Origin: Limisphaerales bacterium | GTDB taxonomy: Bacteria; Verrucomicrobiota; Verrucomicrobiia; Limisphaerales; SXQI01 | DNA length: 64,000 nucleotides | Direction of reading: 5' to 3' | Assembly: GCA_044226545.1 (NCBI GenBank) | Contig: JBGAGW010000003.1 | Location: forward strand, 431,823-495,822 | Shown: piece by piece, positions 1-64,000 of the stretch | Position numbering within the stretch: position 1 is the first letter of the stretch | How the letters are laid out: each line of letters starts with the position of its first letter | Position numbers and translations under genes: made by a program | Notes under the pieces: model-generated | What the model was told of the DNA's origin: nothing | Seen by the model: only the letters and a program-made list of their open reading frames with translations | Database searches by the model: none

Positions 1-1
1 G

Positions 2-451
2 CTTGCCGAAAAGTTTAATAAGTACAGGACACTTGCGAAAGAAAACGGTGACGCGGAAAAGGGCAAAGCGATCTTCACTTCCGTTTGCGCTGTCTGTCAC
101 AGTGTCGGAGGACAAGGGGGCCAGATCGGCCCTGTGCTGAACGGCGCAGCGGCAAATGGCCTGGAGACTTTGCTCCGATCGGTGCTTACGCCGAATGCCG
201 CGATGGAAGCGGGCTATCGGACCTTCCACATCGAACTGAAAGATGGCGACACGCTGGACGGATTTCTTGTCTCGCAAGACAAGGACATGATTTTGCTGCG
301 TCAACCCAACGTGGAGGACCAACGCATTACGAAAGATAAAGTGCGGCAGGCTGGCTTCACGCAAAAAAGCATCATGCCTGAGGGACTTTTGGAGGGAATG
401 CCCGATGACGATGTTCGGAACCTGCTTAGCTTTCTTAAAACCTTGAAATAG
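2..451 (+). CDS. Cytochrome c / heme-binding domain protein, C-terminal part (5' end lies upstream of the window)
   Basis: Frame 2 is open from nt 2 to the TAG at 449-451. The translation ...KGKAIFTSVCAVCHSVGGQGGQIGPVLNG... carries a CxxCH heme-c motif (CAVCH, nt 86-100). The tail resembles the Pirellula/Verrucomicrobium-type putative heme-binding domain. ORF-track entry 134..451 is the same frame read from an internal GTG. Confidence 0.8.
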   Translation, partial: LAEKFNKYRTLAKENGDAEKGKAIFTSVCAVCHSVGGQGGQIGPVLNGAAANGLETLLRSVLTPNAAMEAGYRTFHIELKDGDTLDGFLVSQDKDMILLRQPNVEDQRITKDKVRQAGFTQKSIMPEGLLEGMPDDDVRNLLSFLKTLK

Positions 452-547
452 TTCTAGTCGAGCGCTTTGGAACGCAGCGGCTGCGTACAGTTCCTAGCCC
501 TGTTTCAGGCTCGATAGGGCGGGAAACGGTGCTTAGTTGTATACGTT

Positions 548-1483
548 ATGAAAAAAGGCAACTTAGGAACGATAGCTTTTCTGAGCAGCACGCTGCTCAT
601 CCCGGCTTACGGGGACAAGGTGCAATTCCAGCAACTTCCCCCGGAAGTTCAGTCGCGGATTCGCGCCCAGGTGGGCAAGGGCGAGATCAACGACATTGAT
701 CGAAATGTCGTGAACGGCCAAACCTCTTACGAGGTCGGTTTCAAGGTGAATGGCGGACCCCAGCAAGAGTTGAAACTTGATCAAAACGGGAATTTGCCTG
801 GTTCATCCACGGCTTCAGGCAACACGGCGCTGGACAGCCGCAAGGTCTCGAAATCCGAACTTCCGATGCAGGTGCGGCGGGTCGTCAACTCGAGGCTGCG
901 AGGGATGGAGATCAACGATATTGAGCGCGAAGTAAAAAATGGCCAGGTGAGTTACGGTATTGGTTATAAGCAAGCCGGTGGAGTTGGCCAACAGCAGGAG
1001 TTGGTACTTTCGGAAAACGGCTCCATTATCCGGAGCTCGGCTGGCTGGACCGATTCGAGCTCAACTGCCGGGGTCTATAACAATACACCGGCTTACAACG
1101 GGCCGACCTATTCCACCAGTTCAACGACGAGCAGCGGAGGAACTTCCAGCCGGACGATCAATTATGATGACGTTCCGGCGAACGTGAAAAAGGTCGCCGC
1201 GGCGAACCTAAACCATGGAGCGGTCAAGCACGTTGAACGCCAGGTTCGCAATGGAGAGATTGATTACACGATCGATTTCCTGAAGGACAACGGAGAGTAC
1301 CAGGAGATGGTTATCGCTGAAGACGGGCGGATCATCGCCAATCAGATGCTGCCGAACAGCGGAGTAGGTTCTCCCGCCACCAGCCAAACCGGCAGCTCCT
1401 CTTCCAGCGCCAACCAAAACAACGGCAACTTCCTGAACCGACTGGGCCGCGCTTTGTTCGACCAACAGCAGCCGCAGCAGTAA
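548..1483 (+). CDS. Secreted protein with three PepSY-like repeats and an S/Q-rich tail
   Basis: There is a signal-like N-terminus (MKKGNLGTIAFLSSTLLIPAYG). Three ~55-aa internal repeats are visible: ..EINDIDRNVVNGQTSYEVGFKVNGGPQQELKLDQNGNL, ..EINDIEREVKNGQVSYGIGYKQ..QQELVLSENGSII and ..VKHVERQVRNGEIDYTIDFLKDNGEYQEMVIAEDGRII. A strong intrinsic terminator follows the gene. Confidence 0.75.
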   Translation: MKKGNLGTIAFLSSTLLIPAYGDKVQFQQLPPEVQSRIRAQVGKGEINDIDRNVVNGQTSYEVGFKVNGGPQQELKLDQNGNLPGSSTASGNTALDSRKVSKSELPMQVRRVVNSRLRGMEINDIEREVKNGQVSYGIGYKQAGGVGQQQELVLSENGSIIRSSAGWTDSSSTAGVYNNTPAYNGPTYSTSSTTSSGGTSSRTINYDDVPANVKKVAAANLNHGAVKHVERQVRNGEIDYTIDFLKDNGEYQEMVIAEDGRIIANQMLPNSGVGSPATSQTGSSSSSANQNNGNFLNRLGRALFDQQQPQQ

Positions 1484-1499
1484 ACGGCTTTACGCGTAG

Positions 1500-1540
1500 A
1501 ACGCATTCGCGACGAGGTTGCGAATGCGTTTTCTTTTTTG
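1500..1540 (+). terminator. Rho-independent terminator after the PepSY-repeat gene
   Basis: A perfect 11-bp stem pairs AACGCATTCGC (1500-1510) with GCGAATGCGTT (1520-1530) around a 9-nt loop. It is followed by TTCTTTTTTG (1531-1540). Confidence 0.85.
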
Positions 1541-1579
1541 CAGATTGCGCAGCGCTTAACGATTTGCGACAACGAACTC

Positions 1580-2923
1580 GTGCCCTCCACCCAAAGCGAC
1601 GCCGCGTTTCGCCGCGTAGTGGCCGCCAGTTTCATTGGGACAGTCATTGAGTGGTACGACTTCTATTTGTATGGCACCGCAGCGGCTCTCGTGTTCGAGA
1701 AGCTGTTCTTTCCAACGTTCGATCACTTCACCGGCCAGCTCGCTTCCTTCGCGACGTTCGCCATCGGCTTTTTCGCACGACCACTCGGCGGAGTTTTTTT
1801 CGGTCATTACGGCGACCGCATCGGGCGCAAGGCAATGCTCGTCGCCACGCTGATGCTGATGGGACTATCGACCTTCTGTATCGGAGCCCTGCCTACTTAT
1901 CAGCAGATCGGAGTGGGTGCTCCGATTTTGCTGGTCATTTTGCGGTTCATCCAGGGTTTCGCGGTGGGAGGAGAATGGGGCGGCGCAGTGTTGATGGTGG
2001 TGGAACACGGGAATGACCGCGGCCGCGGATTTTACGGTTCGCTATCGCAATCGGGCACCTCGGTTGGTTTGCTCCTCTCGATCGGCATTTTTTCGCTGAT
2101 GTCGCGACTGCCGGAGGCCAGTTTTCTGTCGTGGGGTTGGCGAATTCCTTTCCTGCTCGGCATCGTTTTGATGATGGTCGGGTTCGTCATTCGCCTGCAG
2201 GTGGAGGAAAGTCCGATCTTCGCGGAGATGCGGGCCAAAGCTGAAAAAGAGCTGCCGCGAAAGACGTGGCCTCTTGTGGAAGCGATCCGGCAGGCACCCG
2301 GGGGGGTGGCGACGATCCTCGGCGCACGAATCGCGGAAAATGCGTGTTCCTATATTTTCACGGTGTTCCTGATCAGCTACGCCACGGAACAGCTCGGCTT
2401 CGCGCGGCAGTCTGTTTTATATGCGGTCATGACCGCATCGACTCTTGGCATTCTGACGATACCGTTGATGGGACATCTATCGGATCGTTTCGGCCGCCGC
2501 CGAGTTTACATAACTGGCGCGACACTGATGGCTTTGAGTGCGTTCCCGTTTTTCGAACTATTGGAAAAGCGAGAGTTGATTTACGTATATTTCGTGATCA
2601 TCGCCTCGTTCAGTATTTACGTGGCAATGATGTTCGCGCCGCAAGCGGCGTTCTTCACTGAGCTTTTCGGGACGAACGTGCGTTACAGTGGAGCGTCGCT
2701 GGGGTACCAGCTTGCTGCGGCGCTCGGGGGAGGACTGGCGCCGGTGATCGCAACGCGTTTACTGAAGGCGACGGATGGCAAACCATGGCCGATCGCGCTG
2801 TATCTGGTTGTGCTCGCGGCGATCGGAACCACTGCGGTCTTCTTCGCGCGTGAAACTTCGCGAACCAGGCTGTGCGCAGAGAAAGAGCACGAACGCGCCG
2901 AAACCCCTTCGGCGCGAGCTTGA
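1580..2923 (+). CDS. MFS transporter, metabolite:H+ symporter (MHS) family (ProP/KgtP/ShiA-like)
   Basis: The protein is multi-TM. The motifs FIGTVIEWYDFYLYGTAAALVF and GHYGDRIGRK are typical of MHS transporters. The ORF-track start at 1538 (TTG) sits inside the upstream terminator T-run, so I prefer the in-frame GTG at 1580. The start remains uncertain. Confidence 0.88.
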   Translation: MPSTQSDAAFRRVVAASFIGTVIEWYDFYLYGTAAALVFEKLFFPTFDHFTGQLASFATFAIGFFARPLGGVFFGHYGDRIGRKAMLVATLMLMGLSTFCIGALPTYQQIGVGAPILLVILRFIQGFAVGGEWGGAVLMVVEHGNDRGRGFYGSLSQSGTSVGLLLSIGIFSLMSRLPEASFLSWGWRIPFLLGIVLMMVGFVIRLQVEESPIFAEMRAKAEKELPRKTWPLVEAIRQAPGGVATILGARIAENACSYIFTVFLISYATEQLGFARQSVLYAVMTASTLGILTIPLMGHLSDRFGRRRVYITGATLMALSAFPFFELLEKRELIYVYFVIIASFSIYVAMMFAPQAAFFTELFGTNVRYSGASLGYQLAAALGGGLAPVIATRLLKATDGKPWPIALYLVVLAAIGTTAVFFARETSRTRLCAEKEHERAETPSARA

Positions 2924-4729
2924 TCACTTCTGGCGAACAAACTCCTGGTAGAGCTTGCTGTAAATTCCGGCTGCAGCCAAAAGTTGGTCATGAGTTCCGC
3001 GCTCAACGATTTCGCCGTGGCTTAACACGAGAATAAGATGTGCGTGCCGCACTGTTGAGAGCCGGTGCGCGATGACGAAGCTGGTGCGCTTCTCGAAGAG
3101 CCGATCCAGCGCGTGCTGGATGATCACTTCCGTTCCCGGATCCACCGCGCTGGTCGCCTCATCCAGAATCAGGATGCGCGGAGTGGCTGCCATCGCCCGC
3201 GTGAAGGTCAGCAATTGCCTCTCGCCAGCGCTGAAGTTATTTCCACGTTCGGTGACTGCGGTTTGGTATCCATCCTTTAGACGCATGATGATGTCGTGCG
3301 TGCCCAAAGTCTTCGCGGCGGCGATCACATCGTCATCTGTCGCGTTGGGCCGGCCGAACTTCAAATTTTCCATTACCGTTCCGGTGAAAAGAAAATTCTC
3401 CTGCGTCACGATTCCGATTTGAGCGCGGAGCGATTCAATGGTTGTGTCCGCTAAATCACGCCCGTCAACGATTATTCGGCCCTGTTGGGGCTCGTAGAAT
3501 CGCGCCAACAAACTGACAATGCTTGTCTTGCCAGAGCCCGTCTCGCCCACCAGCGCGACGGTTTGGCCAGGCTCCACGTGGAAGGAAATGTTCTTCAGGA
3601 CCCATTGGTCTTCTGGCGTGGTGTCGTAGCGGAAAAAGAGATGCTCGAAAGAGATCCGTCCGTCGATGCGAGGGAGTTCGATGGAGCTGGGGCGGTTGAT
3701 CACCTGCGGTTTTGTATCGAGCAAGTGAAAAATTCGTTCGGCGCTGGCCGCGGTCGATAACAGAGAGTTATATAAATCGCCCATCGTCTGGATCGGCCCG
3801 AAGAACATGCTTAAATAGAGGACGAAGGCAGCCAACTCACCGACGGTAATTGATCCGTTGATGACCAGCGTGCTGCCGTAACCCAGAATGATCGTTGTGG
3901 CAATTCCTGAAACGAGGCCAACAAACGGCAAGTAGGTGTGGAATATTTTGGAGGCGACCAACGCTCGCTCCGCATACCCCTCGTTCAATTCATCAAATCG
4001 TTGCAGATTAAGATCTTCACGACCAAATGCCTGCACCACCCGCACGCCACTAATATTTTCGGCGAGCGCGGCGGTGATCCGCGAAGCCTGTTCTCGCATC
4101 TTGCGGTAGGCCAGCATCGCATGCTTTTGGAAAAGGTGCGTCGCTATGGCCAGCGGTGGCAGGACCACCGAAACAGCAAGGCACAGGCGCCAGTCGTATT
4201 GCACCATCAGCACGATCACCCCGAAAAAGGTAAACGCACTTGCGATCAACTGATTTGCGCCCCAGGTCAGGATGCGGTCGAGCGCGTCGATATCCGTGTC
4301 CGCCCGGCTGATAATTCGCCCCTGATGCGTTCGGTCAAAGAAACTGAGGGAGAGCCGCTGAATGTGTTCAAACACAGCCAGGCGCATGTCATTCATTGCC
4401 TGCTGGCCCACCCTAATTGCGCTCTTCACTTGAAACACCGACAACAACCAGCCCAGCAATAAATTCCCGAGATAAATAACGCTGATCAGAAGAATCCCGC
4501 GCATCGCCACCTGCGTGCTCGTGAAATTCGCGAGATACTTATCGATGCCGAGTTGAATAAATTTCGGTCCGAGCAACTGCGAAATCGTGGCCAGAAGCGT
4601 GAAGATTAGATTAACAAGGAAGATGCGCCTATACGGTTGGACATATTGAACGAGCCGAAAGAAAGTGGTCTTGGTCATTCGCTTTTGCGCGAATGCCTCC
4701 TCGATCATGATATGGTCGTCCTTCGCCAA
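2924..4729 (-). CDS. ABC transporter, fused permease/ATP-binding exporter (MsbA/multidrug-type)
   Basis: The 601-aa protein has an N-terminal 6-TM exporter domain. It carries Walker A GETGSGKTS, signature FSAGERQLL and Walker B ILILDEATSAVD. Confidence 0.95.
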   Translation of the reverse strand: MAKDDHIMIEEAFAQKRMTKTTFFRLVQYVQPYRRIFLVNLIFTLLATISQLLGPKFIQLGIDKYLANFTSTQVAMRGILLISVIYLGNLLLGWLLSVFQVKSAIRVGQQAMNDMRLAVFEHIQRLSLSFFDRTHQGRIISRADTDIDALDRILTWGANQLIASAFTFFGVIVLMVQYDWRLCLAVSVVLPPLAIATHLFQKHAMLAYRKMREQASRITAALAENISGVRVVQAFGREDLNLQRFDELNEGYAERALVASKIFHTYLPFVGLVSGIATTIILGYGSTLVINGSITVGELAAFVLYLSMFFGPIQTMGDLYNSLLSTAASAERIFHLLDTKPQVINRPSSIELPRIDGRISFEHLFFRYDTTPEDQWVLKNISFHVEPGQTVALVGETGSGKTSIVSLLARFYEPQQGRIIVDGRDLADTTIESLRAQIGIVTQENFLFTGTVMENLKFGRPNATDDDVIAAAKTLGTHDIIMRLKDGYQTAVTERGNNFSAGERQLLTFTRAMAATPRILILDEATSAVDPGTEVIIQHALDRLFEKRTSFVIAHRLSTVRHAHLILVLSHGEIVERGTHDQLLAAAGIYSKLYQEFVRQK

Positions 4730-4761
4730 GCAGAAGGCTATATTTGCCGGTCAGGCCACGA

Positions 4762-5337
4762 TTACTTGCCCGGCGCAGGAAGAAAATCCATCGCTCGGAG
4801 TTCCAAATTCGGTATACCCAGCGCCCGCAAAACCTCTTTCTCCGCCAGCCGAACATGGGAACTGTATCCATTTGAACCCGGCTCGCGATAAACGTCCACC
4901 ATGCGATTCTCAGCACGAACCAACCAATACTCAGGGATTCCGGCTTCCGCGTAGAGTTCAGCCTTTGTCTGATCCAGGACAAGACTGCTGATCGAGATTT
5001 CAACCACCAATTCCGCTCGCCGCGGATGCTCGTGAAGCCAGTCCTCAGGCGAGCCGCGAACGACCGAGATATCCGGTTCAGGCTCAGAATCAGCAAAGGT
5101 CAGAGGCGCTCCCAATCGCACGACATAATCTTTCGGCACCATCCGCATGAGCAGAGTCGCTAATTTTTGCAAAACGAATTCGTGCAAAGGTGATTTGGAC
5201 ATTTTATCAACAATAAGCCCCCGCAGCAGTTCGACCTTTTCAGCTATGATTCCAAGCTCCCCCAAACGATGATATTCGACCACCGACATGCGGTGAAGTC
5301 GCTCTCGAACCCCCGGCAGCTCAAGTATCGCACTCAT
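4762..5337 (-). CDS. Uma2-family (DUF820) putative endonuclease
   Basis: MSVVEYHRLGELGII...PEPDISVV...AELVVEISISS...KAELYAEAGIPEYWLV matches the Uma2/DUF820 pattern. I take the start at MSAILELPG (ATG at 5335-5337) rather than the ORF maximum at 5373. Confidence 0.8.
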   Translation of the reverse strand: MSAILELPGVRERLHRMSVVEYHRLGELGIIAEKVELLRGLIVDKMSKSPLHEFVLQKLATLLMRMVPKDYVVRLGAPLTFADSEPEPDISVVRGSPEDWLHEHPRRAELVVEISISSLVLDQTKAELYAEAGIPEYWLVRAENRMVDVYREPGSNGYSSHVRLAEKEVLRALGIPNLELRAMDFLPAPGK

Positions 5338-5422
5338 TAGGTTAATCCTACTGTGAGCGCTCAATCGCATCAAACCAACGATTTTGTTTTACGCTGCTGT
5401 TCCGATCGGCTTAAACGGCGGA

Positions 5423-6964
5423 ATGCGAACCCTGCTGTTTCCGGTCGTCTTCGGCTGGTTGCTTTTTGTCCAAGAGACTTCTGGCGCGACCCGTCCAAAC
5501 ATCGTCTTCATCATGACGGACGATCACGCTGCGCACGCGATCAGCGCCTACGGCAGCGCGGTGAACCAAACCCCCAATCTGGATCGAATCGCCAAAGAAG
5601 GAGTTCGCCTCAATCGATGTTTCGCGGTTAATTCCATCTGCACGCCGAGCCGTGCGAGCATTCTTACGGGGAAATACTCGCACTTGAATGGCGTGCCTGT
5701 TTTCAATCGTTTCGACGGATCGCAACCCACCGTCGCAAAATATCTCCAGGGCGCCGGGTATTACACTGGCATGATCGGAAAATGGCATCTCGGCAGCGAT
5801 CCAACGGGCTTCGACAAATGGATGGTTCTTCCCGGTCAGGGTGACTACTTCAATCCCGCGTTCCTGGTTCCGGAAGGACGCAAGACGATCAAGGGTTACG
5901 CCACAGATATCATCACCGATCTGGCGATCGACTTCCTGAGTAACCGCCCGGCAGATAAGCCGTTCTTTTTGATGTGCCATCACAAAGCGCCGCATCGTCC
6001 ATGGCAACCGGACGCAAAGCATGAGGCGCAATTTCGCGACCGACTCATTCCAGAACCCGCCACCTTGCGCGACGATTACTCCACCCGGACCGACGCGCTC
6101 CACGAAAACCGTCAGCGTGTGTTTCAGGATTTGACTCGCCGTGATCTCAAGCTGCAACCGCCCGGCGATCTCACCGGCGCCGCACGGAACAAATGGCTTG
6201 ATACTGCTCCGACGGAAGTCGAGATCACTGTCAACGGCCAAAAGAAGATCCTCGCCGGGGAAGAACTGAACAAATGGAAGTACCAGCGTTACATGCAGGA
6301 TTACCTTGCCTGCGTCCAATCGGTCGATGACAACGTGGGACGACTGCTCGACTGGCTCGATACGCACGGCTTGCGCGAAAATACTCTGGTCATCTACACC
6401 AGCGACCAGGGGTTCTTCCTCGGTGATCACGGCCTCTTCGACAAACGTTTCATGTATGAGCCTTCCATTAAAATGCCCTTCCTCGCGCGCTGGCCGGGCA
6501 TCATTCCTCCCGGCTCTGTCGACAATTCTTTGGCGCTAAACGTCGATTTCGCCGAGACATTTCTGGAAGCGGCGAACGCCTCCATCCCCGACGATATGCA
6601 AGGCCACAGTCTCCTTCCGCTCCTTCGAAGCGAACATCCCACAGAGTGGCGGACCAGCTTTTACTACCGCTACTACCACGATCCCGGCCACCACAACACC
6701 CGCGCCCATTATGGCGTTCGGACCGAAACACACAAACTCATCTACTATTGGAAGAAAGATCAATGGGAGCTGTTCGACCTCCGCACTGGTCCAGACGAAC
6801 TGCACAACATCTACAGCCTACCCGAGCAGCAAGCGGTAGTTACTCGCCTGAAAGCCGAACTTAATCGCTTAAAAAAGGAAGTGCGCGACAACGATCAATT
6901 CGCAACGGAGTTGCCGGCAGATGGCGTCGATGGCCCCTTCCCGGACAAAAAACCGATTCCTTAG
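5423..6964 (+). CDS. Sulfatase (arylsulfatase / N-acetylglucosamine-6-sulfatase-like), secreted
   Basis: A signal peptide (MRTLLFPVVFGWLLFVQETSGA) is followed by PNIVFIMTDD and the formylglycine signature CTPSRASILTG. The ATG at 5423 is preferred over the TTG at 5384. Confidence 0.95.
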   Translation: MRTLLFPVVFGWLLFVQETSGATRPNIVFIMTDDHAAHAISAYGSAVNQTPNLDRIAKEGVRLNRCFAVNSICTPSRASILTGKYSHLNGVPVFNRFDGSQPTVAKYLQGAGYYTGMIGKWHLGSDPTGFDKWMVLPGQGDYFNPAFLVPEGRKTIKGYATDIITDLAIDFLSNRPADKPFFLMCHHKAPHRPWQPDAKHEAQFRDRLIPEPATLRDDYSTRTDALHENRQRVFQDLTRRDLKLQPPGDLTGAARNKWLDTAPTEVEITVNGQKKILAGEELNKWKYQRYMQDYLACVQSVDDNVGRLLDWLDTHGLRENTLVIYTSDQGFFLGDHGLFDKRFMYEPSIKMPFLARWPGIIPPGSVDNSLALNVDFAETFLEAANASIPDDMQGHSLLPLLRSEHPTEWRTSFYYRYYHDPGHHNTRAHYGVRTETHKLIYYWKKDQWELFDLRTGPDELHNIYSLPEQQAVVTRLKAELNRLKKEVRDNDQFATELPADGVDGPFPDKKPIP

Positions 6965-6996
6965 ATCGAGCTGGCATCAGGCAGAATTGGTGGCCA

Positions 6997-7125
6997 TTAA
7001 CCTAACCCCTTAACGCGCCAATGCGTCATGGTTTTAAAAATGAAATAGGCCGACCCGCCCATGATCGCCAGGAACATCAGGACGAGCAGCGCGTTGACGA
7101 TTCGGTCCTTGGTTTTGGCGCGCAT
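6997..7125 (-). CDS. Possible 42-aa single-TM small protein (below the ORF-track cutoff)
   Basis: Read by hand as MRAKTKDRIVNALLVLMFLAIMGGSAYFIFKTMTHWRVKGLG*. It has a basic N-terminus and one clean hydrophobic helix, and lies 100 nt downstream of the co-oriented PEP-mutase-family gene. There is no clear Shine-Dalgarno sequence and no homology evidence. Confidence 0.25.
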   Translation of the reverse strand: MRAKTKDRIVNALLVLMFLAIMGGSAYFIFKTMTHWRVKGLG

Positions 7126-7225
7126 TTTCACGGTAATTTACCCAGCCGATCTCTTTTGTTTTGCGCGCGGACTCCAACCGTTGCGCAAGATTCATGCTCC
7201 AGAAAAGCAGATATTCGTCAATCAA

Positions 7226-8050
7226 CTATTCGGGAAAGAAGCGGCTCAACTCCGGGGTAGTCATAATACGATCGACAAAAGTGAACTTGCCCTTGTTCCG
7301 TGCTTCTTCAGCAGCCTCCGCCAGCCCACTCACTGCCGCGCGGTAAAGCGACGCGCCGAAACTGATGCGTTTCACTCCAGCCGCGATCAGCTCTTCAACT
7401 GTGAACGAGCGGCCACGCGCGCCCACCACAAAATTAACAGGCTTCGAAACAGCAGAGCACACCGCCCGCACCGCCGCCAGATCCGGCAAGCCGGGCGCAA
7501 AGAGCACGTCGGCGCCCGCCTGTTCGAACGCCACCAGACGCTTGATCGTGTCATCCAGATCTGGATTGCCTCGCAAGAAATTCTCGGCCCGCGCCGCGAA
7601 CATGAACGGAAACGGCAGCGACCGTGCCGCCTCCACGCTCGCCACGATGCGCTCCGTCGCGAGCGCGATATCGTAAATCGGCTTTTCATTATCGGCACGC
7701 GCGTCCTCAATTGAACCGCCGACCAGGCCAACCTCCGCCGCCCGGAGAATTGCTTCCGCCGCCATGGATGGACTATCACCAAAGCCATGCTCCAGGTCTG
7801 CTGCGACCGGAAGATCCGTCGCCTCGACAATCAGTCGCGCATTCTCCAGCGACTCCGCCTGCGTGATCCGGCCATCCCGCCTCCCCAAAACCCCTGCGGC
7901 CGCAGCGCTCGATGTGGCAAACGCCTCGAACCCCAGTCCGGCGAGCAAACGAGCTGAGCCGGCATCCCATGGATTCGGGATCAAAAAGGCGCCGGGCCTT
8001 CGATGCAGTTCCTGAAATCGCAGGGCCTTCTCCTGTTGTGTGGCAACCAT
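7226..8050 (-). CDS. Isocitrate lyase / PEP mutase family protein (2-methylisocitrate lyase-like)
   Basis: The call rests on ALRFQELHRRPGAFLIPNPWDAGSARLLAGLGFEAFATSS...DLPVAADLEHGFG. I chose the start at MVATQQEK (ATG 8048-8050); the longest ORF extends to 8146. Confidence 0.85.
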   Translation of the reverse strand: MVATQQEKALRFQELHRRPGAFLIPNPWDAGSARLLAGLGFEAFATSSAAAAGVLGRRDGRITQAESLENARLIVEATDLPVAADLEHGFGDSPSMAAEAILRAAEVGLVGGSIEDARADNEKPIYDIALATERIVASVEAARSLPFPFMFAARAENFLRGNPDLDDTIKRLVAFEQAGADVLFAPGLPDLAAVRAVCSAVSKPVNFVVGARGRSFTVEELIAAGVKRISFGASLYRAAVSGLAEAAEEARNKGKFTFVDRIMTTPELSRFFPE

Positions 8051-8162
8051 ATTTCGGTTTGATGTTGATCGATTTGCGGGAACAGACAACTGGCAATTGT
8101 CTTGAGCGACTCGACGGTAAAAAGGAGAGACGTCGATCAGCGGCAAGGCTAACTTTGCCGCT

Positions 8163-10325
8163 GTGCGATTCTGTTCGTTGTTGATTTTGTTAACTCTGGG
8201 TTGCCGTTGTTTCGAGCAGGCGGTTTATGCTGAAACTGACTGGCTGATCGATCCTACCTCCTTCAAAGCGAAGATCCTTCGCGACGCGCGTGAAGTGACA
8301 CTAGAGAACGGGCTGATCCGCCGAACCTGGCGCCTCAATCCAAACGCCGCGGCCGTCGCTTTCGATAACCTCATGCTCGACCAATCGGTCATCCGCGGAG
8401 TTAAGCCGGAGGCAATCGTTCAAATCGATGGGGTGAATTACGCGGTCGGCGGGCTCAAAGGACAGCCGAACTACGCTTACCTGCGCAAGGAATGGATCAG
8501 CGCGATGACCAACGACCCAGCGAGCTTCCAATTCACCTCGGCTGAAACCGGCGTGCCACAGAAACGTCTCGAATGGAAACGGAAACGCTATTCCAGCGAC
8601 ATGCCATGGCCCCCAAAAGGTGTTGCGCTCACATTGAACTTCACCGGACCGTCGCTACAAACGACCAACGGTCCAGTGGATCTCCGCCAGGTTTCCGTCG
8701 CGGTGCACTACGAAATGTACGATGGAATTCCTCTCATCTCCAAATGGATCACAGTGAGCAATGCGAGCAGTCACGCGATCACGCTGAACACATTCACAAG
8801 TGAAATCCTGGCTGCGGTGGAATACGAATCGGTCGTCGATAAGCGCGAGCGTTGGGATTACCCGAATATTCACGTCCAGAGCGATTACAGTTTTCGCGGC
8901 ATGGACATTCAGACCGCGAGCCAAACCACGCATTGGGTGATCGATCCAGATTACAAGACACAAGTCAGTTCCTCCAGCACCACGCCCAATCTTTTGGAAT
9001 CGCGGCCGCCCATCGGGCCGGCAAGCGTTATCGAGCCCGGCCAGACCTTCGAATCGTACCGGACTTTCGAGCTGATTCACGACAGCACAGAACGCGAACG
9101 AAAAGGCCTCGCCGTTCGGCAGATGTATCGCCACATCGCCCCTTGGACGACAGAGAACCCGATCATGATGCATGTGCGGAGTGCAAAGCCAGAGGCGGTG
9201 CGTCTGGCCATCGATCAATGCGCAGAAGTCGGATTCGAGATGGTCATTATCTCATTCTGGAGCGGGTTCGACATGGAGAACGAAGATCCCGCTTACCTCG
9301 CGCAATATAAAGAGCTGGCTGATTACGCGCACAGCAAAGGAATTGAACTCGGCGCTTATTCCCTTCTGGCCAGCCGCAGCATCAGTCCGACTGAGGATGT
9401 GATCGACCCAAAAACCGGCAAACCGGGTGGCAATTTTGGCAGCTCACCATGTATCGGGAGCAAGTGGGGACAAAATTATTTTCGCAAGCTCTATGCGTTT
9501 TACGAGAAGACCGGCATGGATCTGCTCGAACACGACGGCTCGTACCCCGGCGACGTTTGCGCTTCTACAAATCATCCAGGACACCGCGGCCTGGACGATT
9601 CGCAATGGACGCAATGGCGCACCATCACCGAATTCTATCGGTGGTGTTGCGCGCGCGGCATTTACCTGAACGTGCCCGATCTCTATTTCTTGAACGGCTC
9701 AACTAAATGCGGCATGGGCTATCGCGAGAGTAATTGGTCCCTGCCGCGTGCGCAGCAACTTATCCACGCGCGCCAGAACATTTTCGATGGCACATGGGAA
9801 AAGACGCCCAGCATGGGCTGGATGCTTGTTCCGCTCGTCGAGTACGGCGGCGGCGGAGCCGCTGCAACCATCGAACCGCTCCGCGAGCATCTCGATCACT
9901 ATAACCTGACGCTGGCCAACAATTTCCTGGCCGGCGTGCAAGCGTGCTATCGCGGCCCGCGCCTTTTTGATTGCGACGAAACAAAGCAAGTCGTCAAAAA
10001 GTGGGTGGACATCTATCGAAAACATCGCCCGATCCTCGATTCCGATATCATCCACGCTCGCCGCCCGGATGCCCGCGATCTCGATTATCTCCTTCATGTA
10101 AACAGCCGACTGGACGAAAAGGGATTTCTGGTCGTTTTCAATCCGCTGGATGAACCGGTCGAAAAAACTTTGACCGTCCCGCTTTATTACACCGGTAAAA
10201 CAGACAATGTGACCCTTTCGCACGAGGACGGCGAGGGCCAGACGGTGCAACTCGACCGCTCGTACAACGTCAAATTACCGGTCAAACTCGCGCCGCAAAG
10301 CGTCACCTGGTACGTGGTTCAATAA
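8163..10325 (+). CDS. Secreted 720-aa protein, putative TIM-barrel glycoside hydrolase (alpha-galactosidase-like); function uncertain
   Basis: It has a signal peptide (MRFCSLLILLTLGCRCFEQAVYA). The central region AEVGFEMVIISFWSGFD...HSKGIELGAYSLL...MDLLEHDGSYPGDVC resembles clan-D/GH36-like barrels. The CDS is certain, but the family assignment is an inference. Confidence 0.55.
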   Translation: MRFCSLLILLTLGCRCFEQAVYAETDWLIDPTSFKAKILRDAREVTLENGLIRRTWRLNPNAAAVAFDNLMLDQSVIRGVKPEAIVQIDGVNYAVGGLKGQPNYAYLRKEWISAMTNDPASFQFTSAETGVPQKRLEWKRKRYSSDMPWPPKGVALTLNFTGPSLQTTNGPVDLRQVSVAVHYEMYDGIPLISKWITVSNASSHAITLNTFTSEILAAVEYESVVDKRERWDYPNIHVQSDYSFRGMDIQTASQTTHWVIDPDYKTQVSSSSTTPNLLESRPPIGPASVIEPGQTFESYRTFELIHDSTERERKGLAVRQMYRHIAPWTTENPIMMHVRSAKPEAVRLAIDQCAEVGFEMVIISFWSGFDMENEDPAYLAQYKELADYAHSKGIELGAYSLLASRSISPTEDVIDPKTGKPGGNFGSSPCIGSKWGQNYFRKLYAFYEKTGMDLLEHDGSYPGDVCASTNHPGHRGLDDSQWTQWRTITEFYRWCCARGIYLNVPDLYFLNGSTKCGMGYRESNWSLPRAQQLIHARQNIFDGTWEKTPSMGWMLVPLVEYGGGGAAATIEPLREHLDHYNLTLANNFLAGVQACYRGPRLFDCDETKQVVKKWVDIYRKHRPILDSDIIHARRPDARDLDYLLHVNSRLDEKGFLVVFNPLDEPVEKTLTVPLYYTGKTDNVTLSHEDGEGQTVQLDRSYNVKLPVKLAPQSVTWYVVQ

Positions 10326-10404
10326 TTCACCCTCGACGCGAATCCATCGAATCGATGGCTTTCTATCGCCAACTATTCTGCGCCTTGCTATCAACCGGGG
10401 TGTC

Positions 10405-11754
10405 ATGAGATTCGCCAATATTGCCCTCCTCCTCGCCGCGGCCCTCCGCATGGTGCCTGCTGAAACCGCCGCTTCGCCGCAGGAACTCCGCAGCATGGTC
10501 AACGCTCGCATTGAAGCCGAGTATTCCTCTCTCTTCGGCATCTACACCAATCTGCACGCGCACCCGGAACTTTCCTTCATGGAAGTGAACACGTCCGCGC
10601 TCGTCGCGCGTGAGCTCCGGTCTCTTGGCTTCAGCGTGACCGAAAAGGTAGGCAAAACCGGCGTTGTTGGAGTGCTCACCAACGGTCCAGGCCCAACCGT
10701 CTTGGTGCGCGCTGACATGGATGGATTGCCGATCAAGGAAAACACCGGCGTTCCCTACGCGAGCACGGCGGTTGTGAAGGACCAATCCGGGAAAGATCAA
10801 CCGGCCATGCACGGGTGCGCCCACGACACGCACATCACCGGCCTGATCGGCACTGCCCGCATTATCGCCGCCCTAAAAGATAAATGGTCCGGCACGCTTG
10901 TGCTCATCGCCCAGCCCGCCGAAGAGATCGTCGAAGGCGCGCGCGCCATGCTCGCGGACGGCCTTTATACGCGCTATCCCAAACCGGATTTCGCTATCGC
11001 GCTCCACACCTGGGCTCCCCTGCCCGCCGGCACCATCGGCTACGGCGAAGGTCCGTTCCTGGCGAGCGTCAATTCTGTTGATATTCTGGTGCGGGGCATC
11101 GGTGGACATGGCTCTGCGCCCCACACGACGAAAGACCCGGTCGTGCTCGCCTCCGAAATCGTCCTTGCGCTCCAGACCATCGTCAGCCGCGAAGTTAAAC
11201 CAGGCACAACCGCGGTCGTGACCGTCGGAACCATTCACGGAGGCCTCAAACGCAACATCATCTCCGATGAAGTGAAACTCGAACTGACGCTACGCGCGTT
11301 CGATGACGAGGTGATGGTCAAACTGGTTGCATCCGTTCGCCGAATCTGCGCGGGACTCGGTCAAGCGGCCGGCCTGCCTGAAGATCGCCTGCCCGTGGTA
11401 ACTCTCACCCCGGAATCAACCGGCGTGACCAGCAACGATCCAGCGCTCACGCGACGACTGGCCACTGCGTTCACCGCCTGGTTCGGTGCGGATCGCATGA
11501 AAAAAACGTCTCCCGTTACTGGTGCAGAAGATTTCTCTGAATTCGCACGCACTTCTGACCATGTCCCGATTTGCATGTGGTGGGTCGGAGCAGCGGATCC
11601 CGCAAAAGTGGCGGAAAGCGAACGCACCGGCCTCTCTCTGCCTTCGAACCACTCCGCAAAATTCGCCCCGATTCCCGAGCCCACTCTCAAGGCATGCGTC
11701 GGTTCCATGACGGCGGCGTTATTGGAACTTCTGGGAGCCAACTCCGCCAGATAG
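10405..11754 (+). CDS. M20D-family amidohydrolase (aminoacylase / hippurate hydrolase-like), secreted
   Basis: A signal peptide is followed by LHAHPELSFMEVNTSALVARELRSLGFSV, the metal-ligand context MHGCAHDTH and GGHGSAPH. Confidence 0.9.
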   Translation: MRFANIALLLAAALRMVPAETAASPQELRSMVNARIEAEYSSLFGIYTNLHAHPELSFMEVNTSALVARELRSLGFSVTEKVGKTGVVGVLTNGPGPTVLVRADMDGLPIKENTGVPYASTAVVKDQSGKDQPAMHGCAHDTHITGLIGTARIIAALKDKWSGTLVLIAQPAEEIVEGARAMLADGLYTRYPKPDFAIALHTWAPLPAGTIGYGEGPFLASVNSVDILVRGIGGHGSAPHTTKDPVVLASEIVLALQTIVSREVKPGTTAVVTVGTIHGGLKRNIISDEVKLELTLRAFDDEVMVKLVASVRRICAGLGQAAGLPEDRLPVVTLTPESTGVTSNDPALTRRLATAFTAWFGADRMKKTSPVTGAEDFSEFARTSDHVPICMWWVGAADPAKVAESERTGLSLPSNHSAKFAPIPEPTLKACVGSMTAALLELLGANSAR

Positions 11755-11763
11755 ACTTTTCCC

Positions 11764-13314
11764 ATGAACTTCATGCGCTTGAGCATGGCGGTGAGTTTGC
11801 TGCTTGTTGCCGGATGCAAACATTTGGAGTCGCCTTCGCAGAGCAACATCGAAAAGCCCGAAACGAATGGGCCATTGATTTTCGAGGTGTCGTTCCCCGC
11901 GGACGTTCGAACTGAACCTGCGACAGGCCGACTCTTGTTGTTTCTCAGTCCAACCGCCTCGGAACCGCGCAATCATATTGACTGGATGGATTTCGATCCA
12001 GTTTACGCGATGGATGTGACCAACCTCGCGCCGAACACGGTAGTCCAGATGAAACCGCGTGATTTTCGCAGTCCGGACGCTCTCGCGTTTCCCATGCCGC
12101 TGAACCGGCTAACCCCGGGTAAATACACAGCGCAGGCATTGCTCGATCTCGATAATACCATGCGTGACTGGAATGAGGGACGGGGAAATCTCTACAGTGC
12201 GCCGCAGCATTGCCGGCTCAAAGGGGGAAACGGCGGGACATACACACTGCATCTAACGAATACGGTGAATGCTCCGGAACCGTTGGCCACAAACGAGTGG
12301 ATTCGCCTGGTGGAGGTGCGCAGCGAGTTGCTGAGCGCTTTCCACAAACGTGACATCTCTCTGCGAGCCGGAGTGCTGTTGCCAAAAGGTTACGCCGAAT
12401 CGAATAAACGCTACCCGGTGGTTTACCAGATTCCGGGCTTCGGCGGACGCCACACTCACTTGCCGGGATTCCTCGAGGGCAAAGATGGCAAAGCCTGGCA
12501 GGAGGGAAAGTTCGGCTACGAAGCATTGTTGGTGGTGCTCGATCCGGAAGTGCCGCTCGGTCATTCTGTGTTTGCGAATTCCGACAACAACGGTCCCGTA
12601 GGCGACGCGCTTGTTCGCGAGCTGATTCCGGCGATCGAGGCGCAATTTCGAGTCATTCCCGAAACGCGCGCACGTGCTGTGACGGGTCATTCGTCAGGCG
12701 GATGGTCTTCACTCTGGTTGCAAGTCGCTTATCCCGATTTCTTTGGAGGATGTTGGAGTTCGGCGCCTGACCCGGTGGACTTCCGCTATTTCCAAACGAT
12801 GAATATTTACGAGGATCGAAACGGTCATTGGACGCGCGAAGGCCAACCTCGTCCGCTTGCCCGCGATCAGCACGAAGCACGGCAATATTTTACGAAGTTC
12901 AATCACTGGGAGTACGTGACGGGTCCCGGCGGACAGTTGGAATCGTTCAACGCGGTTTTCAGCCCTCGGGGCGCGGATGGCCGTCCGGAACAAATCATGG
13001 ACAAATTGTCGGGTGAAATAAACCCGGCGGTGGCGGAAAGCTGGAAGCGCTACGATATCCGTCTGATTCTCGAGCAGAACTGGGCGACCCTTGGTCCAAA
13101 ACTGAACGGCAAGCTTCATGTGCTCTGCGGCGGTTGGGACACGTTTTATTTGGAAAACGGGGTGCGAGGGTTAGCCGACTTTCTTCGTAAAACGGATTAC
13201 TCAGGTTATGTGGAATTCGTTCCCGGCGACCACGGTTCGATGTGGACCGACGCACTGAAAGAACGGACGCGGAAAGAGATCGGCGATCTGTTTAAGCCGT
13301 TCAGCACGCAATAG
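11764..13314 (+). CDS. Lipoprotein esterase-family alpha/beta hydrolase (enterochelin-esterase-like)
   Basis: It has a lipobox (LLLVAGC), a GxSxG nucleophile elbow (VTGHSSGGW) and the putative-esterase pattern YPVVYQIPGFGG. Confidence 0.75.
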   Translation: MNFMRLSMAVSLLLVAGCKHLESPSQSNIEKPETNGPLIFEVSFPADVRTEPATGRLLLFLSPTASEPRNHIDWMDFDPVYAMDVTNLAPNTVVQMKPRDFRSPDALAFPMPLNRLTPGKYTAQALLDLDNTMRDWNEGRGNLYSAPQHCRLKGGNGGTYTLHLTNTVNAPEPLATNEWIRLVEVRSELLSAFHKRDISLRAGVLLPKGYAESNKRYPVVYQIPGFGGRHTHLPGFLEGKDGKAWQEGKFGYEALLVVLDPEVPLGHSVFANSDNNGPVGDALVRELIPAIEAQFRVIPETRARAVTGHSSGGWSSLWLQVAYPDFFGGCWSSAPDPVDFRYFQTMNIYEDRNGHWTREGQPRPLARDQHEARQYFTKFNHWEYVTGPGGQLESFNAVFSPRGADGRPEQIMDKLSGEINPAVAESWKRYDIRLILEQNWATLGPKLNGKLHVLCGGWDTFYLENGVRGLADFLRKTDYSGYVEFVPGDHGSMWTDALKERTRKEIGDLFKPFSTQ

Positions 13315-13435
13315 AGGTCCTGATCAGCAAAACCCTCAACCGCTCTCGGCACAATCGCTTTTCGCACTCAGGTCGCGCCCGCATTGTGGCACGAGTTTTC
13401 GTCACGCTAGGCTTCATCCGAAATTAGGGATACAG

Positions 13436-13750
13436 ATGAAAAGATTGAAGCAAATATTGGGAGTCACCGGGATGGTGGGAGCTCTGTTCATCGCAGGTTG
13501 CGCGAGCGACGGGAGTAAACGGAGCACAGGCGAAGTCATCGACGACACCGCGATTCACACGAAAGTGAAAGCGGCGTTGCTGAACGATCCGGTCGTGCAT
13601 GGAAGCGAGATCGCGGTGAACGTGGATCGCGGTGTGGTCGCGCTGAGCGGCGCTGTGAATGGCGATGTCGAAAAACGGAAAGCTGAAGAAATCGTCCGAG
13701 GGGTTAACGGAGTACGCGGAGTGGAGAACAACATCCTGGTTCGCCAATAA
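13436..13750 (+). CDS. BON domain lipoprotein (OsmY-like)
   Basis: It has a lipobox (ALFIAGC). The BON pattern is DDTAIHTKVKAALLNDPVV...IAVNVDRGVVALSGAV...AEEIVRGVNGVRGVENNI. Confidence 0.85.
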   Translation: MKRLKQILGVTGMVGALFIAGCASDGSKRSTGEVIDDTAIHTKVKAALLNDPVVHGSEIAVNVDRGVVALSGAVNGDVEKRKAEEIVRGVNGVRGVENNILVRQ

Positions 13751-13765
13751 TCTTCGAAAATCTTG

Positions 13766-13797
13766 AAGCGCGCACTGCCCAGTGCGCGCTTGTTTGT
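13766..13797. terminator. Bidirectional intrinsic terminator between convergent genes
   Basis: An 11-bp stem pairs AAGCGCGCACT (13766-13776) with AGTGCGCGCTT (13781-13791) around the loop GCCC. It is followed by GTTTGTTT and preceded by an A-rich run that serves the opposite strand. Confidence 0.8.
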
Positions 13798-14301
13798 TTA
13801 GCGCCTGGCTTTCGTAGGTTCGAGTGGCGCGTCCAAAGCGGCGAACGATAGCTCGGTGTAGAGATGGTCAAGCTTCTCGTGAATGTCCGCGAGCGGAATT
13901 CCAGCAAGTTGCAGCGCATTCAACTCTGCTTCTTTCTCGAGAGACTTCAAGGCATCGACCCAGTCGGTTTTATTTCGATCCGCCAACAGGCGCGCATAAA
14001 CGATCCGACTGAGCTTTTCATGATCTTTTTCGAGAAGCGTTCTCAGCTTTGATTCTTTGATTTTGAGAATTTCCGAAGCCACCGGGGTGAGCAGCGACAA
14101 AGGCACGGGCGGAACATCCGCCTTCGATTGACGACCGTTCCGGAAAACAGCGTCCGAGCGCGAAGGCTGTTGATCCACGAGTTCATCGAGCGAGAGCGCC
14201 AGACGTGTCGTATCCAGCAAGCTTGGTGGATTTGTGTCAGCCCCCCGAACAAACAGACCGGCCGCGACTAGAATGAGAACTTTCACCCAGTTCGATTTCA
14301 T
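13798..14301 (-). CDS. Hypothetical secreted protein
   Basis: The 167-aa ORF has a signal peptide (MKSNWVKVLILVAAGLFVRGA). The remainder is helical and charged, with no recognisable motif. Confidence 0.6.
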   Translation of the reverse strand: MKSNWVKVLILVAAGLFVRGADTNPPSLLDTTRLALSLDELVDQQPSRSDAVFRNGRQSKADVPPVPLSLLTPVASEILKIKESKLRTLLEKDHEKLSRIVYARLLADRNKTDWVDALKSLEKEAELNALQLAGIPLADIHEKLDHLYTELSFAALDAPLEPTKARR

Positions 14302-14391
14302 AGTGCCATTCTAAGAGCAAACCGTTGGCCAATTCGATCCTGCCGACGCATGAGGCGGACATCGGGGCTTGCGCCAGACGCGAAAGCGGCT

Positions 14392-14439
14392 TCCGTCCGG
14401 AATTGCGTTGCAATTAAGGACCGGATGGAAATGATTTCC
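14392..14439 (+). promoter_or_regulatory. Structured 5' leader of the DHS-like gene (two mutually exclusive hairpins)
   Basis: Hairpin 1 pairs TCCGTCCGG-AATTGC (14392-14406) with GCAATT-[AAGGA bulge]-CCGGATGGA (14410-14429), giving 15 bp including one G.U. Hairpin 2 is GGAAA-tga-TTTCC (14427-14439). It shares nt 14427-14429 with hairpin 1 and ends 5 nt before the ATG at 14445. Confidence 0.3.
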
Positions 14440-14444
14440 CGGCC

Positions 14445-15620
14445 ATGAGTTCTCGTAACAAATTTGCTGCGTATCCGCGGCTGAATCCTCTCGGAATTGG
14501 AAAGAACATCTCCGCTGCGGACCTGATCGATGAAGCTTTTCTTGCCTACAACGGCGGACGGCTCCGCGAGGCGGCCAAACTCCTGACCGAAAAGATGCTG
14601 CCGAAAGATGGGTTCATCGGGATGAGTTTGACGGGCGCACTCACTCCGGCAGGACTCGGCAAGTCGTGCCTTATTCCGTTGATGAAGGCAGGATTTGTGG
14701 ATTGGATCGTTTCGACCGGAGCGAATCTTTATCACGATCTTCATTACGGGTTGAACATGGAGCTGTATGCCGGCTCGCCCTTTTTGGACGACGTGGCGCT
14801 GCACAAGGATGGGGTAATCCGGATTTACGACATTCTTTTCGATTATAATGTGCTCCTGGATACCGACGCGTTCGTCCGCGAAGTGATTGCCGGCCCGGAA
14901 TTTCAGAAGGCGATGGGGACAGACGAGTTTCACTATCTGCTCGGGAAATATGTTTCGGAACGCGGGAAGAAATTGAAACTAAAGGATTCCTCGGTGCTGG
15001 CCACGGCCTATGAGTGCGGCGTCCCGATCTTCACGAGCAGCCCGGGCGACAGTTCGATAGGAATGAATGTCGCCGCGATGGCAATGCGCGAATCGAAATT
15101 GATCTTCGATGTGAATCGCGACGTGAATCAAACTGCCGCGATCGTTTACGAGGCGAAATCGAGCGGGCACACTTCGTCCGTTTTCATTTTAGGCGGCGGT
15201 TCACCCAAAAATTTCATGCTGCAAACCGAGCCGCAGATCCAGGAAGTCATGGGCATCCAGGAAAAGGGACATGATTATTTCCTCCAGGTCACCGACGCGC
15301 GTCCGGACACGGGCGGCTTGAGCGGCGCTACACCCGCAGAGGCAGTGAGCTGGGGGAAAGTCGATCCAAACACGCTGCCTGATTGCGTCGTTGCCTACGT
15401 CGATTCGACAGTCGCTCTGCCCTTGTTGACCGCTTACACACTCACGCGCCATAAACCCCGTCAGCAGAAACGATTGATCGATCGCCGTGACGAACTGCTG
15501 GACAAAGTGCGGGCAAAATACTTGAAGACCGGAACCGTCTCAAAGATTTTGACGAGTCGTAAGGTCGCAAAACGAGCGAGTACCGTTGGAATGAACAAAA
15601 CTTTGGAGCGGGACCGCTGA
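14445..15620 (+). CDS. Deoxyhypusine synthase family protein (bacterial DHS-like)
   Basis: [21 protein letters not shown]...[45 protein letters not shown] matches the DHS fold signature. There is a ~55-aa basic C-terminal extension. Confidence 0.85.
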
Positions 15621-15671
15621 TTGGCGAGCTTTGCACATGACTGCAGCCCTTAACTTATTAATCTAAATTTT

Positions 15672-16226
15672 ATGGTCGCCCGCATTCTTAGTTTTGCATC
15701 CCTGTTTGCACTGCTTCTGACAGGCTGTAAGAGCACCTACACCGAAACGAATATCACCAGCGAACCGCCGCCATTGCTGCGAGGTAATTCCCGCCTTTAC
15801 GTGGCTGTTCCTTATGATGCCTCTTTCAAGAATCAGGTCGCGCTCAATTCTGGAAAGCATACCGCGGAGGCTCTTTACGTGGCGCTGACCCGTTACACAC
15901 GTGGTGTGTATATGGGAAAATTCCCGGAGTCCGCGACCGACGCAGTAGAAAGCGCGCGCCGTTACAATGTGGATTACCTGGTCTACCCGCACATTATTAA
16001 ATGGGAGGACCGCTCCACCGAATACACGGGAATCAGAGACCGGCTGGAATTGAAAATAGATCTGATCGACATGAAGGACGGACACCTCGCTTTTTCACGC
16101 GACATCGCCGCGACGGGCAAATGGATGACCGAAGGGGGCGACAAGCCAGATGATCTTCTGCAACAACCGGCTGAGGAATACGTCAACTCGCTCTTCAGGC
16201 GGATTGAAAAACCATCGGCCTATTGA
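15672..16226 (+). CDS. Hypothetical lipoprotein
   Basis: The 184-aa protein has a signal plus lipobox (FALLLTGC). No catalytic motif was recognised. Confidence 0.65.
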   Translation: MVARILSFASLFALLLTGCKSTYTETNITSEPPPLLRGNSRLYVAVPYDASFKNQVALNSGKHTAEALYVALTRYTRGVYMGKFPESATDAVESARRYNVDYLVYPHIIKWEDRSTEYTGIRDRLELKIDLIDMKDGHLAFSRDIAATGKWMTEGGDKPDDLLQQPAEEYVNSLFRRIEKPSAY

Positions 16227-16294
16227 TGAAATGGATTCGCAATCGTTAGGCGACCAAAAATGCTTGCTGGCGACATCGCATCAGTGATAACCTG

Positions 16295-16756
16295 ATGCGG
16301 ATGACGTGGAAGACCCTGACTGACTTGCTCGCGCGCGAGTTTCGCAACTTGCGACGCATCCCGGTAGTCAGTTTCGGTTTCGCTACCGCTCCCGTTGCCG
16401 ATGCGCAAGAGCTGAAGGAAGAGGAATTGCGCTGGGCTGAACGGGTGGACAGCATCGTGCATGACTTCGCCCGAACCCGCCGCTGGCCGGCGCTCGACGA
16501 ACGAGAACGTTTTTTTCTGCGCGAACGGATTCGTTTTGCTTACGAATATGCCTCTCTTGCCGAAATCAGCGTGGGCCGCCCCACGACCATCGCGACTCGC
16601 AAAGACGTGCAGAACGAGCAACGCCGGCTCGTGGAATGGTTGTTGATCGATGTTTGGCGGCACTCGGGCGTGATCAACTGGCTTGAGCCCTTCGTTCTTT
16701 TAACCAAAGCCGACGCCGCCCTCACAGCGCCGTGGCATCTGGAAATCTCCGCCTGA
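16295..16756 (+). CDS. Hypothetical protein
   Basis: This is a 153-aa ORF with no recognisable motif. Its stop abuts the stop of the convergent ABC-2 gene (TGA|TTA at 16754-16759). Confidence 0.5.
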   Translation: MRMTWKTLTDLLAREFRNLRRIPVVSFGFATAPVADAQELKEEELRWAERVDSIVHDFARTRRWPALDERERFFLRERIRFAYEYASLAEISVGRPTTIATRKDVQNEQRRLVEWLLIDVWRHSGVINWLEPFVLLTKADAALTAPWHLEISA

Positions 16757-17572
16757 TTAAGAACTCGCGCTGGTGTAATGGCGGACAGAACTGCGCCAGA
16801 CCACTTCAGAAATCACAAAAAGCACTCCGGCCAATCCGACGAGCAGAATCATTTCGGTGGGTGACTGAATTTTTCGAGCGATCAGTTTCGCGGGAACATT
16901 AGCCACAAGCAGCATCGGGAGAGCGTAGGTAAAGAAGGCTTTAAAGGCGCCACGAAAAGCCGCGTCGGGCAGCCGGGCAATATTAAAGAGGTTATAATAT
17001 CCCCAAACAATGCCCTGGGCGCGCACGGTCCAAAAGCTGGATGCCGAAAGCATGGTCAGAAGTGAGTAATGCACAAGCAGGCTTGCGCAGACCAAAAACA
17101 GGTACCCGAGAACCTGCCCGAACGTCACGGACAGTTGTAGTTGATATCCGGCGTAGAAAATCACCGAGAGAGCGAATGCGGCATTCACAAATCCTCCGAG
17201 ATCAATCTGGCGAAGAGAAATCACGAAGCGCGTATTGATCGGGAGCAACAGCATGAAATCGAGTCGGCCGGTGCGAATCAACTCCGAGAGTTGCACCAGG
17301 TTCGAGAGGAAGAACGTGGTGAAGAGTTGTTGGATAAAGTTGCTCGTGCCGATCAGCAAGATGACTTGCCATTTGGTCCAGTCACCGATGTGATCGGTAT
17401 GGCTATAAATTACGGTGATGAAAGTGAGTTGCAGCGCGAACCAGAGCAGTTCGACGATGATCCAGAGAACGAAGTTCACCTTGAACTGCATCTCGCGAAT
17501 CACCGAGTTACGCCAAAGGGCACCGTATATACCGAGATACCGATAAAAGGCGGATGTTTGCGTATTAGCCAT
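16757..17572 (-). CDS. ABC-2 family transporter permease (DUF990 / COG3694-COG4587-like)
   Basis: MANTQTSAFYRYLGIYGALWRNSVIREMQFKVNFVLWIIVELLWFALQL...IRTGRLDFMLLLPI matches the uncharacterised ABC-2 permease family. The true ATG is at 17570-17572 and overlaps the upstream stop by 8 nt (ATGGCTAA). The ORF-track extension to 17908 overlaps the upstream gene. Confidence 0.8.
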   Translation of the reverse strand: MANTQTSAFYRYLGIYGALWRNSVIREMQFKVNFVLWIIVELLWFALQLTFITVIYSHTDHIGDWTKWQVILLIGTSNFIQQLFTTFFLSNLVQLSELIRTGRLDFMLLLPINTRFVISLRQIDLGGFVNAAFALSVIFYAGYQLQLSVTFGQVLGYLFLVCASLLVHYSLLTMLSASSFWTVRAQGIVWGYYNLFNIARLPDAAFRGAFKAFFTYALPMLLVANVPAKLIARKIQSPTEMILLVGLAGVLFVISEVVWRSSVRHYTSASS

Positions 17573-18554
17573 TCCCTGGTTCGCTCGCGCGCGTGCTGCG
17601 CGCTTGCAGGAAGGTATTCCACGTGACTCCGAAAACAAGCAGAAGCCCAAGCAGCACGTATTCCAGATGACTGATTCGGAACGGAAGGTGTTGCGCGCCC
17701 CAAACCGCCGCGCCGCGCAATCCTTCGTCCAGCACCGCGATAAAAAGCACACCGAAGATCGTTCCGAGAATCGTCCCGCTACCGCCCTGCACTTGTGTGC
17801 CACCGAGCACGACGGCAACAATGACCCGCAACTCCAGCCCGGTAAGTGAACTGGCGCTGACTGAGCCGTTGCGAGCTGTAAAGGTGAGCGCCGCCAGAAA
17901 CGCGACAAAGCCCATCAGGAGGTAAACTTCGATCAACCGTCGTTCGACCGGTATGGCGGCGTAACGCGCAGCTATGCGGTTGCCACCGATCATCAAAAGG
18001 TGTCGACGCCAAACCGAATGGGAGAAGTAAATCCCACCGACGACAAAAACGGCAGCCGTCAAAGCGATCGCGCCGCGAAGTTGCCCCAGGACCTCATACC
18101 CCGGGACATCGAGGAAAGGCGATTTCTCCAGATCACCCATGATCACGAAACAAAGGCCGCGGTAAAAAATCATTGTTCCAAGCGTGGCGATGATGGGAGG
18201 AACATCGAGACGAGCGATCAGAAACCCATTCAATCCGCCGGCAGCCAGGCCGACCGCCAATCCCGCGGGGAGCGCCGTCCACCAGAAGTTTGCACCAGCG
18301 GGAAAGGACGAGAGAACGCAAGAAATGAGGGCGACGAGCGATCCCACAGACAGGTCGATTCCCGCGGTCATTAAGACGATCGTCATTCCAAACGCGACGA
18401 CCAGAGTCGGCGCGGCCTGAGCCAGAATGTCGGTAAGGTAAACACGTAAATAGGCGACCAACGCATCGACCGAGTTGAAAGTGTTCCCAGAAATCGCAGT
18501 GAACACAGCGATTTCCGCCACGAGCAAAACCGTAAGAATCGCCGCCCGTTTCAC
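17565..18554 (-). CDS. ABC transporter permease, RbsC/AraH-type (second of a pair)
   Basis: It is multi-TM, with LMTAGIDLSVGSLVAL and GGTQVQGGSGTILGTIFGVLF motifs. The GTG start at 18552-18554 overlaps the upstream TGA as GTGA, consistent with translational coupling. Confidence 0.9.
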   Translation of the reverse strand: MKRAAILTVLLVAEIAVFTAISGNTFNSVDALVAYLRVYLTDILAQAAPTLVVAFGMTIVLMTAGIDLSVGSLVALISCVLSSFPAGANFWWTALPAGLAVGLAAGGLNGFLIARLDVPPIIATLGTMIFYRGLCFVIMGDLEKSPFLDVPGYEVLGQLRGAIALTAAVFVVGGIYFSHSVWRRHLLMIGGNRIAARYAAIPVERRLIEVYLLMGFVAFLAALTFTARNGSVSASSLTGLELRVIVAVVLGGTQVQGGSGTILGTIFGVLFIAVLDEGLRGAAVWGAQHLPFRISHLEYVLLGLLLVFGVTWNTFLQARSTRASEPGNG

Positions 18555-19522
18555 GAAAGTTCCTCCATCAACTTCGCGCGGCGGTGCAGGGCGCAATCGG
18601 TGCCGATAATAATCAGAATGATCGCGCCACTGATTGCATCCTGGAGATAGGCGCTGGTGCCCGCGTAAACGAGGACTTGCGAGATGAGATACAAAAAGAG
18701 AGCTCCGAGCAACGTGCCCAGGTACGAACCTTCACCACCGAAAATATTCGTCCCTCCGAGAATCACCGCAGCGATGGCTTGCAACTCAAACCCCAGCGCC
18801 ATTCGAGCCGGTTCTACGGCTTGAACTCGCGTCACGTAGATGAGCGCGCTAAGTCCCAGGAAAAAACCGCCCACCAGGAAAGCGCTGTTTAGAATACGGG
18901 CGGGATTCAACCCCATCAGGTGACACGCTTCCGGTGAATTTCCGAGAGCCAGCCATAAGCGAGAACTTTTGCCAAAACCGTCAAGTAGCAGCGCAACGAC
19001 GATTCCGAATAGCAGAATAATTCCGGCGTAAGCTTTGCCTGGGGAATGAAAACTCTCGTCCGCAATCTGAATATTTCCAGAAAAGGCGGGAACAGCGACT
19101 TCGGCAAGCATCAGGGCAATACCCCGGTAAAAAGGCAGACCGGCCAGAGTGATGATGATCGCGGGGATTCGTGATCGGGAAATGATAAAACCGTTTGAAG
19201 AAACAAGGCCCCAGGCGATGGCGAAGCAGCAAACAAAGGCCGGGATCGGAGGAGCACCATGCTTCACCACCGCGGCAAACGCCGTTCCGGCCAGGGCGAT
19301 AATCGAAGCAATCGAAAGGTCTATCGCGCCGGTGAAGATAATTCCTGTGAGCGCAAACCCTGCCAGCGTGGAAGGAGCGATATCGCCGGGCAAACGATTG
19401 AGCACTTCCGAAAAGGAACTGCCGCGTTTGAGCAGGAAAAAGATGGTCAGAAGAAGGAGGAAGTTGCCCGCGAGTAAAAACGCGAGCCGCCACCGCAGAG
19501 TTCGTCCGATCCGGCTGAACAC
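18551..19522 (-). CDS. ABC transporter permease, RbsC/AraH-type (first of a pair)
   Basis: It contains FTGAIDLSIASIIALAG and GGTNIFGGEGSYLGTLLGALF motifs. The start is uncertain. The longest ORF reaches 19636 but runs into the 20-nt repeat, so GTG 19520-19522 (MFSRIGRTLRWRLAFLL...) is my preferred start. Confidence 0.85.
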   Translation of the reverse strand: MFSRIGRTLRWRLAFLLAGNFLLLLTIFFLLKRGSSFSEVLNRLPGDIAPSTLAGFALTGIIFTGAIDLSIASIIALAGTAFAAVVKHGAPPIPAFVCCFAIAWGLVSSNGFIISRSRIPAIIITLAGLPFYRGIALMLAEVAVPAFSGNIQIADESFHSPGKAYAGIILLFGIVVALLLDGFGKSSRLWLALGNSPEACHLMGLNPARILNSAFLVGGFFLGLSALIYVTRVQAVEPARMALGFELQAIAAVILGGTNIFGGEGSYLGTLLGALFLYLISQVLVYAGTSAYLQDAISGAIILIIIGTDCALHRRAKLMEELS

Positions 19523-19627
19523 GCGCGCGATTAAACGGCAGGCAATGGCTGGGCTGCAAACATTAAGGAGAGCGCGTCCGAAACTGGCGGCGCTCGCGGG
19601 ACAATACGTGGCGGCCCGTGACGAACC

Positions 19628-19647
19628 TCCGCGCACTTGCTTCGGGC
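19628..19647 (+). repeat. Direct repeat copy 1 (TCCGCGCACTTGCTTCGGGC)
   Basis: This 20-mer is identical to 20694-20713 in the same orientation. It lies 8 nt downstream of the stop of the membrane-protein gene 19655-20404. Confidence 0.9.
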
Positions 19648-19654
19648 GGCATTC

Positions 19655-20404
19655 TCATCGGACGAACCATGCGACAAAATTATGCCAGGCTTGGCTGGGG
19701 GCGATAAATCCCGCTCGCACGTTTGCCCAGACGAGCATCGCGACGCCCGTCCACAACGAGATCGGATGCATCCTGCCTCGTGAAAGCCGATCGTGGACCG
19801 CCGGCGCAAAAAAGAGAGCGGCCAGTGGAACAAGTACGATCGGAGCTCTTATGCCTCTCAAAACCGCCGAGTGTCCAATTATGTGGGCCAACGCCGCCGG
19901 CATCAACGCGCCCATCGTCGCAAAGTACATCAAGCGCTTGTGGGCCTGTGCGCGATTTCGGTGCCAAAGTGCCAAACCCACGAGCACCGCGAAGCTAAGG
20001 ATGTCACCTAGTTGGAACGCCAGCAAAACGTCCATGGAATCGTTCGGGCCATGGATCAAATCTCCGCTCAAATCATGGCCGCGGCGCGCCATCGTGAGAG
20101 CAGCAGCATAGCCGGAGAGTACCATTAGCAAGGCCAGCCCTGCCCCGAGATATCCCAGCCGTCGATGAAGGGAAATTCGCCCCTGCGAGATGAGCAGGCA
20201 TTGCGTGAGAAATAAAACCAGCCACGCCGTGAAAATGCAGCCATGCAAGCCCACCGCCCATGTCAATGATGCTTTTCGACTGGTGCTGTTCATGAGTGCC
20301 GGAGCGAAACCCGCGAACACGATCACAAACGCCACAACCGACATCACGATATAAAATCGCCCTTCCGGACGGCGGCCTGTATCAATCGAATTCCTTACTT
20401 TCAT
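19655..20404 (-). CDS. Hypothetical integral membrane protein (~6-7 TM)
   Basis: The 249-aa protein has repeated hydrophobic helices (FYIVMSVVAFVIVFAGF, LHGCIFTAWLVLFLTQCLL, LGYLGAGLALLMVLSGY and others). I did not recognise a family. Confidence 0.6.
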   Translation of the reverse strand: MKVRNSIDTGRRPEGRFYIVMSVVAFVIVFAGFAPALMNSTSRKASLTWAVGLHGCIFTAWLVLFLTQCLLISQGRISLHRRLGYLGAGLALLMVLSGYAAALTMARRGHDLSGDLIHGPNDSMDVLLAFQLGDILSFAVLVGLALWHRNRAQAHKRLMYFATMGALMPAALAHIIGHSAVLRGIRAPIVLVPLAALFFAPAVHDRLSRGRMHPISLWTGVAMLVWANVRAGFIAPSQAWHNFVAWFVR

Positions 20405-20693
20405 GCGGAGGAATCGAAAAACAAGTGCTGCCGCATCGCAGCGAAACTGAGCGGCGTATTCGAGATAGATTGCTGCGGTCCGTCGCAGATCGCCACCAAA
20501 AATCTTGCTCTATTGGATCATTGGATTAATTCAATCGCTGCCCGAGTGTGATTTTGGGTGCGACTGAAAGTGAGGGGCGCAACGTTGTTCCAGGGGGCGA
20601 CGCGCCCTACGCGCTCAAGGGTCGAGGCGCTTTGCTCTCAATGATCTGGCGTGCCTCTCAGTTTGAAACGCCCCCCAATCGCAGTCGTGGCTT

Positions 20694-20713
20694 TCCGCGC
20701 ACTTGCTTCGGGC
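20694..20713 (+). repeat. Direct repeat copy 2 (TCCGCGCACTTGCTTCGGGC)
   Basis: This 20-mer is identical to 19628-19647. It lies 28 nt upstream of the mdh ATG at 20741. Confidence 0.9.
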
Positions 20714-20740
20714 AACTCCTTTCTGAATACTGACCCCTTT

Positions 20741-21730
20741 ATGACGAAATCGCCTATTCGTGTTGCGGTCACCGGTGCGGCTGGCCAGATTGGATACTCT
20801 CTGCTTTTCCGGATCGCTTCAGGTTCCATGTTCGGACCGGATCAACCCGTCATCCTCCATTTAATCGAAATCGAACCGGCCTTGCCGGCCCTGAACGGTG
20901 TGGTGATGGAACTGGACGATTGCGCTTTCCCCCTCCTCAAAGGGATCGTTCCGACCGCGAATCTCGATGAAGGCTTTCGCGGCGTGAATTGGGCCTTACT
21001 GGTCGGAAGCGTGCCGCGCAAACAGGGAATGGAACGTAAAGATCTCCTCGGAATCAACGGCAAAATTTTCATCGGCCAGGGCCAGGCCATTCAGAGGAAT
21101 GCCTCGAAAGATGTGCGCATCCTGGTCGTTGGCAATCCTTGCAACACGAATTGCCTGATCGCGATGAACAACGCGCCGGACGTTCCAAAAGATCGCTGGC
21201 ACGCGATGACGCGGCTGGATGAAAATCGCGCCAAGAGCCAACTCGCGCAAAAAGCGAAGGTCGATGTCACCGCGGTAACGAACGTCGCAATCTGGGGCAA
21301 TCACTCTTCCACACAATATCCCGACTTCTACAACGCGAAGATTAACGGCAAGCCGGCGACCCAGATAATCACGGACGAAGCCTGGCTGAAAGGGGATTTC
21401 ATCGCGACGGTGCAACAACGCGGCGCCGCGATCATCAAGGCTCGCGGTGCTTCGAGCGCGGCCAGCGCGGCCAATGCCGTGGTGGATAGCGTCCGCTCGA
21501 TTGTGAATCCGACTCCCCAGGGGGATTGGAGCAGCGTGGCCATTAATTCCGATGGCAGCTACGGAATTGAAAAGGGGTTGATCACTTCCTTCCCGATTCG
21601 CAGCAACGGACAAAAGCTCGAAGTCGTCCAAGGCGTGCCGATCAATGAGTTCAGCAAGAGCAAGATCGACGCGACGATCAATGAGTTGAAGGAAGAGCGA
21701 TCGCTCGTCGCGGATTTGTTGCCGAAATGA
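20741..21730 (+). CDS. mdh: Malate dehydrogenase (NAD-dependent, LDH-like MDH clade)
   Basis: The call rests on [28 protein letters not shown]...VILHLIEI...[11 protein letters not shown]...[11 protein letters not shown]...[12 protein letters not shown] chose the ATG at 20741; the ORF-track start at 20651 adds a non-homologous extension. Confidence 0.97.
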
Positions 21731-21733
21731 TTC

Positions 21734-21772
21734 GGAGAGTAGAAGTAGGATTAAGAGTAAGAGTAGGAGAGG
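21734..21772 (+). repeat. C-free polypurine/T tract made of imperfect hexamer repeats (RAGTAR)
   Basis: The sequence GGAGAGTAGAAGTAGGATTAAGAGTAAGAGTAGGAGAGG contains no C in 39 nt. Read in the mdh frame, it adds five further stop codons (TAG, TAG, TAA, TAA, TAG) after the mdh TGA. Confidence 0.7.
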
Positions 21773-21820
21773 CTAAAAGCCCTTTGCTACAGAGGGAGTT
21801 TCCGGAATAATCCGCTGCGG

Positions 21821-22702
21821 ATGAAATCGATGACCGGCTATGGCCGGGGGGAACAGACTCAGGAAGGATACAAGATCGTCAGCGAGGTCAGCACGGTGAA
21901 TCGCCGGCAGGCCGAGATCAGTATCTACCTTCCGCGCGAGCTGGAACAGCTCGACGCGCGCGTCCGCACGGAAGTGAACAAGCGCGTGGCGCGCGGGCGA
22001 ATCATGGTCCGCATCAGCCTGCACGTCTCCGAAAGCACGCTCATCAGCCACGCGCAGGTGAACACCGCTCTCGCCAAAGCCTACGCGCGCGAGTTAAAGA
22101 AATTAGCCGCTGAACTGAAAATCCCTGCGGACATTACCCTCGATATGCTGGTGCGCGCCCCGGGTGTTTTTCAGACCGACAGCGCGCTCAGCGATGCGGA
22201 ACACTTTTGGCCAGGGGTCGAAGCATCAGTCCAAAAGGCGCTCGATGCCTGCATCAAAATGCGCGAGCGCGAGGGTGGTCACCTCGCCAAAGATCTCAAG
22301 GCACGCATCGCTGCCATGCGCAAATCCGTCGGGTTGGTTCAAAAAGAAGCGCCCGCGATGGTGGAGCGTTATCGGGAGCAACTGCGCGAACGAATCAAGA
22401 ACGCCGGTCTTCCGTTGCCGCCCGAAGATGACGAGCGTTTGCAGAAGGAGATCATTTACTTCGCGGACCGTTCGGATATTTCCGAGGAACTCACGCGCTT
22501 GCAAAGCCACTTCAAGCAGTTCGAAGAATGCACGCGGCAGACCGATCCCGTTGGCCGCACTCTCGATTTTCTCGCCCAGGAAATGAATCGCGAGGTCAAC
22601 ACGATCGGCTCGAAAGCCAGCGATAGCGTCATCGCCCGCGAAGTCGTTCTGATGAAAACGGAATTGGAAAAGTTCCGCGAACAGGTGCAGAACGTCGAGT
22701 AG
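21821..22702 (+). CDS. yicC: YicC-family stress-induced protein
   Basis: It has the MKSMTGYGRG N-terminus and a C-terminal DUF1732-like segment (EELTRLQSH...GRTLDFLAQEMNREVNTIGSK). Confidence 0.9.
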   Translation: MKSMTGYGRGEQTQEGYKIVSEVSTVNRRQAEISIYLPRELEQLDARVRTEVNKRVARGRIMVRISLHVSESTLISHAQVNTALAKAYARELKKLAAELKIPADITLDMLVRAPGVFQTDSALSDAEHFWPGVEASVQKALDACIKMREREGGHLAKDLKARIAAMRKSVGLVQKEAPAMVERYREQLRERIKNAGLPLPPEDDERLQKEIIYFADRSDISEELTRLQSHFKQFEECTRQTDPVGRTLDFLAQEMNREVNTIGSKASDSVIAREVVLMKTELEKFREQVQNVE

Positions 22703-22703
22703 C

Positions 22704-23336
22704 ATGGGATCAGCCGCGCATAAATCAGGCCTGTTGCTGATCATCTCCGCTCCCTCCGGTGGTGGCAAAACCACCTTAAGCCAGCATCTTCTCGCCTCCA
22801 ATCCGAATACCGTTCGCGCGGTCACATGCACTACCCGTGCCCCGCGCGAAGGCGAGAAGGATGGCGTCGATTATTATTTCCTCGACCCCGCGGATTTCCT
22901 GAAGCGCGTGCAAGCCGGCAATTTTCTCGAACACGCTACTGTTTACGGAAACAGTTATGGCACCCTTAAATCCGAAGTCGTCAATAAGTTAAGGCAGGGA
23001 CGCGACGTCCTATTGAACGTGGATGTTCAGGGAGCTGCGAGCATCCGTGACCGCGCGGAAGATGACGAAGAGTTGAAGACCGCTCTGGTTACTGTCTTCC
23101 TCGCACCCCCGAGCCTGCCTGTGCTTGAACAGCGCCTGAAAAATCGAAACCAGGATTCCGCAGCCAGTATTCAAAAGCGTTTGAGCGTGGCTCGTCATGA
23201 AATTGCCCAGTGGAAACATTTCGATTACCTGATTATCAGCAGCACCATTCAAGATGACCTTGCGAAATTGCAGGGAATTATCACTGCGGAAAAATTGCGA
23301 CAATTGCGCGCGAAGCTGCCTGACTACGGTTCGTGA
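22704..23336 (+). CDS. gmk: Guanylate kinase
   Basis: It has the P-loop ISAPSGGGKTTL, plus TTRAPREGEKDGVDYYF and NVDVQGA. It starts 2 nt after yicC, the conserved yicC-gmk context. Confidence 0.95.
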   Translation: MGSAAHKSGLLLIISAPSGGGKTTLSQHLLASNPNTVRAVTCTTRAPREGEKDGVDYYFLDPADFLKRVQAGNFLEHATVYGNSYGTLKSEVVNKLRQGRDVLLNVDVQGAASIRDRAEDDEELKTALVTVFLAPPSLPVLEQRLKNRNQDSAASIQKRLSVARHEIAQWKHFDYLIISSTIQDDLAKLQGIITAEKLRQLRAKLPDYGS

Positions 23337-23398
23337 TAATGTAGAAAGAGTGCACGAGAAACAGTTCGGCCTCGTCATCGCGGTCCGGGAAAAATTGA

Positions 23399-23947
23399 AT
23401 GAAACAAAACGCGAATATCGTTCTGGGAGTGACCGGCTCGATTGCCGCGTACAAAGCCGCGGAAATCACGAGCCGGCTCACTAAACAAGGCGCCGAGGTC
23501 CACGTCGTCATGACCAACGACGCGCAGAAATTCATCACTGCACTCCCGTTCAAAACCCTCTCGCGCAATCCCGTTGTGACCGACCTCTACGATGAGGAAG
23601 AGGGTTGGAAACCCACTCACATCAAGCTTGCTGACGAAGCGGACCTTCTTTTGATTGCTCCTGCAACCGCCAACGTCCTCGCGAAGCTGGCGCACGGCAT
23701 CGCCGACGATGCGCTGACCTGCATCGCCCTCGCGCTCAATCCCAAAACACCCATCCTGATCGCGCCCGCGATGAACGGAAAAATGTGGCTTCATCCAGCG
23801 ACGAAGGCCAACGTGCAAACATTGAAGGACAGAGGCGTCGAGTTCATCGGTCCCGAAGAAGGAATGCTCTCGTGCGGTTACGAAGGAATTGGCCGCCTTT
23901 TCGAGCCGGAAAAGATCGTTGAACGAGCGTTCCAGCAGGTCGCGTAG
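23399..23947 (+). CDS. coaC: Phosphopantothenoylcysteine decarboxylase (stand-alone CoaC flavoprotein)
   Basis: The call rests on NIVLGVTGSIAAYKAAEITSRL...LLLIAPATANVLAKLAHGIADDALT...APAMNGKMW. At 182 aa it ends where the CoaB half of fused CoaBC would begin. Confidence 0.85.
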   Translation: MKQNANIVLGVTGSIAAYKAAEITSRLTKQGAEVHVVMTNDAQKFITALPFKTLSRNPVVTDLYDEEEGWKPTHIKLADEADLLLIAPATANVLAKLAHGIADDALTCIALALNPKTPILIAPAMNGKMWLHPATKANVQTLKDRGVEFIGPEEGMLSCGYEGIGRLFEPEKIVERAFQQVA

Positions 23948-24103
23948 AAAAACAAAGCGACGGAGTTGGCGGTTGCGCGGCATGTCTGAGGACTCACGGC
24001 GGAAGTGCCCAAGCACAATCGTGCATTCCGAAAAGCAAGGCCCCAAAAGAAAATGCACCCGGGCCGGATTGCGCCGAGTGCGTCACGAGATCGGAGTTTC
24101 GTT

Positions 24104-25114
24104 CTAGCGCTTCACGAGTTTCCGTCGCAAAGCCGCGATCGAGGCCAATGCAGTTCCCAGCAGACCAAGGGTAGAGCCTGCGTCCGGAGCACCGGTGGGA
24201 GGGGGAGCTCCGGCTCCGACCATCGGCGCGACATCGTCCAGAAAATTTGCGAGAAACTTTGTAGAAATAAAGTTGCCAGCCTCGTCGATATCCTTAGTGC
24301 CGGAATAATCCACGAAGGTCAGGGAGCCTCCGTTCCCCGCGGCAAAAATGTGACCTTTGCCGTCAACTGATCCCTGGTCGAAACTTTGCCCGGGCACAAG
24401 TAGGGCACCAACGACCACCCAGCCATTCGGATCAGGATCGATTTGGGTCAGGTGGTCACCCTCCATCGCAATCAAGTTTCCCGAGAACGGATCAAACGCC
24501 ATGCCGTGCGCTATATCACTGTTCAATTTCCGTGTTGTCGTAAAGGTGGTTAAGTCGATTATGCCAACACCGACCGGACTCGCATAATAAGCCGTTCCAT
24601 CTGGTCCGAAGGTAATGGTTTGGATGTTCAAATCGTCCCCGTTGAGAGGGTGTGCCGTCCCGTTAGCAAAAGGTGTTAAAGGGATAGTCGCAACGCCAGA
24701 GGACTGATAGTGCATCGCATATGCCTGATTCCCCGCAGGATCCACGGCGAGGTGGAACGCTCCAATCCCGCCGGCGGTCTTGGTCGTGAAAGTTCCTGTG
24801 CCAGGATTCACCTTATGCACAGCATTTGCCTGCCCGCCAATAAGCAAATCGCCATCCGGCGCGAAAACGATCCCGTCTGCTCCACCCGTGGACGCAATGT
24901 TTTGCACATTGCCCAGTGTGAATGTAGTTCCGTCATAATCGTATGCGACCTTGTTAACGTTTTGGCCGCCGTTATATGTGGTGAAGAACAAATCTCCAGA
25001 GGTCGGGTCGGCCTTTGCATTGGCAAGATTAAGCAAGGCGATTATCACCGCTGCTAAAGAGGCCTTAGGGAAGGCGCTCCTTCGCGACATTCTTTTAGCA
25101 ATCATTTGGTCCAT
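24104..25114 (-). CDS. Secreted beta-propeller-like protein with a PEP-CTERM sorting tail
   Basis: It has a signal peptide (..MSRRSAFPKASLAAVIIALLNLANAKA). The C-terminus GAPDAGSTLGLLGTALASIAALRRKLVKR has the PEP-CTERM architecture: motif, TM helix, then a basic tail. Three in-frame ATGs (25114, 25105, 25090) are possible starts. Confidence 0.75.
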   Translation of the reverse strand: MDQMIAKRMSRRSAFPKASLAAVIIALLNLANAKADPTSGDLFFTTYNGGQNVNKVAYDYDGTTFTLGNVQNIASTGGADGIVFAPDGDLLIGGQANAVHKVNPGTGTFTTKTAGGIGAFHLAVDPAGNQAYAMHYQSSGVATIPLTPFANGTAHPLNGDDLNIQTITFGPDGTAYYASPVGVGIIDLTTFTTTRKLNSDIAHGMAFDPFSGNLIAMEGDHLTQIDPDPNGWVVVGALLVPGQSFDQGSVDGKGHIFAAGNGGSLTFVDYSGTKDIDEAGNFISTKFLANFLDDVAPMVGAGAPPPTGAPDAGSTLGLLGTALASIAALRRKLVKR

Positions 25115-25487
25115 ATATTGTATCTGTTTGGTTTGATTTCCTCCTTTTGAGCGTCCTTGCTCAAAAAGTATTCCCAACACCAGGCAGAGAAGTGCTGAAA
25201 CCGCTCCTTCGAGCAAACGCCGAGCCAAAATTAGGAGCGGCCAATGCTGCTGATGTTAGTGCTTCAGCTGCAATTGAATTGCGCTGAGCTTTGCGAGGAC
25301 GATGCTAGTCGGAGCCTGACAGGCTAAGACATTATTGTAAATCTATTTACCAAATTACTCTCGCGAATGGCGAAGGAGGAATCGCCCAGTTCCGAAGTTT
25401 GCCCCCCGATTAGCTAATCTTGTTCCGCAAACGGCGCGATGCATCGTGAGAAATTCAAAAAAGATCAAGAAAAAGTCGTTGACGCCG

Positions 25488-25535
25488 ATGGGTAGAAAAG
25501 GGTACAAAAAGGGAGAAAACGGTAGATTGCGGGTA
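25488..25535 (+). promoter_or_regulatory. Array of five phased GGGTA-like boxes; candidate MraZ operator
   Basis: The boxes are GGGTA (25489), GGGTA (25500), GGGAG (25511), GGTAG (25521) and GGGTA (25531). Spacings are 11, 11, 10 and 10 nt, separated by A-rich spacers. The array ends 11 nt before the mraZ ORF. E. coli MraZ binds phased TGGGN direct repeats with a 10-nt period. Confidence 0.55.
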
Positions 25536-25545
25536 AAAGCCCACT

Positions 25546-26013
25546 TTGAAAGATCGCGCACAGTCTCCGGAGCAGGTGGATTACACCGGTCATTTCCGAC
25601 ACGGAATTGATGGGAGCAGAAGAATCATGCTTCCGGCCAAATGGAGGCCTCGCGATGCGGATACGAAGTTCACGATCATTCCGTGGCCCATCGGGAATGA
25701 AGATCGGCTGCTTGTGCTACCGCCGGATCGCTGGCGCGAAATGCTCGCGAAATTGAAAACACGGTCGCTTTCGGATCCGCGCATCGAAGCGCTCGAGCAG
25801 GAAATCGCCGAGAACGCGGCGCAGGTGACGCCGGACAAAGTTGGCCGGATCGGTTTGCTCGAGGAACATACGCGGGCGGTAAAGATTTCCGATGAAGCGG
25901 AGTTGGTCGGGCGTCTCGACAAGTTCGAGATCTGGCAACCGGCCGCGCGCGACGCGATCCGCACGCGCAATAAGAAGTTGGCCGCCGAGGTCTTGAAGGA
26001 AATTGACCTATGA
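25546..26013 (+). CDS. mraZ: Transcriptional regulator MraZ
   Basis: Two SpoVT/AbrB-like halves are visible: FRHGIDGSRRIMLPAKWR and PDKVGRIGLLEEHTRAVKI..ELVGRLDKFEIWQP. The start could be the TTG at 25546 or the in-frame GTG at 25576. Confidence 0.85.
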   Translation: MKDRAQSPEQVDYTGHFRHGIDGSRRIMLPAKWRPRDADTKFTIIPWPIGNEDRLLVLPPDRWREMLAKLKTRSLSDPRIEALEQEIAENAAQVTPDKVGRIGLLEEHTRAVKISDEAELVGRLDKFEIWQPAARDAIRTRNKKLAAEVLKEIDL

Positions 26014-26056
26014 ACCGGCGGAACAGAAAGAATTTCTCACGGTTGCGAGTCGAAGG

Positions 26057-26091
26057 GCGCGCCGTTCCGTGCCGAACCTGGGACGGCGCGC
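26057..26091 (+). other. GC-rich hairpin between mraZ and the LysM gene
   Basis: GCGCGCCGT (26057-26065) pairs with ACGGCGCGC (26083-26091), giving a 9-bp stem and a 17-nt loop. There is no U-run, so it is not a classic terminator. Confidence 0.3.
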
Positions 26092-26157
26092 ACCTTAAAG
26101 CCAAAGCGGTGACTCGCGGGGTTCCTCCTCCGCATTTCAACCCATTCCTCCCGAGCC

Positions 26158-26751
26158 ATGAGCGAAACAACTAGCCTGAACACGGAATTGCTTTCTGCCG
26201 ACGCGCGTGGACGCAAACATGTCCCATTCGCCGTCTTCGCGGTGATCCTCGTGCACATCATCCTATTCCTTGTGCTGCTGATCGCTGCGGGATGCCGAGC
26301 GAAAGCGCGCGCCAAACGGAATCTCCAGCCCGCGCCGGAAATGATGGCGCAGAAGGCCCCGCAACCCCTTTTGGCTATTGCCCCCCTCTCAACGAACGCT
26401 CCTGCTCCAACGCCAGCTCCAGCGACGCCGCTAGGGATTGCTCCAGCGTTGATCCAACCGGTGATCGCGACTGAACCGCCATTGGAAAAAGCCGTTACTT
26501 CTCCTGCGCCCATTCGCAAAGCCGCGCAAAAGAGTTCGCCTGCTCCATTGCAACGTCCAACCGCGAACCAGACGCGCAAAGCGAAAGTGTATGTGGTCAA
26601 GGCGGGCGACACCTTCGAGAAAATCGCTAAGATGCACGGCACCTCTGTGCAGGCGATCAAATCTGAAAACAATCTGAAAAATCAACTGTTGAAACCTGGT
26701 CAACAACTTCGGGTCAGCAGCCAGAAACCAAAAACATCCACCGAGGTTTAA
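26158..26751 (+). CDS. LysM domain membrane protein
   Basis: It has an N-terminal TM helix (VPFAVFAVILVHIILFLVLLIAAG) and a P/A-rich linker. The C-terminal LysM domain is YVVKAGDTFEKIAKMHGTSVQAIKSENNLKNQLLKPGQQLRV. Confidence 0.85.
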   Translation: MSETTSLNTELLSADARGRKHVPFAVFAVILVHIILFLVLLIAAGCRAKARAKRNLQPAPEMMAQKAPQPLLAIAPLSTNAPAPTPAPATPLGIAPALIQPVIATEPPLEKAVTSPAPIRKAAQKSSPAPLQRPTANQTRKAKVYVVKAGDTFEKIAKMHGTSVQAIKSENNLKNQLLKPGQQLRVSSQKPKTSTEV

Positions 26752-27189
26752 GCATGGAAACTTCCACATCGACAATTTCCGGGACGAGTAGCGTTGTTGT
26801 CTGGGTCATAGTGAAGGGGACAGAGCAGTAGTCGCTCTGTCTCCTCTTGCCCCGCTATCTCCCTTTTCGACCGTTGAAGCATTCTCATTTGGAAAATGCG
26901 ACAACGGCATCAAGCTCCGTACTGCCCCTGCCCTTCTGCCAGGGGTTCGCAGAAAAAGGCTACACCTTCGATGATTTGATGATTCGGCGAGCCATAAGAC
27001 GCGTTCAACAACTTCAGCTCAGGCGTTCAGGAAAAGCCTGAGTGCCATTGAGTGTTACCATCAAAATCCTTTAGAGATCAGTCCCGCTGTGAGCGACCTT
27101 GGTTCTTTTGTTTACTACGCCCAGGTCGGCGCAGTCAGGGACGCTTGAGGAAAAACGGGCGGGCTGGGCCGGAGGAAAAAACCAAGAAT

Positions 27190-27300
27190 ATGTTAACACT
27201 CATTAAAGTCGCGGTCGCAGTGGCGATCGGGTTCGCTTTCGTCAATCCATCTTCGACCCCGAAGGCGGATGCCAACTGCAAATGCCACGCCGATACGTGA
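27190..27300 (+). CDS. Small Cys-containing pre-peptide, paralog 1 (36 aa)
   Basis: The peptide is MLTLIKVAVAVAIGFAFVNPSSTPKADANCKCHADT*. It is embedded in ORF-track entry 27052..27300. The ATG at 27190 is fixed by alignment to paralog 2, and a GGAGG lies upstream at ~27171. The two paralogs differ at 17 synonymous versus 9 nonsynonymous codons. Confidence 0.65.
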   Translation: MLTLIKVAVAVAIGFAFVNPSSTPKADANCKCHADT

Positions 27301-27356
27301 AAAGCGTGGCTGCTGTTTAATACAGCGCCGTTAAGGATAATCGCAAAACCAAGCCT

Positions 27357-27470
27357 ATGTTGACTCTTATCAAAATCGCGGTGGCGGTGGCCATCGGTTA
27401 CGCGTTCGTGGATCCTTCGTTCTCACCAAAGAGCGCGGGAGCCAATTGCAAATGTTCGGCAGACGCGTAG
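27357..27470 (+). CDS. Small Cys-containing pre-peptide, paralog 2 (37 aa; absent from the ORF track)
   Basis: Hand translation gives MLTLIKIAVAVAIGYAFVDPSFSPKSAGANCKCSADA*. An in-frame TAA 36 nt upstream prevents any extension. The AAAACCAAG motif upstream of the ATG is shared with paralog 1. Confidence 0.65.
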   Translation: MLTLIKIAVAVAIGYAFVDPSFSPKSAGANCKCSADA

Positions 27471-27512
27471 GAAAACGCGACCCAACACAATAATGCAGCA
27501 GGATTTGGAGCT

Positions 27513-27592
27513 TCCTCCACTCGGCGGTTCCTCCGACTCGCAACGGTGCAAATGTTGGTCGGTAAAAATTCCTGCAAGGACCGAGTGGAGGA
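27513..27592 (+). promoter_or_regulatory. Candidate structured RNA element between the peptide genes and lgt
   Basis: A 12-bp outer stem pairs TCCTCCACTCGG (27513-27524) with CCGAGTGGAGGA (27581-27592). It encloses an inner CCGAC/GTCGG helix (27533-27537 / 27558-27562). A CUC-UUCG-GAG tetraloop hairpin follows at ~27620-27640. Confidence 0.3.
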
Positions 27593-27662
27593 TGATTTGG
27601 GGCCGGTTTCATTGTGGATGGGGACTTCCACTCTTCGGAGGGAAGCCAGGGGAAGTGGGTGA

Positions 27663-28562
27663 ATGAAACCGGCCCTCTTTACGTACCCTTATGTAGCATC
27701 GTACTCTACCATGATGTTACTCGGCTTTGTCGCCGGTTGGTGGCTGGCCCGCCGACGCGCCCCCCTCTTCGGCATGGCGCCGAAGCACATGGACAATATC
27801 GGACTGATCCTGCCACTGGCGGGACTTTTCGGCGCACGGTTTTTCGCCCGCCTTTTCTACGCAAAAGTTCCATTCGTTGAAGCGCTGAAATTCTGGGAAG
27901 GCGATGGTCTGGTTTTCTACGGCGGTTTTTTATTCTGCATCGCGGCCATTTTGATTTATGGCGCAGTTCGCAAACTAAATCTGGTGAAGCTGTGTGACTG
28001 CCTCGCACCGAGTGCGGCTGTCGGCCTGGCTTTCGGACGCGTCGGGTGTTTTCTCGGCGGCTGCTGCTGGGGAGATCTCTGCGTGGATAGCGCAACACTC
28101 TCCCGGATCGACCGTGATGTGGCCCAGCAAATCCACACCGTGCCGGCGATTTCCCGGGACAATTGGTTTATGGCCGTCCGTTTCCCGCCGAAGAGCGAAC
28201 CGTTCAAGCAGCAGGTAAAGCTCGGATTAATCAGCGCCAACGCCGAAATATCGCTCCCGGTCCATCCGGTGCAGTTGTACGAAGCGGTCCTCGCCGGATT
28301 GGTCGCCTGGTTACTGCACCGGCGGTTTCGCCCCGGCGAAACTGGAGGCGCCTCGTTAGGTTTGCTCGCGGGCTATGCCGTGGTTCGCTTTTTGACCGAG
28401 TATTTACGGGCAGATAATAAGCCCTATGCATTGGGGCTCACCATTTCTCAGGTCATTTCGGTGGAGATTTTCTTGTTTTGCGGAGCGGCGCTCATCATCG
28501 GACAACTGATACGAAAAAAGGACGAGCCGCGCCGCGTGGTTGGCCAGACGATAACCGCCTGA
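27663..28562 (+). CDS. lgt: Prolipoprotein diacylglyceryl transferase, paralog 1 (with insertion)
   Basis: The call rests on YSTMMLLGFVAGWWLARRRA..., GLVFYGGFLF, GRVGCFLGGCCWG and HPVQLYEAVL. A ~45-aa insert lies between the GCCWG and HPVQLYE motifs. Confidence 0.9.
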   Translation: MKPALFTYPYVASYSTMMLLGFVAGWWLARRRAPLFGMAPKHMDNIGLILPLAGLFGARFFARLFYAKVPFVEALKFWEGDGLVFYGGFLFCIAAILIYGAVRKLNLVKLCDCLAPSAAVGLAFGRVGCFLGGCCWGDLCVDSATLSRIDRDVAQQIHTVPAISRDNWFMAVRFPPKSEPFKQQVKLGLISANAEISLPVHPVQLYEAVLAGLVAWLLHRRFRPGETGGASLGLLAGYAVVRFLTEYLRADNKPYALGLTISQVISVEIFLFCGAALIIGQLIRKKDEPRRVVGQTITA

Positions 28563-28718
28563 CAATTGCGATTTGCGGCGCTGCGGGCGCCAAGATTCGC
28601 AGATAATCAGCGCTGTCATCCGGGCGCCTTACGCCTGGGTCGGTTTCTTTGCGCCCATTACAAAAAGCTTACAGAAAAGTAATGCAACAAACCACCACGT
28701 TGCGGGGTCAACGAGATC

Positions 28719-29003
28719 ATGAACGCAGTATGGTGCGAAGTTGGAACAAGACATTATCCGGCCGTGGAAATTGCGCCGCAGCATTACGCGCGCGTGGGAG
28801 TGCTGCCCGCCCAGCAACGGCATTGCCCGTTTTGCGATTCGATCATTTACAGCCGGCGCCACAAGCTCTGCGGTGTGTGCTCTCACGAACTGCCCGAGCA
28901 GATTTTGTTCAGTCCGGAGCAGGCAAACAACGTGACGTCGATGCTCCGTGACGAACAACAGCGGCACCGCGCGTGGTTGCATCGAAATAACTTTGCGAAC
29001 TGA
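28719..29003 (+). CDS. Hypothetical zinc-ribbon protein
   Basis: The 94-aa protein has a CPFC-x11-CGVC motif. There is no other homology signal. Confidence 0.45.
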   Translation: MNAVWCEVGTRHYPAVEIAPQHYARVGVLPAQQRHCPFCDSIIYSRRHKLCGVCSHELPEQILFSPEQANNVTSMLRDEQQRHRAWLHRNNFAN

Positions 29004-29080
29004 GTGGCAAAAATTTCGGAATATTTTTGAGCAATTGCGGCCTTTGACGAATCCAACAGAAAGCGATACAAAAAGAGTAG

Positions 29081-30160
29081 ATGACCGGGAGACGCATTTC
29101 GATTCTTGTAGCCGCCATTTTTGGCTGCGCCGCGGCTGTTTACGCCGCCGATAACAAAGTTGAATTGCGAGGCAGCACTGAGCTCGATTTGCCCAAGCCC
29201 AAACGGAACATCGATACGGATCGAAAGTTAAACGATCAACCTGACCGTCCCACCCCTGAAGGCGCGTTGCCGCCGGGACGAGTCGACAATTCCCCATTGT
29301 TGAACAAAAAAGTTCGCCAGGAACTCGACAAGCAGAAGAACTGGATCTTCATGAATCCGCGGGAGCAGCAGTTTGACAGCAAAGCTGAAGAGTTCATGAA
29401 AGGCGAAAAGGGAACTGGACTGTATGGGAACCGGTTGATGCAGAGCGATGATGACCGCACGATGGTCCAGAAATTTCTAGAACGCGATCAGCGCAATCGC
29501 GACGACAAGGATGATGATCGAGACAATGATCGATCTGATCGTTCGAAAGACAAGGACAGTTTTCTGCCGAAGCGTGATGACGACGATCTGAAGGAGAACA
29601 CGAGGGATGGCGGTATTCCGAAGTCGCAGTTTGATACCGCCATTTTCAAGTCAGGACCCGGCGCCGATCCATTTGGCGGCGGTCTCCTCGATAACAAAAT
29701 GCAGCGCACTCCCTTCAGTGATTCGAATTTCTCTGGCCAGAACGCACGAGCGCTGGATAAAGACGAACTTCGGCAACAACAGATCGCCCACGAGCAGGAG
29801 TTCAATAGTATCCTCCAGTCCCGGCCCGGTTCGTCGACCTCTTTCGGCAAGATCGATACGTTGAATCCTGCAGCCGATGTGGGGCGCCTTGACATCGGCG
29901 GGACGTCAGGACGCCGTTCCGATCCCTACGCGGTCGGCGCGCGCGGAGGCCCAAACATCGCCACGTTTACCGACGGGGCACCTTCTTCTTTTGGTAATCG
30001 TTCGGAAATCGGTGCGCGAAATTTTGCCGATAGCTTGCCCTCATTCGGTGCTCCGCAGGCGGGCCCTTCCTTCGCACCGGCGCCTATTCAGGTGCTCCCG
30101 AATCGTTCCAGCGCTCCCCCACCCTCCATCGCGCCCACTGTTCCGATGCGAAAGTTTTAG
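29081..30160 (+). CDS. Hypothetical secreted, highly charged low-complexity protein
   Basis: It has a signal peptide (MTGRRISILVAAIFGCAAAVYA) and a D/R/K-rich segment (DQRNRDDKDDDRDNDRSDRSKDKD). Its stop overlaps the moeA stop as TTAG at 30157-30160. Confidence 0.6.
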   Translation: MTGRRISILVAAIFGCAAAVYAADNKVELRGSTELDLPKPKRNIDTDRKLNDQPDRPTPEGALPPGRVDNSPLLNKKVRQELDKQKNWIFMNPREQQFDSKAEEFMKGEKGTGLYGNRLMQSDDDRTMVQKFLERDQRNRDDKDDDRDNDRSDRSKDKDSFLPKRDDDDLKENTRDGGIPKSQFDTAIFKSGPGADPFGGGLLDNKMQRTPFSDSNFSGQNARALDKDELRQQQIAHEQEFNSILQSRPGSSTSFGKIDTLNPAADVGRLDIGGTSGRRSDPYAVGARGGPNIATFTDGAPSSFGNRSEIGARNFADSLPSFGAPQAGPSFAPAPIQVLPNRSSAPPPSIAPTVPMRKF

Positions 30161-31362
30161 GCTTCCGGCAGTTCCCAAATTATCGCTCTGACGCGACTTC
30201 CCGGCTTCAGCTCGGCCCCTGGCGGAAGGTCGAGTAACCCGTTCGCCTGGCTCAGTGAGCCGATCATGTGCGACTTCTGACCGCCAACCGAAAAAATTTG
30301 CCCGTTCTCCCAACGCACGCGGACGAAGTGTCTGCGATCGCCGCGATTGATCATTGAGTCAGTGAGTTCGCCTTCAATTATTGGCCACCCGCAATTCGTC
30401 GCCCCCTGCATTTTCAGAATGGCGGGTCGGACCAGCAGAAGAAAAGTGACGAAACCTGAGACAGGATTGCCCGGCAAACCGAAGAGAAATTTTCCATTCA
30501 GTTGGCCGAAGGTGAACGGTTTTCCCGGACGCATCGCGATTTGCCACAGGTCCAGCGAGCCACCCAGCGCCTGAAATGCCTGCTTCACAAAATCGTATTC
30601 ACCGACCGAAACCCCTCCGCTGGTGATGACCAGGTCCGCACTGGCAAAGGCACGGGTAAGTGCGTCCATCGTGCTCTGTAGATTGTCTGGCACAATTGGA
30701 TGTTGATCGATCACGCATTTCAATGGCGCAAGAAAGGCGCTTAGCATCGCTCGATTGCTCTCATAAATGGTTCCAGAACGAAGCTCAGCTCCTGGTTCGA
30801 GCAATTCATTACCCGTCGCGAGCACGGCAATTCGGCAACTCCTACGGATCGGCACGGACGCGAACCCGGTTGCCGCCAGCAAACCGATACGCGTCGCAGT
30901 CAATCTTACACCGGCGGTCACAACGGTCGCGCCTGCGCGGACATCTTCCCCGCGCAGTCGAACGTTCTCGAGTGGCTTCACTGGCTCGACAAAACGAACC
31001 TGATCGCCTTCGCCCCCAACATCTTCCTGCATCACCACCGCATTGGCGCCCTCCGGCATCATCGAACCGGTAAAGATACGGGCGCATTGCCCAGCGGTCA
31101 GTGCGTTCTGCGAATGCTCTCCTGCAGCGACGCGCCTAGTGCATTGAAGGATTACCGGGCGGTCGACGGTGGCCGTTTTCAAGTCCTCCCATTGAACCGC
31201 GTAGCCATCCATCGCGGAATTATCGAAGCCGGGCAGATCCACCCTGGCGAATAGATCGCTCGCAGCGTAGCAGCCGGGGGCTTGGGCAAGCGGAGCATTG
31301 ATTTGGGAAAGCGGCGTTACTGCAGCAAGAATGCGCGCGCTCGCATCTTCAACTGAAATCAT
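30157..31362 (-). CDS. moeA: Molybdopterin molybdotransferase MoeA
   Basis: The call rests on MISVEDASARIL..., LPGFDNSAMDGYAV, ITSGGVSVGEYDFVK and LPGNPVSGFVTF. Confidence 0.93.
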   Translation of the reverse strand: MISVEDASARILAAVTPLSQINAPLAQAPGCYAASDLFARVDLPGFDNSAMDGYAVQWEDLKTATVDRPVILQCTRRVAAGEHSQNALTAGQCARIFTGSMMPEGANAVVMQEDVGGEGDQVRFVEPVKPLENVRLRGEDVRAGATVVTAGVRLTATRIGLLAATGFASVPIRRSCRIAVLATGNELLEPGAELRSGTIYESNRAMLSAFLAPLKCVIDQHPIVPDNLQSTMDALTRAFASADLVITSGGVSVGEYDFVKQAFQALGGSLDLWQIAMRPGKPFTFGQLNGKFLFGLPGNPVSGFVTFLLLVRPAILKMQGATNCGWPIIEGELTDSMINRGDRRHFVRVRWENGQIFSVGGQKSHMIGSLSQANGLLDLPPGAELKPGSRVRAIIWELPEA

Positions 31363-31373
31363 CGTCTGGAACT

Positions 31374-33113
31374 TTAGTGATTTGAGGTCAACACCAACAC
31401 TTGTTCCAATGTTGAGATACCTTCCTTCACTTTGTCCAGTGCGACCATGCGCAACGTTTTCATCCCCTGCGAAATCGCGATCTTGCTGATTTCCATCGCG
31501 CTGCTTCGTTCGATGACCAGCTTGCGAATTTCATCGGTAACCGTCATCGCCTCGATAATGGCGATACGACCCGCGTAACCAGTTGTTTTGCACCGTTCAC
31601 AACCGCGGCCGCGATAAAGCGTGACGCCCTCGAAGAAATTCGGATCGATGCCGAGATCCTGAAACATACGCGGCGGGTAGGTCACCTTCTCTTTGCACAT
31701 CGGGCAGATGCGGCGCATCAGCCGTTGCGCGCAAGCCAGGATCACGGATGAGGAAATCAGGAACGGCGCGATACCCATGTCATCGAGACGGGCGATTGCA
31801 CCCGCCGCATCATTACAGTGCATCGTGCTCAGCACCTGGTGACCGGTCAGCGCCGCTTCGACCGCGATTTCCGCCGTCTCCGAATCGCGGATTTCGCCGA
31901 TCATGCAAATGTCCGGGTCCTGCCGCAGAATCGAGCGCAACGCGCCGGCGAAAGTCAGGCCGATTTCCTTATTCACCGGCACTTGATTGATGCCGGGAAT
32001 TTGGAATTCGACCGGATCTTCTACCGTCACGATGTTGTAGTCCGGATTGTTCAGTTCGTTGAGCGCCGAATAAAGCGTGGTCGTTTTTCCCGAACCGGTC
32101 GGACCTGTGACGAGCAATAGGCCGTGTGGTGCGTCGACCGCTGCTTTGAATCTACGGAAAGTGTCCGTGTCCATCCCGAGCTTCTCGATGCTCGCGGAAA
32201 GGTTCGATTTATCGAGCACGCGGAGCACGCATTTTTCGCCGTGGACAGTGGGCAAAAAGGAAACGCGCAAATCGATGTCTTTGCCCGAAACACGCACGCG
32301 AATACGACCGTCCTGGGGAAGACGCCGTTCGGCGATATTCAGGTTGCTCATGATTTTCAGGCGCGACATGAGCGGGACCTGCATGTTTTTCGGCGGTGGC
32401 GTCGCGTCCATCAGCGCGCCGTCCACGCGGTAACGAAGGCGGACCGTCTTTTCGAAAGGCTCGATGTGAATATCGCTCGCCCGATCTTTCACCGCCTGAA
32501 CCAGGATCAAGTTGGCGAGCTTGATGACCGGCGCTTCCTGGGTCGAATCTTTGATTTCTTGTTCGGAGAGATCTTCTGAAATGTCGATGATCTGCTCGAC
32601 AACATTTTCGTTTTCCGTATCGAGCGCGTCCGCCTGCTTCTGCGCTTCGATAATCTCCTCCATGCTGCTGGTGCGTGTCTCCAGGTTATTCAGCTTGTCC
32701 ACGATCGATCGTTCCGAGGCGATCATGGGGGAGATATCCATCTTGGTGATCCGCTTGACGTCGTCGAGGGCGAGGACGTTCAGCGGGTCGGCCATGGCGA
32801 GATAGAGCCGATTATCGAGGCGCGAGACCGGCACGACCTTGTGATTCCGCGCGATTTCCTTCGGCAGCAAGTTCGAAACTTCGTAGGGAACGGAAATGCG
32901 CGAGAGGTTGATCGGGGCGGTGTTCAGGACGCGGCCCATCGAGACGACCATGTCCATCTCGCTGATGTAATTCTTCTCAACGAGAAGTTTTAGCAGTCGC
33001 GTGCCCTGCTTCTTCTGCTGTTCGAGCAACTCCGCGACCTGCCGTTGCGAAAGCAAGCCATCTTCGACCAGTGCGTCCGCGATTCTTTCGCCAAATGATT
33101 TGATGGGCGGCAT
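31374..33113 (-). CDS. GspE/PilB-family secretion ATPase with an MshEN-type N-terminal domain
   Basis: It has Walker A GPTGSGKTTT, Asp/His boxes and the tetracysteine cluster CPMCKEK...CERCKTTGYAGR. The N-terminal RIADALVEDGLLSQRQVAELLEQQ fits the 24-residue MshEN motif. Confidence 0.93.
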   Translation of the reverse strand: MPPIKSFGERIADALVEDGLLSQRQVAELLEQQKKQGTRLLKLLVEKNYISEMDMVVSMGRVLNTAPINLSRISVPYEVSNLLPKEIARNHKVVPVSRLDNRLYLAMADPLNVLALDDVKRITKMDISPMIASERSIVDKLNNLETRTSSMEEIIEAQKQADALDTENENVVEQIIDISEDLSEQEIKDSTQEAPVIKLANLILVQAVKDRASDIHIEPFEKTVRLRYRVDGALMDATPPPKNMQVPLMSRLKIMSNLNIAERRLPQDGRIRVRVSGKDIDLRVSFLPTVHGEKCVLRVLDKSNLSASIEKLGMDTDTFRRFKAAVDAPHGLLLVTGPTGSGKTTTLYSALNELNNPDYNIVTVEDPVEFQIPGINQVPVNKEIGLTFAGALRSILRQDPDICMIGEIRDSETAEIAVEAALTGHQVLSTMHCNDAAGAIARLDDMGIAPFLISSSVILACAQRLMRRICPMCKEKVTYPPRMFQDLGIDPNFFEGVTLYRGRGCERCKTTGYAGRIAIIEAMTVTDEIRKLVIERSSAMEISKIAISQGMKTLRMVALDKVKEGISTLEQVLVLTSNH

Positions 33114-33117
33114 GCTC

Positions 33118-33978
33118 TTAACGGAAGATCTTCTTCAACACCTTCATCAGTTCAGCCGGTTGCGACATGTACCAGATGACCTGCGCTTTGCTGTGTGTCT
33201 CAATTTCTTTGGCAACCTGCTTGTTATAGGGATTCGACGTCGCCACCAGAATCGACTTGCTCATCCGGTCAAAGGGCAGCACCGTCCAACGCATGCAAGT
33301 CTCTTTCGAAAAAGTCCGCGCGAATTCCACATCGACATCGTACTTTTCGATCGGGAGAAACGGCAGGCGCGTCTTCTCACAAATGAGTTTGAGACTTTTT
33401 TCGATCGGAACGATTCCGCGTTCGTTGAGGATGTGGATGAACGGATCGTTCGGATTTCGAACAGCATCTCGATAGTTCACTTTCGGCCAGAGCTGGTCGA
33501 ACTCCGTCGTGTTGATGTTCTTGGTCTCGACGAACAGCTCCTGCATCTGCTTTTTTCCGTCATCGACATCGGTAGGAATGGGCGCAGCTTCATGCGCTCC
33601 ATTCTTGCCGGCATGCCTGAGGGCACTGGCGGCAGTCTTTTTGTCGCTGTGCGGCGACGTTGCAATAGGCGCCGAAAAGCTGTTAGCCCGATGTTCTATT
33701 TCACCTAACGCACGACGAACGTCCGGATCGTCTGGGCGGGTTTGTAGAACACTTTCGTATTCAAGAATTGCCGATGAGAGTTGCCCGAGCTGAACGTAGG
33801 CTTCGGCTATTCGCTTGGAGGTGGTAATGACGTCGTCATGGCGGCCCAGCTTGAGGTAGGCTTCCTTGAGGATCTCCAGCGACTGGTAATCCATCGGCTG
33901 GCTCTGCGTGATAACCTCAAACATCTCAATTGTTTGCAGCAATTGAGCTTCTTCATTAGAGGTCAGAGCACTCGCCAT
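33118..33978 (-). CDS. TPR-like / T2SSE_N (GspE N-terminal-like) domain protein
   Basis: The N-terminal region is helical and TPR-like (LEILKEAYLKLGRHDDVITTSKRIAEAYVQLGQLSSAILEYESVL). The C-terminal LPFLPIEKYDVDVEFARTFSKETCMRWTVLPFDRMSKSILVATSNPYN resembles the T2SSE_N fold. Its stop is 4 nt before the ATPase start. Confidence 0.7.
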   Translation of the reverse strand: MASALTSNEEAQLLQTIEMFEVITQSQPMDYQSLEILKEAYLKLGRHDDVITTSKRIAEAYVQLGQLSSAILEYESVLQTRPDDPDVRRALGEIEHRANSFSAPIATSPHSDKKTAASALRHAGKNGAHEAAPIPTDVDDGKKQMQELFVETKNINTTEFDQLWPKVNYRDAVRNPNDPFIHILNERGIVPIEKSLKLICEKTRLPFLPIEKYDVDVEFARTFSKETCMRWTVLPFDRMSKSILVATSNPYNKQVAKEIETHSKAQVIWYMSQPAELMKVLKKIFR

Positions 33979-34065
33979 ACTTCACATTACTCGCCTTACT
34001 CATCGGCGGATCAACCTCCCAATTGAAGGAATTATTTTGTGCGAACCCGCCTGATTTCCAATCGG

Positions 34066-35730
34066 TTACTTGGATTTCACCGCGAGGCTGAAGATGCCGT
34101 CCAAAACTGTCGGAGAATTCAGAATAAGAGGGAAATTTTTGCGCAAAGCCGGCCTGGTACTCACAGTCATACTGGCACCGACCACCCCTGTGCCTTTAAC
34201 CTTAAAGTGTGTCCAGAATCCCGGCGGGACGGCGTCTGAAGCCCTAAAGGTTATCTCTACTTCATTTTTACCTTCCTGCACTTCGCTGTTTTCGAGTGTA
34301 ATCCCTGCGACGGGCGGCTCGATCTTAAAACTAATCTTCCCGGTGTAGTCGTAACGGACACAGGTAATCCTCAATTTCGCCGTCCCGCCCGGAACCAGTT
34401 CCACCCGGTTCTCTTCAGAAGCGGCAGTGAAACCACTTTCGAATCGCGCCGCCTTGATTCGGTAAGGGAGGTTGGAGCAATCCTGAGTCCCGCTTAGTTC
34501 CCGCACCTCCAAATAATAGTCCCCCGCTCCGTCGAACTTGTTTGTCACGGCCGCGTCGCCCGGCAGCGTCGGATCGCTTTTCGCGACGGTCTTTCCCTCG
34601 GCGTTCTTAATGGCGAGCACGAGATCGCAAGGGGAACCGAGGGAGCGAGTCGCACTTTGGAAAATCAATTTCTCCTCTTTGGCGGCGGCGAACCGATAAA
34701 AATCCTTGTCGCTCCCGCAATTTATTTTTCCATTCAAAATCGCCGGCAGAAAAAGCGATTGGGCTTGAGCTGGTGAATCGTTAACTTCCACTTCTCCCAA
34801 CGTCGGGATCGTAAACAGCAGGGGACCGTTCACAGGATTAGCAGGTGAACCAGCCTCGCTTCGATATGTCTCGCTTCCAAATGGCTCGAAGGCAGCGCCT
34901 GTCTCGCCCGGATCAAACAGCGGGTAGGTAAACCAAATCAGCGGCTCGTGAGTCACACGAAGCCGATAATCGTAGCTTGTTCCACCACCATAACCGGCGT
35001 CATGTACCGACAGCGTGTAATCTCCCGTCGATGGAGCGTTAAACACAAAACGCGAGTCGCGCCACACCCCTGGTTCATCATCGCACATCACCAGTTCACG
35101 CCCGTCTGTGTCGAGCACATGGACCACAGGATCCATTTCCGAGCCCATCCGATGCGCAATGGCTTCGATTGAAAATCGTTCGCCTGCCTTCGCGTTGAAA
35201 ACGTAGTAGTCGATCTTCTCCGATTTCAGAATGCAATCGACCGCTGCGGGCGGCGTGATGCGATGGGCATTGGTGCGTGACTGATGATTGTCGCGGTGCG
35301 GTTGCGTTCGGAGCGCATCGATCAACACCAATTGATAATTCGAGGCGCCATCCGGCCCGGCAATCTGGAGTGCGTGAATGCCGCGAGCATTCTCCGGGCA
35401 GGCCACCTCGAAGCTGATCGTATCGGCGTTCAAACTCGTCACCCGGCGCGCCGTGCACTCGACGGAGCTCCAAAAATTACTCGAACTTTCCAGTGCCGAT
35501 CCCGAAAACGTCAGCACCATTTTCCTGCCGGGCACCAAGGCGTGCGGCGCAAAATGAGCGATCTCCGGTCCCGCTCGCAACCACACCGCTCCCGACAGAG
35601 CCGCGACCGTGAGGAAGCGCGCCGAACGGAAAAGCCTCCGACCGCAGCCGGTCCCCGACCGCAACGCGCACTCCCCACCGGCCACGTCCGACAGACTGGC
35701 GTCGCTCGGATTGCACCGAATCCTGTTCAC
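34066..35730 (-). CDS. Secreted protein with two pre-peptidase C-terminal (PPC)-like domains
   Basis: It has a signal-like RRLFRSARFLTVAALSGAVWLRAG. Two PPC-type modules are present: IDYYVFNAKAGERFSIEA...TGDYTLSVHD and DKDFYRFAAAKEEKLIFQS...AGDYYLEVRE. The GTG start overlaps the DUF1501 stop as GTGA at 35727-35730. Confidence 0.7.
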   Translation of the reverse strand: MNRIRCNPSDASLSDVAGGECALRSGTGCGRRLFRSARFLTVAALSGAVWLRAGPEIAHFAPHALVPGRKMVLTFSGSALESSSNFWSSVECTARRVTSLNADTISFEVACPENARGIHALQIAGPDGASNYQLVLIDALRTQPHRDNHQSRTNAHRITPPAAVDCILKSEKIDYYVFNAKAGERFSIEAIAHRMGSEMDPVVHVLDTDGRELVMCDDEPGVWRDSRFVFNAPSTGDYTLSVHDAGYGGGTSYDYRLRVTHEPLIWFTYPLFDPGETGAAFEPFGSETYRSEAGSPANPVNGPLLFTIPTLGEVEVNDSPAQAQSLFLPAILNGKINCGSDKDFYRFAAAKEEKLIFQSATRSLGSPCDLVLAIKNAEGKTVAKSDPTLPGDAAVTNKFDGAGDYYLEVRELSGTQDCSNLPYRIKAARFESGFTAASEENRVELVPGGTAKLRITCVRYDYTGKISFKIEPPVAGITLENSEVQEGKNEVEITFRASDAVPPGFWTHFKVKGTGVVGASMTVSTRPALRKNFPLILNSPTVLDGIFSLAVKSK

Positions 35731-37130
35731 GCGAAGATATCCATCACCGGATTACCGTCCGCGATTGCGACCGGCCGATTCCCCGCCCCCGGCACCTGCG
35801 TGTGCGGATCGATCCCGAGTGCGTAAAACATGGTCGCCGCCAAATCATCCGGGCGCACAGGATTTTCGGCGGGATAGGCGCCGTTTTTATCCGAAGCACC
35901 GTAAATGAATCCGCGTTTCACGCCGCCACCCGCCAGCAGCACGGTGTAACAATCCGGCCAATGATCGCGGCTCGCGTTTTCATTGATTTTGGGGGTGCGC
36001 CCGAATTCACCCATCCAGACGACGAGAGTCGAATCGAGCAGCCCTCGCTCGTCCATGTCTTCCAGGAACGTGGGCAGCGTTTGGTCCGTGATCGGCAGGT
36101 GATATTTCTCAATGATTGGATACATGCGGGTGTTGTTGAAACCATGCGTATCCCAGCCACCGCCCGTCGTACTCTGCCCGCCGATATTCCCCGAGAAATA
36201 GACCGTCACGAATTTGGTTCCAGCCTCGACCAACCGTCGTGCCAAAATCAAACTTTGGCCGTAGCTCGTCCGCCCATATTTTTCGCGTAAAGCTTCCGGT
36301 TCAGTCGAAAGATCAAACGCTTTCCGCAGCTTCTCCGAATGCAGCATGGTCAGCGCTTTGTCGTAGTAGGCATCCATCCCGCGCGCCGAGGCGGAGTAAT
36401 CAAGCAGCCGTGTTTGCGCATCGACCATCTTTTGCAACTCACGCCGCGCGGTCAGTCGCTCGTACGAGACAGTGGCCGGCAAACTCAGTTCCGGCAGCTT
36501 GAAGTCGGGGGCGTTTGGATCCTGCGTTACCAGGAAAGGATCATGCATCTTACCAAGGAAGCTCGCGTGCTGGCCGGGCGTGACCGCTCCATCCCGAATC
36601 ACGTAAGGATAGGAAATCGACGTGGGCATCTCGCCATCATTCGGAGCGAGCTTGTCAACCACGCTCGCATAGGCGGGAAACAGGTCGTTGCTATCCCGCA
36701 ATCGAATATCATCCACCGGCGGTGCATGCCCCGTGAGCGCATAGTACGCCGCCGAATTATGATTCTTCATGTTGTGATGCATGCTCCGGATCAGCGTTAC
36801 CTTATCCAGCACCTTCGCGGTGCGCGGCAACCCTTCACACACATGCACACCCGGCAAAACGCTCGGGATCCCTTTCAACGGCCCGCGAATTCCCTCCGGC
36901 GCATCGGGTTTCCGATCAAACATATCGACGTGACTCGGCCCGCCGAACTGGAACAGGAAGATGACCGATTTAGCTCTCGCGTTCGCGGAGGGTTTAAGTG
37001 CCTCGGCCCGTAAAACCTTCGGCATCGTCAATCCGAGCAAACCCATTCCACCGACCTTTAACAAATGCCGTCGCGAAAAGCCAAGATTCGCAAAGCCAGC
37101 ACAACAGGATGATGGGCGAACGGGTTTCAC
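35727..37130 (-). CDS. DUF1501 domain protein (sulfatase-fold, Tat signal)
   Basis: It has a Tat-like SRRHLLKVGGMGLLGL, followed by FQFGGPSHVDMFDRKPDAPEGIRGP...IRSMHHNMKNH...WDTHG. The start is uncertain: GTG 37128-37130 gives MKPVRPSSCCAGF..., while the ORF maximum at 37256 would overlap the divergent lgt. Confidence 0.9.
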   Translation of the reverse strand: MKPVRPSSCCAGFANLGFSRRHLLKVGGMGLLGLTMPKVLRAEALKPSANARAKSVIFLFQFGGPSHVDMFDRKPDAPEGIRGPLKGIPSVLPGVHVCEGLPRTAKVLDKVTLIRSMHHNMKNHNSAAYYALTGHAPPVDDIRLRDSNDLFPAYASVVDKLAPNDGEMPTSISYPYVIRDGAVTPGQHASFLGKMHDPFLVTQDPNAPDFKLPELSLPATVSYERLTARRELQKMVDAQTRLLDYSASARGMDAYYDKALTMLHSEKLRKAFDLSTEPEALREKYGRTSYGQSLILARRLVEAGTKFVTVYFSGNIGGQSTTGGGWDTHGFNNTRMYPIIEKYHLPITDQTLPTFLEDMDERGLLDSTLVVWMGEFGRTPKINENASRDHWPDCYTVLLAGGGVKRGFIYGASDKNGAYPAENPVRPDDLAATMFYALGIDPHTQVPGAGNRPVAIADGNPVMDIFA

Positions 37131-37240
37131 GACTGCGATCCTACTCTTTCGCCGAACGCGGGTAAAGCTCGCCGCGAAGTCGAACGGGGTTTTTCCCTCG
37201 CTTGTCATGCCTTCCGTCAGGCCGTAACTTCGTCTCTCCG

Positions 37241-38017
37241 GTGGATAACGTCGCATTCGAAATTTTCGGCTTTCAGATCTATTGGTACGGCATTTTGGCT
37301 GCCGCGGGTTTTCTCTTTGGGTTCGGCACGGCGAGCCGCCGCGCTCCGCGCGCGGGACTCAAAGGGGAGGACATCTACAATCTCGCACCATGGATCATCG
37401 TTGGGACAGTGATTGGCGCTCGCCTTCTTTACGTCATCTCATATTGGGACAAGGAATTCGCCGGGCAACCGCTCACGCACATTTTCAACATGCGCTCGGG
37501 GCTGGTTTATTACGGAGGGCTGATCGGCGCGTCTCTCGGGACGATTCTCTACACCCGGAAAGCGAAAGTGCCTCTCTGGCGGCTTGCTGACGTGATGGCT
37601 CCGAGTGTTCCGCTTGGCCACGCCTTCGGCCGGGTAGGCTGTTTCATGACCGGTTGTTGCTACGGTAAGGCGTGTAGTCTTCCCTGGGCGGTTCATTTTC
37701 CGAAGGAACATTGGACGCAGGGCATTGGCGTTCACCCGGTCCAGCTCTACGAGAGCGGCTTAAACCTGCTCTTTTACGCGCTGCTGGCCTGGCTTTTCCA
37801 AAGGCGAAAATTCGATGGCCAGATATTCGCCATTTACCTGATGGGTTACGCCATTCTTCGCGCCTTCACCGAGACGTTTCGCGGCGATTACACTCAGCAT
37901 TACCTGGGCGGAATTCTAACGCCCGGCCAGGCGGTGAGCATCCTCATTTTCGCTCTCGGAGTGGCTCTGTGGATCTGGCGTGCCCGTTTGCGAACACCGA
38001 AGCTCGCTCCCGCGTAG
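37241..38017 (+). CDS. lgt: Prolipoprotein diacylglyceryl transferase, paralog 2 (canonical length)
   Basis: The call rests on FEIFGFQIYWYGILAAAGFLFG, GLVYYGGLIGA, GRVGCFMTGCCYG and HPVQLYES. The start could be the GTG at 37241 or the TTG at 37202. Confidence 0.9.
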   Translation: MDNVAFEIFGFQIYWYGILAAAGFLFGFGTASRRAPRAGLKGEDIYNLAPWIIVGTVIGARLLYVISYWDKEFAGQPLTHIFNMRSGLVYYGGLIGASLGTILYTRKAKVPLWRLADVMAPSVPLGHAFGRVGCFMTGCCYGKACSLPWAVHFPKEHWTQGIGVHPVQLYESGLNLLFYALLAWLFQRRKFDGQIFAIYLMGYAILRAFTETFRGDYTQHYLGGILTPGQAVSILIFALGVALWIWRARLRTPKLAPA

Positions 38018-38020
38018 CCA

Positions 38021-38968
38021 ATGTCAGAGCGAATGGAAAGCGTGACGGTCGAAGCCTCCCGCCCGGGCGAGCGCCTGGACGTTTATCTCCGCACTCATTT
38101 TCCGAACACCTCCCGCGGCACCCTGCAGAAGCTGATTGATACGGGTGATATCAAGGTCAACGACCGTCAGGTCAAACCGACTTACTCACCAAAATCTGGT
38201 GATGTTGTCACCGTTCAATGGCCTGAGCCGAAGAAACTTGATTTGCTCCCTGAGCAAATTCCGCTGCAAATTCTTTACGAGGATTCCGATCTGCTCGTCA
38301 TCAACAAGCAGCCCGATTTGGTGGTCCATCCCGGCGCCGGCAATTACGAACACACCCTTGTTAATGCTTTACTTCATCACTGTGAAGGCCAACTCAGCGG
38401 CATTGCCGGTTACGCGCGACCCGGGATCGTTCATCGACTCGATAAAGATACCAGCGGTTGCATGGTCGTTGCCAAGAACGATACTGCCCACCTCGGCCTC
38501 TCCGACCAATTCCGTAATCGAACGATGGAAAAAATTTATCACGCGATCCTTTGCGGCGATTTGCCTGCCCAGCGTGGAGAAATCAGCGCTGCCATCACTC
38601 GACACCCGGCGCGTCGTCGCACCATGACCGTCGCCGACGCCGGGAAAGGGAGGGAAGCCCGCACCAGCTACCGCATTCTTGAGCGCCTTCGCAACGCGAC
38701 TCTCGTTCAAGTTGTCCTGCACACTGGACGCACTCACCAAATCCGCGTTCACTTTCAGCACCTCGGCTTCCCACTGGCCGGAGATCGCGTTTACGGCGGC
38801 AAACAAAACGTGCGCCTCGAAAAGCAAACCAACTTCAAAGCCGATCGGCAGATGCTTCACGCCTATTCTTTAACGTTTGTCCACCCACGCACCGCAAAGA
38901 CCATCAACTGCACTGCTCCCTGGCCTGAAGATTTCAAGGAGGCCGTCGTCAGATTGCGAAAAGCCTGA
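38021..38968 (+). CDS. rluD: RluA-family 23S rRNA pseudouridine synthase (RluD-like, with S4 domain)
   Basis: It has an N-terminal S4-like segment (GERLDVYL...LIDTGDIKVNDRQVK), the catalytic HRLDKDTSG and TGRTHQIRVH. Confidence 0.92.
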   Translation: MSERMESVTVEASRPGERLDVYLRTHFPNTSRGTLQKLIDTGDIKVNDRQVKPTYSPKSGDVVTVQWPEPKKLDLLPEQIPLQILYEDSDLLVINKQPDLVVHPGAGNYEHTLVNALLHHCEGQLSGIAGYARPGIVHRLDKDTSGCMVVAKNDTAHLGLSDQFRNRTMEKIYHAILCGDLPAQRGEISAAITRHPARRRTMTVADAGKGREARTSYRILERLRNATLVQVVLHTGRTHQIRVHFQHLGFPLAGDRVYGGKQNVRLEKQTNFKADRQMLHAYSLTFVHPRTAKTINCTAPWPEDFKEAVVRLRKA

Positions 38969-39185
38969 AATTCTGAACCTATTCGGCCTACGGAAATTAG
39001 TGGAATGCGGTCGAAATAGCGGGGTGAATCTCCGGCTGTTCGCCTTTGAGGACCCTATTTGAATTGAGCCATCCGACGAGTGCTCGCAGCCCATGGATTC
39101 GCGTTCTCGTTGCCGCGTAACATTTGCGTCCCGAGGGCAATCCCGGTAAAAGAACCGAACGTTTCGAAGGTCAAAAGGAATTGGG

Positions 39186-40103
39186 ATGCAGCTAGGATTT
39201 GTTTCAGCGATTTTGGCGGAGCAATCGGTCGAGCAGGTGCTCGCGTTTGCGGGGCAGGAAGGTTTTCAGTGCGTCGAATTGATGTGCTGGCCCGTAGGCA
39301 AAGCCGAACGAAAATTTGCGGGCGTTACCCATGTTGATGTCACCGACACGAAAAATATTCCGGTCGATGAAATCCTTGGCCAGGCCGCGCATCATGGCGT
39401 CGAGATCAGCGCTCTCGGCTTTTATCCAAACCCGCTCGATCCCGATCCGGAAGTCGCAAAGCGCTGCACGGATCATCTGAAGAAGGTCATTCTGGGCGCG
39501 GAGAAACTCGGGCTCGAACGCGTGAATAGCTTTGTTGGACGCGACTGGACCCGCAGCGTGGACGACAACTGGCCGCGCTTTCTCAAGACCTGGAAGCCGC
39601 TGATTGCGTTCGCGGAAGATCATGGAGTGCGAATCGGGATTGAGAATTGCCCAATGTTCTTTACGCGCGATGAATGGCCAAGCGGCAAGAATCTTGCCAT
39701 CAGCCCGTCAATCTGGCGCCGTATGTTCTCGGACATTAACAGCGATCACTTCGGGCTCAATTATGATCCATCGCACATGATCTGGCAGCAGATGGATTGG
39801 CTCAAGCCGCTCCAGGAATTCAAGCGCAAGCTCTTTCACATCCATGCTAAAGACGTATTGCTTTTGCGCGATCGTTTGAACGATCACGGGATTTATGGGT
39901 ATCCGAAGGAGACGCATCTGCCGCGTATTCCGGGGTTCGGCGAGATCAATTGGGCACAATTTATTGGAAAGCTGATGGAAGTCGGCTACGACGGACCGGT
40001 CTGCATCGAAGTGGAAGATGACACTTTCGGAAAAACACTGGAAGGGCGGGAGCGCGCGCTCCGCGTTTCGCGCAACGTTTTGAAACCTTTCATCTCCGGC
40101 TGA
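39186..40103 (+). CDS. Sugar phosphate isomerase/epimerase (xylose-isomerase-like TIM barrel)
   Basis: The 305-aa protein has the family pattern: GFQCVELM, GVRIGIENCP, NYDPSHMIWQ, HIHAKD and CIEVED. Confidence 0.85.
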   Translation: MQLGFVSAILAEQSVEQVLAFAGQEGFQCVELMCWPVGKAERKFAGVTHVDVTDTKNIPVDEILGQAAHHGVEISALGFYPNPLDPDPEVAKRCTDHLKKVILGAEKLGLERVNSFVGRDWTRSVDDNWPRFLKTWKPLIAFAEDHGVRIGIENCPMFFTRDEWPSGKNLAISPSIWRRMFSDINSDHFGLNYDPSHMIWQQMDWLKPLQEFKRKLFHIHAKDVLLLRDRLNDHGIYGYPKETHLPRIPGFGEINWAQFIGKLMEVGYDGPVCIEVEDDTFGKTLEGRERALRVSRNVLKPFISG

Positions 40104-40107
40104 CGCT

Positions 40108-40875
40108 ATGAAATATTCCTACGCTGAATTGGCGAAAATGATCGATCATTCGCTCCTGCACCCGACCATGACGGACAAGGAGCTCGAAGATGGCTGCGCC
40201 ATTGCGAAAAAATACGAAGTCGCAAGCGTGTGCATCAAGCCGTATTACGTGCGTCGCGCCGCAGAACTCCTGCGTGGCAGCAATGTGCTGGTCGGCGCGG
40301 TAATCGGTTTCCCCCACGGCAACAGCACGACAGAATCCAAGCGGTACGAAACTGAGCTCGCCTGCCGCGATGGGGCGGTCGAAATCGACATGGTCATCAA
40401 CATCGGTAAAGCGCTTTCCGGCGACTGGAATTATGTTGAGCAGGACATTCGCGCAGTATGCCAGGAGGCGCACAAGCACGGTGCCATTGTGAAGGTGATT
40501 TTCGAGAATGATTTTCTTCCGAATGACGACATTAAGATCAAGCTCTGCCAAATCTCCGAACGGGCCGGCGTGGATTACGTGAAGACATCGAGCGGTTACG
40601 GTTTCGTGAAACAAAAAGATGGCAATTACAATTATAAGGGTGCGACCGAGCATGATCTGAAGCTGATGCGCGCACATTGCTCGCCGAAAGTTAAAGTGAA
40701 GGCCGCGGGCGGTGTTCGCGATCTGGATGGGCTCATACGCGTGCGCGATCTTGGCGCGGAACGCTGCGGCGCTAGCGCGACTGTCGCCATGCTCGACGAA
40801 TATAAGCGGCGCGCGGCGGAGGGCGATCTGCGAACGGAAAAGGAAGCGGCCACTCTTGGTGCCGGTGGCTATTAA
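40108..40875 (+). CDS. deoC: Deoxyribose-phosphate aldolase
   Basis: The call rests on LAKMIDHSLLHPTMTDKELEDGC...ASVCIKPYYV...IDMVINIG...YVKTSSGYG...KVKAAGGVR. Confidence 0.93.
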   Translation: MKYSYAELAKMIDHSLLHPTMTDKELEDGCAIAKKYEVASVCIKPYYVRRAAELLRGSNVLVGAVIGFPHGNSTTESKRYETELACRDGAVEIDMVINIGKALSGDWNYVEQDIRAVCQEAHKHGAIVKVIFENDFLPNDDIKIKLCQISERAGVDYVKTSSGYGFVKQKDGNYNYKGATEHDLKLMRAHCSPKVKVKAAGGVRDLDGLIRVRDLGAERCGASATVAMLDEYKRRAAEGDLRTEKEAATLGAGGY

Positions 40876-40886
40876 CGATCGGGTTT

Positions 40887-41330
40887 CTACAGCGTTTTCT
40901 CGAAGCGATTAAACTCGAGCCAGTACCATTTGAAGGCTTTCGCCAGTTCGATGAGTTGTGCGGCCGTGGGCGGCTTCACCACGTAGGAATTCGCGCCGAG
41001 TTTGTACGCCTCCCGCAGGTCAGAAGGTTCGTTCGACGAAGTGAGGACCACGACAACAATTCCTTCGAAGGCTTTCTGCGCTCTTATCCACTCCAGAACC
41101 TGCAACCCGCCTTTAATCGGTAATTTCAGGTCGAGGAATACGATGGCAGGCAGAGGATATTGATCCCGCGCACCGAACATTCCGGTTCCGGCCAGATACT
41201 CCACCGCCTGCTGGCCGTCTTCCACCGTGTGAAGGGGATTGACGATACCCGCCGCCTTGAGAGCGCGCTTCATGAGGAAAACATCATCCTCGTTATCTTC
41301 GACGAGCAGGATGGCCGCAGTGGTGGTCAT
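40887..41330 (-). CDS. Single-domain response regulator (CheY-like receiver)
   Basis: It has ILLVEDNEDDVFL...VFLDLKLP...VVVLTSS...VVKP. Its start overlaps the kinase stop by 4 nt. Confidence 0.92.
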   Translation of the reverse strand: MTTTAAILLVEDNEDDVFLMKRALKAAGIVNPLHTVEDGQQAVEYLAGTGMFGARDQYPLPAIVFLDLKLPIKGGLQVLEWIRAQKAFEGIVVVVLTSSNEPSDLREAYKLGANSYVVKPPTAAQLIELAKAFKWYWLEFNRFEKTL

Positions 41331-42892
41331 GCTTTTTTCAAAACAAAGTAAAAATCACTGCCGCGGCCCGGTTCGGAAACGACTCCAACCGTGCCGCCCA
41401 TCCGCTCCGCCGCCTTCTTGGCGATGGCCAATCCGATCCCGGTCCCTTCAAATTTCTTCTCCGGGTACACCCGCCCAAAAATCTGGAAAATCTGCTGCAA
41501 ATGTTCCGCGGCGATTCCAATTCCGTTGTCCTGAAAGCTCATCCGCACCATTTCACCCTGTTCCCGCGCGCAGATGCTCACTGCAGGACGTTTGCCGCGC
41601 TCCACGAACTTTACAGCGTTCCCGAGAAAATTGGAAACGATCTGCGTGAGATAAGCTTCGTGACCGAGCACAATCGGAATTTCTGTGACCAGACGAATAT
41701 CAGCGTGCTCAGGTTGCAACGCGGGGTAATGCTGAATCACGTCTCGAATCACGTTCTCCACATTCACAGGTCGAAGCTGAATCTCGCCTTTAGCCACGCG
41801 GCTGTAAGCGAGCACATCCTGAATGAGGAGATCCATCCGGCTGGCCGCACGCCGAATCCTTTGGAGATACTCTTTGGCCGTTGGATCGAACTGCGTCTCG
41901 TAATCCTCAAGCAAAGCATCGGCATAACCCTGCATCGCGCGAAGCGGCGAACGCATGTCATGCGAAACGCTGTAGGAAAACGCTTCCAACTCCTGGATCG
42001 TTTCGCGCAAGCGCGCGGTGCGCTCCGCCACTTGCTCCTCAAGCTTGTCGGCATGCCGCTTCAACTCGTTTTGAGCTTCTTGCAATGCCTTCTCGGCTCT
42101 TTTTCTATCCGTGATGTCTCGCGAGATCTTGGAAACACCTACCACGCGGCCTGAGTCGTCGTAGACCGGCGAAACAGTTAAAGAAATATTCAGCCGCGTG
42201 CCATCTTTGCGACGGCGAATCGTTTCATAGTGATCGATCCGCTCGCCGTTTAATAAGCGACGGAATATCTCCGGCTCTTCGTCCTCCGAATCTTCCGGAA
42301 TGAGCATGCTTACAGAACGCCCAATTGCTTCTTCCGGAGTGTAGCCAAACATTCGTTGCGCCCCCTTGTTCCAGGTCAGAATCGTAGTATCGAGCGACAT
42401 GCTGATGATCGCGTCGTCGCTCGATTCCACGACCGCGGCCAGGCGGGAACGTATTTCCTCGGCCTCTTTGTGGCGGGTGATATCTTGGACCACCCCAATC
42501 ATTCCAGACGGTGACCCGTCCGTCCGGTATGTCCCGCGTCCCCGCGCCGCGAGCCACACATAACGTGCGCCGCGGCGCACGCGATACTCGATGTCGTAGT
42601 CCCGGTGCGCCGCCATGGACTCCTCAACCCCCTTGCGTGCACGTTCCCGGTCCTCAGGATGCAACAGTTCACGTAAAGCATTCCAGGTGATGCTTCTGCC
42701 TGGTTCGAGGCCGAACATACCTGCCGCTTCCGGGCCCAGTCTCACCAGGTCGGTCACAGGATCCCAACTCCAGTTGCCCAGACGCCCAGCCGAAAGCGCG
42801 AGTTGCATCCGTTCGACAGTTTCGTCAAGTCCGTTGCCGGACTGGAACGGTGCATTCTGGACTAGCTCTTGTTCGTGCAACTGCAAAGGCAT
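41327..42892 (-). CDS. PAS-domain sensor histidine kinase (cytoplasmic)
   Basis: It has tandem PAS modules, the HisKA H-box FSYSVSHDMRSPLRA, and HATPase N/G boxes (GNAVKF, DNGIGI, GTGIGLAI). No TM segment is present. Confidence 0.92.
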   Translation of the reverse strand: MPLQLHEQELVQNAPFQSGNGLDETVERMQLALSAGRLGNWSWDPVTDLVRLGPEAAGMFGLEPGRSITWNALRELLHPEDRERARKGVEESMAAHRDYDIEYRVRRGARYVWLAARGRGTYRTDGSPSGMIGVVQDITRHKEAEEIRSRLAAVVESSDDAIISMSLDTTILTWNKGAQRMFGYTPEEAIGRSVSMLIPEDSEDEEPEIFRRLLNGERIDHYETIRRRKDGTRLNISLTVSPVYDDSGRVVGVSKISRDITDRKRAEKALQEAQNELKRHADKLEEQVAERTARLRETIQELEAFSYSVSHDMRSPLRAMQGYADALLEDYETQFDPTAKEYLQRIRRAASRMDLLIQDVLAYSRVAKGEIQLRPVNVENVIRDVIQHYPALQPEHADIRLVTEIPIVLGHEAYLTQIVSNFLGNAVKFVERGKRPAVSICAREQGEMVRMSFQDNGIGIAAEHLQQIFQIFGRVYPEKKFEGTGIGLAIAKKAAERMGGTVGVVSEPGRGSDFYFVLKKA

Positions 42893-43173
42893 GAAGTCTG
42901 GGAAATCAATGAGTTACGCCCGCAAACAACAATCGGAAATGACGGTACTCACTCCTCATCCGCTCGCGCAGAATCGAAAATTGCTCCTTTGGTTACACTC
43001 ATTCGGGCATCAAACCGATCCACCATACTTGCGAAAAACCCCATCATCCATAAGGGATACCCCTGAAACACGCAGCCTAGAGGAAAGCTCCCCGAGGCAA
43101 ATGGGTTGCAAATACAAATACTTACCCCGAGGAAAAACATCAATCCTATGGAGCTTTTGCCGGACAATGTTTT

Positions 43174-44679
43174 ATGGGAGCACCGCAATCCTTTCCAGAA
43201 TTCATCTGGCTTTTGTCCACGTGGCTGCTTTCCTTTCGGTCTGTGAAACCGATCTTCAGTCTTCGAAACAGTTGCGCGCTGTTCGCGGCCGCCTTGCTTC
43301 CTTTTTCCGGTGCTCCCGCATTTGCAGCCTCTGGATTGAAGGTAAGCGATAACCGTCGCTTTCTCGTCACTGGAGAGGGCAAGCCGTTCTTCTATCTCGG
43401 CGATACAGCGTGGGAACTTTTCCACCGTCTGAATCGTGGGGAGGCGGAAACCTACTTGCGAGACCGTGCAGCCAAGGGCTTCACCGTTATCCAGGCCGTC
43501 GCCATTGCAGAACTGGACGGACATACCGACCCGAATCCTTACGGGCACCTGCCGTTGATTGAGCTTGATCCCGCACGCCCGGATGTGAAGGACGGCCCCG
43601 GCAATGATTACTGGGACCACGTTGATTTCATCGTGAACAAGGCAAACGAACTCGGTTTGATCATTGGCTTCCTGCCGACCTGGGGCCGCTACTGGCACGA
43701 CAAGGTGAAAGACGGGAAACCGCTCTTCACGCAAGAGAATGCGGCGTCTTACGGCGAATGGATCGGTGAGCGCTACAAAGACAAAGGTCTCATTTGGATT
43801 CTGGGCGGCGATCGGGCAATCGAGAATGACGAACAGAAAGCGGTGGTCCGAGCGATGGCGCGAGGCTTGCGCAAGGGCGACGGTGGGACGCATTTGATCA
43901 CCTTTCATCCACCGGGAGCCAACGGATCATCAACCTGGTTGCACGAAGAAGATTGGCTCGACTTCAATATGCGGCAAAACGGTCACCTGGCGGAATACAC
44001 CGGCCGCTATAGTAAGACGCACTCGGACTACCAGAAAACACCGATCAAGCCGGTGATCGACGGCGAACCGATCTACGAAGATCATCCAGTCAACTTTAAG
44101 TCTGATGAATTGGGCCACTCCGTCGCCGCCGATGTCCGTCGACCCTTGTATTGGGATCTTTTCGGCGGAGCTTGTGGTCACACCTACGGCCATCACTCAG
44201 TCTGGCAGATGTACGACCCAGCCAAACATAAGCCGATCAATCGGCCCCTCATGCCGTGGATGGAGGCGATCAAACAACTGGGTGCGGCGCAAATGCAGTA
44301 TGGTCGGCGCTTGCTCGAATCGCGCCCCTTTCTGACCCGTGTGCCGGACGATTCGATGATTGTTCCCGAGGCAACCACGAGTTCGGTTCCCGGCGCGGGC
44401 ACGCGTCGTTACGCTGCGACGCGCGATGAAAGCGGCAGTTACGCGATGATCTATGTTCCTGTTGGCCGGCCCTTTAAAGTGCATCTGCAAAAGTTGAGCG
44501 GCACGAAAATCAAGGCGACCTGGTTCAATCCGCGGGAGGGAACCGTCCAGGCAGCCGGAGAGTTCAGCAATGAAGGCGATCATACTTTTATTCCGCCAAA
44601 TCCGGGCGAACTTCTCGATTGGGTGCTGGTGCTGGATGACGCCTCAAAAGACTATCCTCCGCCGGGGTCTCTACGGTAA
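43174..44679 (+). CDS. DUF4038 / GH140-like putative glycoside hydrolase, secreted
   Basis: [37 protein letters not shown] is the DUF4038 (apiosidase-like) signature. The signal peptide is [16 protein letters not shown]. An alternative GTG start lies at 43243. Confidence 0.75.
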
Positions 44680-44682
44680 TAA

Positions 44683-45861
44683 ATGGAACAAGCCACTATG
44701 AAAGCCTTATCGATGACACGTCGCGATTTTACCAAAACAACTTTGCTTGCCGGTGCCGCCGCTGCCTCAGGCAGACTGTTTGCTGCGGATGCGCCGAAGA
44801 AGATCCGAACGGCGGTGATCGGTTGCGGCAGTGTTTCCGGCCAATACCTCCCGGTGCTCACGAAGTGTCCTTACGTCGAAGTGGTGAGCGTGTGCGATAT
44901 CAAACCGCAGCGTGCGCAGAAGCGAGCGCAACAGTTTAATATCCCGCATTGGTACCCGCACATTGATCAACTGCTCGCGGGCGAGCCTTTCGATTTCATG
45001 ATTACGCTCACGGATATGCAGGAGCACGAGCACTTGAACCGCCAGGCGCTTCAGGCAGGCAAACATGTCTGGAGCGAAAAGCCGATCGCCAACACGCTCG
45101 CCGCCGGCCAGGAGCTTTTACAACTCGCCAAAAGGAAAAATGTTCGTCTATGGGGCGCGCCCATCACCGTGCAAAGTCCTCAATTTGCCTTCATGTCGAA
45201 AGCCATCGCCGCGAAAAAGCTGGGGCGCGTGGCTGCGGCTCATGCGGATTACGGACATCAAGGGCCGGGCTGGTCCGCGTTCTTTTATGAAAAAGGCGGC
45301 GGGTCGATGCCCGACCTTGCCGTCTATAATATCACTTCGCTCACCGGCCTTCTTGGTCCAGCCAAACGAGTCACCGCGATGTTGAGCATCGTGACGCCAA
45401 ATCGAACGGTCGAAGATAAAGGCAAGATACAAGTGACCGAGGAGGATAACGCCATGATTCTGCTCGACCACGGCAACGGAATCATTTCGCATATCCAGTC
45501 GGGATTTAATTACTTCAACCCGCACGGGCACGAAGGGAAGAACGAAACGCGGTATACCATTTCGGTTGTTGGTTCGGATGGCTTCCTCGGTCTTGTTGGA
45601 TACGACTGGGAGCCACTAGGGGTAGACATCGCCACCACCGAATCGCCAAAAATGGAGCGGCAGATTACCGACGCCCAGGGGTATCGTTGGCAAATCGGCG
45701 CGGCCCTGGCTGCGGAATGTCTCGTCACCGGCAAAGAACTTCTGGTGACCCCGGAACACGCGTTACACGTTTTGGAAATCATCACCGCCGCCCGTGAATC
45801 ACAAGCCACCGGCAGACGGATAGATTTGACCTCGACCTTCAAATGGCCGGTGGTGGTCTAA
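44683..45861 (+). CDS. Gfo/Idh/MocA-family oxidoreductase with a Tat signal (possibly GH109-like)
   Basis: It has a Tat-like MTRRDFTKTTLLAGAAAASG, a Rossmann segment IRTAVIGCGSVSG and the WSEKP motif. It starts 4 nt after the GH140-like gene. Confidence 0.88.
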   Translation: MEQATMKALSMTRRDFTKTTLLAGAAAASGRLFAADAPKKIRTAVIGCGSVSGQYLPVLTKCPYVEVVSVCDIKPQRAQKRAQQFNIPHWYPHIDQLLAGEPFDFMITLTDMQEHEHLNRQALQAGKHVWSEKPIANTLAAGQELLQLAKRKNVRLWGAPITVQSPQFAFMSKAIAAKKLGRVAAAHADYGHQGPGWSAFFYEKGGGSMPDLAVYNITSLTGLLGPAKRVTAMLSIVTPNRTVEDKGKIQVTEEDNAMILLDHGNGIISHIQSGFNYFNPHGHEGKNETRYTISVVGSDGFLGLVGYDWEPLGVDIATTESPKMERQITDAQGYRWQIGAALAAECLVTGKELLVTPEHALHVLEIITAARESQATGRRIDLTSTFKWPVVV

Positions 45862-45869
45862 ACCGCTGA

Positions 45870-48800
45870 CTATTTTCGCACCAACCGATAGAACCGCGCA
45901 TGCCCCTGGGTCGGGCGTTGAACAGAATTGACCGAACCAGGATCAATCGTTGTCACAGCCGTCCACAACGGGTGCGCTAAATCGGACGTCTCCTCGAGAG
46001 TTGCGGCGGAAAAACCACGCCAGGAAATGATCACGTTCCCGGCTTGCATCGTGACAACGAGTTCCGGCTGGTTCTGGAACACGAGACACTCGCTGGTGGT
46101 GATGCTCGCGAATCTCAAATCGCTGTTCGCATTATCACGATAGCAGATCCGCGCCTGGCCATTTTCATCAATCGCGATAGAGGTGTAGGAGCCGATTAAA
46201 GTACTGGCGTCGACAGTCTGAATCGACCAGAACGCGCCATTCCAAACGGCATACTTCAGCGTGTTATTACCGAGATCGCGATAGCTGATGTGCGCACGGT
46301 CCGTCGTATCCAAAGCAAGCGAACAATCGAAACCAACGGCTCCGGCGCTGTCGACCACCTCGAGCCGCCAACCGGTCGTCGAACGCTGTGCGAACTTCAG
46401 ATCCGTGTTGGAACTATCGCGGTAAGCGATGCGCGGCTGGCCATCCTCGCCAATGCGCAGCGAACTGGAAAATCCAACTGAACCCTCGGAATCAACCGTT
46501 TCAACGAGCCATGTGCCTCCGTTCCATTCGGCGAATTTCAGATCGTTCAGCGTAGAGTCGCGATAACTGATCATCGGACGATCCTGCGCAGTCAACGCGA
46601 GAGAAGCATCATTCCCGGTTTTGTTCGTTGCGTCGACTGTTTGCACCTGCCATCCCGCTACGCCTTTTTGCGCGTAAAGCAGATCGCCGTTCGCCTCGTC
46701 CATAAAGGCGACCCGCGGAGTGCCATCGCGCGCCAGCTTCAACGAGCTGAAACTGCCGGCCGGTCCTACGGTTGGAATCGTTTCAATCTCCCAACTCGTT
46801 CCGTTCCACGCCGCGAATTTGAGGCGTTGTTGTGTTTCATCACGGTAGCAGATTCGCGGTTGACCTGATTCATTCAGTGCGATGGACGTATAGGTCCCAA
46901 CATTGCCCGTAACATCCACGGTTTCGATAGTCCAACCGTTCAGGGTCTGGCGCGCGTATTTCAGATCACCATTCGTCGTATCGTAATAACTGATGTGGGC
47001 CGCTCCCGCGGAGTCAAGCGCAAGCGAGCTGTAATTGCCCACCGATCCAGCACTGTCCACAGTCTCAAGTTTCCACAACGGCGCGGGCGGTCCAATTACC
47101 TGGCGAAAGCTGTTCGTGCGGCGAACTCCGTCGAGATCGCTTACCAGCTGAAATACAATTGTCGATCCGCACGGGACCTCTGGAGAAAGCGCGAAGGAGA
47201 CGGGAACATTCATTTCGCCATTCCCAGGAATTGCGACAGGAGTCTCAACGGCTGACGAAATGACTCCGAAGCTTGCGCTCACAACGTGCACCGTTCCGGC
47301 CAGCGGAGTTGAGTTCCCGTTATGCAAAGTGAGGCTTCCCGTGATGGTTTCCCCCGGTTCAACCGCACCGTTTCCGTTCCCACCGGCGGCATCGGAAAAA
47401 TTCAGAGTCCCGATCGAAATCGGATTAGCTGCTCCCGCTGAAGTTCCGTAAATCTGTAAATGGAGAGATTCAAGAACGCCGATGTCCCCCATTTTCAAAT
47501 CAGCTATACGCACGCGCCAGATGCCTTGAGAACTTTCGCCCCAATTACGAACGGTCATGAATTTCCACTCAACGTAATCAGAACCGGGATCATTGTGCTG
47601 TTCAGATAATCGACTTTCCATGCCGGAGGGCGAAATAAGCGTAATTGCAAGGTCGCCGCGGAACGGGTGAGTGATGCTTGCGCTGAGAGTGACATGCTCG
47701 ACCCGCAAATTCGTCTGCGAAATATCGAAATCCTGAGTAATTCCCTGTATATCGTTGTCCGGAATGGCCAACTCGAGATTCGTCTTCGCGACCGAGACAT
47801 TTGTCCACACTCCGAGGTTCTGCCAGGTTAGTGCGAGCTCGACAGCGCCATCCACGTTGAGCAATCCCGCGCCGTATTTGTGATTGAAATGCATGGCAGC
47901 GGCATTCACCGTCCAATCCAAATCGTGCTCATCCACGACCAACGCCGAGCGCATCAGAATCTCCTGCATGTCACGCCAGCCGAGGTTCGGGTTCGCACTT
48001 AATAAAAGAGCGACTGCGCCAGCAGCCTGCGGAACCGAGGCGGAAGTGCCGACAAAACTTTTTGTATAATCCAGGTCAGAATAATCGTCCGGACTTTCAA
48101 CCTTGTTGGCGCCGTCGGCGCCTTGAAGGTCAGTCGTGGTTATGCCGGGTCGGCCGAAACTACCACTGGGCGTGACCACCACAACGCAAGCGCCCGGTTC
48201 GCTGAAATCAGTCTGCAATCCCTGGTCGCTCACTGAACCCACGGCGATGGTGTAAATTGAATTCGCGTAGGCGTCGTAGTTCGCGTTGTCATGAACATCA
48301 AGCCCATTTCCAGCGGCCCAGACGTAGATTTCACCGTGGCCGTTTCGCCCCGAACGCACACCTTCCTCCAGAGCCGCCAAGGCCAGCGGTCCAGGTCCTT
48401 CGAGCGTCTTACCGTCATCCTCTGGGCCCCAGCTATTGCTCTTCACGTGGATTTGCTCATTCTTAAACAGAATTGCCTCCGACTCGGTCACGTCCGTGCT
48501 CGCGAGGCTGATCAGGCGGAGTCCCGCGATAGTCGCTTCGAAGGCGACGCCAGCCACCCCCACTCCATTGTCACCAATCGCCGCAGCCGCGCCGGCACAT
48601 TCCGTTCCGTGGAAATCACCTTTAAGCGGATGCGCCGTCGGATCGGCATCGCGCTCATTCCAATCGTATCCGAGCGCGGGATCGATATGCGCGGCCAAAT
48701 CCGGATGACTCGTGTCGATCCCGTCATCGACAACTCCGATAGCCACTCCTTTGCCCCGGTAATTGGTCCAGGTGTTGGTCAGATGCAGATCGATGCCAGC

Positions 48801-49277
48801 GCGCGCACCGCTTAAACCATGATTCACCAGGTTCCACTGATTAGTGAAGAGCGGATCATTAGGTAAAGACTTTCGGACTCGCTGCCTGGCCAAAATCGGT
48901 TCCGCGCTGATGACGGATGGATTCGCGCGCAGCTTTCCCAGAACTTCCAATGCGAGTTCCGCAGACGGAGCCTGAAAAATGTAATGGTCCTCGCGCAGCG
49001 GCGTTGCCCGAAAATGCGCAGCATCGACGGCCGCCGCCACGGAGGCGGGGTCGCTCCCCTTTTTGAGATGAACAAGAATATCTGTCGTAACCTGACGCGA
49101 GGTGGCATGCACTTTTCCCACCTCTCGCAGTTCGACTATCTCGCCACGACTCGGGCCAACGTGAAAGTGCCTTGGTTGCCCGCTCTCGAGTGCCCGAAGC
49201 GTTTGACCGCCAATCATGGGCACAGATGTCCCGAGAAGCAGCGCGATCAGGCCGAGACGTGGAAGCAAATAATTCAA
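45870..49277 (-). CDS. Secreted S8 (kexin/proprotein-convertase-like) serine peptidase with a P-domain, a 7-repeat propeller and an '...RFYRL' tail
   Basis: The catalytic triad contexts are VVDDGID, HGTECAG and GTSASVPQAAG. The P-domain is HPFRGDLAITLISPSGMESRL...WGESSQGIWRVRIAD. These are followed by seven 47-aa repeats and a C-terminal ...ISWRG...PLWTAV...ARFYRLVRK. Confidence 0.92.
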   Translation of the reverse strand: MNYLLPRLGLIALLLGTSVPMIGGQTLRALESGQPRHFHVGPSRGEIVELREVGKVHATSRQVTTDILVHLKKGSDPASVAAAVDAAHFRATPLREDHYIFQAPSAELALEVLGKLRANPSVISAEPILARQRVRKSLPNDPLFTNQWNLVNHGLSGARAGIDLHLTNTWTNYRGKGVAIGVVDDGIDTSHPDLAAHIDPALGYDWNERDADPTAHPLKGDFHGTECAGAAAAIGDNGVGVAGVAFEATIAGLRLISLASTDVTESEAILFKNEQIHVKSNSWGPEDDGKTLEGPGPLALAALEEGVRSGRNGHGEIYVWAAGNGLDVHDNANYDAYANSIYTIAVGSVSDQGLQTDFSEPGACVVVVTPSGSFGRPGITTTDLQGADGANKVESPDDYSDLDYTKSFVGTSASVPQAAGAVALLLSANPNLGWRDMQEILMRSALVVDEHDLDWTVNAAAMHFNHKYGAGLLNVDGAVELALTWQNLGVWTNVSVAKTNLELAIPDNDIQGITQDFDISQTNLRVEHVTLSASITHPFRGDLAITLISPSGMESRLSEQHNDPGSDYVEWKFMTVRNWGESSQGIWRVRIADLKMGDIGVLESLHLQIYGTSAGAANPISIGTLNFSDAAGGNGNGAVEPGETITGSLTLHNGNSTPLAGTVHVVSASFGVISSAVETPVAIPGNGEMNVPVSFALSPEVPCGSTIVFQLVSDLDGVRRTNSFRQVIGPPAPLWKLETVDSAGSVGNYSSLALDSAGAAHISYYDTTNGDLKYARQTLNGWTIETVDVTGNVGTYTSIALNESGQPRICYRDETQQRLKFAAWNGTSWEIETIPTVGPAGSFSSLKLARDGTPRVAFMDEANGDLLYAQKGVAGWQVQTVDATNKTGNDASLALTAQDRPMISYRDSTLNDLKFAEWNGGTWLVETVDSEGSVGFSSSLRIGEDGQPRIAYRDSSNTDLKFAQRSTTGWRLEVVDSAGAVGFDCSLALDTTDRAHISYRDLGNNTLKYAVWNGAFWSIQTVDASTLIGSYTSIAIDENGQARICYRDNANSDLRFASITTSECLVFQNQPELVVTMQAGNVIISWRGFSAATLEETSDLAHPLWTAVTTIDPGSVNSVQRPTQGHARFYRLVRK
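46083..47075 (-). repeat. Seven tandem ~141-bp (47-aa) coding repeats inside the S8 peptidase gene
   Basis: The unit consensus is W.(I/V)ETVD..G.VG.y.S(L/I)AL...G.P.I.YRD....DLKFA. The repeats read: VGNYSSLALDSAGAAHISYYD..., VGTYTSIALNESGQPRICYRD..., AGSFSSLKLARDGTPRVAFMD..., TGNDASLALTAQDRPMISYRD..., VGFSSSLRIGEDGQPRIAYRD..., VGFDCSLALDTTDRAHISYRD..., IGSYTSIAIDENGQARICYRD... Confidence 0.85.
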
Positions 49278-49304
49278 TTCGGTTCAGCCGAAGTATAGCA
49301 CAAC

Positions 49305-51086
49305 TCATGCCCACGCGGGCTTCGGCGCAGTGAAAGTCATACGCTGATGGGTGAGCGGATGGTTCAACTCAATCCGCCACGCGTGCAGACAAAGGGGCGC
49401 TTCTTCGGGACTCAGCGTCTGCTTCACGCCGCTCCCTGCAGTCGAATATATCGGGTCGCCACAGACGGGCCAACCAAGGGTGGCCAGATGCAATCGAATT
49501 TGGTTGGTCCGCCCTGTAATCGGGTACGCCTCCAGGAGCGTCGTCCCATCGTCGCGGCGTTCAACAACTCGAAATTCTGTGCGCGACGGCAATCCTTCCG
49601 AAGGATCAATTTCACGACTGCCGACCTCGCCAGGCTCGGCCGAAACGGGTGCGTCGCAGAAAAAGGAATCATTCGGCGGTGAGCCCGCGACGCGAACCAG
49701 ATAGGCCTTCTTGATCTCACCCCTCGAAAACTGTGGTTGAAGGCGAGAAGCAAAATGACGCGTGCGTGTGACCAGCACCAATCCTGTGGTGTTCGCATCC
49801 AAACGATGCGCCGGATGCGGTTTTTGCGGCCGGTACACTTCGTTGAGAATGTATTGAAGCGTGTTTCGATTGAAGCGACCGCCCGCGTGCATCGGCAGAG
49901 GCGCCGGCTTATGCAGGACGATCAACGCTTCGTCCTCGTGCAGAATCTCGATTTTCGCGTTTACCTCTGGCTCAACAATCGAGGGCAGTTTCTGGAAATA
50001 CCTTTCGCCGGCAGAGACACGATGATCGAGCGCGACCGTTTGTCGCTCTGGTCCGAGCAAGAGCCCTGCATCGCAAACCCGCTTCCATTCCGTTTCCGGA
50101 ATATGTTTGAGCGTGGCGGAGAGAAAGTCGATCAAGGTGAAACCGTCGCAGCGCGTGGGCACAGTTATCGGGCGACAATTATCGTACGCGATGCTGCCAG
50201 GCAGCGGCGTGGTGACTCGTCGAATCGCCTCGTGCCGCTCTGCAATGTTCAAGGCCATTTGTTCCATTGAAGTGCGGAAACAGTACGGACACGATTTTCC
50301 CGCAACGTAACGAGGATCACCCTGTTCCGCCTCGGTGAGCGGCGTAAGGCATTTGAAACATTGAGTGCTCTCAGTTTCGTGGAGTGTGGGATCCACTCCC
50401 ACGCGCTGATCGAAGACGAAACACTCTCCTTCGTAATGAGCACCGCCGCATACCTCGAAATACTTCAGTATTCCGCCGTCCAACTGGAAGATGTTTTTGA
50501 ACCCTTCCCTCTCCATGAACGGCCCGGCCTTTTCGCAGCGAATTCCGCCCGTGCAGAACATAACGATGGGCTGCTCCTTCATCTCCGGCGGAAGTTTTCG
50601 CACTGCTTCGGGAAAGTTTCGGAAGTTCTGGATGCCAATCGGCAGCGCGTTCTTGAACGTCCCCAGCTTCACCTCGTAGTCGTTTCGCGTATCAAGCAGC
50701 GTTACGGGACGCCCTTGGTCGAGCCATTGCTTCAACGTCTGTGCGGGCAGTTTCGGGGAAGTTCGCCTGGCTGGATCGATTCCGGGAACGCCGAAAGCGA
50801 TGATCTCTTTTTTGATTCGCACCAGCATCCGATTGAACGGTTGATGATCCGTTTCGCTCACCTTCGGCTCGAGTTCCTCGAGGCCCGGGATCGCACGCAA
50901 TTCAGCCAGTAATTGATCGATCTCCTCTGGTCCACCCGCTACAAAGAGGTTTATCCCCTCGGTGCTGATGAGAATCGTTCCTTTCAGTCGAAGGCGCCGG
51001 GTGAGCCCAAGCAAATGTGCGCGCAGTTCTTTGAGCTCTATAAGCGGCGCGAACTTGTAAGCGGCAATGTTGCGGATGGTTGTCAT
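49305..51086 (-). CDS. Fusion protein: TrhO/YceA-like rhodanese domain (UPF0176) + RluA-family pseudouridine synthase
   Basis: The N-terminal half has IAAYKF...ILISTEGINLFVAG...LLDTRNDYEVKLGTF...VMFCTGGIRCEKAG...LDGGILKYF...ECFVFDQRVGV plus a CxxC..CxxC cluster. The C-terminal half has LHKPAPLPMH...HRLDANTTGLVLV...TGRTNQIRLHLA. The true ATG is at 51084-51086 (MTTIRNIAAYKF). Confidence 0.85.
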   Translation of the reverse strand: MTTIRNIAAYKFAPLIELKELRAHLLGLTRRLRLKGTILISTEGINLFVAGGPEEIDQLLAELRAIPGLEELEPKVSETDHQPFNRMLVRIKKEIIAFGVPGIDPARRTSPKLPAQTLKQWLDQGRPVTLLDTRNDYEVKLGTFKNALPIGIQNFRNFPEAVRKLPPEMKEQPIVMFCTGGIRCEKAGPFMEREGFKNIFQLDGGILKYFEVCGGAHYEGECFVFDQRVGVDPTLHETESTQCFKCLTPLTEAEQGDPRYVAGKSCPYCFRTSMEQMALNIAERHEAIRRVTTPLPGSIAYDNCRPITVPTRCDGFTLIDFLSATLKHIPETEWKRVCDAGLLLGPERQTVALDHRVSAGERYFQKLPSIVEPEVNAKIEILHEDEALIVLHKPAPLPMHAGGRFNRNTLQYILNEVYRPQKPHPAHRLDANTTGLVLVTRTRHFASRLQPQFSRGEIKKAYLVRVAGSPPNDSFFCDAPVSAEPGEVGSREIDPSEGLPSRTEFRVVERRDDGTTLLEAYPITGRTNQIRLHLATLGWPVCGDPIYSTAGSGVKQTLSPEEAPLCLHAWRIELNHPLTHQRMTFTAPKPAWA

Positions 51087-51161
51087 CAGCGAAAAATTAC
51101 AAGATAACCAGAAATCACTCGCTTTCGAGAGGGAATCTGCGCAAAACGCAAGTAACCTGAT

Positions 51162-51836
51162 TTGCCTCGGAGCGGTCTTGATTGTGCGGTGAACACGGAT
51201 AGAGACATCGTCCTGATTGGAAACGGCCCGCTTTCCCAACAACTTCCTCCCGAACTTGTTGCGCGGGCGTTTGTCATCCGTTTTAACGTGCCCCGCCGCC
51301 ACCCACCGGAATTCGGGGAAAAATGTGACGCGCTTTGCGTGACCAATCACGGCAATCCGGGCCGCCATATCGCGAAAGAGCGCGCGTTGCTGAACAGCAA
51401 GTATATCACACCGCACACTGAGATTTGGATTCCGCGTCCGCGCTTTCGCAGCTCATTGGGTTGCCTCTGGAACCATCCGATCCGGAAGACCCGGTGGACA
51501 CTTGACCATGCGCATCACATCATTCGCCGGAACAAACTTCACCTCAACACAGTGGTTCTTTTTTCAGAACAACTCTGGCGGGAGGCTTTCGGCATGCTCG
51601 GTCTGGACGCAACGCAAATCGAAGTTTCGCCAAGCTCTGGCTTTCTCGCTCTGGTTTACGTTCTGCAACGTTTTCCGCCAGAACTGTACAAGATACACCT
51701 GAGCGGATTTACTTTCGAAGGCAGTGCCGCGCATCCATGGAAACTGGAAAAAGCGGCGGCCGAAAAGCTGGCCAACTCAGGAATCCTCAAAGTTTGGGAC
51801 ACCCAACCCAATCAATCGAGCCGAGCGACAGCTTGA
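51162..51836 (+). CDS. Putative glycosyltransferase with sialyltransferase-like (GT29/GT42-like) motifs
   Basis: The L-like motif is IVLIGNGPLS...FVIRFN...EFGEKCDALCV. The S-like motif is PSSGFLALVYVLQRF...LSGF. The VS-like motif is HPWKLE (H-x4-E). The assignment rests on motif resemblance only. Confidence 0.5.
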   Translation: MPRSGLDCAVNTDRDIVLIGNGPLSQQLPPELVARAFVIRFNVPRRHPPEFGEKCDALCVTNHGNPGRHIAKERALLNSKYITPHTEIWIPRPRFRSSLGCLWNHPIRKTRWTLDHAHHIIRRNKLHLNTVVLFSEQLWREAFGMLGLDATQIEVSPSSGFLALVYVLQRFPPELYKIHLSGFTFEGSAAHPWKLEKAAAEKLANSGILKVWDTQPNQSSRATA

Positions 51837-52472
51837 TCAAGGGTTGATACAGCGCACCGCCCGCCAGAGGACAGAGATCGGCTCGCACGTTTCAATTTCA
51901 ACCCCTGCTTCACGCATCAATTTGCGGAGGTTGAGATCGGTTTTGAAGCCCAATCGATAGCAGATGGGAGAATAAAGCTTCTCCACGAAACCGAAAAACG
52001 GATTCTCGCTCTGGAAATGATTCAGGAACACAAGGTACCCGCCCGGCTTGCACACCCTTTTCATTTCCTTTACCACCGCGACCGGGTCCGGCACCGTTGA
52101 AATGAAATAAGCGGCAAAAACCCGATCAAAACTGGCATCTGGAAATTCCAGCTTCGTTGCGTCCATCTTCTGCAGCTTGATGTTCCGCAGGCGCAACTCT
52201 TTGGCGCGCTCATGCGCCTTTTCGAGCATTCCTTGCGAGAGATCTATGCCGGTGAAATCAATGTTCCGAGGCAACAACGGCAAGGAAAGTCCCGTGCCGA
52301 TCCCTACCTCCAGAAGCTTGGCGCCGGGGTAAAGATCCAATAATTCAGGCCCGAGTTCCCGTCCGCTTTGAAAGACTTTGCCGAAGAGGAAATCGTAAAC
52401 CCCTGAGTAGGTGTTGTACACCCTCTCCATGTATTCCACGCTCATACCATGTTTGCAGGCTGCAAAAGACAT
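51837..52472 (-). CDS. Class I SAM-dependent methyltransferase (PmtA-like)
   Basis: Motif I is LLEVGIGTGLSL, followed by GIDLSQGMLEKA and KPGGYLVFLNH. Confidence 0.85.
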   Translation of the reverse strand: MSFAACKHGMSVEYMERVYNTYSGVYDFLFGKVFQSGRELGPELLDLYPGAKLLEVGIGTGLSLPLLPRNIDFTGIDLSQGMLEKAHERAKELRLRNIKLQKMDATKLEFPDASFDRVFAAYFISTVPDPVAVVKEMKRVCKPGGYLVFLNHFQSENPFFGFVEKLYSPICYRLGFKTDLNLRKLMREAGVEIETCEPISVLWRAVRCINP

Positions 52473-52599
52473 TGTTACTTAGAGCATTTTCGCTCCCTCG
52501 TAAACCACGAAAACTCGTTGAGCTTTGCACGGAACGCAACTCCGGCCTATTCGGGAGATTTACTATTCCTCTCTATCTTCCTAATTTGTACCGAAACAA

Positions 52600-53421
52600 A
52601 TGCGCTTTCTCAGCCACTTTCCCTCGATGCCGCTCGCCGCCTTCGTCGAGTCCTTCTGGTTTTACGATGGCCTGAGTCCTGCGCATCGCCTCGAACGCGT
52701 TCTGCCGGAAGGCACGTTCGAACTCCTGATCAACTTGCGCGAGGAACCACGCCACACTTTCTCAGAGAGCCTTGACTGTGCCGCCACATTTCGGGGTTCC
52801 TGGATTGCAGGCATGCATTCGACTGCCGTGATAATCGATACTGCACCGAACTCGTCCATGATGGGAGCTCATTTCAGACCGGGTGGCGCACCGTTGGTCC
52901 TCGGATTTCCGGGGCACGAGCTTTCCGATCGGATTGTGGAAGCCGAAGCGATCTGGGGCCTTGATTCCATGAGGTTGCGAGATGCACTGATCGACGCACC
53001 GGCACCTGCCGCCAAATTCAGGTGCCTCGAAAGCTTTTTGCTCGGACGCTTGCGCGGTCACTCCAACGAGAATCCCTCTCTTGCTCACGCGGTCCGCATT
53101 TTCCGAAGCGTTCCCGAATCTGTCAGTGTCCGGAAAATTGCGGCCGAGATTGGTTGGAGCCACAAACATTTGATCGAGACCTTTCAAACCCGCGTCGGGA
53201 TGTCGCCGAAGCAATTCAGCCGCGTGCAACGATTCCAGAAGACCGTCCGCACCCTACAGCAGCACTCCATCGCGCCGCTCGCGGAGATAGCTCTCTCCTG
53301 CGGCTATTATGATCAGCCCCACTTCAATGCCGAGTTCAAATCTTTTTCGGGCCTCACTCCCACCGAGTTTCTGCGCGATGCAGGAGGACGTGCCAACTTT
53401 ATCCCTCTAACAAACGCCTGA
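52600..53421 (+). CDS. AraC-family transcriptional regulator
   Basis: The C-terminal double HTH is VRKIAAEIGWSHKHLIETFQTRVGMSPKQF...IALSCGYYDQPHFNAEFKSFSGLTPTEF. Confidence 0.88.
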   Translation: MRFLSHFPSMPLAAFVESFWFYDGLSPAHRLERVLPEGTFELLINLREEPRHTFSESLDCAATFRGSWIAGMHSTAVIIDTAPNSSMMGAHFRPGGAPLVLGFPGHELSDRIVEAEAIWGLDSMRLRDALIDAPAPAAKFRCLESFLLGRLRGHSNENPSLAHAVRIFRSVPESVSVRKIAAEIGWSHKHLIETFQTRVGMSPKQFSRVQRFQKTVRTLQQHSIAPLAEIALSCGYYDQPHFNAEFKSFSGLTPTEFLRDAGGRANFIPLTNA

Positions 53422-53555
53422 ATTTTCAACCAACGGCCCGGTTTCCACAACACCGATCTTCTCTGCTGGCTGACCTGAATTTGCCACCAACCGCCACGCC
53501 AAATTGCGAGCGAATGCAAAATGTTTATTTAAGTCTACGGCTTCAATACGGCGAG

Positions 53556-53587
53556 CAAAAAGCCCTTCCCCGCGAAGGGAAGGGCTT
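53556..53587 (-). terminator. Rho-independent terminator of the porin gene
   Basis: AGCCCTTCCC (53561-53570) pairs with GGGAAGGGCT (53577-53586) around a 6-nt loop. On the minus strand it is followed by a TTTTG run. It lies 30 nt past the porin stop. Confidence 0.75.
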
Positions 53588-53615
53588 GCAAACAAGGGTA
53601 TTTTCTACGCTGAAA

Positions 53616-54836
53616 TTAGAACTTGTAGACGATATTCGCCGCGATGGTCAGAGCGTCGATATCGGTATCTTTCCCGTGATAGATATGGTCACCGGCCATG
53701 TTACGATCGTAACGGATTTCACCACGAGTTACGACATTCGCCCAAAGCGAGTAATCCACTGTGAGGGTAATCGCGCCCAGCGCGTTGTCTTCACCAGGAT
53801 TAGCAGTGGTGTACCAAGTTCCGTTGCTGCCTTGAGCGTACTCAGCACGAGCGTTGAGCTTGAGCTTTTCCGTAGCAGCAAACGAGACATAACCAGCCGC
53901 AGTCCATGCATGAGCATCATTGCCAAACACTGGAGCCGGAGCGCCATCGCGGTAGTCGAACGCCGCACCGATCGAGAGAGCTTCAATCGGAGTATTCAGC
54001 GTAGCGCCAGCATAGTAGCTGGCGATATCAACGCCGTCCGTGGCCTTCCCGCCGAAGGCGGTCACACCAGCAGTCGAGTTGCCGTAAACGATACCAGCAT
54101 AGATGGCCGATCCTTTGAATGAACCGGCGCTTTCAGGCAGGGTGATCGTCAACGATCCGAGAAACGCCTTACGGGTTTCACCATCTTCGGGGCTGCCAGT
54201 TGGCCCGGCAATGCGATCGTTGATACCGCCAGTCCAGCCATTGGCCACACCACCCGACACGCTCAACCAATCGGCCACATGATAACTCATGAGGATACCT
54301 GTATGGTGAGTCGGTTCGATGAAGTATCCGTAAGAGCGGCTGAAGTTCGGGTTGTTAACGCTTTCGAAAACTTCGTAGCCGATTACTGTGTCCCATACAC
54401 CGATCTTGAAATCGAGACCGTTGCCGACCGGAGCACGCAGCGAGACATACGCCTGCTTCACGTTGAAGTCACTGGAATCCGTGCCGAAGCCAGGATTCGC
54501 AACCGTTCCATAGTAGCTGGCATCAGGCCCGAAAACCAGGTCGGCCTTGTAACCGGCAGACCATTGACCTTCGTCCAACGGCTTTTCCAGCACGAGCTTG
54601 ACGGCGTGCAGGTTAAACCCGTCCAACTTGCTTGGTGCGCCGTCAAATGTGCGGCCAGCAATACCGGCGCCATTGTCGTTACCAACACTCCAGATGGCCG
54701 ACGTATCCACATAACCACTCAGCGTGGTTTGGGACAACGCGGTCAATACCTGGTGTTGTTCTTCGGCCTTTACGGCCAAGCCAGAGCCAATAACTCCGGC
54801 GCTGGCCAGGGCCAGCGTCCACTTATTTAATATCAT
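53616..54836 (-). CDS. Outer-membrane beta-barrel porin (bbp2/OprB-like)
   Basis: It has a signal peptide (MILNKWTLALASAGVIGSGLAVKA), an alternating beta-strand pattern rich in G/Y/A, and a C-terminal ...ANIVYKF with terminal Phe. A strong GGAGGA Shine-Dalgarno sequence lies 6 nt upstream. Confidence 0.75.
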   Translation of the reverse strand: MILNKWTLALASAGVIGSGLAVKAEEQHQVLTALSQTTLSGYVDTSAIWSVGNDNGAGIAGRTFDGAPSKLDGFNLHAVKLVLEKPLDEGQWSAGYKADLVFGPDASYYGTVANPGFGTDSSDFNVKQAYVSLRAPVGNGLDFKIGVWDTVIGYEVFESVNNPNFSRSYGYFIEPTHHTGILMSYHVADWLSVSGGVANGWTGGINDRIAGPTGSPEDGETRKAFLGSLTITLPESAGSFKGSAIYAGIVYGNSTAGVTAFGGKATDGVDIASYYAGATLNTPIEALSIGAAFDYRDGAPAPVFGNDAHAWTAAGYVSFAATEKLKLNARAEYAQGSNGTWYTTANPGEDNALGAITLTVDYSLWANVVTRGEIRYDRNMAGDHIYHGKDTDIDALTIAANIVYKF

Positions 54837-54990
54837 TAGGTTCCTCCGCTAAGTATTTTGTGCATTGCCACCTGCAAGGGTGACTTGGGCTGCATTTTCA
54901 TGAAAAACGCTCACAAGACAAGAGGAATTTTTCAAGAGAGAGGGCATTTTGTGGGGAATTCTCGGTGTTTTGCCTGAGATCCATCCGGAA

Positions 54991-55332
54991 ATGAAGGGTA
55001 GTCAAAGGTTCGAAAGTCTACACAACCACATGACCATCAACGCCAAACAAACGGTTTGGGTTGAAACGCCGATCGTCAATGAATTCCACGCGCTTCGTGC
55101 CCTGCAACGCAAGGATCAAGAGTGCTTCAGAGAGCTTTTCTGTGCTGGAGAAGTGGAAATCGAACGCTCCACTCTCAGTTACGACTTCCAATTCATGACC
55201 GTTAATGTTCAGCATCCGAACGGAATCCCATACGATATCCGTCAGTTTAAGGTGAGTTGCCACAGAGAAAAGTCGCTCCCCTTTCCGGAAACGCAAGGGG
55301 ACGGCCCGATAAATGGTCAGGCCTTCCCGTAG
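54991..55332 (+). CDS. Possible hypothetical protein (strand ambiguous)
   Basis: The plus-strand ORF (TTG 54949, ATG 54991 or ATG 55030) uses the locally preferred codons atc/ttc/gaa/ccg/acg better than the fully antisense 92-aa ORF at 55018-55296. No motif was recognised. It overlaps the recQ stop by 16 nt. Confidence 0.3.
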   Translation: MKGSQRFESLHNHMTINAKQTVWVETPIVNEFHALRALQRKDQECFRELFCAGEVEIERSTLSYDFQFMTVNVQHPNGIPYDIRQFKVSCHREKSLPFPETQGDGPINGQAFP

Positions 55333-57503
55333 GAACTTTCTACCTGACTAAATGCTCGAAAGACCCGGAGCTGCCCATAACTGAATCTGCCGCCCAAAGC
55401 TTCGAAAACACCTGTAAGATTCGCGGAACCATACTTTTCGAGCGCTGCTTTGATTTCCTCCCGAGCGGAAGGATCGAAAAATCGATTTACGTCGTGCAGA
55501 CGCCCCGACTCCACTGCACTGACGATATGCTGGTAAATCGTTCCCGGAGTCAGATCGCGCATTTGAGCAATCTCGTCGACGTTCTTCCCCTGCCCTACCA
55601 AACGCACCGTTTCGGCGGTTGTGTCATTCATCGTTCCGCTCGAACGCGGAGGATTCGCTGGTGCCGCTGGCGGTTTGGCCGCTGTCGCGAGTTCAGGATT
55701 GGCCGTGAGATACTCGCCAATTGCATGCAAAAAGGCTTCACCAAACTCTTCGTACTTTCTTTCACCCACGCCCGGGACGCGGCGCATTTCACGCTCGGTC
55801 TTCGGATAGTCCCGCGCCATGAAACGCAACGCGACATCCGAAAAAACGATGTAGGCCGGAACACGCCGCTCGTCCGCCAGTCGCTTGCGCAAGTCGCGCA
55901 GTTTTACAAAAAGGGCTTCATCGCATTCAATCGCACCGGCGCGGGTCCTGGCCGGTTCTCGAGCGGCCATCGCCCGCGTGAGAAGGATCTGGCGGCGTAC
56001 CTTTAACGCGCTCCTTCCCTCTTCCGTTAATTCGAGCACGTTGAAGCGCTCGGCATTCTGTCGCAGCAGGCCGAGCCGGACCAATTCGCGACCGATTCCG
56101 GCCCATTCCTGCCGGCTGTGCTCCTTGCCGATAGAGTAGGTTGAAAGCGAATCGTGCCCCCACTTCACGATCTTTTCGCTCTGTCCGCCGGTAAGGACTT
56201 CTGCCACATGCCCCACCCCCACGCTGAAACCGCTCTTCTCCCGAATCCGATAAACACAGGAAAGGAATTTTTGCGCGGCTATCGTGGCATCCCAACTTTC
56301 CCGGGGTGAAAGGCAATTGTCACATGAACCGCAGTTCTGCACCGGCATTGTTTCACCGAAATAATTCAGAAGAAATCTTCGGCGGCATCCGCTGTCCTCC
56401 GCATAATGCACCATCAATTCGAGCTGGGCTCGCGCCGCCTCGCGTTCCTCAGGCGGCTTTTCATCGATGAAACGTTCGTACTTAATGCGGTCGCCCACGC
56501 TGAAGAGCAGCAGGCAATCGCTCGGCAAACCGTCGCGTCCAGCCCGGCCGGTTTCCTGGTAATACCCTTCAATGTTCTTCGGCAGGTCGTAATGAATCAC
56601 GTAGCGGACGTTCGGTTTGTTTATGCCCATGCCGAAGGCGATCGTCGCGCAAATCACCCGCACGTCATCGCGCAAAAAGGCTTCCTGCTGCCGCGCGCGA
56701 TCAGGCGATTCCATCCCAGCATGATAAGGCGCCGCCGCGATCCGATCCTCGCGCAGCTTTTCGGCGAGGGATTCGGCTCCCTTACGGGATTGGCAGTAGA
56801 TAATCCCGCTTTCGTCAGCACGCTTCCGGATGAATTCGAGAATTTGGTCATACGCTCCTGTTTTGGGCGAAACGGTATACTTCAGATTCGGCCGATTGAA
56901 GCTTGCCACGTAAAACATCGGACTCCGCAGCTTCAACTGCGCCGCGATGTCCTTGCGCACCCGTTCTGTAGCCGTGGCCGTCAACGCCATCACCGGGATT
57001 CCGGGGAATTTCTCGCGCAGGGTCGCGAGTTGCCGGTACTCCGGCCGAAAGTCGTGCCCCCATTCGCTGATGCAATGCGCCTCATCGATGGCGAAGAGGG
57101 TCACGTTCCAACGCTGCAGACTCTCAAGAAAGTTCGGGAGCATCAGCCGTTCCGGTGCGGCATAGAGCAACTTGTACTGACCGCGCTCCACCCCCTGAAA
57201 TCGTTCGCGCGCCTCGTGCGCCGCCAAGGTCGAATTGATGAACGTCGCTGAAATGCCGGCCGCAGTCAGCGCATCCACCTGGTCCTTCATTAACGCAATG
57301 AGCGGCGACACGACGACCGTCAGTCCGCGTTTCGCGAGGGCGGTTAACTGAAAACAAAGCGACTTCCCTCCGCCGGTGGGTAGCAGAGCTAAAACGTCTT
57401 TTCCCGCGAGCGCATCATTAATGATCTCCTGTTGCAGCGGGCGAAATGCGGAAAAGCCGAAATAGCGCTGGAGCAGATCTGGCAGTGAAGAAGGGTTCGA
57501 CAC
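55317..57503 (-). CDS. recQ: ATP-dependent DNA helicase RecQ
   Basis: The call rests on FGFSAFRPLQQEIIN, LPTGGGKSLCFQ, DEAHCISEWGHDFRPEY, the zinc-binding Cys cluster, HRDC and a C-terminal HTH extension. The start codon is GTG. Confidence 0.96.
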   Translation of the reverse strand: MSNPSSLPDLLQRYFGFSAFRPLQQEIINDALAGKDVLALLPTGGGKSLCFQLTALAKRGLTVVVSPLIALMKDQVDALTAAGISATFINSTLAAHEARERFQGVERGQYKLLYAAPERLMLPNFLESLQRWNVTLFAIDEAHCISEWGHDFRPEYRQLATLREKFPGIPVMALTATATERVRKDIAAQLKLRSPMFYVASFNRPNLKYTVSPKTGAYDQILEFIRKRADESGIIYCQSRKGAESLAEKLREDRIAAAPYHAGMESPDRARQQEAFLRDDVRVICATIAFGMGINKPNVRYVIHYDLPKNIEGYYQETGRAGRDGLPSDCLLLFSVGDRIKYERFIDEKPPEEREAARAQLELMVHYAEDSGCRRRFLLNYFGETMPVQNCGSCDNCLSPRESWDATIAAQKFLSCVYRIREKSGFSVGVGHVAEVLTGGQSEKIVKWGHDSLSTYSIGKEHSRQEWAGIGRELVRLGLLRQNAERFNVLELTEEGRSALKVRRQILLTRAMAAREPARTRAGAIECDEALFVKLRDLRKRLADERRVPAYIVFSDVALRFMARDYPKTEREMRRVPGVGERKYEEFGEAFLHAIGEYLTANPELATAAKPPAAPANPPRSSGTMNDTTAETVRLVGQGKNVDEIAQMRDLTPGTIYQHIVSAVESGRLHDVNRFFDPSAREEIKAALEKYGSANLTGVFEALGGRFSYGQLRVFRAFSQVESSYGKA

Positions 57504-57622
57504 AAAGTTCGCTTATATCTGTACGCAGGTCTCACCGAAAAAGCGAGACAAACAGATTGGTTGTCGTGTGCCGCGAAGTGTTTGAACCCCCGCGCTCGAA
57601 TTGTTAGCGTGCGGCCGCTCCA

Positions 57623-58771
57623 ATGGACGAGAAACCATCAACAAAGATGCGCAGCGCCAGTGCCGCACGTAGAATTGCTTTTCAGGAAAGTGGGTTGGTG
57701 CTGGTCGTGCTCGTTCTCGGCGCCGTCCTCGCGTTTTTCGGCGGCTCGGTGGACCGACCGAAGTTTCACGTGAACGAACAGGGAGAGCGCGAACGGGTTT
57801 TTCGTGAACTGCCGAATGGCGAGCGGGAACCGGTTTTCGAGCGGAAAAACAAGTTCCTCAACGCCGATAATCTTGCACAGTTAGCCAAGGACACGAGTTT
57901 CGTGGCGGTGATGGCGGTGGGCGCAACGGTTGTGATCATCGCGGGAGGGATTGATCTGTCTGTGGGAGCGATTTATGCACTCAGTTCGGTCGCGGCAGCC
58001 CTCGCGTTTCATCGATATGGACCTGAGGGCTCGCAGGCAGGCGTCTCTTCGTGGGCCAGCGTTCCCCTGGGGATTCTGGTCTGTCTCGGCATCGGCACCC
58101 TCTGCGGGTTAGTAAACGGTGGGATGATTGTCGCGCTCAAAGTTCACCCTTTCATCATCACGCTGGGCACGATGGCGATTTATCGAGGCGTGGCTTTCGT
58201 TCTCACCAACGGTCAATCGATCGGCAGTTTTCCGGAGGCGTTTCGCTCGCTTATCCGTTACGACTTCGGCACGGAGTTGAGCTTCGTCCCCCTGGGTGTG
58301 ATGATCCTCGTGGCAGCAGCCGGTGGCGTTTTTTTGTCGCTGATGGCGACGGGACGGCGCGTTTACGCTGTCGGTGGAAACGAACTGGCCAGCCGCTACA
58401 GCGGAATCCGTGTGGAGAGGGTGAAGCTCGGCGTCTTTGTTATTTCCGGCCTCACCGCCGGTATCGCCGCGCTGCTGGCGATCGGATACTACGGCGCGGC
58501 CAGTTCAGGCGACGGCGAAGGTTATGAGCTGAACGTCATCGCCGCATCTGTCGTCGGCGGCGCGAGTTTATCCGGAGGGAAAGGTTCTTCTCTCGGCGCG
58601 CTGCTCGGCGCTCTGATCATTCAAATGATCAGCAGCGGCATCGTCATCCTGGGAATTCCGCAGAACTACAGTCGGATTATTATCGGGTTTGCCGTTATCG
58701 TTGCGGTCGTTTTCGATCAAGTAAACAACTGGATGGCCAAACAGAGACTCACCAGGCGCGGCGGCGTCTAA
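57623..58771 (+). CDS. ABC transporter permease, RbsC/AraH-type, orphan (no ATPase or binding-protein gene nearby)
   Basis: It has IIAGGIDLSVGAIYAL and GGASLSGGKGSSLGALLGALI motifs. A ~45-aa charged insert sits in the first periplasmic loop. Confidence 0.88.
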   Translation: MDEKPSTKMRSASAARRIAFQESGLVLVVLVLGAVLAFFGGSVDRPKFHVNEQGERERVFRELPNGEREPVFERKNKFLNADNLAQLAKDTSFVAVMAVGATVVIIAGGIDLSVGAIYALSSVAAALAFHRYGPEGSQAGVSSWASVPLGILVCLGIGTLCGLVNGGMIVALKVHPFIITLGTMAIYRGVAFVLTNGQSIGSFPEAFRSLIRYDFGTELSFVPLGVMILVAAAGGVFLSLMATGRRVYAVGGNELASRYSGIRVERVKLGVFVISGLTAGIAALLAIGYYGAASSGDGEGYELNVIAASVVGGASLSGGKGSSLGALLGALIIQMISSGIVILGIPQNYSRIIIGFAVIVAVVFDQVNNWMAKQRLTRRGGV

Positions 58772-58788
58772 TCTCGGGCATCTCCGGG

Positions 58789-59448
58789 TTGAATATCCCC
58801 GACCCCGTTGCTTCATTGGTCCTGAAGGAGGAACGGTGCAAACGGCGAATCGAGCATGTGGTCGGTATCGGCTATGGTGACGACGTGGACCGCGTGAAGC
58901 AGGTGATCCTCGGCGCACTTCATGATATCGACGGAGTGCTCGATGACCCAAAACCAGACGTAAAGGTAGGCGATCTCGCCGCAAGCTCGGTAAACCTTTT
59001 AATTCGCTGGTGGATTACTCCCGCAGAGCGGACCGAAGAAATTGACAGCCGCGACGAGGTGCTCAGCATTGTTAAACGGGAACTTCTCGCCAATGGCATC
59101 GATCTTCCCTACGAAACCCACACTGTTCTTTTCCACGATCAAACAGACGAAACCGACGGGGACCGCCGCCACCAGCGGGAAGGCTGGCCTCCGGGCGAGG
59201 CCCTCCGAAACCGCAGTCAATCGCTCGCGCCCTCCTCCGAACACGCCGGGAGACGAACGAGGGCGACGGTCGACCCGATCGGGAAGATTTTCTCAGACCA
59301 ACAAAGGAAGGGGAAAGAAACTGATTATGAATACACTCGTCGTTTTAGCGGATACCGGAACCTTGAAGGCGTTCTCTCTCGAAGAGAGTGCGGTCAACAG
59401 CTCGCCCAATCTCGAACCTTTGGACGCGACCCGATTGAGCGAAGGTGA
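58789..59448 (+). pseudogene. Remnant of a mechanosensitive channel (MscS family): C-terminal cytoplasmic domain only
   Basis: RRIEHVVGIGYGDDVDRVKQVILGALHDIDGVLDDPKPDVKVGDLAASSVNLLIRWWI...VKRELLANGIDLPYETHTV matches the MscS C-terminal alpha/beta domain. No TM helices or beta-domain are encoded upstream, since the permease stop is 17 nt away. The ORF tail runs out of frame into the next gene. Confidence 0.6.
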
Positions 59449-59782
59449 TGATCGTATTGGACGCTCAGTGACAGATGACGCGGGGCAATTTCGAAAAAGC
59501 AAAGGACGTTTCGCTGTGAACGGGGACCGCAGCGATGGGGAGCAGCACAACATTTGGCTGGAGAACGAACGCCGCAGCGTGAAACAAATTGCGGAACCCA
59601 ATGAGCAATTATGGGCATGCATAAAGGCAAACCAAGCGGCAAGTATTCGGAAACAAAAAAAAGGAATCGGCCGCCAACGCGATTATCAACGAACCGGCTG
59701 GCCGGAAGATGCGCCGACGCAGCGGGTCGGAACTGAAGGCGATCAGGAGGGAAGAGACCTCAAAGCGGGCAGCCCGATCTGA
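59327..59782 (+). CDS. Hypothetical protein (weak resemblance to the host-attachment-protein family N-terminus)
   Basis: A good RBS (AAGGAAGGGG) precedes the ATG at 59327. The start MNTLVVLADTGTLKAFSLEE...RSDGEQHNIWLENERRSVKQIAE loosely resembles Host_attach proteins. The C-terminal third, after an A8 run, looks non-homologous. Confidence 0.45.
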   Translation: MNTLVVLADTGTLKAFSLEESAVNSSPNLEPLDATRLSEGDDRIGRSVTDDAGQFRKSKGRFAVNGDRSDGEQHNIWLENERRSVKQIAEPNEQLWACIKANQAASIRKQKKGIGRQRDYQRTGWPEDAPTQRVGTEGDQEGRDLKAGSPI

Positions 59783-59860
59783 ATCGCAGCTTAGCAGGGT
59801 TTCTGTTGCCAGTGCTTTGAAATCCTTTCTGGGCGTGAGGCCGGCGAGCCGAAGATTTCC

Positions 59861-59905
59861 TTTGTCATTTCGCTCGTTGTGCTTTGTCATTTCGGAAACG
59901 AAATG
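59861..59905 (+). promoter_or_regulatory. Direct 12-mer repeat plus a start-codon-sequestering GAAA-tetraloop hairpin upstream of the creatininase-family gene
   Basis: TTTGTCATTTCG occurs at 59861-59872 and 59883-59894, a 22-nt period. CATTTCG (59888-59894), GAAA, and CGAAATG (59899-59905) form a perfect 7-bp hairpin whose 3' arm contains the ATG at 59903. Confidence 0.35.
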
Positions 59906-60661
59906 CACCTGGCCGATTTGACAGCTCCGGAGGTTCGCGCACTCAGTAAAGACACTCCTGTCGTGGTGCCCGTCGCCGCCCTGGAGCAGCATGGCGGGCA
60001 TCTCCCGGTTTTCACCGACAGCATGTTGCTCGGCGAAATAATTCGTCGGACAGCCGAGCGCTTTCATCAGAAGGTGCTCTTTGCTCCGTTGCTGTGGCTC
60101 GGAAACTCTCATCACCACCTGGACCTTTCCGGCACACTCTCAGTTTCCCCGCGCACCTATCTGGATCTTCTTTCCGATATCGCGGAAAACCTCCTTCACC
60201 ACGGCTTTCGTCGGATACTCTTCGTTAACGGACATGGTGGAAACGACGTCCCCGGTCGCCAGGCAACCTTCGAACTGCGCCAGAAACATCGCCAGCGAAA
60301 GGACCTGCTGCTCCTCTTCGGCACGTACTGGCTGCTCGGTTCCAAACCGAACGAAATCGATCCCACACTGCATCAAACCCAAATGGGCCACGCATGCGAA
60401 TGGGAGACATCCATGATCCTTCGCATTCGCCCGGATCTCGTTCGCCCGTACAAAGACCTGCTCCCAGTGGAATTTGGCAACGCCTTCGAACCCGCCCACC
60501 GCGCGTGGGTGACACAGGATCGCACGGAGCCGGGCCATATCGGATTTCCGCGCCTGGCATCTCCTGAAAAGGGCGAGTCGCTCTTCAAGATTTTTTCTGA
60601 TGATGTCGCCTCACTTCTCAACCGCGTTCTAAAATGGGATGGCAAATCCTGGGAAGGATGA
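59903..60661 (+). CDS. Creatininase-family amidohydrolase
   Basis: The call rests on VVPVAALEQHGGHLPVFTD, ILFVNGHGGN and HACEWETS. The ATG at 59903 (MHLADLT) is preferred over the ORF maximum at 59879. Confidence 0.88.
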   Translation: MHLADLTAPEVRALSKDTPVVVPVAALEQHGGHLPVFTDSMLLGEIIRRTAERFHQKVLFAPLLWLGNSHHHLDLSGTLSVSPRTYLDLLSDIAENLLHHGFRRILFVNGHGGNDVPGRQATFELRQKHRQRKDLLLLFGTYWLLGSKPNEIDPTLHQTQMGHACEWETSMILRIRPDLVRPYKDLLPVEFGNAFEPAHRAWVTQDRTEPGHIGFPRLASPEKGESLFKIFSDDVASLLNRVLKWDGKSWEG

Positions 60662-61902
60662 ACCGCTCTCTTTCCTGGAAATGGTGGATTTGCGGCCTGC
60701 TCCTGCTCGCCTCGGCCATCAACTACATGGACCGGCAGACGCTCGCCAACGCCGCGCACCGGATCACCACTGAATTCCATCTCTCCCAGGAACAATACGG
60801 CAAGCTCGAGACTGCTTTCGGACTGGCCTTCGCCGCGGGCTCTATGGTCTTTGGCGTCCTGGCCGACAAATTCCCGCTCCGTTGGTTGTACCCGATCGTG
60901 CTCTTTCTTTGGTCTCTTGCGGGTTTCGCCACTGGAACCGTCACGTCCTACACCGGTCTGCTGGTCTGTCGAACCGCCCTTGGTCTCTTCGAAGCCGGCC
61001 ACTGGCCCTGTGCCGTCAAAGCCACCCAGGCGCTGCTCGAACCAAAAGACCGCGGACTCGGCAACAGCGTCCTGCAAAGCGGCACTTCCATCGGCGCAAT
61101 CATCACCCCCCTCTTCATGCGGCTACTTTTAACGGAAGAACTCAGTAGCTGGCGTTTCGCATTTCAGGCCGTCGGGGTGATCGGTCTTCTTTGGATCCTC
61201 GCCTGGTTCGCCCTGATCAGAAAAGGTGACCTCGATGAACGGTCGCGTGTCGATTCACAACGCATTGCCGCCAAATCGACCGAAGCTCCGACATTTCTGC
61301 GCGCGATCCTCACCCGCCGCATGCTCATCATCATTTTTGTCATTGCACTGATCAACACGGGCTGGCAACTCATCCGCGCCTGGTTACCTAAGTTCCTCAT
61401 CGAAGGACGAGCGTATACCGAAAGCCAGATGCTCTACTTCAACTCGCTCTTCTACATCGCCACCGACATCGGTTGCATCGGCGCCGGCTTCCTTACGGTC
61501 TGGTTCCACCGTCGCCGGCTCTCCGTCACCCGCTCCCGCAAGCTCGCGTTCCTCATTTGCGCATCACTGAGTGCCCTGACCATTGGTGTCATCTGGCTTC
61601 CGAAATCCCCTCTCCTTCTCATCCTCCTCCTTTTCATCGGCGCAGGCGCACTTGGCGTCTTTCCCATCTACCACGCTTTCACCCAGGACATTTCCCGTCA
61701 CCACCAGGGGAAAGTTACCGGCATCGGCGGGGTCGCAGCGTGGGCTCTATCCCCAGCCCAAACACTCTACGGTCGCCTCATCGACAAAACCGGTTCGTTC
61801 GACCTCGGCTTCGCCATCGCCGGTAGCATGCCTCTCCTCGCTTTCCTTGCGCTGGCTCTCTTTTGGAAAGACGAACCTATCCAAACTGAGCGGAGCGGAT
61901 AG
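60658..61902 (+). CDS. MFS transporter (ExuT / anion:cation symporter-like)
   Basis: MNRSLSWKWWICGLLLLASAINYMDRQTLANAA is the typical ACS-family N-terminus. The protein has 12 TM segments. Its ATG overlaps the creatininase stop as ATGA at 60658-60661. Confidence 0.88.
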   Translation: MNRSLSWKWWICGLLLLASAINYMDRQTLANAAHRITTEFHLSQEQYGKLETAFGLAFAAGSMVFGVLADKFPLRWLYPIVLFLWSLAGFATGTVTSYTGLLVCRTALGLFEAGHWPCAVKATQALLEPKDRGLGNSVLQSGTSIGAIITPLFMRLLLTEELSSWRFAFQAVGVIGLLWILAWFALIRKGDLDERSRVDSQRIAAKSTEAPTFLRAILTRRMLIIIFVIALINTGWQLIRAWLPKFLIEGRAYTESQMLYFNSLFYIATDIGCIGAGFLTVWFHRRRLSVTRSRKLAFLICASLSALTIGVIWLPKSPLLLILLLFIGAGALGVFPIYHAFTQDISRHHQGKVTGIGGVAAWALSPAQTLYGRLIDKTGSFDLGFAIAGSMPLLAFLALALFWKDEPIQTERSG

Positions 61903-61947
61903 GCTCGCAATTTTCCCGCGCTTTGGGACGGTGACTGGAGTTAGCTC

Positions 61948-62949
61948 ATGGATCTGGAAGAAAGTTATCGGGTGTTGCGGGTGCAGCCGGGAGTGAGCCT
62001 GCCGGAAGTGCGGCGCTCCTATCGCGAGTTGCTGAAGTTCTTTCACCCGGATCGGCACCATGCCAGTCCCGGTCTCTTGCGCAAAGCCACTGAAGAAACG
62101 AAGAAGATTAATCTCGCGTATGAGCGTGTTTGTCAGGTTCTGGGCGGCGGACGGCGAGTGGCCCCTGAGAAGCGCCGCAAAGCACCCAAAAATGCCGGTA
62201 ACCCGCCGATTCATGGACAGCCCTATACCGTTCCCGCCTGCGGGTTAAAAATGAACTGGGTCGCGCCCGGCCATTTTCGTATGGGCAGCCCGGCGACGGA
62301 AGCGGGACGCTCAAATGATGAAGGACCGCAAACCGGGGTGACCATCAGCCGCGGGTTTTGGCTGGGCGTCTTCGCGGTGACGCAGGAAGAATGGAATGCG
62401 GTCGAGGTGCGTGAACTGAACGCAGAGCCGAGCTTCTTCCGCGGGGCGCGCCTGCCGGTTGAGCAAGTGAATTGGGAGGATTGTCAAAAGTGGCTGGGAG
62501 AGTTGAATGCCCTCGAGGAAGATCGCGTGCCCGACGGATTCCATTATTGTCTGCCGACGGAAGCAGAATGGGAATTCGCTTGCCGCGCCGGCAGCGCAAC
62601 CCGGTTTCACTTTGGGGATGGCGAAAGCCAGTTCGGTGAGTACGCGTGGTCTTCCGCAAACAGCGGAGGGCAAACCCATCCGGTGGGGGAAAAACGGGCG
62701 AACAATTGGGGTTTCCACGACATGCACGGCAACGTGTGGGAATGGTGTGAGGACCGCTATAGTGGTCCGTTGCCCGGCGGAAGGGTGATCGATCCCAGAG
62801 GACCTATGGCCGGACCAAACCGCGTTTTTCGCGGCGGCTCCTGGGGAATGCCTGCGATACGATGCCGCTCAGCGTATCGAGTCTGGAACAAGCCTGGATA
62901 CCGCGACTACACCGTCGGATTTCGCCTTGCATTGGCACCCGTGATCTGA
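61948..62949 (+). CDS. J-domain (DnaJ-like) fused to an FGE-sulfatase (SUMF1/formylglycine-generating-enzyme-like) domain
   Basis: The N-terminal YRVLRVQPGVSLPEVRRSYRELLKFFHPDRH carries the HPD motif. The C-terminal region has FRMGSP...VNWEDCQKW...LPTEAEWEFACRAG...GFHDMHGNVWEWCEDRY...RGGSW...RCRSAYR...VGFRLA. Confidence 0.88.
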   Translation: MDLEESYRVLRVQPGVSLPEVRRSYRELLKFFHPDRHHASPGLLRKATEETKKINLAYERVCQVLGGGRRVAPEKRRKAPKNAGNPPIHGQPYTVPACGLKMNWVAPGHFRMGSPATEAGRSNDEGPQTGVTISRGFWLGVFAVTQEEWNAVEVRELNAEPSFFRGARLPVEQVNWEDCQKWLGELNALEEDRVPDGFHYCLPTEAEWEFACRAGSATRFHFGDGESQFGEYAWSSANSGGQTHPVGEKRANNWGFHDMHGNVWEWCEDRYSGPLPGGRVIDPRGPMAGPNRVFRGGSWGMPAIRCRSAYRVWNKPGYRDYTVGFRLALAPVI

Positions 62950-62964
62950 GTTCAAGACGCGAAA

Positions 62965-62993
62965 CCGCCCCTGCTCTGTGCGAACAGGGGCGG
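62965..62993. terminator. Hairpin between convergent genes (possible bidirectional terminator, no U-run)
   Basis: CCGCCCCTG (62965-62973) pairs with CAGGGGCGG (62985-62993), giving a 9-bp stem and an 11-nt loop. Confidence 0.4.
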
Positions 62994-63020
62994 CTCCCGA
63001 AACTACCCTGCAATCAACTT

Positions 63021-64000
63021 TTAGGCCGCGCCATGATAAGCTTCTTCCCCGTGTTCGGCGAGATCCAGACCGAGCGTTTCGACTTCCTCGCTCGCGCGCA
63101 GGCCGATCACCATCTTGACTACGAACGCGATGACCAGCGTGCCGACGATTGCCAGAACAAGGGTCACCCCAATCGCCTTGACCTGTTCCATCCAGAGACC
63201 GCCGTTCGCGACGAGATTCGCGAGCCCGTTTTGTTTGGCGTAGCTGTTCGCGTCGGTCAGGTTGCCGTTGACCGCGTTGGTCGCGAGGAAACCGGTGAGC
63301 AGCGCGCCCATCGTTCCACCGACCGCGTGCACGCCGAACGTATCCAGCGCATCATCATAACCGAACATCTGCTTGACCTTCGTGCAGAAGATGTAAGGGA
63401 CCACCGCCGCAAACACACCGATGATCACCGCACCGGTGGCATTGATGAATCCGCAAGCGGGAGTCACAACCACCAACCCGGCCACTGCACCGGAGCAGAA
63501 ACCGAGGATACTTGGCTTGCCCTTGAAGATATATTCCATCAGCGGCCAGACGAAACAGGCAACAGCCGTGGCAATCGTCGTGGTCATGAACGCATTCGCC
63601 GCCACACCGTCAGCAGCCACAGCGCTACCTGCGTTAAATCCGTACCATCCAACCCAGAGCATTCCGGTGCCAACCATACAAAGCACCATGCTATGCGGCG
63701 GCATCGGTTCCTTGCCGAACCCGAGACGTTTGCCAAGGAGCATACAGAGAATCAGTGCCGACCAACCCGAAGACATATGTACCACCGTGCCGCCCGCGAA
63801 ATCAATCGCTTTGATCTTCGCATCGCCGTTCCAGACGCCGTTCATCAAACCGGTCGAACCCCACACCATGTGCGCGAGCGGGAAATAAACCACGAACATC
63901 CACAACGCGATGAACAGCATGATGGCCGAGAACTTCATGCGTTCCGCGATCGCACCCACAATGAGCGCCGGAGTGATGATCGCGAACATCATCTGGTACA
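63021..64000 (-). CDS. amtB: Ammonium transporter (Amt family), C-terminal ~325 aa; the 5' end lies beyond the window
   Basis: The call rests on AIDFAGGTVVHMSSGWSALILCMLLGKR, WYGFNAGS, and FGVHAVGGTMGALLTG. The ORF is open through nt 64000. Confidence 0.95.
   Translation of the reverse strand, partial: YQMMFAIITPALIVGAIAERMKFSAIMLFIALWMFVVYFPLAHMVWGSTGLMNGVWNGDAKIKAIDFAGGTVVHMSSGWSALILCMLLGKRLGFGKEPMPPHSMVLCMVGTGMLWVGWYGFNAGSAVAADGVAANAFMTTTIATAVACFVWPLMEYIFKGKPSILGFCSGAVAGLVVVTPACGFINATGAVIIGVFAAVVPYIFCTKVKQMFGYDDALDTFGVHAVGGTMGALLTGFLATNAVNGNLTDANSYAKQNGLANLVANGGLWMEQVKAIGVTLVLAIVGTLVIAFVVKMVIGLRASEEVETLGLDLAEHGEEAYHGAA

What the first reader, a model, noticed from the sequence alone, without database searches (positions are those of the whole stretch)
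27190..27470. Tandem hidden genes for signal-peptide-plus-octapeptide precursors with an invariant NCKC core
Two adjacent ORFs encode MLTLIKVAVAVAIGFAFVNPSSTPKADANCKCHADT (27190-27300) and MLTLIKIAVAVAIGYAFVDPSFSPKSAGANCKCSADA (27357-27470, not in the ORF track). They share 27 of 36 aligned residues. At the DNA level they differ at 17 synonymous versus 9 nonsynonymous codons plus one codon indel, which is the signature of selection on the protein. An AAAACCAAG element is conserved before both ATGs. Each peptide reads as a Sec signal: n-region MLTLIK, a 12-residue h-region, and a c-region ending in an AxA site (A-D-A and A-G-A). That site sits exactly before the invariant N-C-K-C. Cleavage would release the 8-residue dithiol peptides NCKCHADT and NCKCSADA. 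No RiPP maturase, dedicated exporter or receptor is adjacent. The neighbours are a LysM protein and an atypical lgt paralog. Candidate roles are a secreted or periplasmic metal-binding (Cys/His) peptide, a disulfide-cyclised signal peptide, or uncleaved small membrane-anchored proteins.
Basis: partly seen in the sequence, partly recalled or inferred. Interest (0 to 1): 0.75.

Follow-up and report, generated by a model that had tools for sequence, protein, structure and literature searches.

The report
Cysteine mini-proteins paired with Lgt paralog
Two unannotated 36-37-residue membrane-anchored proteins with a Cys-x-Cys tail belong to a Verrucomicrobiota family that always sits just upstream of a divergent copy of the lipoprotein-lipidating enzyme Lgt, so they are probably that enzyme's dedicated partners or substrates, not precursors of a secreted octapeptide.

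Summary
Two tandem ORFs (27190-27300, 27357-27470) encode paralogous 36/37-aa peptides under purifying selection, and neither is in the protein collection searched. About 70 relatives, all from Verrucomicrobiota MAGs or metagenomes, keep only a conserved hydrophobic N-terminus, a Pro-rich linker and C-x-C-x-A. "NCKC" and the AxA site are local to this lineage, and no member has a lipobox. Many relatives carry two or three tail modules (PRADDCECKAKA) behind a single N-terminal helix.

The key finding is synteny. In 22 of 22 informative peptide loci the next gene is one divergent Lgt paralog, and all 3 loci fetched through that paralog have the peptide upstream. The flanking genes vary. The window also holds a canonical lgt at 37202-38017. 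The paralog keeps the Lgt catalytic residues and fold, but lacks arm-1 and has a roughly 40-aa head insertion, in the regions reported to set substrate specificity.

Best explanation (about 0.4): the mini-proteins are dedicated acceptor substrates of the paralog. Rivals are a small subunit or regulator, or a tethered metal or redox peptide. Two conserved RNA structures with no Rfam match flank the peptide genes.

The parts
27109..27116 (+). TGTTTACT box, a promoter-like conserved motif about 75-85 nt upstream of the first peptide ATG
   Evidence: GTTTACT aligns in the window and 12 close-clade loci even though the upstream genes differ. The only other copy in the window is inside a coding region and looks like chance. 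Its function is inferred, not shown.
27132..27169 (+). Bulged hairpin in the 5' UTR of the peptide gene: outer helix, 5-nt 5' bulge, inner hairpin, flanked by conserved TTnAnAGC and AGCGGC
   Evidence: It is present in 20 of 21 aligned loci, including the distant multi-module branch. 7 of 9 consensus pairs keep pairing through changes on both sides. No Rfam match.
27178..27186 (+). A-rich AAAACCAAG element directly upstream of the copy-1 ATG
   Evidence: These are the only two + strand occurrences in the window (27178 and 27345). AAAAAACCAA is conserved before the ATG in the close clade only.
27190..27300 (+). Peptide gene copy 1, 36 aa: MLTLIKVAVAVAIGFAFVNPSSTPKADANCKCHADT
   Evidence: The HMMER profile search finds about 15 true relatives.
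27307..27330 (+). Hairpin after the copy-1 stop codon, with no U-run
   Evidence: Centroid energy -11.8 kcal/mol, z = -0.84, so it is not significant on its own. It sits where relatives carry a GC-rich hairpin plus U-run after the peptide stop.
27345..27353 (+). A-rich AAAACCAAG element upstream of the copy-2 ATG
27357..27470 (+). Peptide gene copy 2, 37 aa: MLTLIKIAVAVAIGYAFVDPSFSPKSAGANCKCSADA
27514..27591 (+). Leader RNA helix A: CCUCCACUCGG (27514-27524) pairs with CCGAGUGGAGG (27581-27591), enclosing the conserved GGUUCCUCCG and UUCCUGCAAGG stretches
   Evidence: An 11-bp helix. 4 of its pairs show changes on both sides and 96% of cells are paired across 12 sequences.
27600..27675 (+). 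Leader RNA helix B: GGGCCGGUUUCAU (27600-27612) pairs with AUGAAACCGGCCC (27663-27675). It buries the start codon of the lgt paralog and encloses an inner hairpin at 27625-27645.
   Evidence: A 13-bp helix, 97% paired, with 2 compensatory pairs. In the inner hairpin 7 of 8 pairs are compensatory. For the whole structure, 13 pairs are compensatory against 4.7 +/- 1.4 in shuffles (0 of 500 shuffles reached that), and 94% of cells are paired against 40-57% when partners are slid.
27663..28562 (+). Divergent Lgt paralog ('LgtP'), 299 aa, the invariably linked partner gene
   Evidence: PF01790 at 2e-45. TIGR00544 at 101 bits, below the 118.9 cut-off. The catalytic R, Y and E residues are kept. AF2 pLDDT is 89, and the only significant PDB match is E. 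coli Lgt 5azb. It lies downstream of the peptide gene in 22 of 22 informative loci.
37202..38017 (+). Canonical lgt of the same genome. It is context only and not part of the cassette, but it shows that 27663-28562 is an extra paralog.
   Evidence: TIGR00544 at 173 bits, above the 118.9 cut-off. It is 32% identical to LgtP and lies next to an rluD-like gene.

Best explanation
Shown: the two ORFs are real genes of a previously unannotated family of mini-proteins found only in Verrucomicrobiota. Each protein has a conserved N-terminal hydrophobic helix (M-L-T-L-I-K-I-A-V-A-x-A-I-G-F-A-V). A Pro-containing linker of 10-13 residues follows. Then come one to three copies of a polar tail module centred on C-x-C-x-A: PKAxDA(N/S)CKCSADA in this clade and PRADDCECKAKA in the distant clade. 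The family forms a two-gene cassette with a divergent paralog of prolipoprotein diacylglyceryl transferase (LgtP, 27663-28562). LgtP retains the Lgt fold and catalytic residues. It lacks arm-1 and carries a conserved head-domain insertion of about 40 residues. The same genome keeps a canonical lgt elsewhere.

Inferred mechanism: the mini-proteins insert N-in/C-out, with the helix in the inner membrane and the Cys modules in the periplasm. They serve as the dedicated acceptor substrates of LgtP. LgtP transfers a diacylglyceryl group from phosphatidylglycerol to one or both thiols of each C-x-C module. Recognition would use the paralog-specific head and arm region instead of a lipobox. The product would stay uncleaved, as a small protein anchored by both helix and lipid, and multiply lipidated in the multi-module forms. 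Its downstream role is unknown.

Also inferred: expression looks set for excess peptide over enzyme. The peptide gene has its own conserved 5'-UTR hairpin and an A-rich leader. Most relatives have a hairpin plus U-run after the peptide stop. In this clade the lgtP start codon is buried in a conserved leader RNA helix.

Confidence in the shown part (real genes, functionally coupled to LgtP, not a secreted octapeptide) is about 0.85. Confidence in the substrate mechanism is about 0.4, and that is the figure entered in the confidence field.
For: (1) Coding and selection. dN/dS is 0.03-0.24, and synonymous sites are saturated between the window's two copies while pN is 0.13. The frame is kept in all homologs.
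(2) Synteny. In 22 of 22 peptide loci with enough downstream DNA (17 distinct peptide sequences), the next gene is LgtP-type: 45-67% identical to the window's LgtP against 29-35% to the canonical Lgt. In all 3 loci fetched through distant LgtP proteins (46-48% identical), a peptide gene lies 74-87 nt upstream. The flanking genes differ between loci: LysM, AMP-binding, IGPS or amidohydrolase upstream, and convergent unrelated genes downstream.
(3) Enzyme chemistry fits the conserved feature. Lgt alkylates a Cys thiol (PMC4728403), and the only invariant polar feature of the peptides is C-x-C.
(4) LgtP looks active. The equivalents of R143, Y235, R239, E243, R246 and E202 are kept, and most are invariant in 58 sequences. 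The AF2 model has pLDDT 89, and E. coli Lgt is its only significant PDB match.
(5) LgtP differs from the canonical paralog in arm-1 and the head domain. Arm-2, H103 and the head domain have been shown experimentally to set protein-substrate specificity (PMC13251419).
(6) The module is amplified by two independent routes: tandem gene duplication in three lineages (window, L020, L022) and intragenic repeats (2 modules in 12 proteins and 3 in 28, out of 67). Each repeat carries its own flanking motif. This is what one expects of enzyme recognition sites or substrate dosage, not of a 1:1 subunit.
(7) A GC-rich hairpin with a U-run sits between the peptide gene and lgtP in L001, L007, L008, L015, L017 and L019, and the lgtP start codon is sequestered. 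Both fit a high ratio of peptide to enzyme.
Against: There is no biochemical evidence of any kind. No member has a lipobox. The -1 residue is Asp in 92 of 135 modules and -3 is never L, V or I, so if LgtP acts on these cysteines it must recognise a completely different and partly acidic motif. The cysteines lie 10-13 residues beyond the hydrophobic segment, whereas canonical acceptor cysteines abut it. In the window itself the hairpin-plus-U-run between peptide and lgtP is absent. The structured leader is confined to one clade: spacers are only 67-119 nt in L020, L021, L027 and L029. Small single-helix proteins encoded next to membrane enzymes are often subunits or regulators (my own knowledge: CydX, KdpF, MgrB, PmrR). 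The D/E/H/C-rich module also looks like a metal or redox site. One contig without retrievable DNA (P0009) has its downstream gene called on the opposite strand and may be an exception. Topology was inferred from sequence only.
Confidence: 0.4

Rival explanations
1. The mini-protein is an accessory subunit or regulator of LgtP. It would be a small single-helix protein that binds LgtP in the membrane and tunes, inhibits or stabilises it, possibly reporting periplasmic redox or metal status through the C-x-C tail. The peptide itself would not be lipidated.
For: The gene pair is strictly conserved. The hydrophobic helix is conserved in sequence with small residues every 2-4 positions (A8, A10, A12, G14, A16), a helix-packing pattern. 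From my own knowledge there is precedent for small proteins under 50 aa acting on adjacent or partner membrane proteins: CydX, KdpF, AcrZ, PmrR-LpxT, and MgrB-PhoQ with functional periplasmic cysteines.
Against: Intragenic repetition of the tail module two or three times (40 of 67 proteins) and recurrent tandem gene duplication are not expected for a stoichiometric subunit. The hairpin plus U-run between the genes in relatives suggests unequal expression. The enzyme's chemistry targets exactly the residue type that is invariant in the peptide.
Confidence: 0.25
2. The mini-protein is a membrane-tethered metal-binding (metallothionein-like) or redox-active C-x-C peptide. The periplasmic modules would chelate a thiophilic metal, or act as a mini thiol-disulfide oxidoreductase, for example servicing the Cys-rich signature motif of Lgt in this lineage. 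LgtP would be linked only indirectly.
For: The module is rich in classical ligands (P-H/R-A-D/E-D-C-E-C-K), with N/S-C-K/S-C strings like those in metallothioneins (the comparison is from my own knowledge). Module and gene amplification is typical of metal-sequestering proteins. Both Lgt paralogs here carry GRVGCFxxGCCxGxxC, with Cys in place of E. coli N146, E151 and L152, which offers a possible redox client.
Against: It gives no reason for the invariable adjacency to one specific Lgt paralog while the canonical Lgt, which has the same Cys motif, has no such neighbour. There are only two Cys per 12-18 residues. No metal-resistance or Dsb genes are conserved nearby.
Confidence: 0.15
3. One reading: Sec-exported precursors are cleaved by signal peptidase I after AxA, releasing free dithiol octapeptides (NCKCHADT and NCKCSADA) that act as secreted metal-binding or signalling peptides.
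For: Both window copies have an n-region, a 12-residue h-region, and A-x-A immediately before N-C-K-C.
Against: The -3 residue is D, N, K or E in 15 of 18 informative family members. NCKC is not conserved: SCKC, SCNC, KCDC, DCEC and others occur. The 'signal' segment is as conserved as the tail. The multi-module forms cannot yield such an octapeptide. The proposed c-region of 10-11 residues is long. No exporter or receptor is present.
Confidence: 0.05
4. The ORFs are cis-regulatory upstream ORFs (leader peptides). Their translation, not their product, would control lgtP through the downstream leader RNA, as in an attenuation or arrest-peptide monitor of the SecM, MifM or VemP type.
For: Their position is upstream of a structured leader that sequesters the lgtP start codon. 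They have a signal-like N-terminus, as monitoring substrates do (my own knowledge).
Against: The amino-acid sequence is conserved along its full length with saturated synonymous sites. Tandem and intragenic amplification occur. The structured leader is absent in clades that still keep the peptide-LgtP pair. The stop codon lies about 45 nt upstream of helix A, too far for a terminating ribosome to melt it. At 36 aa the peptide is too short for the hydrophobic segment to leave the exit tunnel before termination. A candidate coupled second uORF is not conserved.
Confidence: 0.05

Closest known systems
Canonical bacterial lipoprotein pathway (Lgt acting on lipobox prolipoproteins; PF01790, TIGR00544)
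   Same: The partner enzyme has the Lgt fold and catalytic residues. The peptide has a short positively charged n-region and a hydrophobic segment followed by cysteine. The enzyme's chemistry targets a Cys thiol on the periplasmic side (PMC4728403).
   Different: There is no lipobox: -1 is mostly Asp and -3 is never L, V or I. The Cys lies 10-13 residues beyond the hydrophobic segment. There is a C-x-C doublet and repeated modules. The enzyme is an extra paralog below the equivalog cut-off, lacks arm-1, and has a roughly 40-aa head insertion. It is strictly adjacent to a single substrate family, whereas canonical Lgt serves a genome-wide set of substrates.
Extra lgt copies co-encoded with their likely substrates (for example plasmid-borne lgt with conjugation lipoproteins; two lgt genes in Streptomyces coelicolor and Mycobacterium smegmatis), as summarised in PMC13251419
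   Same: A second Lgt copy in a genome, sometimes encoded alongside the proteins it is presumed to modify.
   Different: Those substrates are ordinary lipobox lipoproteins. No dedicated mini-protein with a non-lipobox C-x-C module has been described in the literature I searched.
Dedicated sorting-enzyme and target pairs (exosortase/PEP-CTERM, rhombosortase/GlyGly-CTERM, specialised sortases with an adjacent single target); comparison from my own knowledge
   Same: A paralog of a general protein-processing membrane enzyme is encoded next to its own small cognate target. The target carries a variant recognition motif and its gene is often tandemly duplicated.
   Different: The enzyme family and the chemistry differ (lipid transfer to Cys rather than transpeptidation). 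The motif is internal or C-terminal C-x-C and is repeated.
RiPP precursor and maturase cassettes; comparison from my own knowledge
   Same: Short precursor genes are present in tandem copies or with several core repeats. They lie directly upstream of a modifying enzyme, often with an attenuating hairpin between precursor and enzyme genes.
   Different: There is no recognisable RiPP maturase family, recognition element, protease or exporter. The peptide keeps a conserved membrane helix, and the enzyme is an integral membrane lipid transferase.
Small membrane-protein subunits and regulators (CydX, KdpF, MgrB, PmrR); comparison from my own knowledge
   Same: Single-helix proteins under 50 aa that gene callers often miss and that are functionally tied to a larger membrane protein. 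MgrB uses periplasmic cysteines.
   Different: Here there are repeated polar tail modules and recurrent duplication, and the linkage is to an enzyme whose substrate atom is a Cys thiol.
Entericidin-type tandem small lipoproteins (ecnA/ecnB); comparison from my own knowledge
   Same: Tandem paralogous genes for envelope peptides of about 40 aa with a hydrophobic N-terminus and Cys.
   Different: Entericidins have a canonical lipobox next to the h-region and are processed by the general pathway. The present family has no lipobox and matches no Pfam or NCBIfam model.

Membership tests
Sec-type signal peptide cleaved by signal peptidase I | Positively charged n-region followed by a hydrophobic h-region of about 7-15 residues | tested here: met
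   MLTLIK followed by a 12-residue h-region. Mean Kyte-Doolittle hydropathy of residues 2-18 is 1.8-2.9 in 19 members.
Sec-type signal peptide cleaved by signal peptidase I | Small uncharged residues at -1 and -3 of the cleavage site (AxA rule), conserved in the family, with a short c-region of 3-7 residues | tested here: not met
   AxA is present in only 3 of 18 informative members. The other 15 have D, N, K or E at -3. The c-region would be 10-11 residues long.
Sec-type signal peptide cleaved by signal peptidase I | Predicted or observed cleavage (SignalP, N-terminal sequencing) | not testable with these tools
   No signal-peptide predictor and no experimental data were available.
Bacterial lipoprotein (Lgt/LspA substrate) | Lipobox [LVI][ASTVI][GAS]C directly after the h-region (PMC4728403; PROSITE PS51257-type rule) | tested here: not met
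   None of 19 peptides matches the PS51257-like pattern. Over 135 modules, -1 is D92, S17, N15, G4, K3, T3, E1, and -3 is never L, V or I.
Prolipoprotein diacylglyceryl transferase Lgt (for the partner gene 27663-28562) | Pfam PF01790 domain above the gathering score | tested here: met
   155 bits against a cut-off of 24.9, E = 2e-45.
Prolipoprotein diacylglyceryl transferase Lgt (for the partner gene 27663-28562) | Equivalog-level score (TIGR00544), meaning the same function as housekeeping Lgt | tested here: not met
   101.4 bits against a cut-off of 118.9. The second lgt in the window scores 173.3.
Prolipoprotein diacylglyceryl transferase Lgt (for the partner gene 27663-28562) | Essential residues R143, Y235, R239, E243 and R246 (E. 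coli numbering; PMC4728403) | tested here: met
   They align to R126, Y238, R242, E246 and R249, and all are invariant in 58 LgtP sequences. N146 and E151 of the signature motif are Cys in both paralogs of this genome.
Prolipoprotein diacylglyceryl transferase Lgt (for the partner gene 27663-28562) | Lgt fold | tested here: met
   The AF2 model has pLDDT 89.3 and pTM 0.85. Foldseek against the PDB gives 5azb at E = 1.1e-9, probability 1.00, TM 0.61/0.64, and nothing else below E = 0.2.
Prolipoprotein diacylglyceryl transferase Lgt (for the partner gene 27663-28562) | Diacylglyceryl transfer from phosphatidylglycerol to a protein Cys | not testable with these tools
   This needs an enzyme assay or mass spectrometry.
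RiPP biosynthetic cassette | Short precursor gene or genes adjacent to a modifying enzyme | tested here: met
   The peptide-LgtP adjacency holds in all informative loci.
RiPP biosynthetic cassette | A recognised RiPP maturase family, leader-recognition element, or dedicated protease or exporter in the cluster | tested here: not met
   Only the LGT family is conserved. The flanking genes vary.
Regulatory leader peptide (attenuation or arrest uORF) | Conservation limited to key codons or an arrest motif, with ribosome position coupled to an alternative RNA structure | tested here: not met
   The amino-acid sequence is conserved along its full length with saturated synonymous sites. The peptide-LgtP pair persists where the structured leader is absent. 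The stop codon is about 45 nt from helix A.
Known RNA families (Rfam 15) for the two conserved RNA structures | Match to a covariance model | tested here: not met
   No match at E <= 1 anywhere in 24000-31000 on either strand.
Known small-protein families (Pfam, NCBIfam) | Match to a profile HMM | tested here: not met
   No credible hits for the one-, two- or three-module peptides at E up to 1-10.

The most novel reading that the evidence does not exclude
LgtP is a peptide-dedicated S-lipid transferase that attaches diacylglycerol to internal, non-lipobox C-x-C cysteines of ribosomally made mini-proteins, up to six sites per chain in the three-module forms. That would be the first Lgt-type lipidation outside the lipobox and N-terminal-Cys rule, in effect a ribosomal multi-lipidated lipopeptide pathway, expressed under two new cis-regulatory RNA structures.
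Probability: 0.3. Interest if true: 0.85.

Novelty: new variant of a known kind. Interest (0 to 1): 0.72.

Why it matters
Lgt is treated as a single-function housekeeping enzyme with one recognition rule, the lipobox, and it is an antibiotic target. A widespread paralog (462 protein clusters at E <= 1e-20) locked to its own family of non-lipobox Cys-x-Cys mini-proteins would have three consequences. First, the Lgt scaffold would have been re-targeted to a different acceptor motif through its arm and head domains. Second, it would provide a natural enzyme-substrate or enzyme-regulator pair in which to study how Lgt picks its protein substrate, since the acceptor complex has never been captured structurally (PMC4728403). 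Third, it would add an unannotated class of envelope mini-proteins to a major soil phylum. It also shows how short genes missed by gene callers can hide the functional partner of an 'ordinary' annotated enzyme. Finally, it supplies two covariation-supported RNA motifs that are absent from Rfam.

Tried and rejected
1. A second upstream ORF (window 27592-27666, GGAGG followed by ATG, ending in an ATGA overlap with the lgtP start) looked like a translational-coupling device in the window, L001, L007 and L008. I rejected it because L010, L012, L016 and L017 have no such ORF. The conserved nucleotides are read in different frames, and the 'ATGA' simply reflects LgtP starting with Met-Lys.
2. A 'CDC' motif in the window's LgtP, as a possible counterpart to the peptide C-x-C, is not conserved in orthologs.
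3. The lipobox reading of A-N-C was rejected by rule and by family variation.
4. An antisense gene was ruled out. The best minus-strand frame is interrupted in 5 of 19 genes and is the usual open frame opposite Ala/Val-rich codons.
5. The second TGTTTACT in the window (58720, minus strand) lies inside a coding region and is a chance match.
No complex model could be made, and the tool returns no coordinates in any case.
8. The sigma-70 promoter scan found nothing in 26500-28000. The single terminator-like hit lies inside copy 1 and is below the number expected by chance.
9. Four literature searches found no description of this gene pair.
10. Two HMMER hits to long Ala-rich proteins (P0014, P0015) and the chimeric or frameshifted entries P0004, P0008 and P0011 were excluded as non-members or assembly artefacts.
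Full report
1. OBSERVATION. The ORF at 27190-27300 encodes MLTLIKVAVAVAIGFAFVNPSSTPKADANCKCHADT, and the ORF at 27357-27470 encodes MLTLIKIAVAVAIGYAFVDPSFSPKSAGANCKCSADA. The two align with 28 identical columns and one indel. Of 36 aligned codons, 11 are identical, 17 differ only synonymously and 8 differ non-synonymously. By Nei-Gojobori, pS is 0.75 (saturated) and pN is 0.13. So the duplication is old and both copies have been held by selection on the protein. AAAACCAAG occurs on the + strand of the window only at 27178 and 27345, immediately before the two start codons. The neighbours are a LysM protein (26158-26751) and an LGT-family gene (27663-28562). A VPDSG-CTERM protein nearby and the named MAGs recovered later place the window in Verrucomicrobiota. 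Neither peptide sequence is present in a collection of about 15 billion predicted proteins, so they are unannotated there.

2. THE FAMILY. No Pfam, NCBIfam or Rfam model matches. Searches with the concatenated pair and with a two-sequence profile found relatives in metagenomes and MAGs. All named sources are Verrucomicrobiota, Verrucomicrobiia or Verrucomicrobiae, Limisphaerales or Verrucomicrobiales. The consensus of 15 single-module members is MLTLIKIAVAxAIGFAVxNPSFTPKAxDAxCxCxADA, and the invariant positions are K6, I13, P20, A29, C31, C33 and A35. A later member, L015, has Ser at position 20. Homologs have stop codons a few codons upstream of the MLTLIK methionine, which fixes the start. 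Wherever synonymous divergence is measurable, dN/dS is 0.03-0.24. The best antisense frame is broken in 5 of 19 genes. These are therefore real protein-coding genes, and the function lies in the protein.

3. WHAT IS NOT CONSERVED. 'NCKC' is not invariant. The family shows SCKC, SCNC, NCSC, KCSC, KCDC, GCSC, ECQC, DCAC and, in a large branch, DCEC or DCQC. No member matches a lipobox rule. Over 135 modules, -1 is Asp 92 times, S or G only 21 times, and -3 is never L, V or I. The hydrophobic segment is conserved in sequence, with small residues every 2-4 positions. A Sec signal that is cut off and discarded would not behave this way.

4. REPEATED MODULES. Loci fetched through distant Lgt-paralog proteins carry an upstream peptide with the same kind of N-terminus but repeated tails. 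L027/L028 encode MIIPLKIAAAAGIALAVLGPGFTPRADDCQCKAKAGTAAFMVPRADDCQCKAKADAIGAMVPRAEDCECKAKANK, with three modules. L029 and L024/L025 encode two modules. A search with the three-module protein found 39 clusters. Among 67 family members, 27 have one module, 12 have two and 28 have three. The module consensus is [V]-P-[R/H]-A-[D/E]-D-C-[E/Q/K]-C-K-A-[K/D]-A. Tandem gene pairs also arose independently in the window, L020 and L022. The unit under selection is therefore an internal C-x-C module whose copy number is raised by two different routes. It is not an octapeptide released from a signal peptide.

5. THE INVARIABLE PARTNER. In all 22 peptide-containing loci with enough downstream DNA (17 distinct peptide sequences), the next gene on the same strand is an LGT-family protein. 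It is 45-67% identical to the window's 27663-28562 product but only 29-35% identical to a second Lgt that I found in the window at 37202-38017. In the reverse direction, all 3 loci fetched through distant paralog proteins have the peptide gene 74-87 nt upstream. Two more peptide and paralog cluster pairs share exact contig lengths, but I did not confirm by sequence that they share a contig. The genes on either side differ from locus to locus. One contig without retrievable DNA (P0009) has its downstream gene called on the opposite strand and remains a possible exception. The copy at 37202-38017 passes the TIGR00544 equivalog cut-off (173 versus 118.9 bits) and sits next to an rluD-like gene. 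The peptide-linked copy scores 101 and fails the cut-off. So the genome has a housekeeping lgt plus a divergent paralog ('LgtP'), and LgtP forms a two-gene cassette with the mini-proteins. The LgtP family has 462 clusters at E <= 1e-20, and the best 120 are at least 45% identical. That is many more than the annotated peptides, which fits gene callers missing the small ORF.

6. THE PARALOG AS AN ENZYME. The residues that the E. coli structure paper found essential or mutation-intolerant (R143, Y235, R239, E243, R246; PMC4728403) align to R126, Y238, R242, E246 and R249 in LgtP. All are invariant in 58 LgtP sequences. An AlphaFold model built from that alignment is confident (pLDDT 89.3, pTM 0.85), including residues 140-200. 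Its only significant PDB match is E. coli Lgt (5azb; E = 1.1e-9, TM 0.61/0.64). Compared with the canonical paralog and E. coli Lgt, LgtP lacks the arm-1 hairpin of about 12 residues. It also carries a conserved insertion of about 40 residues in the periplasmic head (…T.P.[IL]S…FP.KS..[FY]KQH..LGL…SLPVHP). Shortening arm-1 is tolerated in E. coli (PMC4728403). Arm-2, H103 (naturally W or Y in other phyla) and the head domain were shown by domain swaps and mutagenesis to determine protein-substrate specificity (PMC13251419). LgtP therefore looks like an active transferase whose acceptor-recognition surfaces have been remodelled. Both paralogs of this genome share an unusual Cys-rich signature motif (GRVGCFxxGCCxGxxC), so that feature is not specific to the paralog.

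7. RNA FEATURES OF THE CASSETTE. (a) A bulged hairpin lies about 35-45 nt upstream of the peptide ATG (window 27132-27169), flanked by conserved TTnAnAGC and AGCGGC. It is present across the whole family, and 7 of 9 consensus pairs are kept through compensatory changes in 20 sequences. (b) A GTTTACT box (27109-27116) is conserved in the close clade and often follows a terminator-like hairpin of the unrelated upstream gene. (c) In most relatives a GC-rich hairpin with a U-run follows the peptide stop codon (L001, L007, L008, L015, L017, L019; z from -1.1 for L017 to -3.2 for L008). The window has only a non-significant hairpin after copy 1 and nothing after copy 2. (d) In the 12 closest lineages the roughly 190-nt spacer before lgtP is as conserved as the coding sequence. 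It folds into an 11-bp helix (27514-27524 with 27581-27591) and a 13-bp helix (27600-12 with 27663-75) that buries the lgtP AUG, plus an inner hairpin (27625-45). Across the structure 94% of cells pair, against 40-57% when partners are slid. 13 pairs show compensatory changes, against 4.7 +/- 1.4 in shuffles, and 0 of 500 shuffles reached 13. More distant clades have short spacers of 67-119 nt without this leader. So the leader is a clade-specific regulatory layer and not the basis of the peptide-LgtP link. None of these elements matches Rfam.

8. MECHANISM. Shown: these are real genes, a conserved family, strictly coupled to an apparently active and remodelled Lgt paralog. There is no conserved SPase I site and no lipobox, the modules are repeated, and conserved RNA structures flank the genes. 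Inferred, as the best explanation at about 0.4: the mini-proteins insert with the helix in the inner membrane and the C-x-C modules in the periplasm. They are the dedicated acceptors of LgtP, which adds diacylglycerol from phosphatidylglycerol to the module thiols, and the product stays uncleaved. The arguments are these. The enzyme's chemistry targets the only invariant polar feature of the peptide. Each repeat carries its own flanking motif, like a recognition site. Copy number is repeatedly amplified. The paralog differs from the housekeeping enzyme precisely where acceptor specificity is determined. The expression signals favour more peptide than enzyme. The arguments against are the complete absence of a lipobox, acidic residues next to the Cys, the distance of the Cys from the helix, and the absence of any biochemistry.

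9. COMPARISON AND NOVELTY. The cassette works most like a dedicated enzyme-target pair, as with exosortase or sortase paralogs and an adjacent cognate target, or like a RiPP precursor-maturase pair, but built on the Lgt scaffold. It is not a member of the lipoprotein, SPase I signal, RiPP or leader-peptide classes by their defining features (see the membership table). Extra lgt copies are known: about 1,300 genomes have two, and plasmid copies are co-encoded with conjugation lipoproteins (PMC13251419). Four full-text searches found no description of an Lgt paralog linked to non-lipobox C-x-C mini-proteins. I rate it a new variant of a known kind. If lipidation of internal C-x-C sites were demonstrated, it would break the lipobox rule for this enzyme family.

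10. VERDICT. Interest is 0.72. The finding is robust and unannotated, it reframes an 'ordinary' lgt annotation, and it makes a sharp claim testable by mass spectrometry. The mechanism remains inferred.

Noticed in passing
window 27514-27675: There is a conserved structured leader RNA of about 160 nt upstream of the lgt paralog. An 11-bp helix and a 13-bp helix bury the start codon, and there are two invariant single-stranded stretches (GGUUCCUCCG and UUCCUGCAAGG) that resemble anti-Shine-Dalgarno sequence. It has covariation support and no Rfam match. The ligand or regulator is unknown.
   Followed up: yes
window 27132-27169 (and the equivalent position in L001-L029): A small bulged hairpin in the 5' UTR of the peptide gene is conserved across the whole family, including distant multi-module loci. 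7 of 9 pairs are compensatory. It could be an mRNA-stabilising 5' hairpin or a protein-binding site.
   Followed up: partly
window 27109-27116: A TGTTTACT box is conserved about 75-85 nt upstream of the peptide ATG in the close clade. It often lies just after a terminator-like hairpin of the unrelated upstream gene and may be a -10-like promoter element.
   Followed up: partly
window 37202-38017 and 27663-28562: Both Lgt paralogs carry a Cys-rich version of the Lgt signature motif (GRVGCFxxGCCxGxxC). Cys replaces E. coli N146, E151 and L152, and Tyr replaces H103. This implies a different hydrogen-bond network, or disulfides or metal, near the phosphatidylglycerol site in this lineage.
   Followed up: partly
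L001 669-687, L007 600-619, L008 6488-6508, L015 529-555, L017 1494-1512, L019 1677-1698: A GC-rich hairpin (GCCUGUGG…CCGCAGGC) followed by a U-run sits directly after the peptide stop codon in most relatives, like a leaky terminator. It is missing after copy 2 in the window.
   Followed up: partly
window 24104-25228 (-): A 374-aa secreted protein ends in a VPDSG-CTERM sorting motif (PF18205, 27.9 bits). That implies an exosortase-type sorting system in this organism.
   Followed up: no
window 25546-26013: An MraZ homolog (PF02381) is followed by the LysM protein and the peptide cassette, not by rsmH and the cell-division cluster.
   Followed up: no
window 29081-30160: A 359-aa ORF has an N-terminal hydrophobic segment and long low-complexity stretches rich in D, R, K and P, with no Pfam match. 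It lies downstream of the lgt paralog but is not conserved in other loci.
   Followed up: no
L008 6364-6684; proteins P0004, P0008, P0011: Database entries for some family members are artefactually long. In P0004 (L008) the peptide frame is shifted, and the lgt gene on that contig is split across frames, probably assembly indels. P0008 looks similarly frameshifted. In P0011 the ORF is fused to an unrelated N-terminus. This helps hide the family in protein databases.
   Followed up: partly
L001 1759-2286 (-), L007 1719-2231 (-): A GNAT (Acetyltransf_3) gene lies convergent and immediately downstream of the lgt paralog in one sub-clade only. It is not conserved elsewhere, so it is probably unrelated.
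   Followed up: no
window 27357-28562: Peptide copy 2, the spacer and the lgt paralog are all in the same reading frame, separated by only two stop codons (TAG at 27468 and TGA at 27660). This is probably coincidence, and no read-through signal was examined.
   Followed up: no

Follow-up and report, generated by a model that had tools for sequence, protein, structure and literature searches.

A conserved protein joining a TrhO-type rhodanese module to an RluA-family pseudouridine synthase

Background

To our knowledge, TrhO is the only rhodanese-type RNA hydroxylase known, and most RluA-family paralogues beyond the model organisms have no assigned target sites. Other fusions of two RNA-modifying enzymes are MnmC, which works on one nucleotide, and RlmKL, which works on two nearby rRNA nucleotides, while in yeast Rib2/Pus8 an RluA-family synthase of pseudouridine 32 shares one chain with an unrelated domain; we know of none among these three in which the partners are a rhodanese-type hydroxylase and a pseudouridine synthase. 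TrhO structures are available for Legionella Lpg2838 (4F67) and for Bacillus subtilis TrhO with tRNA-Ala (9J5O). In Escherichia coli TrhO, residues C200, T201, G203 and R205 and a surface containing K112 and R114 are essential (PMC6599085), and fusions of TrhO with TrmR have been described in Phytophthora and Phaeodactylum (Sakai et al. 2019, PMC6599085). For the synthases, the target sites of COG0564 paralogues are not readable from sequence similarity (PMC7408541).

Here we describe a gene in which a TrhO-type module was followed by a complete pseudouridine synthase. No published description of this fusion was found in the literature searched, and it is an uncharacterised combination of known kinds of enzyme.

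Results and discussion

Gene, reading frame and distribution

The window (the whole stretch of 64,000 nt analysed) contained on its minus strand an uninterrupted ORF of 593 codons at nt 49305-51086, translated with neither stop nor frameshift. The mechanical ORF extends upstream to a GTG at nt 51416, and the NCBI gene call (P0001, 687 aa) starts at nt 51368. Because the homologues were 593 to 600 aa long with a nearly invariant M1, the ATG at nt 51086 is the likely start, and the 5′ end of P0001 is probably over-extended by 94 codons, the sole gene-calling problem at the locus. A promoter and terminator scan gave nothing exceeding chance. The features assigned were as follows, with invariance counted in the 72 full-length sequences described below.

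49305..51086, minus strand: CDS of the fusion protein, 593 aa plus stop at 49305-49307 (continuous translation, full-length homologues)
50796..51086, minus strand: UPF0176_N acylphosphatase-like domain, aa 1-97 (Pfam PF17773, aa 5-95, 82 bits; alignment to E. coli TrhO)
50391..50795, minus strand: rhodanese catalytic domain, aa 98-232 (Pfam PF00581, aa 115-209, 43.5 bits)
50535-50555, minus strand: active-site loop CTGGIRC, aa 178-184 (loop residues invariant, 72/72)
50271..50390, minus strand: zinc-ribbon-like CxxC-x19-CxxC, aa 233-272, end of the TrhO-like module (four Cys, 72/72)
50151..50270, minus strand: junction, predicted helix (aa 273-291) and PLPGSxPYxNxRP motif, aa 273-312 (motif shared by free-standing relatives)
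49962..50150, minus strand: S4-like domain, aa 313-375 (alignment to the RluC and RluD S4 domains from E. coli)
49308..49961, minus strand: RluA-family catalytic domain, aa 376-593 (Pfam PF00849, PseudoU_synth_2, aa 388-535)
49797-49808, minus strand: HRLD, aa 427-430, with catalytic Asp430 (motif residues invariant, 72/72)
49488-49514, minus strand: GRTNQIRLH, aa 525-533 (motif residues invariant, 72/72)

Full-length homologues shared 58% to 84% identity with the protein, more than 120 of them 68% to 84%. From the genome collection, 194 relatives were recovered and 80 loci kept, spanning Verrucomicrobiota families, six Planctomycetota-labelled MAGs and three cultured isolates; the cultured hosts were Luteolibacter pohnpeiensis, Steroidobacter agaridevorans and Peristeroidobacter agariperforans, and Steroidobacteraceae genomes were among the carriers recovered. 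Metagenome patterns derived from the alignment of free-standing synthases were too generic, and the close relatives obtained were just L085 and L086, both of them fusions. Database annotations of these proteins were inconsistent ("sulfurtransferase", "UPF0176 protein", "rluA", "TrhO", "MoeZ"), each covering only half of the protein.

Conservation was counted in 72 full-length sequences, namely the window protein and 71 other species-level sequences. Every synthase-motif residue and every tested catalytic residue of both halves was invariant (72/72), so that loss of catalytic residues, named in the first-pass annotation as a way for the fusion to fail, had occurred in neither half. Its central claim, a single polypeptide joining a TrhO-type module to a complete RluA-family catalytic domain in one continuous frame, agreed with the Pfam and NCBIfam matches and with hundreds of independent homologues sharing the junction, and the motifs it quoted (CTGGIRCEK, the CxxC pairs, HRLDANTTG and TGRTNQIRLH) were all present in the translation. 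An artefact of sequencing, assembly or gene calling that joined two adjacent genes has a negligible chance of being the explanation and is refuted, since independent homologues and loci share the uninterrupted architecture, in separate assemblies that include isolates and contigs 0.5 to 6 Mb long, together with conserved junction residues, and no error was found at the junction.

The TrhO-type N-terminal module

In residues 1 to 272, the UPF0176_N domain preceded the rhodanese domain, the order of the TrhO family (Pfam), and the protein scored 237.8 bits against the NCBIfam TrhO equivalog NF001133 (cut-off 170). The closest group was the short PRK05320-type subfamily (321 bits, slightly short of the 331 required). 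The essential residues of E. coli TrhO aligned with C178, T179, G181, R183, R90 and K92 of the fusion. The first four fall in CTGGIRCEK (aa 178-186), while R90 and K92, in the basic strand RMLVRIKKE of the UPF0176_N domain, aligned with K112 and R114 as a conservative swap; K92 was found in 72/72 and R90 in 70/72 sequences of the full-length alignment. The rhodanese domain was the most conserved domain of the fusion (mean identity 0.83, 51 of 135 columns invariant, n = 72). Judged by these residues, the TrhO half looks active.

The zinc-ribbon cysteines were C243, C246, C266 and C269, in CFKC (aa 243-246) and CPYC (aa 266-269), and a weak Rhodanese_C (Pfam) match covered aa 219-252. In the alignment, free-standing TrhO-like relatives stop directly past the second CxxC. 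A TrhO-like match reaching residue 330 or so had been proposed; the identity of the module stood, and its real end is about aa 272.

The pseudouridine synthase C-terminal module

The synthase module started at about aa 273-280 and consisted of a helix with the PLPGS motif, an S4-like domain and the catalytic domain. With the TrhO-like part reaching only to about aa 272, the junction lies near nt 50256-50277, which corrects an earlier placement at nt 50100-50200. PLPGSxPYxNxRP was the N-terminal signature of the synthase subfamily to which the fusion belongs: free-standing relatives of about 320 aa, carrying Planctomycetota labels, begin at the region corresponding to aa 273-312. Among fusions, P294, P296 and G297 were almost invariant, and aa 273-291 were helical in the AF2 model (mean pLDDT 76; pTM 0.52, too low to place the two active sites relative to each other).

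The S4-like domain was the least conserved region (identity 0.40, n = 72). Scanning between the domains detected no Pfam S4 match even at E = 10, and no zinc-ribbon family either. The match to the NCBIfam RluA-family model TIGR00005 begins at aa 314 and only just passed its cut-off (193.1 vs 192.7 bits), and the best Foldseek match was full-length RluD (2IST, 301 columns aligned). In the catalytic domain, PF00849 scored 100.7 bits vs 26.8, and H427, R428, D430, Y462, G525, R526, Q529, R531 and H533 were invariant in 72/72 fusions, lying in HRLDANTTG (aa 427-435), the KxY motif (Tyr462) and TGRTNQIRLH (aa 524-533). A complete RluA-type catalytic domain, as first proposed, was thus borne out by Pfam and by the invariant motifs, and the synthase half, too, looks active on this evidence.

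Among solved structures, the catalytic domain scored best with E. coli RluA (2I82, 95.9 bits, TM 0.85), with RluC and RluD at about 77 bits. All orthologue-level models were missed: RluA (NF007543) with 93.6 bits vs 286, RluC with 86.6 vs 378, RluD with 77 vs 351 and TruC with 66.9 vs 328. Two close relatives, P0193 and P0336, scored higher with RluC than with RluA. By these scores the C-terminal half falls outside the RluA orthologues; it formed its own clade and, given a separate RluD-like synthase in the window at nt 38021-38968, is an extra paralogue.

Variants, free-standing relatives and gene context

In two homologues, P0336 (Povalibacter, WP_324315059.1) and P0137, the rhodanese domain (aa 98-232) had been lost with precise boundaries, whereas the UPF0176_N domain and the zinc ribbon were still joined to the synthase. 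Because the rhodanese domain alone was lost, the accessory elements of TrhO appear to have been kept for the benefit of the synthase, and the comparison suggests that the UPF0176_N domain and the zinc ribbon recruit RNA for it. In the distant fusions P0125, P0138, P0141 and P0146 the loop was CxDGxRS, without the essential Thr. These rhodanese-less and degenerate-loop variants amount to separation-of-function mutants made by evolution.

A free-standing verrucomicrobial TrhO-like gene (loci L167-L170) was 63% identical to the N-terminal half of the fusion and had no synthase neighbour; it was divergent to a gene for TrmO, another modifier of the tRNA anticodon loop, which supports a tRNA context. 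Free-standing synthase genes in the two relatives examined (L165 and L166) had no adjacent trhO-like gene. When ORFs around 81 fusion loci were clustered, no neighbour family occurred in more than 7 loci and thus no operon clue was obtained; no conserved neighbourhood tied the fusion to the xo5U or another tRNA pathway in the same 81 loci. A neighbouring methyltransferase at nt 51837-52472 was considered as CmoA or TrmR and rejected, being PmtA-like or UbiE-like. No tRNA genes were present in the window, and a census of 82 related loci gave a single informative tRNA, tRNA-Ser(UGA) in L065, which was the sole TrhO-type tRNA in a fusion-bearing locus and had C at position 32.

Possible function of the fusion

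The domain architecture is that of two joined modules, the catalytic residues of both are intact, and the fusion is strongly conserved. From these we infer both enzymatic activities, tRNA as the substrate, and action of the two halves on one RNA molecule, for which a common tRNA is plausible. The reading we prefer, at a probability of roughly 0.5, is that of a bifunctional RNA-modifying enzyme whose halves would both modify one tRNA captured by the TrhO elements. The TrhO-type module (aa 1-272) would use O2 to turn U34, the wobble base of NYN-family-box tRNAs, into ho5U, and the module at aa 273-593 would, through Asp430, make pseudouridine from a uridine by isomerisation. The basic sheet of the N-terminal domain, an acylphosphatase-like RNA-binding domain, and the zinc ribbon may hold the tRNA for both active sites, which probably act on it one after the other; such shared capture of the substrate would most likely be what the fusion is for. 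For the pseudouridine site, position 32 is just one of the candidates. Counting against shared capture are the layout of an S4-like and a catalytic domain, as in the rRNA enzymes RluC and RluD, the C32 of tRNA-Ser(UGA), the lack of a linking neighbourhood in the loci clustered, and the lack of a trhO-like gene beside the two free-standing synthases examined.

The same layout and the full-length RluD match would fit two independent activities, with the TrhO half working on tRNA U34, the synthase on 23S rRNA or unrelated tRNAs, and the fusion serving co-expression only. Free-standing synthases of the subfamily without adjacent trhO and a free-standing TrhO-like gene in Verrucomicrobiota are in keeping with this. 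However, retention of the TrhO N-terminal domain and zinc ribbon in the rhodanese-deleted variants is unexpected for unrelated halves, the fusion persists in the recovered genomes of Verrucomicrobiota and Steroidobacteraceae and in those labelled Planctomycetota, and the window already has an RluD-like gene besides the fusion; we regard this explanation as unlikely.

Somewhat less credible is the proposal of the first-pass annotation that one anticodon loop receives both ho5U34, from the N-terminal domain, and pseudouridine 32, from the C-terminal one. The TrhO half retains its essential residues, and the solved structure scoring best with the catalytic domain belongs to an enzyme of Psi32 and Psi746, but the RluA equivalog was missed, P0193 and P0336 were nearer to RluC, E. 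coli RluA has no S4-like domain, and the only informative tRNA carries C32. The tRNA substrates of E. coli RluA (Phe, Cys and Leu) are also not known to overlap with those of TrhO. Given the missed orthologue models, the S4-like domain, the separate clade and C32, an "RluA-type" domain does not by itself support pseudouridine 32 as the product, and similarity does not predict the specificity of such paralogues (PMC7408541).

Mechanistic coupling of the two modules on one anticodon stem-loop would go further than shared capture and seems improbable to us. The synthase might remodel or flip out the loop, or mark it with pseudouridine, and so present U34 to the rhodanese site, or the order might be the reverse; if true, this would impose an obligatory order of pseudouridylation and wobble hydroxylation that is absent from the free-standing enzymes. 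In a less likely variant, the TrhO-like module would have been retargeted to a pyrimidine beside a pseudouridine site in 23S rRNA; in E. coli, ho5C2501 and Psi2504 lie 3 nt apart.

That one half of the window protein is catalytically dead and serves as an RNA-binding module only is very improbable: precedents exist in the four distant fusions with the Thr missing and in P0336 and P0137 with the rhodanese domain missing, but the catalytic residues tested in the two halves were all kept in 72/72 sequences and the rhodanese domain was the most conserved.

As regards the preferred reading of one tRNA captured for both halves, the conserved fusion offers a natural hint that an orphan synthase subfamily works on xo5U-class tRNAs. 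Since cultured hosts exist (L. pohnpeiensis and S. agaridevorans), the question is directly testable.

Comparison with known systems

Like the TrhO (YceA/UPF0176) proteins of E. coli, B. subtilis and Pseudomonas aeruginosa, which hydroxylate tRNA U34 in an O2-dependent manner, the N-terminal module combines UPF0176_N and rhodanese domains with a Cys-rich C-terminal element, together with a CTGGIR(C) loop bearing every residue known to be essential, and it passed the TrhO cut-off. It matched Legionella Lpg2838 (4F67) with 175 bits over aa 8-236 and 40% identity in the Foldseek alignment, and shared 31% identity with E. coli TrhO. Known TrhO proteins are stand-alone and 265 to 350 aa long, whereas here a complete pseudouridine synthase directly follows the module.

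The catalytic fold of the synthase and its HRLD, KxY and GRxxQxRxH motifs are those of E. coli RluA (tRNA Psi32 and 23S Psi746; 2I82), but RluA is a single domain of 219 aa, to which the fusion adds a helix with the PLPGS motif and an S4-like domain. The order of an S4-like and an RluA-family catalytic domain resembles that of the E. coli 23S rRNA enzymes RluD and RluC, although the scores with their models were far below the cut-offs. The TrhO-TrmR fusions likewise join TrhO to a second tRNA-modifying enzyme in one chain. There, TrmR acts on the product of TrhO at the same nucleotide (ho5U to mo5U), whereas the partner here is a pseudouridine synthase, which is unable to act on the base modified by TrhO, so that a second site must be involved.

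Fusion gene and its start codon

Translation from ATG 51086 gave a protein of 593 aa without interruption, which bore out the first-pass annotation of a single continuous-frame polypeptide combining a TrhO-type N-half with an RluA-family pseudouridine synthase; all motifs quoted there were found. The following ORFs were called in this region:

49305-51416, minus strand: fusion ORF, mechanical extent
51162-51836, plus strand: ORF of 224 aa, overlapping a 94-codon extension of the fusion gene

The NCBI gene call of the identical protein (P0001) was 687 aa, the 94 extra codons being located at 51087-51368 (minus strand), upstream of the conserved Met1. Homologues of the fusion were 593-600 aa in length with a nearly invariant Met1 in the alignment. 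The 224-aa ORF had no Pfam or NCBIfam match; within its overlap with the extension, the codon-position GC pattern was more coding-like in the plus-strand ORF, which favours this ORF as the real gene there. Thus, based on homologue length, Met1 and GC pattern, ATG 51086 is likely the start codon of the fusion gene.

Domain architecture and junction

Pfam domains of the protein (gene on the minus strand) were as follows:

aa 5-95, minus strand: UPF0176_N
aa 115-209, minus strand: Rhodanese
aa 219-252, minus strand: Rhodanese_C (weak match)
aa 388-535, minus strand: PseudoU_synth_2

Residues 7-232 passed the NCBIfam TrhO equivalog model (237.8 vs cut-off 170), and aa 314-590 barely passed the RluA-family subfamily cut-off (193.1 vs 192.7), whereas the C-half missed the orthologue models for RluA (93.6 vs 286), RluC (86.6 vs 378), RluD (77 vs 351) and TruC (66.9 vs 328). 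Free-standing TrhO-like proteins of ~280 aa aligned to aa 3-273, ending directly past the second CxxC, and free-standing RluA-family proteins of ~320 aa, the named members of which were labelled Planctomycetota (Pirellulaceae, Rubripirellula), aligned to aa 280-593. These end points place the junction at about aa 270-277; hence the fusion itself stood, but not the boundaries first proposed for it (TrhO part to residue ~330, junction at nt ~50100-50200). Met277 (50256-50258), at the junction, matched the initiator Met of the free-standing synthases in the alignment and occurred in 47 of 72 fusions; it may be either a remnant of the ancestral start codon or a start site within the gene.

The order of parts was UPF0176_N, rhodanese, four-Cys zinc ribbon, an N-terminal helix with the motif PLPGSxPYxNxRP, an S4-like domain and the catalytic domain. 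The helix and motif were common to the fusion and the ~320-aa synthases, whereas E. coli RluA, RluC, RluD and TruC lack them. Residues 313-375 could be aligned to the S4 domains that RluC and RluD carry; the Pfam scan did not detect S4 there. The AF2 model was moderate (pLDDT 76, pTM 0.52), with unreliable mutual placement of the halves; in Foldseek its top match as a whole was full-length RluD (2IST, 301 columns), and the catalytic domain alone superposed best on RluA (2I82, TM 0.85).

Conservation of both active sites

In E. coli TrhO, C200, T201, G203 and R205 are essential and the K112/R114 surface is required too, whereas G202 and C206 are dispensable (Sakai et al., PMC6599085). The essential and surface residues aligned with C178, T179, G181, R183 and R90/K92 of the fusion. 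Across 72 full-length fusion sequences from different species, the loop residues, K92 and the four zinc-ribbon Cys were invariant in the TrhO half, as were H427, R428, D430, Y462, G525, R526, Q529, R531 and H533 in the synthase half. Mean identity was highest in the rhodanese domain (0.83; 51 of 135 columns invariant), followed by the catalytic synthase domain (0.64) and the S4-like domain (0.40). This invariance and domain conservation indicate purifying selection on both halves as enzymes; the loss of catalytic residues in one half, envisaged earlier as an alternative, was not seen, the catalytic residues being kept in all 72 sequences.

Distribution of the fusion

The protein database search yielded more than 120 full-length homologues with 68% to 84% identity, all with the same three Pfam domains, and a genome scan with one genome per species yielded 194 relatives, of which 80 loci were kept. 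These numbers rule out a sequencing or assembly error at the junction. Nearest named relatives belonged to Pedosphaera/Limisphaerales, which makes this group the most likely origin of the window. The majority of kept loci were labelled Verrucomicrobiota, with carriers in Limisphaerales/Pedosphaera, Akkermansiaceae/Luteolibacter, Prosthecobacter, Chthoniobacteraceae and Puniceicoccaceae, and six were Planctomycetota-labelled MAGs. Three cultured isolates carried the fusion: Luteolibacter pohnpeiensis and the Gammaproteobacteria Steroidobacter agaridevorans and Peristeroidobacter agariperforans. Since clustering at 50% left only ~15-20 representatives of full-length fusions, the sequences form one compact family and not a common architecture.

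Eight fusion-carrying MAGs (L008, L015, L024, L034, L049, L055, L057 and L077) had implausible organism labels in their record titles, including Bifidobacterium sp., Chitinophaga pinensis, Akkermansia muciniphila, Candidatus Limnocylindria and Methylacidimicrobium fagopyrum; with 59% to 69% identity of their fusion proteins to verrucomicrobial ones, these records are probably mislabelled or mis-binned. One homologue, P0121 (916 aa), shared 60% identity over aa 4-592 and carried a C-terminal extension of ~320 aa.

Genomic context and free-standing relatives

Genes considered here were:

45870-49277, minus strand: S8 subtilase/P-domain protein, downstream neighbour on the same strand as the fusion gene
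37202-38017, plus strand: lgt (prolipoprotein diacylglyceryl transferase), directly upstream of the next gene
38021-38968, plus strand: RluD-like free-standing RluA-family synthase, 40% identity to E. coli RluD
5001-5861 in relatives' loci L167-L170: gene of P0150, a free-standing TrhO-like protein, divergent to a TrmO gene

No conserved gene neighbours were observed among 81 fusion loci compared. The subtilase ORF started 27 nt downstream of the fusion gene and encoded 1135 aa with Peptidase_S8, a proprotein-convertase P domain and a long C-terminal region containing repeated "...DLKYA/DLKFA..." units; this adjacency was not conserved in other loci. The other flank was occupied by the unannotated plus-strand ORF, with a PmtA-like methyltransferase and an AraC-type regulator farther away, and none of these four had a link to tRNA modification. 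The RluD-like synthase scored 258 bits with NCBIfam RluD (cut-off 351) and 319 bits with TIGR00005, and its presence makes the fusion's synthase an additional paralogue.

P0150 (verrucomicrobial, 286 aa, cluster of 511) shared 63% identity with the fusion N-half; its gene was transcribed divergently from one for a TrmO (PF01980) tRNA methyltransferase and had no synthase neighbour in L167-L170. In a neighbour-joining tree without support values it branched inside the fusion N-halves, and this nested place may reflect secondary fission. No trhO gene adjoined either of two free-standing synthase genes, one of which came from a Pirellulaceae MAG.

Variants with an altered or lost rhodanese domain

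Five distant fusions (P0124, P0125, P0138, P0141 and P0146; 40% to 47% identity) had the rhodanese loop CxDGxRS instead of CTGGIRC, the essential Thr being absent in four of them, with HRLD and GRTxQIR intact. In neighbour-joining trees without support values, long branches led to the N-halves of P0124, P0125, P0141 and P0146; by C-half, P0124, P0125 and P0138 lay near canonical fusions. Two further clusters, P0336 (Povalibacter sp., Steroidobacteraceae, WP_324315059.1, 470 aa) and P0137 (469 aa), had lost exactly aa 98-232 (query numbering), i.e. the rhodanese domain, while retaining UPF0176_N, zinc ribbon, S4-like domain and the complete synthase; in the C-terminal part they shared ~60% identity with Limisphaerales-type fusions. 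Because variants with a degenerate loop or no rhodanese domain keep the synthase, the latter is the constant partner, and the non-catalytic TrhO elements outlast hydroxylation. The rhodanese-less variants are the best available argument that these elements (UPF0176_N, zinc ribbon) would capture RNA for the synthase, in which case both predicted activities would act on the same RNA.

Target uridine of the synthase half

The first-pass annotation had the C-half making Psi32 and the N-half ho5U34 on one anticodon loop. RluA was nominally nearest to the query and RluC to its relatives P0193 and P0336, the clade as a whole lying at about the same distance from RluA, RluC and RluD of E. coli. In B. 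subtilis, specificity of COG0564 paralogues is not deducible from similarity, YhcT performing RluD's job yet being nearer RluA in sequence (PMC7408541). Moreover, the sole TrhO-class tRNA in any fusion locus, tRNA-Ser(UGA) of L065, had the loop CUUGAAA with C32, so that this tRNA, at least, cannot receive Psi32. For these reasons the pairing of Psi32 with ho5U34 is a hypothesis of modest probability; the reading as a TrhO/RluA-family enzyme fusion with both active sites intact holds at the sequence level, without the step to Psi32.

Comparison with known TrhO systems

Known TrhO enzymes include those of E. coli and B. subtilis, for which the function was demonstrated (PMC6599085), and that of P. 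aeruginosa, which shares only 29% identity with its E. coli counterpart and for which the evidence is genetic (PMC12288880). The PDB contains a cryo-EM structure of the B. subtilis protein in complex with tRNA-Ala (9J5O). Neither the literature searched (TrhO/UPF0176/rhodanese with synthase, structure or fusion) nor a search for a TrhO structure paper yielded a description of a TrhO-pseudouridine synthase fusion, and database names for the proteins were inconsistent (UPF0176 protein, sulfurtransferase, rluA, TrhO). The fusion, which is real, conserved and apparently a bifunctional enzyme, is itself uncharacterised and new; it is built from two known enzyme kinds and represents no new principle. 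It gives a concrete, testable clue to which substrate this orphan subfamily of pseudouridine synthases uses, and to whether pseudouridylation and wobble hydroxylation might be coupled. The only described TrhO fusion found was TrhO-TrmR of oomycetes and a diatom, in which the partner TrmR acts on TrhO's own product.

What the first reader, a model, noticed from the sequence alone, without database searches (positions are those of the whole stretch)
51162..51836. Small bacterial protein carrying sialyltransferase L, S and VS-like motifs
The 224-aa product aligns by eye with the hallmark sialyl-motifs of GT29 enzymes, and with the GNGPS...R(C/F)N pattern of bacterial GT42 Cst enzymes. The L-like motif is IVLIGNGPLS-x15-FVIRFN-x7-EFGEKCDALCV. 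The S-like motif is PSSGFLALVYVLQRF..LYKIHLSGF. The VS-like motif is HPWKLE (H-x4-E). It has no TM or stem region and is shorter than known catalytic domains. It lies between the TrhO-RluA gene and a SAM methyltransferase, away from any obvious capsule, LOS or CMP-sialic-acid genes.
Basis: inference. Interest (0 to 1): 0.55.

Follow-up and report, generated by a model that had tools for sequence, protein, structure and literature searches.

The report
Minimal bacterial sialyltransferase-like (GT29-type) glycosyltransferase
This gene encodes a very small, soluble bacterial relative of animal sialyltransferases that keeps three of their four hallmark motifs and their fold; it belongs to a widespread but biochemically untested family, so it is a real but only moderately novel find.

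Summary
The ORF at 51162-51836 (+) is real. Its likely start is the GTG at 51189, giving 215 aa. Pfam, NCBIfam and PDB sequence searches with the protein alone find nothing. A profile of its five close homologues recovers about 450 clusters of stand-alone proteins of about 200 aa. Of 138 sampled members, 79 hit Pfam PF00777 (GT29) and no other family. The family profile hits only GT29 sialyltransferases in the PDB (E = 1e-8). hhalign against human ST6Gal-I (93.5 %, E = 2e-7) aligns RFN with N212, PSSG with S322/S323, and H191-x4-E196 with the catalytic VS motif H370-x4-E375. An AlphaFold model (pLDDT 90) matches only GT29 and GT42 structures (Foldseek probability 1.0, TM 0.5-0.62). Motif III and the lid loop are missing: a 7-residue linker replaces them. 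There is no TM segment, stem or disulfide pair.

I read it as a cytoplasmic, metal-independent, inverting transferase of a CMP-activated keto-deoxy sugar acid (Kdo or a nonulosonate). Donor and acceptor are unknown. The window holds no glycan or CMP-sugar genes. Relatives sit in glycosyltransferase operons or, oddly, inside rhizobial urease operons. Bacterial GT29-like proteins are already published and auto-annotated, and none has been characterised.

The parts
51162..51836 (+). Coding sequence of the mini GT29-like protein. It is 224 aa from the TTG at 51162, or 215 aa from the more likely GTG start at 51189. The stop is TGA at 51834-51836.
   Evidence: ORF list. Homologue alignments place the N-terminus a few residues before VLIGNG. 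The protein scores 185 bits (E = 7.5e-53) against a family profile built without its own clade.
51207..51341 (+). Sialyl-motif L equivalent (residues 16-60): beta-strand IVLIGNGP, then FVIRFN, then G52..C55-D56-A57-L58-C59-V60. This is the predicted CMP-sugar binding half of the Rossmann-like core.
   Evidence: HMMER and hhalign align it to the L motif of ST3Gal-I, ST6Gal-I and ST6GalNAc-II; RFN42 aligns with LRFN212 of ST6Gal-I. G20, N21, R40, F41 and N42 are invariant. The clade has lost the family's near-invariant Asp (D36 to A) and Thr (T55 to C).
51630..51710 (+). Sialyl-motif S equivalent (residues 157-183): PSSG, a helix, then the strand IHLSGF.
   Evidence: Aligned to PSSG (321-324) of ST6Gal-I and PSTG of ST3Gal-I. 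P157, S158, G160, G182 and F183 are invariant in 120 sequences.
51711..51731 (+). Seven-residue linker (TFEGSAA) in the place where canonical GT29 enzymes carry motif III and a 20-45-residue loop, and where Cst-II carries its lid.
   Evidence: hhalign opens a 19-residue gap opposite the YYYQ region of ST6Gal-I and an 11-residue gap opposite a published bacterial GT29. Of 129 family members, 115 have exactly 7 residues here.
51732..51749 (+). Sialyl-motif VS equivalent, H191-P-W-K-L-E196. H191 is the predicted catalytic base. It sits at the N-terminus of the last helix.
   Evidence: Aligned to H370PLLYE375 of human ST6Gal-I and to SHNFQRE of Pseudovibrio GT29. H and E are invariant in the family. 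DSSP on the model places the last helix directly after the His.
51093..51188 (.). Divergent intergenic region shared with the TrhO/RluA fusion gene. It is the presumed promoter region, but no signal was identified.
   Evidence: Gene coordinates. The sigma-70 and terminator scans gave nothing above the shuffles.
51837..52472 (-). Convergent class I SAM methyltransferase whose stop codon abuts the GT29-like gene. This is context only, and a functional link is not shown.
   Evidence: Pfam Methyltransf_11/25 and UbiE. The same convergent neighbour is present in the 80 %-identical relative P0002. It is absent next to the more distant clade members L001, L005 and P0173.

Best explanation
The gene encodes a soluble, cytoplasmic, minimal member of the sialyltransferase (GT29) lineage. 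It is a single Rossmann-like, modified GT-A domain of about 200 residues. It keeps the L motif (GNG...RFN), the S motif (PSSG...GF) and the VS motif (H-x4-E). It has lost motif III, the lid loop, the membrane anchor and stem, and the disulfide cysteines.

Shown: homology and fold.

Inferred mechanism: like GT29 and GT42 enzymes, it binds a CMP-activated 2-keto-3-deoxy sugar acid (CMP-Kdo or a CMP-nonulosonate) without a metal or a DXD motif. N21, N42 and the S158-S159-G160 turn would hold the CMP and phosphate. H191 would act as the general base that deprotonates an acceptor hydroxyl for an inverting, single-displacement transfer.

Inferred role: capping or branching a cell-surface glycan (LPS core, O-antigen or capsule) on the cytoplasmic face of the membrane. 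CMP-Kdo is my first guess for the donor, because Kdo is universal in Gram-negative envelopes. Acceptor and donor are unknown.
For: Family link:
- A profile of the window protein plus 5 close homologues finds 449 representative clusters, almost all 195-240 aa.
- The window protein scores E = 7.5e-53 against a family profile that excludes its own clade.

GT29 link:
- 79 of 138 members hit Pfam PF00777 at E <= 0.01 (best 1.8e-10) and no other family. Some exceed the gathering score.
- The family profile hits only ST3Gal-I, ST6Gal-I, ST6GalNAc-II and ST8Sia-III in the PDB (8.8e-9 to 3e-4).
- hhalign against human ST6Gal-I (sequence verified identical to 4js1) gives 93.5 %, E = 2.4e-7 over 162 columns, with the L, S and VS motifs in register.
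- hhalign against a published bacterial GT29 (Pseudovibrio) gives 82 %, E = 1e-5.

Fold:
- The AF2 model has pLDDT 90.4 and pTM 0.88.
- The top 23 Foldseek PDB hits are all GT29 or GT42 sialyltransferases (probability 1.00, TMq 0.50-0.62). The next hits have TM of about 0.3.
- BFVD top hits are viral sialyltransferases and GT29 proteins.

Active-site retention: all motif residues are invariant, including H191 and E196.

Glycan role in relatives:
- Fusion to a GT2 domain in P0064.
- greA-GT4-GT25-X-pyruvyltransferase in Mesorhizobium and in a second contig.
- X-GT25-deacetylase in Brucella intermedia.
- GT4-X-GT8-GT2.
- Next to an ABC-2 polysaccharide exporter and GT2 genes.
- The 48 %-identical clade member P0173 follows a GT2 gene and faces a SIS+CBS (KpsF/KdsD-type, Kdo pathway) gene.

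GT29 enzymes can use CMP-Kdo: there is genetic evidence for plant RCKT1 (PMC11288761).
Against: - No glycosyltransferase, CMP-sugar synthetase or sugar-acid synthase gene lies anywhere in the 64-kb window.
- Context is not conserved within the window's own clade.
- The protein itself gives no Pfam, NCBIfam or PDB sequence hit, even at E <= 10.
- Motif III, which helps hold the phosphate in GT29 enzymes (my recollection of the literature), and the lid are absent.
- The clade has replaced three residues that are nearly invariant in the rest of the family: D36A in the L motif, T55C and W188S.
- Many sequenced relatives sit inside rhizobial urease operons (five such loci were seen), where a glycan role is not obvious. 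One relative follows an ATP-synthase operon.
- My literature searches found no biochemically characterised bacterial GT29-like protein.
Confidence: 0.6

Rival explanations
1. It has the sialyltransferase fold but is not a glycan-building enzyme. It could be a CMP- or nucleotide-binding accessory or regulatory protein, or a transferase acting on a non-glycan acceptor. This is suggested by relatives embedded in urease operons and named 'Urease operon accessory protein'.
For: Family members lie between ureB/LprI and ureC in Rhizobium and related contigs, and NCBI and UniRef name them accordingly. Another member directly follows the ATP-synthase operon. The window gene itself lies among housekeeping genes with no glycan genes in 64 kb. 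Motif III and the lid are missing.
Against: The catalytic VS His and Glu and every CMP-sugar-binding motif residue are invariant across the family, including the urease-operon members. That pattern fits an active enzyme of the sialyltransferase type. Other members are fused to GT2 or sit in overlapping operons with GT4, GT25 and GT8 genes. 'Urease operon accessory protein' is a positional name, and my searches found no experimental support for it. The window contains no ure genes.
Confidence: 0.2
2. It is a member of the bacterial GT42 family (Campylobacter Cst-I/Cst-II, Haemophilus Lic3A type) rather than the GT29 lineage.
For: The N-terminus GNGPLS...RFN resembles GNGPSL...RCN of Cst-II. Foldseek hits Cst-II structures with probability 1.00 and TMq 0.50-0.56. 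Both are soluble bacterial proteins without a membrane anchor.
Against: hhalign of the family against the verified Cst-II sequence gives only 12.9 % probability and aligns only the L motif. None of the 138 members hits the GT42 Pfam model, whereas 79 hit GT29. The PDB profile search finds GT29 chains only. The Cst-II lid segment with Tyr156 and Tyr162 has no counterpart (7-residue linker).
Confidence: 0.05
3. It belongs to the DUF115/MAF/MptE-like group. These are motility-associated nonulosonate transferases or 6-hydroxymethylpterin diphosphokinase-like proteins that share a GxGPS-type Rossmann core.
For: A weaker fold resemblance exists. In BFVD an MptE-like protein appears at rank 16 (E = 6.5e-3, TMq 0.44) and a DUF115 protein at rank 28. 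Thiamin pyrophosphokinases appear at TM of about 0.3 in the PDB.
Against: No member of the family hits any Pfam model other than PF00777. All of these fold hits rank below the GT29 and GT42 hits. The S and VS motifs align specifically with GT29.
Confidence: 0.03
4. The ORF is a chance open frame and the motifs are coincidental.
For: It has a TTG/GTG start, no recognisable promoter or terminator, and no direct database hit for the single sequence.
Against: Full-length homologues exist at 45-84 % identity, along with hundreds of more distant ones. The substitution pattern is codon-level synonymous. The motif pattern never occurs in the shuffles. The predicted fold is confident.
Confidence: 0.01

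Closest known systems
Eukaryotic and viral GT29 sialyltransferases (human ST6GalNAc-II 6APL, pig ST3Gal-I 2WNB, human ST6Gal-I 4JS1/6QVS; Pfam PF00777)
   Same: They share the modified GT-A fold (Foldseek probability 1.0, TMq up to 0.62). The L, S and VS motifs are in register, with H191 aligned to the ST6Gal-I VS His370, which I recall from the literature as the catalytic base. Neither has a DXD motif.
   Different: The window protein is 215 aa, against catalytic domains of about 270-320 aa. Motif III and the loop around it are deleted. It has no TM anchor or stem and no equivalent of the conserved L/S disulfide. The protein itself is below Pfam detection. It is cytoplasmic and bacterial.
Bacterial GT29 sialyltransferase-like sequences reported by Petit et al. 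2018 (PMC5811610; 23 sequences, 19 of them alpha-proteobacterial, e.g. Pseudovibrio WP_063320029.1)
   Same: They are soluble bacterial proteins with sialyl-motifs and lack the TM segment and conserved cysteines. hhalign of the family against the Pseudovibrio sequence gives 82 %, E = 1e-5, with the VS His aligned. None has been characterised biochemically.
   Different: The published sequences I inspected retain a motif III segment and a longer S-to-VS spacing. This family has a fixed 7-residue linker. The window protein comes from a different phylum, probably Verrucomicrobiota, judged from its nearest genomic relative.
Campylobacter jejuni Cst-II (GT42, 1RO7)
   Same: It is a soluble bacterial enzyme with the same fold class (TMq 0.50-0.56), the GNGP(S/L) and R(C/F)N motifs, and a PxSG turn. 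Its catalytic His (His188, from my recollection of the literature) also directly precedes the last helix.
   Different: There is no detectable profile similarity beyond the L motif. Cst-II has a lid of about 30 residues with Tyr156 and Tyr162 and a C-terminal membrane-association/tetramerisation region, both absent here.
Plant GT29 'sialyltransferase-like' proteins, e.g. Arabidopsis RCKT1/MGP2 (PMC11288761)
   Same: They are GT29-lineage proteins in organisms without sialic acid. They are inferred to use CMP-beta-Kdo, which shows that the fold is not restricted to sialic acid donors.
   Different: The plant proteins are Golgi type II membrane proteins of normal GT29 size. I made no direct sequence comparison with them here.
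Rhizobial 'Urease operon accessory protein' (the gene of about 207-212 aa between ureB/LprI and ureC; as I recall it, orf207 of the R. leguminosarum ure cluster)
   Same: It belongs to the same protein family, with 22-28 % identity over more than 85 % of the length and the same invariant motifs and 7-residue linker.
   Different: The window has no urease genes. The window clade differs at D36, T55 and W188. The function of the rhizobial gene is itself unknown.

Membership tests
GT29 (CAZy) / Pfam PF00777 Glyco_transf_29 | Sialyl-motif L (strand-GN.G ... D.V.R.N ... G.K/T..) | tested here: met
   IVLIGNGP...FVIRFN...GEKCD aligns to the L motif of ST3Gal-I and ST6Gal-I. G20, N21, R40 and N42 are invariant. 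The inner Asp is replaced by Ala in this clade.
GT29 (CAZy) / Pfam PF00777 Glyco_transf_29 | Sialyl-motif S (P-S-[ST]-G ... G-F) | tested here: met
   P157-S-S-G160...G182-F183 aligns to PSSG321-324 of ST6Gal-I and PSTG of ST3Gal-I. It is invariant in the family.
GT29 (CAZy) / Pfam PF00777 Glyco_transf_29 | Sialyl-motif III ((H/Y)-Y-(Y/F/W/H)-(E/D/Q/G)) between S and VS | tested here: not met
   Only 7 residues (TFEGSAA) separate GF from the VS His. hhalign opens a 19-residue gap opposite YYYQ354 of ST6Gal-I. 115 of 129 family members have the same 7-residue spacing. According to PMC5811610 some plant GT29 members also lack motif III.
GT29 (CAZy) / Pfam PF00777 Glyco_transf_29 | Sialyl-motif VS (H-x4-E, catalytic His) | tested here: met
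   H191PWKLE196 aligns to H370PLLYE375 of ST6Gal-I and to SHNFQRE of a bacterial GT29. H and E are invariant.
GT29 (CAZy) / Pfam PF00777 Glyco_transf_29 | Modified GT-A (variant 2) fold of solved sialyltransferases | tested here: met
   AF2 model with pLDDT 90.4. Foldseek PDB ranks 1-23 are all GT29 or GT42 sialyltransferases, probability 1.00, TMq 0.50-0.62. The shallow-alignment model gave the same result.
GT29 (CAZy) / Pfam PF00777 Glyco_transf_29 | Match to the Pfam model above its gathering score | tested here: not met
   The window protein has 0 Pfam hits at E <= 10. Membership is only transitive: 79 of 138 relatives hit PF00777 at E <= 0.01, and a few exceed the 23-bit cut-off, e.g. P0069 at 26.7 and P0061 at 26.3.
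GT29 (CAZy) / Pfam PF00777 Glyco_transf_29 | Type II membrane topology with stem, and the conserved disulfide between motifs L and S (eukaryotic members) | tested here: not met
   Maximum 19-residue hydropathy is 1.13, and the protein starts 4-15 residues before the first core strand. The published bacterial GT29-like sequences also lack these features (PMC5811610).
GT29 (CAZy) / Pfam PF00777 Glyco_transf_29 | Inverting transfer from a CMP-activated sialic or ulosonic acid | not testable with these tools
   This needs biochemistry. No CMP-sugar pathway gene lies in the window.
GT42 (Cst-I/Cst-II/Lic3A) | Sequence or profile similarity to GT42 enzymes | tested here: not met
   hhalign of the family against the verified Cst-II sequence gives probability 12.9 %, with 43 columns of the L motif only. 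No GT42 Pfam hit in 138 members. No GT42 chain in the PDB profile search.
GT42 (Cst-I/Cst-II/Lic3A) | Fold similarity, and GNGPS / RCN / PTSG motifs | tested here: met
   Foldseek hits 1ro7, 1ro8, 2x61-63 and 2wqq at E = 1e-4 to 1.6e-3, TMq 0.50-0.56. GNGPLS, RFN and PSSG are present.
GT42 (Cst-I/Cst-II/Lic3A) | Lid segment between the S-like strand and the catalytic His (Cst-II residues ~155-188, with Tyr156 and Tyr162) | tested here: not met
   The corresponding segment is 7 residues long.
DUF115 / MAF_flag10 / MptE-like (PF01973) | Match to the family model | tested here: not met
   0 of 138 family members hit any Pfam family other than PF00777 at E <= 0.01. MptE-like and DUF115 viral models rank below all GT29 hits in BFVD.
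Rhizobial 'Urease operon accessory protein' subgroup | Location between ureB/LprI and ureC in a ure operon | tested here: not met
   There are no urease genes in the window. This context is seen only in L002, L003, L006, L010 and L012.

The most novel reading that the evidence does not exclude
The 7-residue-linker, roughly 200-aa proteins form a distinct and never-described minimal branch of the sialyltransferase lineage. The branch has about 450 clusters at 50 % identity. It is found in Alphaproteobacteria and Verrucomicrobiota, and phages carry similarly small GT29-like proteins. Under this reading it works without motif III or a lid. Either it uses a CMP-activated acid other than sialic acid (e.g. 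Kdo), or, in the urease-operon members, it has been recruited to a non-glycan task. It could then represent the stripped-down ancestral core from which eukaryotic GT29 enzymes were elaborated.
Probability: 0.25. Interest if true: 0.65.

Novelty: new variant of a known kind. Interest (0 to 1): 0.4.

Why it matters
GT29 sialyltransferases are central to animal cell-surface biology. Their origin has been traced tentatively to alpha-proteobacteria (PMC5811610), yet my literature searches found no bacterial GT29-like protein that has been assayed.

A soluble, cysteine-poor, 200-residue version with only the L, S and VS motifs would be the simplest experimental model of this catalytic core. It could show which parts of the eukaryotic enzymes are dispensable. 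It might also supply an easily expressed enzyme for adding Kdo or nonulosonic acids to glycans.

The family's unexplained residence inside rhizobial urease operons is a separate small puzzle.

For annotation, the result shows that a protein invisible to Pfam and NCBIfam can still be placed confidently by profile and fold transitivity.

Tried and rejected
- Direct Pfam, NCBIfam and PDB phmmer searches with the single protein gave nothing, even at E <= 10.
- The genome-contig scan with clade patterns found only one locus, a Verrucomicrobiales MAG.
- The metagenome-contig scan found one 1.8-kb contig.
- The viral-contig scan with the 138-sequence alignment could not be run, because the alignment has no conserved 7-10-column stretch.
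- hhalign against Cst-II was weak, so GT42 membership was dropped.
- Lead: the Mesorhizobium GT25-X pair might equal R. leguminosarum lpcA-lpcB (the distal CMP-Kdo transferase). No homologue of that subgroup carries an LpcB name, and the 1998 JBC paper is not held. The lead is unsupported and not pursued further.
- Lead: X might equal Sinorhizobium LpsC, LpsD or LpsE at the greA-lpsB locus. Rejected, because those proteins are 270, 343 and 340 aa and are described as type 1 glycosyltransferases.
- A. baumannii KdoT is GT-B and therefore irrelevant.
- The C-terminal domain of about 480 aa in fusion proteins P0084 and P0089 has no PDB sequence hit. It has only a sub-threshold TIGR04396 hit.
- The promoter and terminator scan gave nothing above the shuffles.
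- dN/dS could not be computed because dS is saturated.
- NCBIfam has no model for any subgroup of the family.
Full report
**Observation.** The window contains a 224-aa ORF at 51162-51836 on the + strand.
- Homologues begin only a few residues before the VLIGNG strand. The in-frame GTG at 51189 (215 aa) is therefore a better start than the TTG at 51162.
- The ordered motif set occurs once in the six-frame translation. It never occurs in 200 shuffles of the 117 ORFs of at least 150 aa.
- Compared with two relatives whose DNA I hold (L001, L005), 57-61 % of the conserved residues use different codons and dS is saturated. Conservation is therefore at the protein level.
- There is no hydrophobic segment (maximum KD19 = 1.13). 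GC content is like that of the surroundings.

**Finding relatives.** The single sequence hits nothing in Pfam, NCBIfam or the PDB sequence set, even at E <= 10.
- The 5.8-billion-protein index holds only five close relatives. They share 45-84 % identity, are about 220 aa long, and are metagenomic hypothetical proteins.
- A profile of these six sequences, searched exhaustively, finds 449 representative clusters at E <= 1e-3 and 206 at E <= 1e-10. Nearly all are stand-alone proteins of 195-240 aa.
- All of them carry G-N-[GA]-P, R-F-N, P-S-[ST]-G and H-x-W-x-x-E.
- A profile built from 132 of them, without the window clade, scores the window protein at 185 bits, E = 7.5e-53.

**Link to sialyltransferases.**
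- Of 138 members scanned one by one, 79 hit Pfam PF00777 (Glyco_transf_29) at E <= 0.01 (best 1.8e-10). No other Pfam family is hit. A few members exceed the gathering score.
- The family profile searched against all PDB sequences finds only GT29 enzymes: pig ST3Gal-I at 8.8e-9, human ST6Gal-I at 3e-8, ST6GalNAc-II at 1.5e-7 and ST8Sia-III at 2.4e-4.
hhalign of the family against its catalytic domain gives 93.5 % probability, E = 2.4e-7, over 162 columns. RFN42 aligns with LRFN212, P157SSG with P321SSG, and H191PWKLE196 with H370PLLYE375. That last segment is the VS motif, whose His I recall from the literature as the catalytic base of ST6Gal-I.
- A published bacterial GT29 sequence (Pseudovibrio, from the supplement of PMC5811610) aligns at 82 %, E = 1e-5, with the same His in register.
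- Cst-II (GT42, sequence verified) aligns only through the L motif, at 12.9 %.

**Fold.**
- A first AlphaFold model from six sequences (pLDDT 75) already matched only ST6GalNAc-II and Cst-II.
- A second model from 120 sequences has pLDDT 90.4 and pTM 0.88. Its top 23 Foldseek PDB hits are all ST6GalNAc-II, ST3Gal-I, ST6Gal-I or Cst-II (probability 1.00, E = 6e-5 to 5e-3, TMq 0.50-0.62). Everything after that has TM of about 0.3.
- Against viral models, the best hits are herpesvirus and poxvirus sialyltransferases and giant-virus and phage 'GT29' proteins, some only 170-222 aa long. MptE-like and DUF115 models rank lower.

**Anatomy.** The protein is essentially the bare nucleotide-sugar-binding core.
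- It retains the L motif, the S motif and the VS His-Glu pair at the start of the last helix.
- Between the S-motif strand (GF) and the VS His there are only seven residues. Canonical GT29 enzymes carry motif III plus a loop there, and Cst-II carries its lid. hhalign opens a 19-residue gap at that point. The seven-residue spacing is found in 115 of 129 family members.
- The published bacterial GT29 sequences that I inspected keep a motif III segment.
- There is no anchor, stem or disulfide pair.
- Within the family, the window's clade is set apart by D36A (the inner Asp of the L motif, 97 % Asp elsewhere), T55C and W188S. Every predicted catalytic or donor-binding residue is kept.

**Context.** In the window the gene is divergent from a TrhO-like/RluA-like fusion gene and convergent with a SAM methyltransferase. 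Pfam scans of the likely genes across the whole 64 kb found transporters, peptidases, regulators, RecQ, a porin and similar, but no glycosyltransferase or sugar-acid pathway gene.

Contexts within the window's own clade:

| Relative | Identity to window | Neighbours |
|---|---|---|
| P0002 | 80 % | same convergent methyltransferase |
| L005 | 56 % | downstream of what looks like the C-terminal end of a methionine synthase (by eye from the ORF translation; not searched) |
| L001 (Verrucomicrobiales MAG) | 53 % | between a small unannotated ORF and what looks like a response-regulator gene (by eye; not searched) |
| P0173 | 48 % | follows a GT2 gene and faces a SIS+CBS (KpsF/KdsD-type) gene |

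Contexts further out in the family:

| Context | Locus or organism |
|---|---|
| greA-GT4-GT25-X-pyruvyltransferase-lrp | Mesorhizobium and a second contig |
| X-GT25-polysaccharide deacetylase | Brucella intermedia |
| GT4-X-GT8-(methyltransferase)-GT2 | L007 |
| ABC-2 exporter plus GT2 genes | L008 |
| downstream of the ATP-synthase operon | L009 |
| between ureB/LprI and ureC inside urease operons | Rhizobium and relatives |

Domain fusions exist with GT2, with a Methyltransf_24 domain, and with an unassigned C-terminal domain of about 480 aa.

**Mechanism.** Homology and fold are shown; the rest is inferred. By analogy with GT29 and GT42 enzymes, the protein should bind a CMP-activated 2-keto-3-deoxy acid sugar without a metal. 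The GNG and RFN asparagines and the PSSG turn would hold the nucleotide and phosphate. H191 would act as general base for an inverting transfer.
- The repeated pairing with GT25 enzymes recalls the galactosyltransferase-plus-sialyltransferase pairs of Haemophilus and Neisseria lipooligosaccharide. GT25 enzymes are, to my knowledge, LPS/LOS galactosyl- or glucosyltransferases. The pairing suggests a capping role on an LPS core or polysaccharide.
- The donor is open. CMP-Kdo is my first guess. Kdo is universal in Gram-negative bacteria, one clade member sits beside a KpsF-type gene, and a plant GT29 member is a genetically supported CMP-Kdo transferase (PMC11288761). A nonulosonate is equally compatible with the data.

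**Rivals.**
- A non-glycan role is the only serious rival. It rests on the urease-operon and housekeeping contexts and on the lost motif III. I give it 0.2.
- GT42 membership, DUF115/MAF membership and a chance ORF are each contradicted by direct tests.

**What is already known.** Bacterial GT29 sialyltransferase-like sequences were reported in 2018: 23 sequences, mostly alpha-proteobacterial, without TM segments or conserved cysteines, and none assayed (PMC5811610). NCBI already names relatives 'glycosyltransferase family 29 protein' or 'Urease operon accessory protein'. The L001 orthologue MDB6037746.1 from a Verrucomicrobiales MAG is named 'glycosyltransferase 29 family protein'. The kind is therefore known.

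**What is new.**
- The compact short-linker architecture without motif III is shared by hundreds of clusters and undescribed in the papers I could search.
- A clade divergent enough to escape Pfam and NCBIfam occurs in what is probably a verrucomicrobial genome. That assignment is inferred from the nearest relative and from VPDSG-CTERM and DUF1501 proteins in the window.

I rate it a new variant of a known kind, of moderate interest.

Noticed in passing
window 49305-51092 (-): A single 595-aa ORF joins a TrhO-like module (UPF0176_N plus rhodanese) to an RluA-type pseudouridine synthase domain. This would be an unusual fusion of two RNA-modification enzymes. It is the divergent neighbour of the GT29-like gene.
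   Followed up: partly
L002/L003 8001-8639, L006 8001-8660, L010 6001-6624, L012 2399-3004: Members of the same GT29-like family sit inside urease operons of Rhizobium and relatives, in the order ureD-ureA-(DUF1272)-ureB-LprI-X-ureC-DUF2459-ureE-ureF-ureG. Databases name them 'Urease operon accessory protein'. I found no explanation for a sialyltransferase-fold protein in a urease operon.
   Followed up: partly
L004 7273-8651, L011 8273-9633, L013 7001-8589: One subgroup of the family is repeatedly paired with a GT25 glycosyltransferase gene, in either order and with overlapping stop and start codons in two loci. In Mesorhizobium the pair lies at the greA-lpsB LPS-core locus.
   Followed up: partly
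proteins P0064, P0069, P0077, P0084, P0089 (not in the window): Multidomain relatives exist: GT2 + X, Methyltransf_24 + X, and X plus a C-terminal domain of about 480 aa. That C-terminal domain has no Pfam or PDB sequence match and only a sub-threshold TIGR04396 'surface carbohydrate biosynthesis protein' hit.
   Followed up: partly
contig of P0173 (no DNA held), genes at 319-2183 and 8768-10453: The 61.8-kb contig carrying the 48 %-identical relative has a second 'GT2 followed by a 210-aa protein with no Pfam hit' pair 7 kb from the first. This may be a paralogous GT2-X module.
   Followed up: no
window 45870-49277 (-): A 1135-aa S8 subtilase has a proprotein-convertase P-domain. Its C-terminal half consists of several (about 8 by eye) repeats of the form '...G.Y.S.ALD..G.P.I.Y.D....LKYA...', which looks like a beta-propeller.
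   Followed up: no
window 24104-25228 (-), 35727-37256 (-), 27663-28562 (+), 37202-38017 (+): A protein ending in a VPDSG-CTERM sorting signal and a DUF1501 protein suggest, from my recollection of where these families occur, a Verrucomicrobiota/Planctomycetota-type genome. Two prolipoprotein diacylglyceryl transferase (Lgt) paralogues lie 9 kb apart.
   Followed up: no
window 14445-15620 (+): A bacterial homologue of deoxyhypusine synthase (Pfam DS, E = 1.7e-69).
   Followed up: no
BFVD hits A0A8S5UAA1, A0A516M7H5, A0A5B8IFN6, A0A6J5NLG3: Phage and giant-virus proteins, some only 170-222 aa long, match the model as GT29-like. Comparably small versions of this fold are therefore also carried by viruses.
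   Followed up: no
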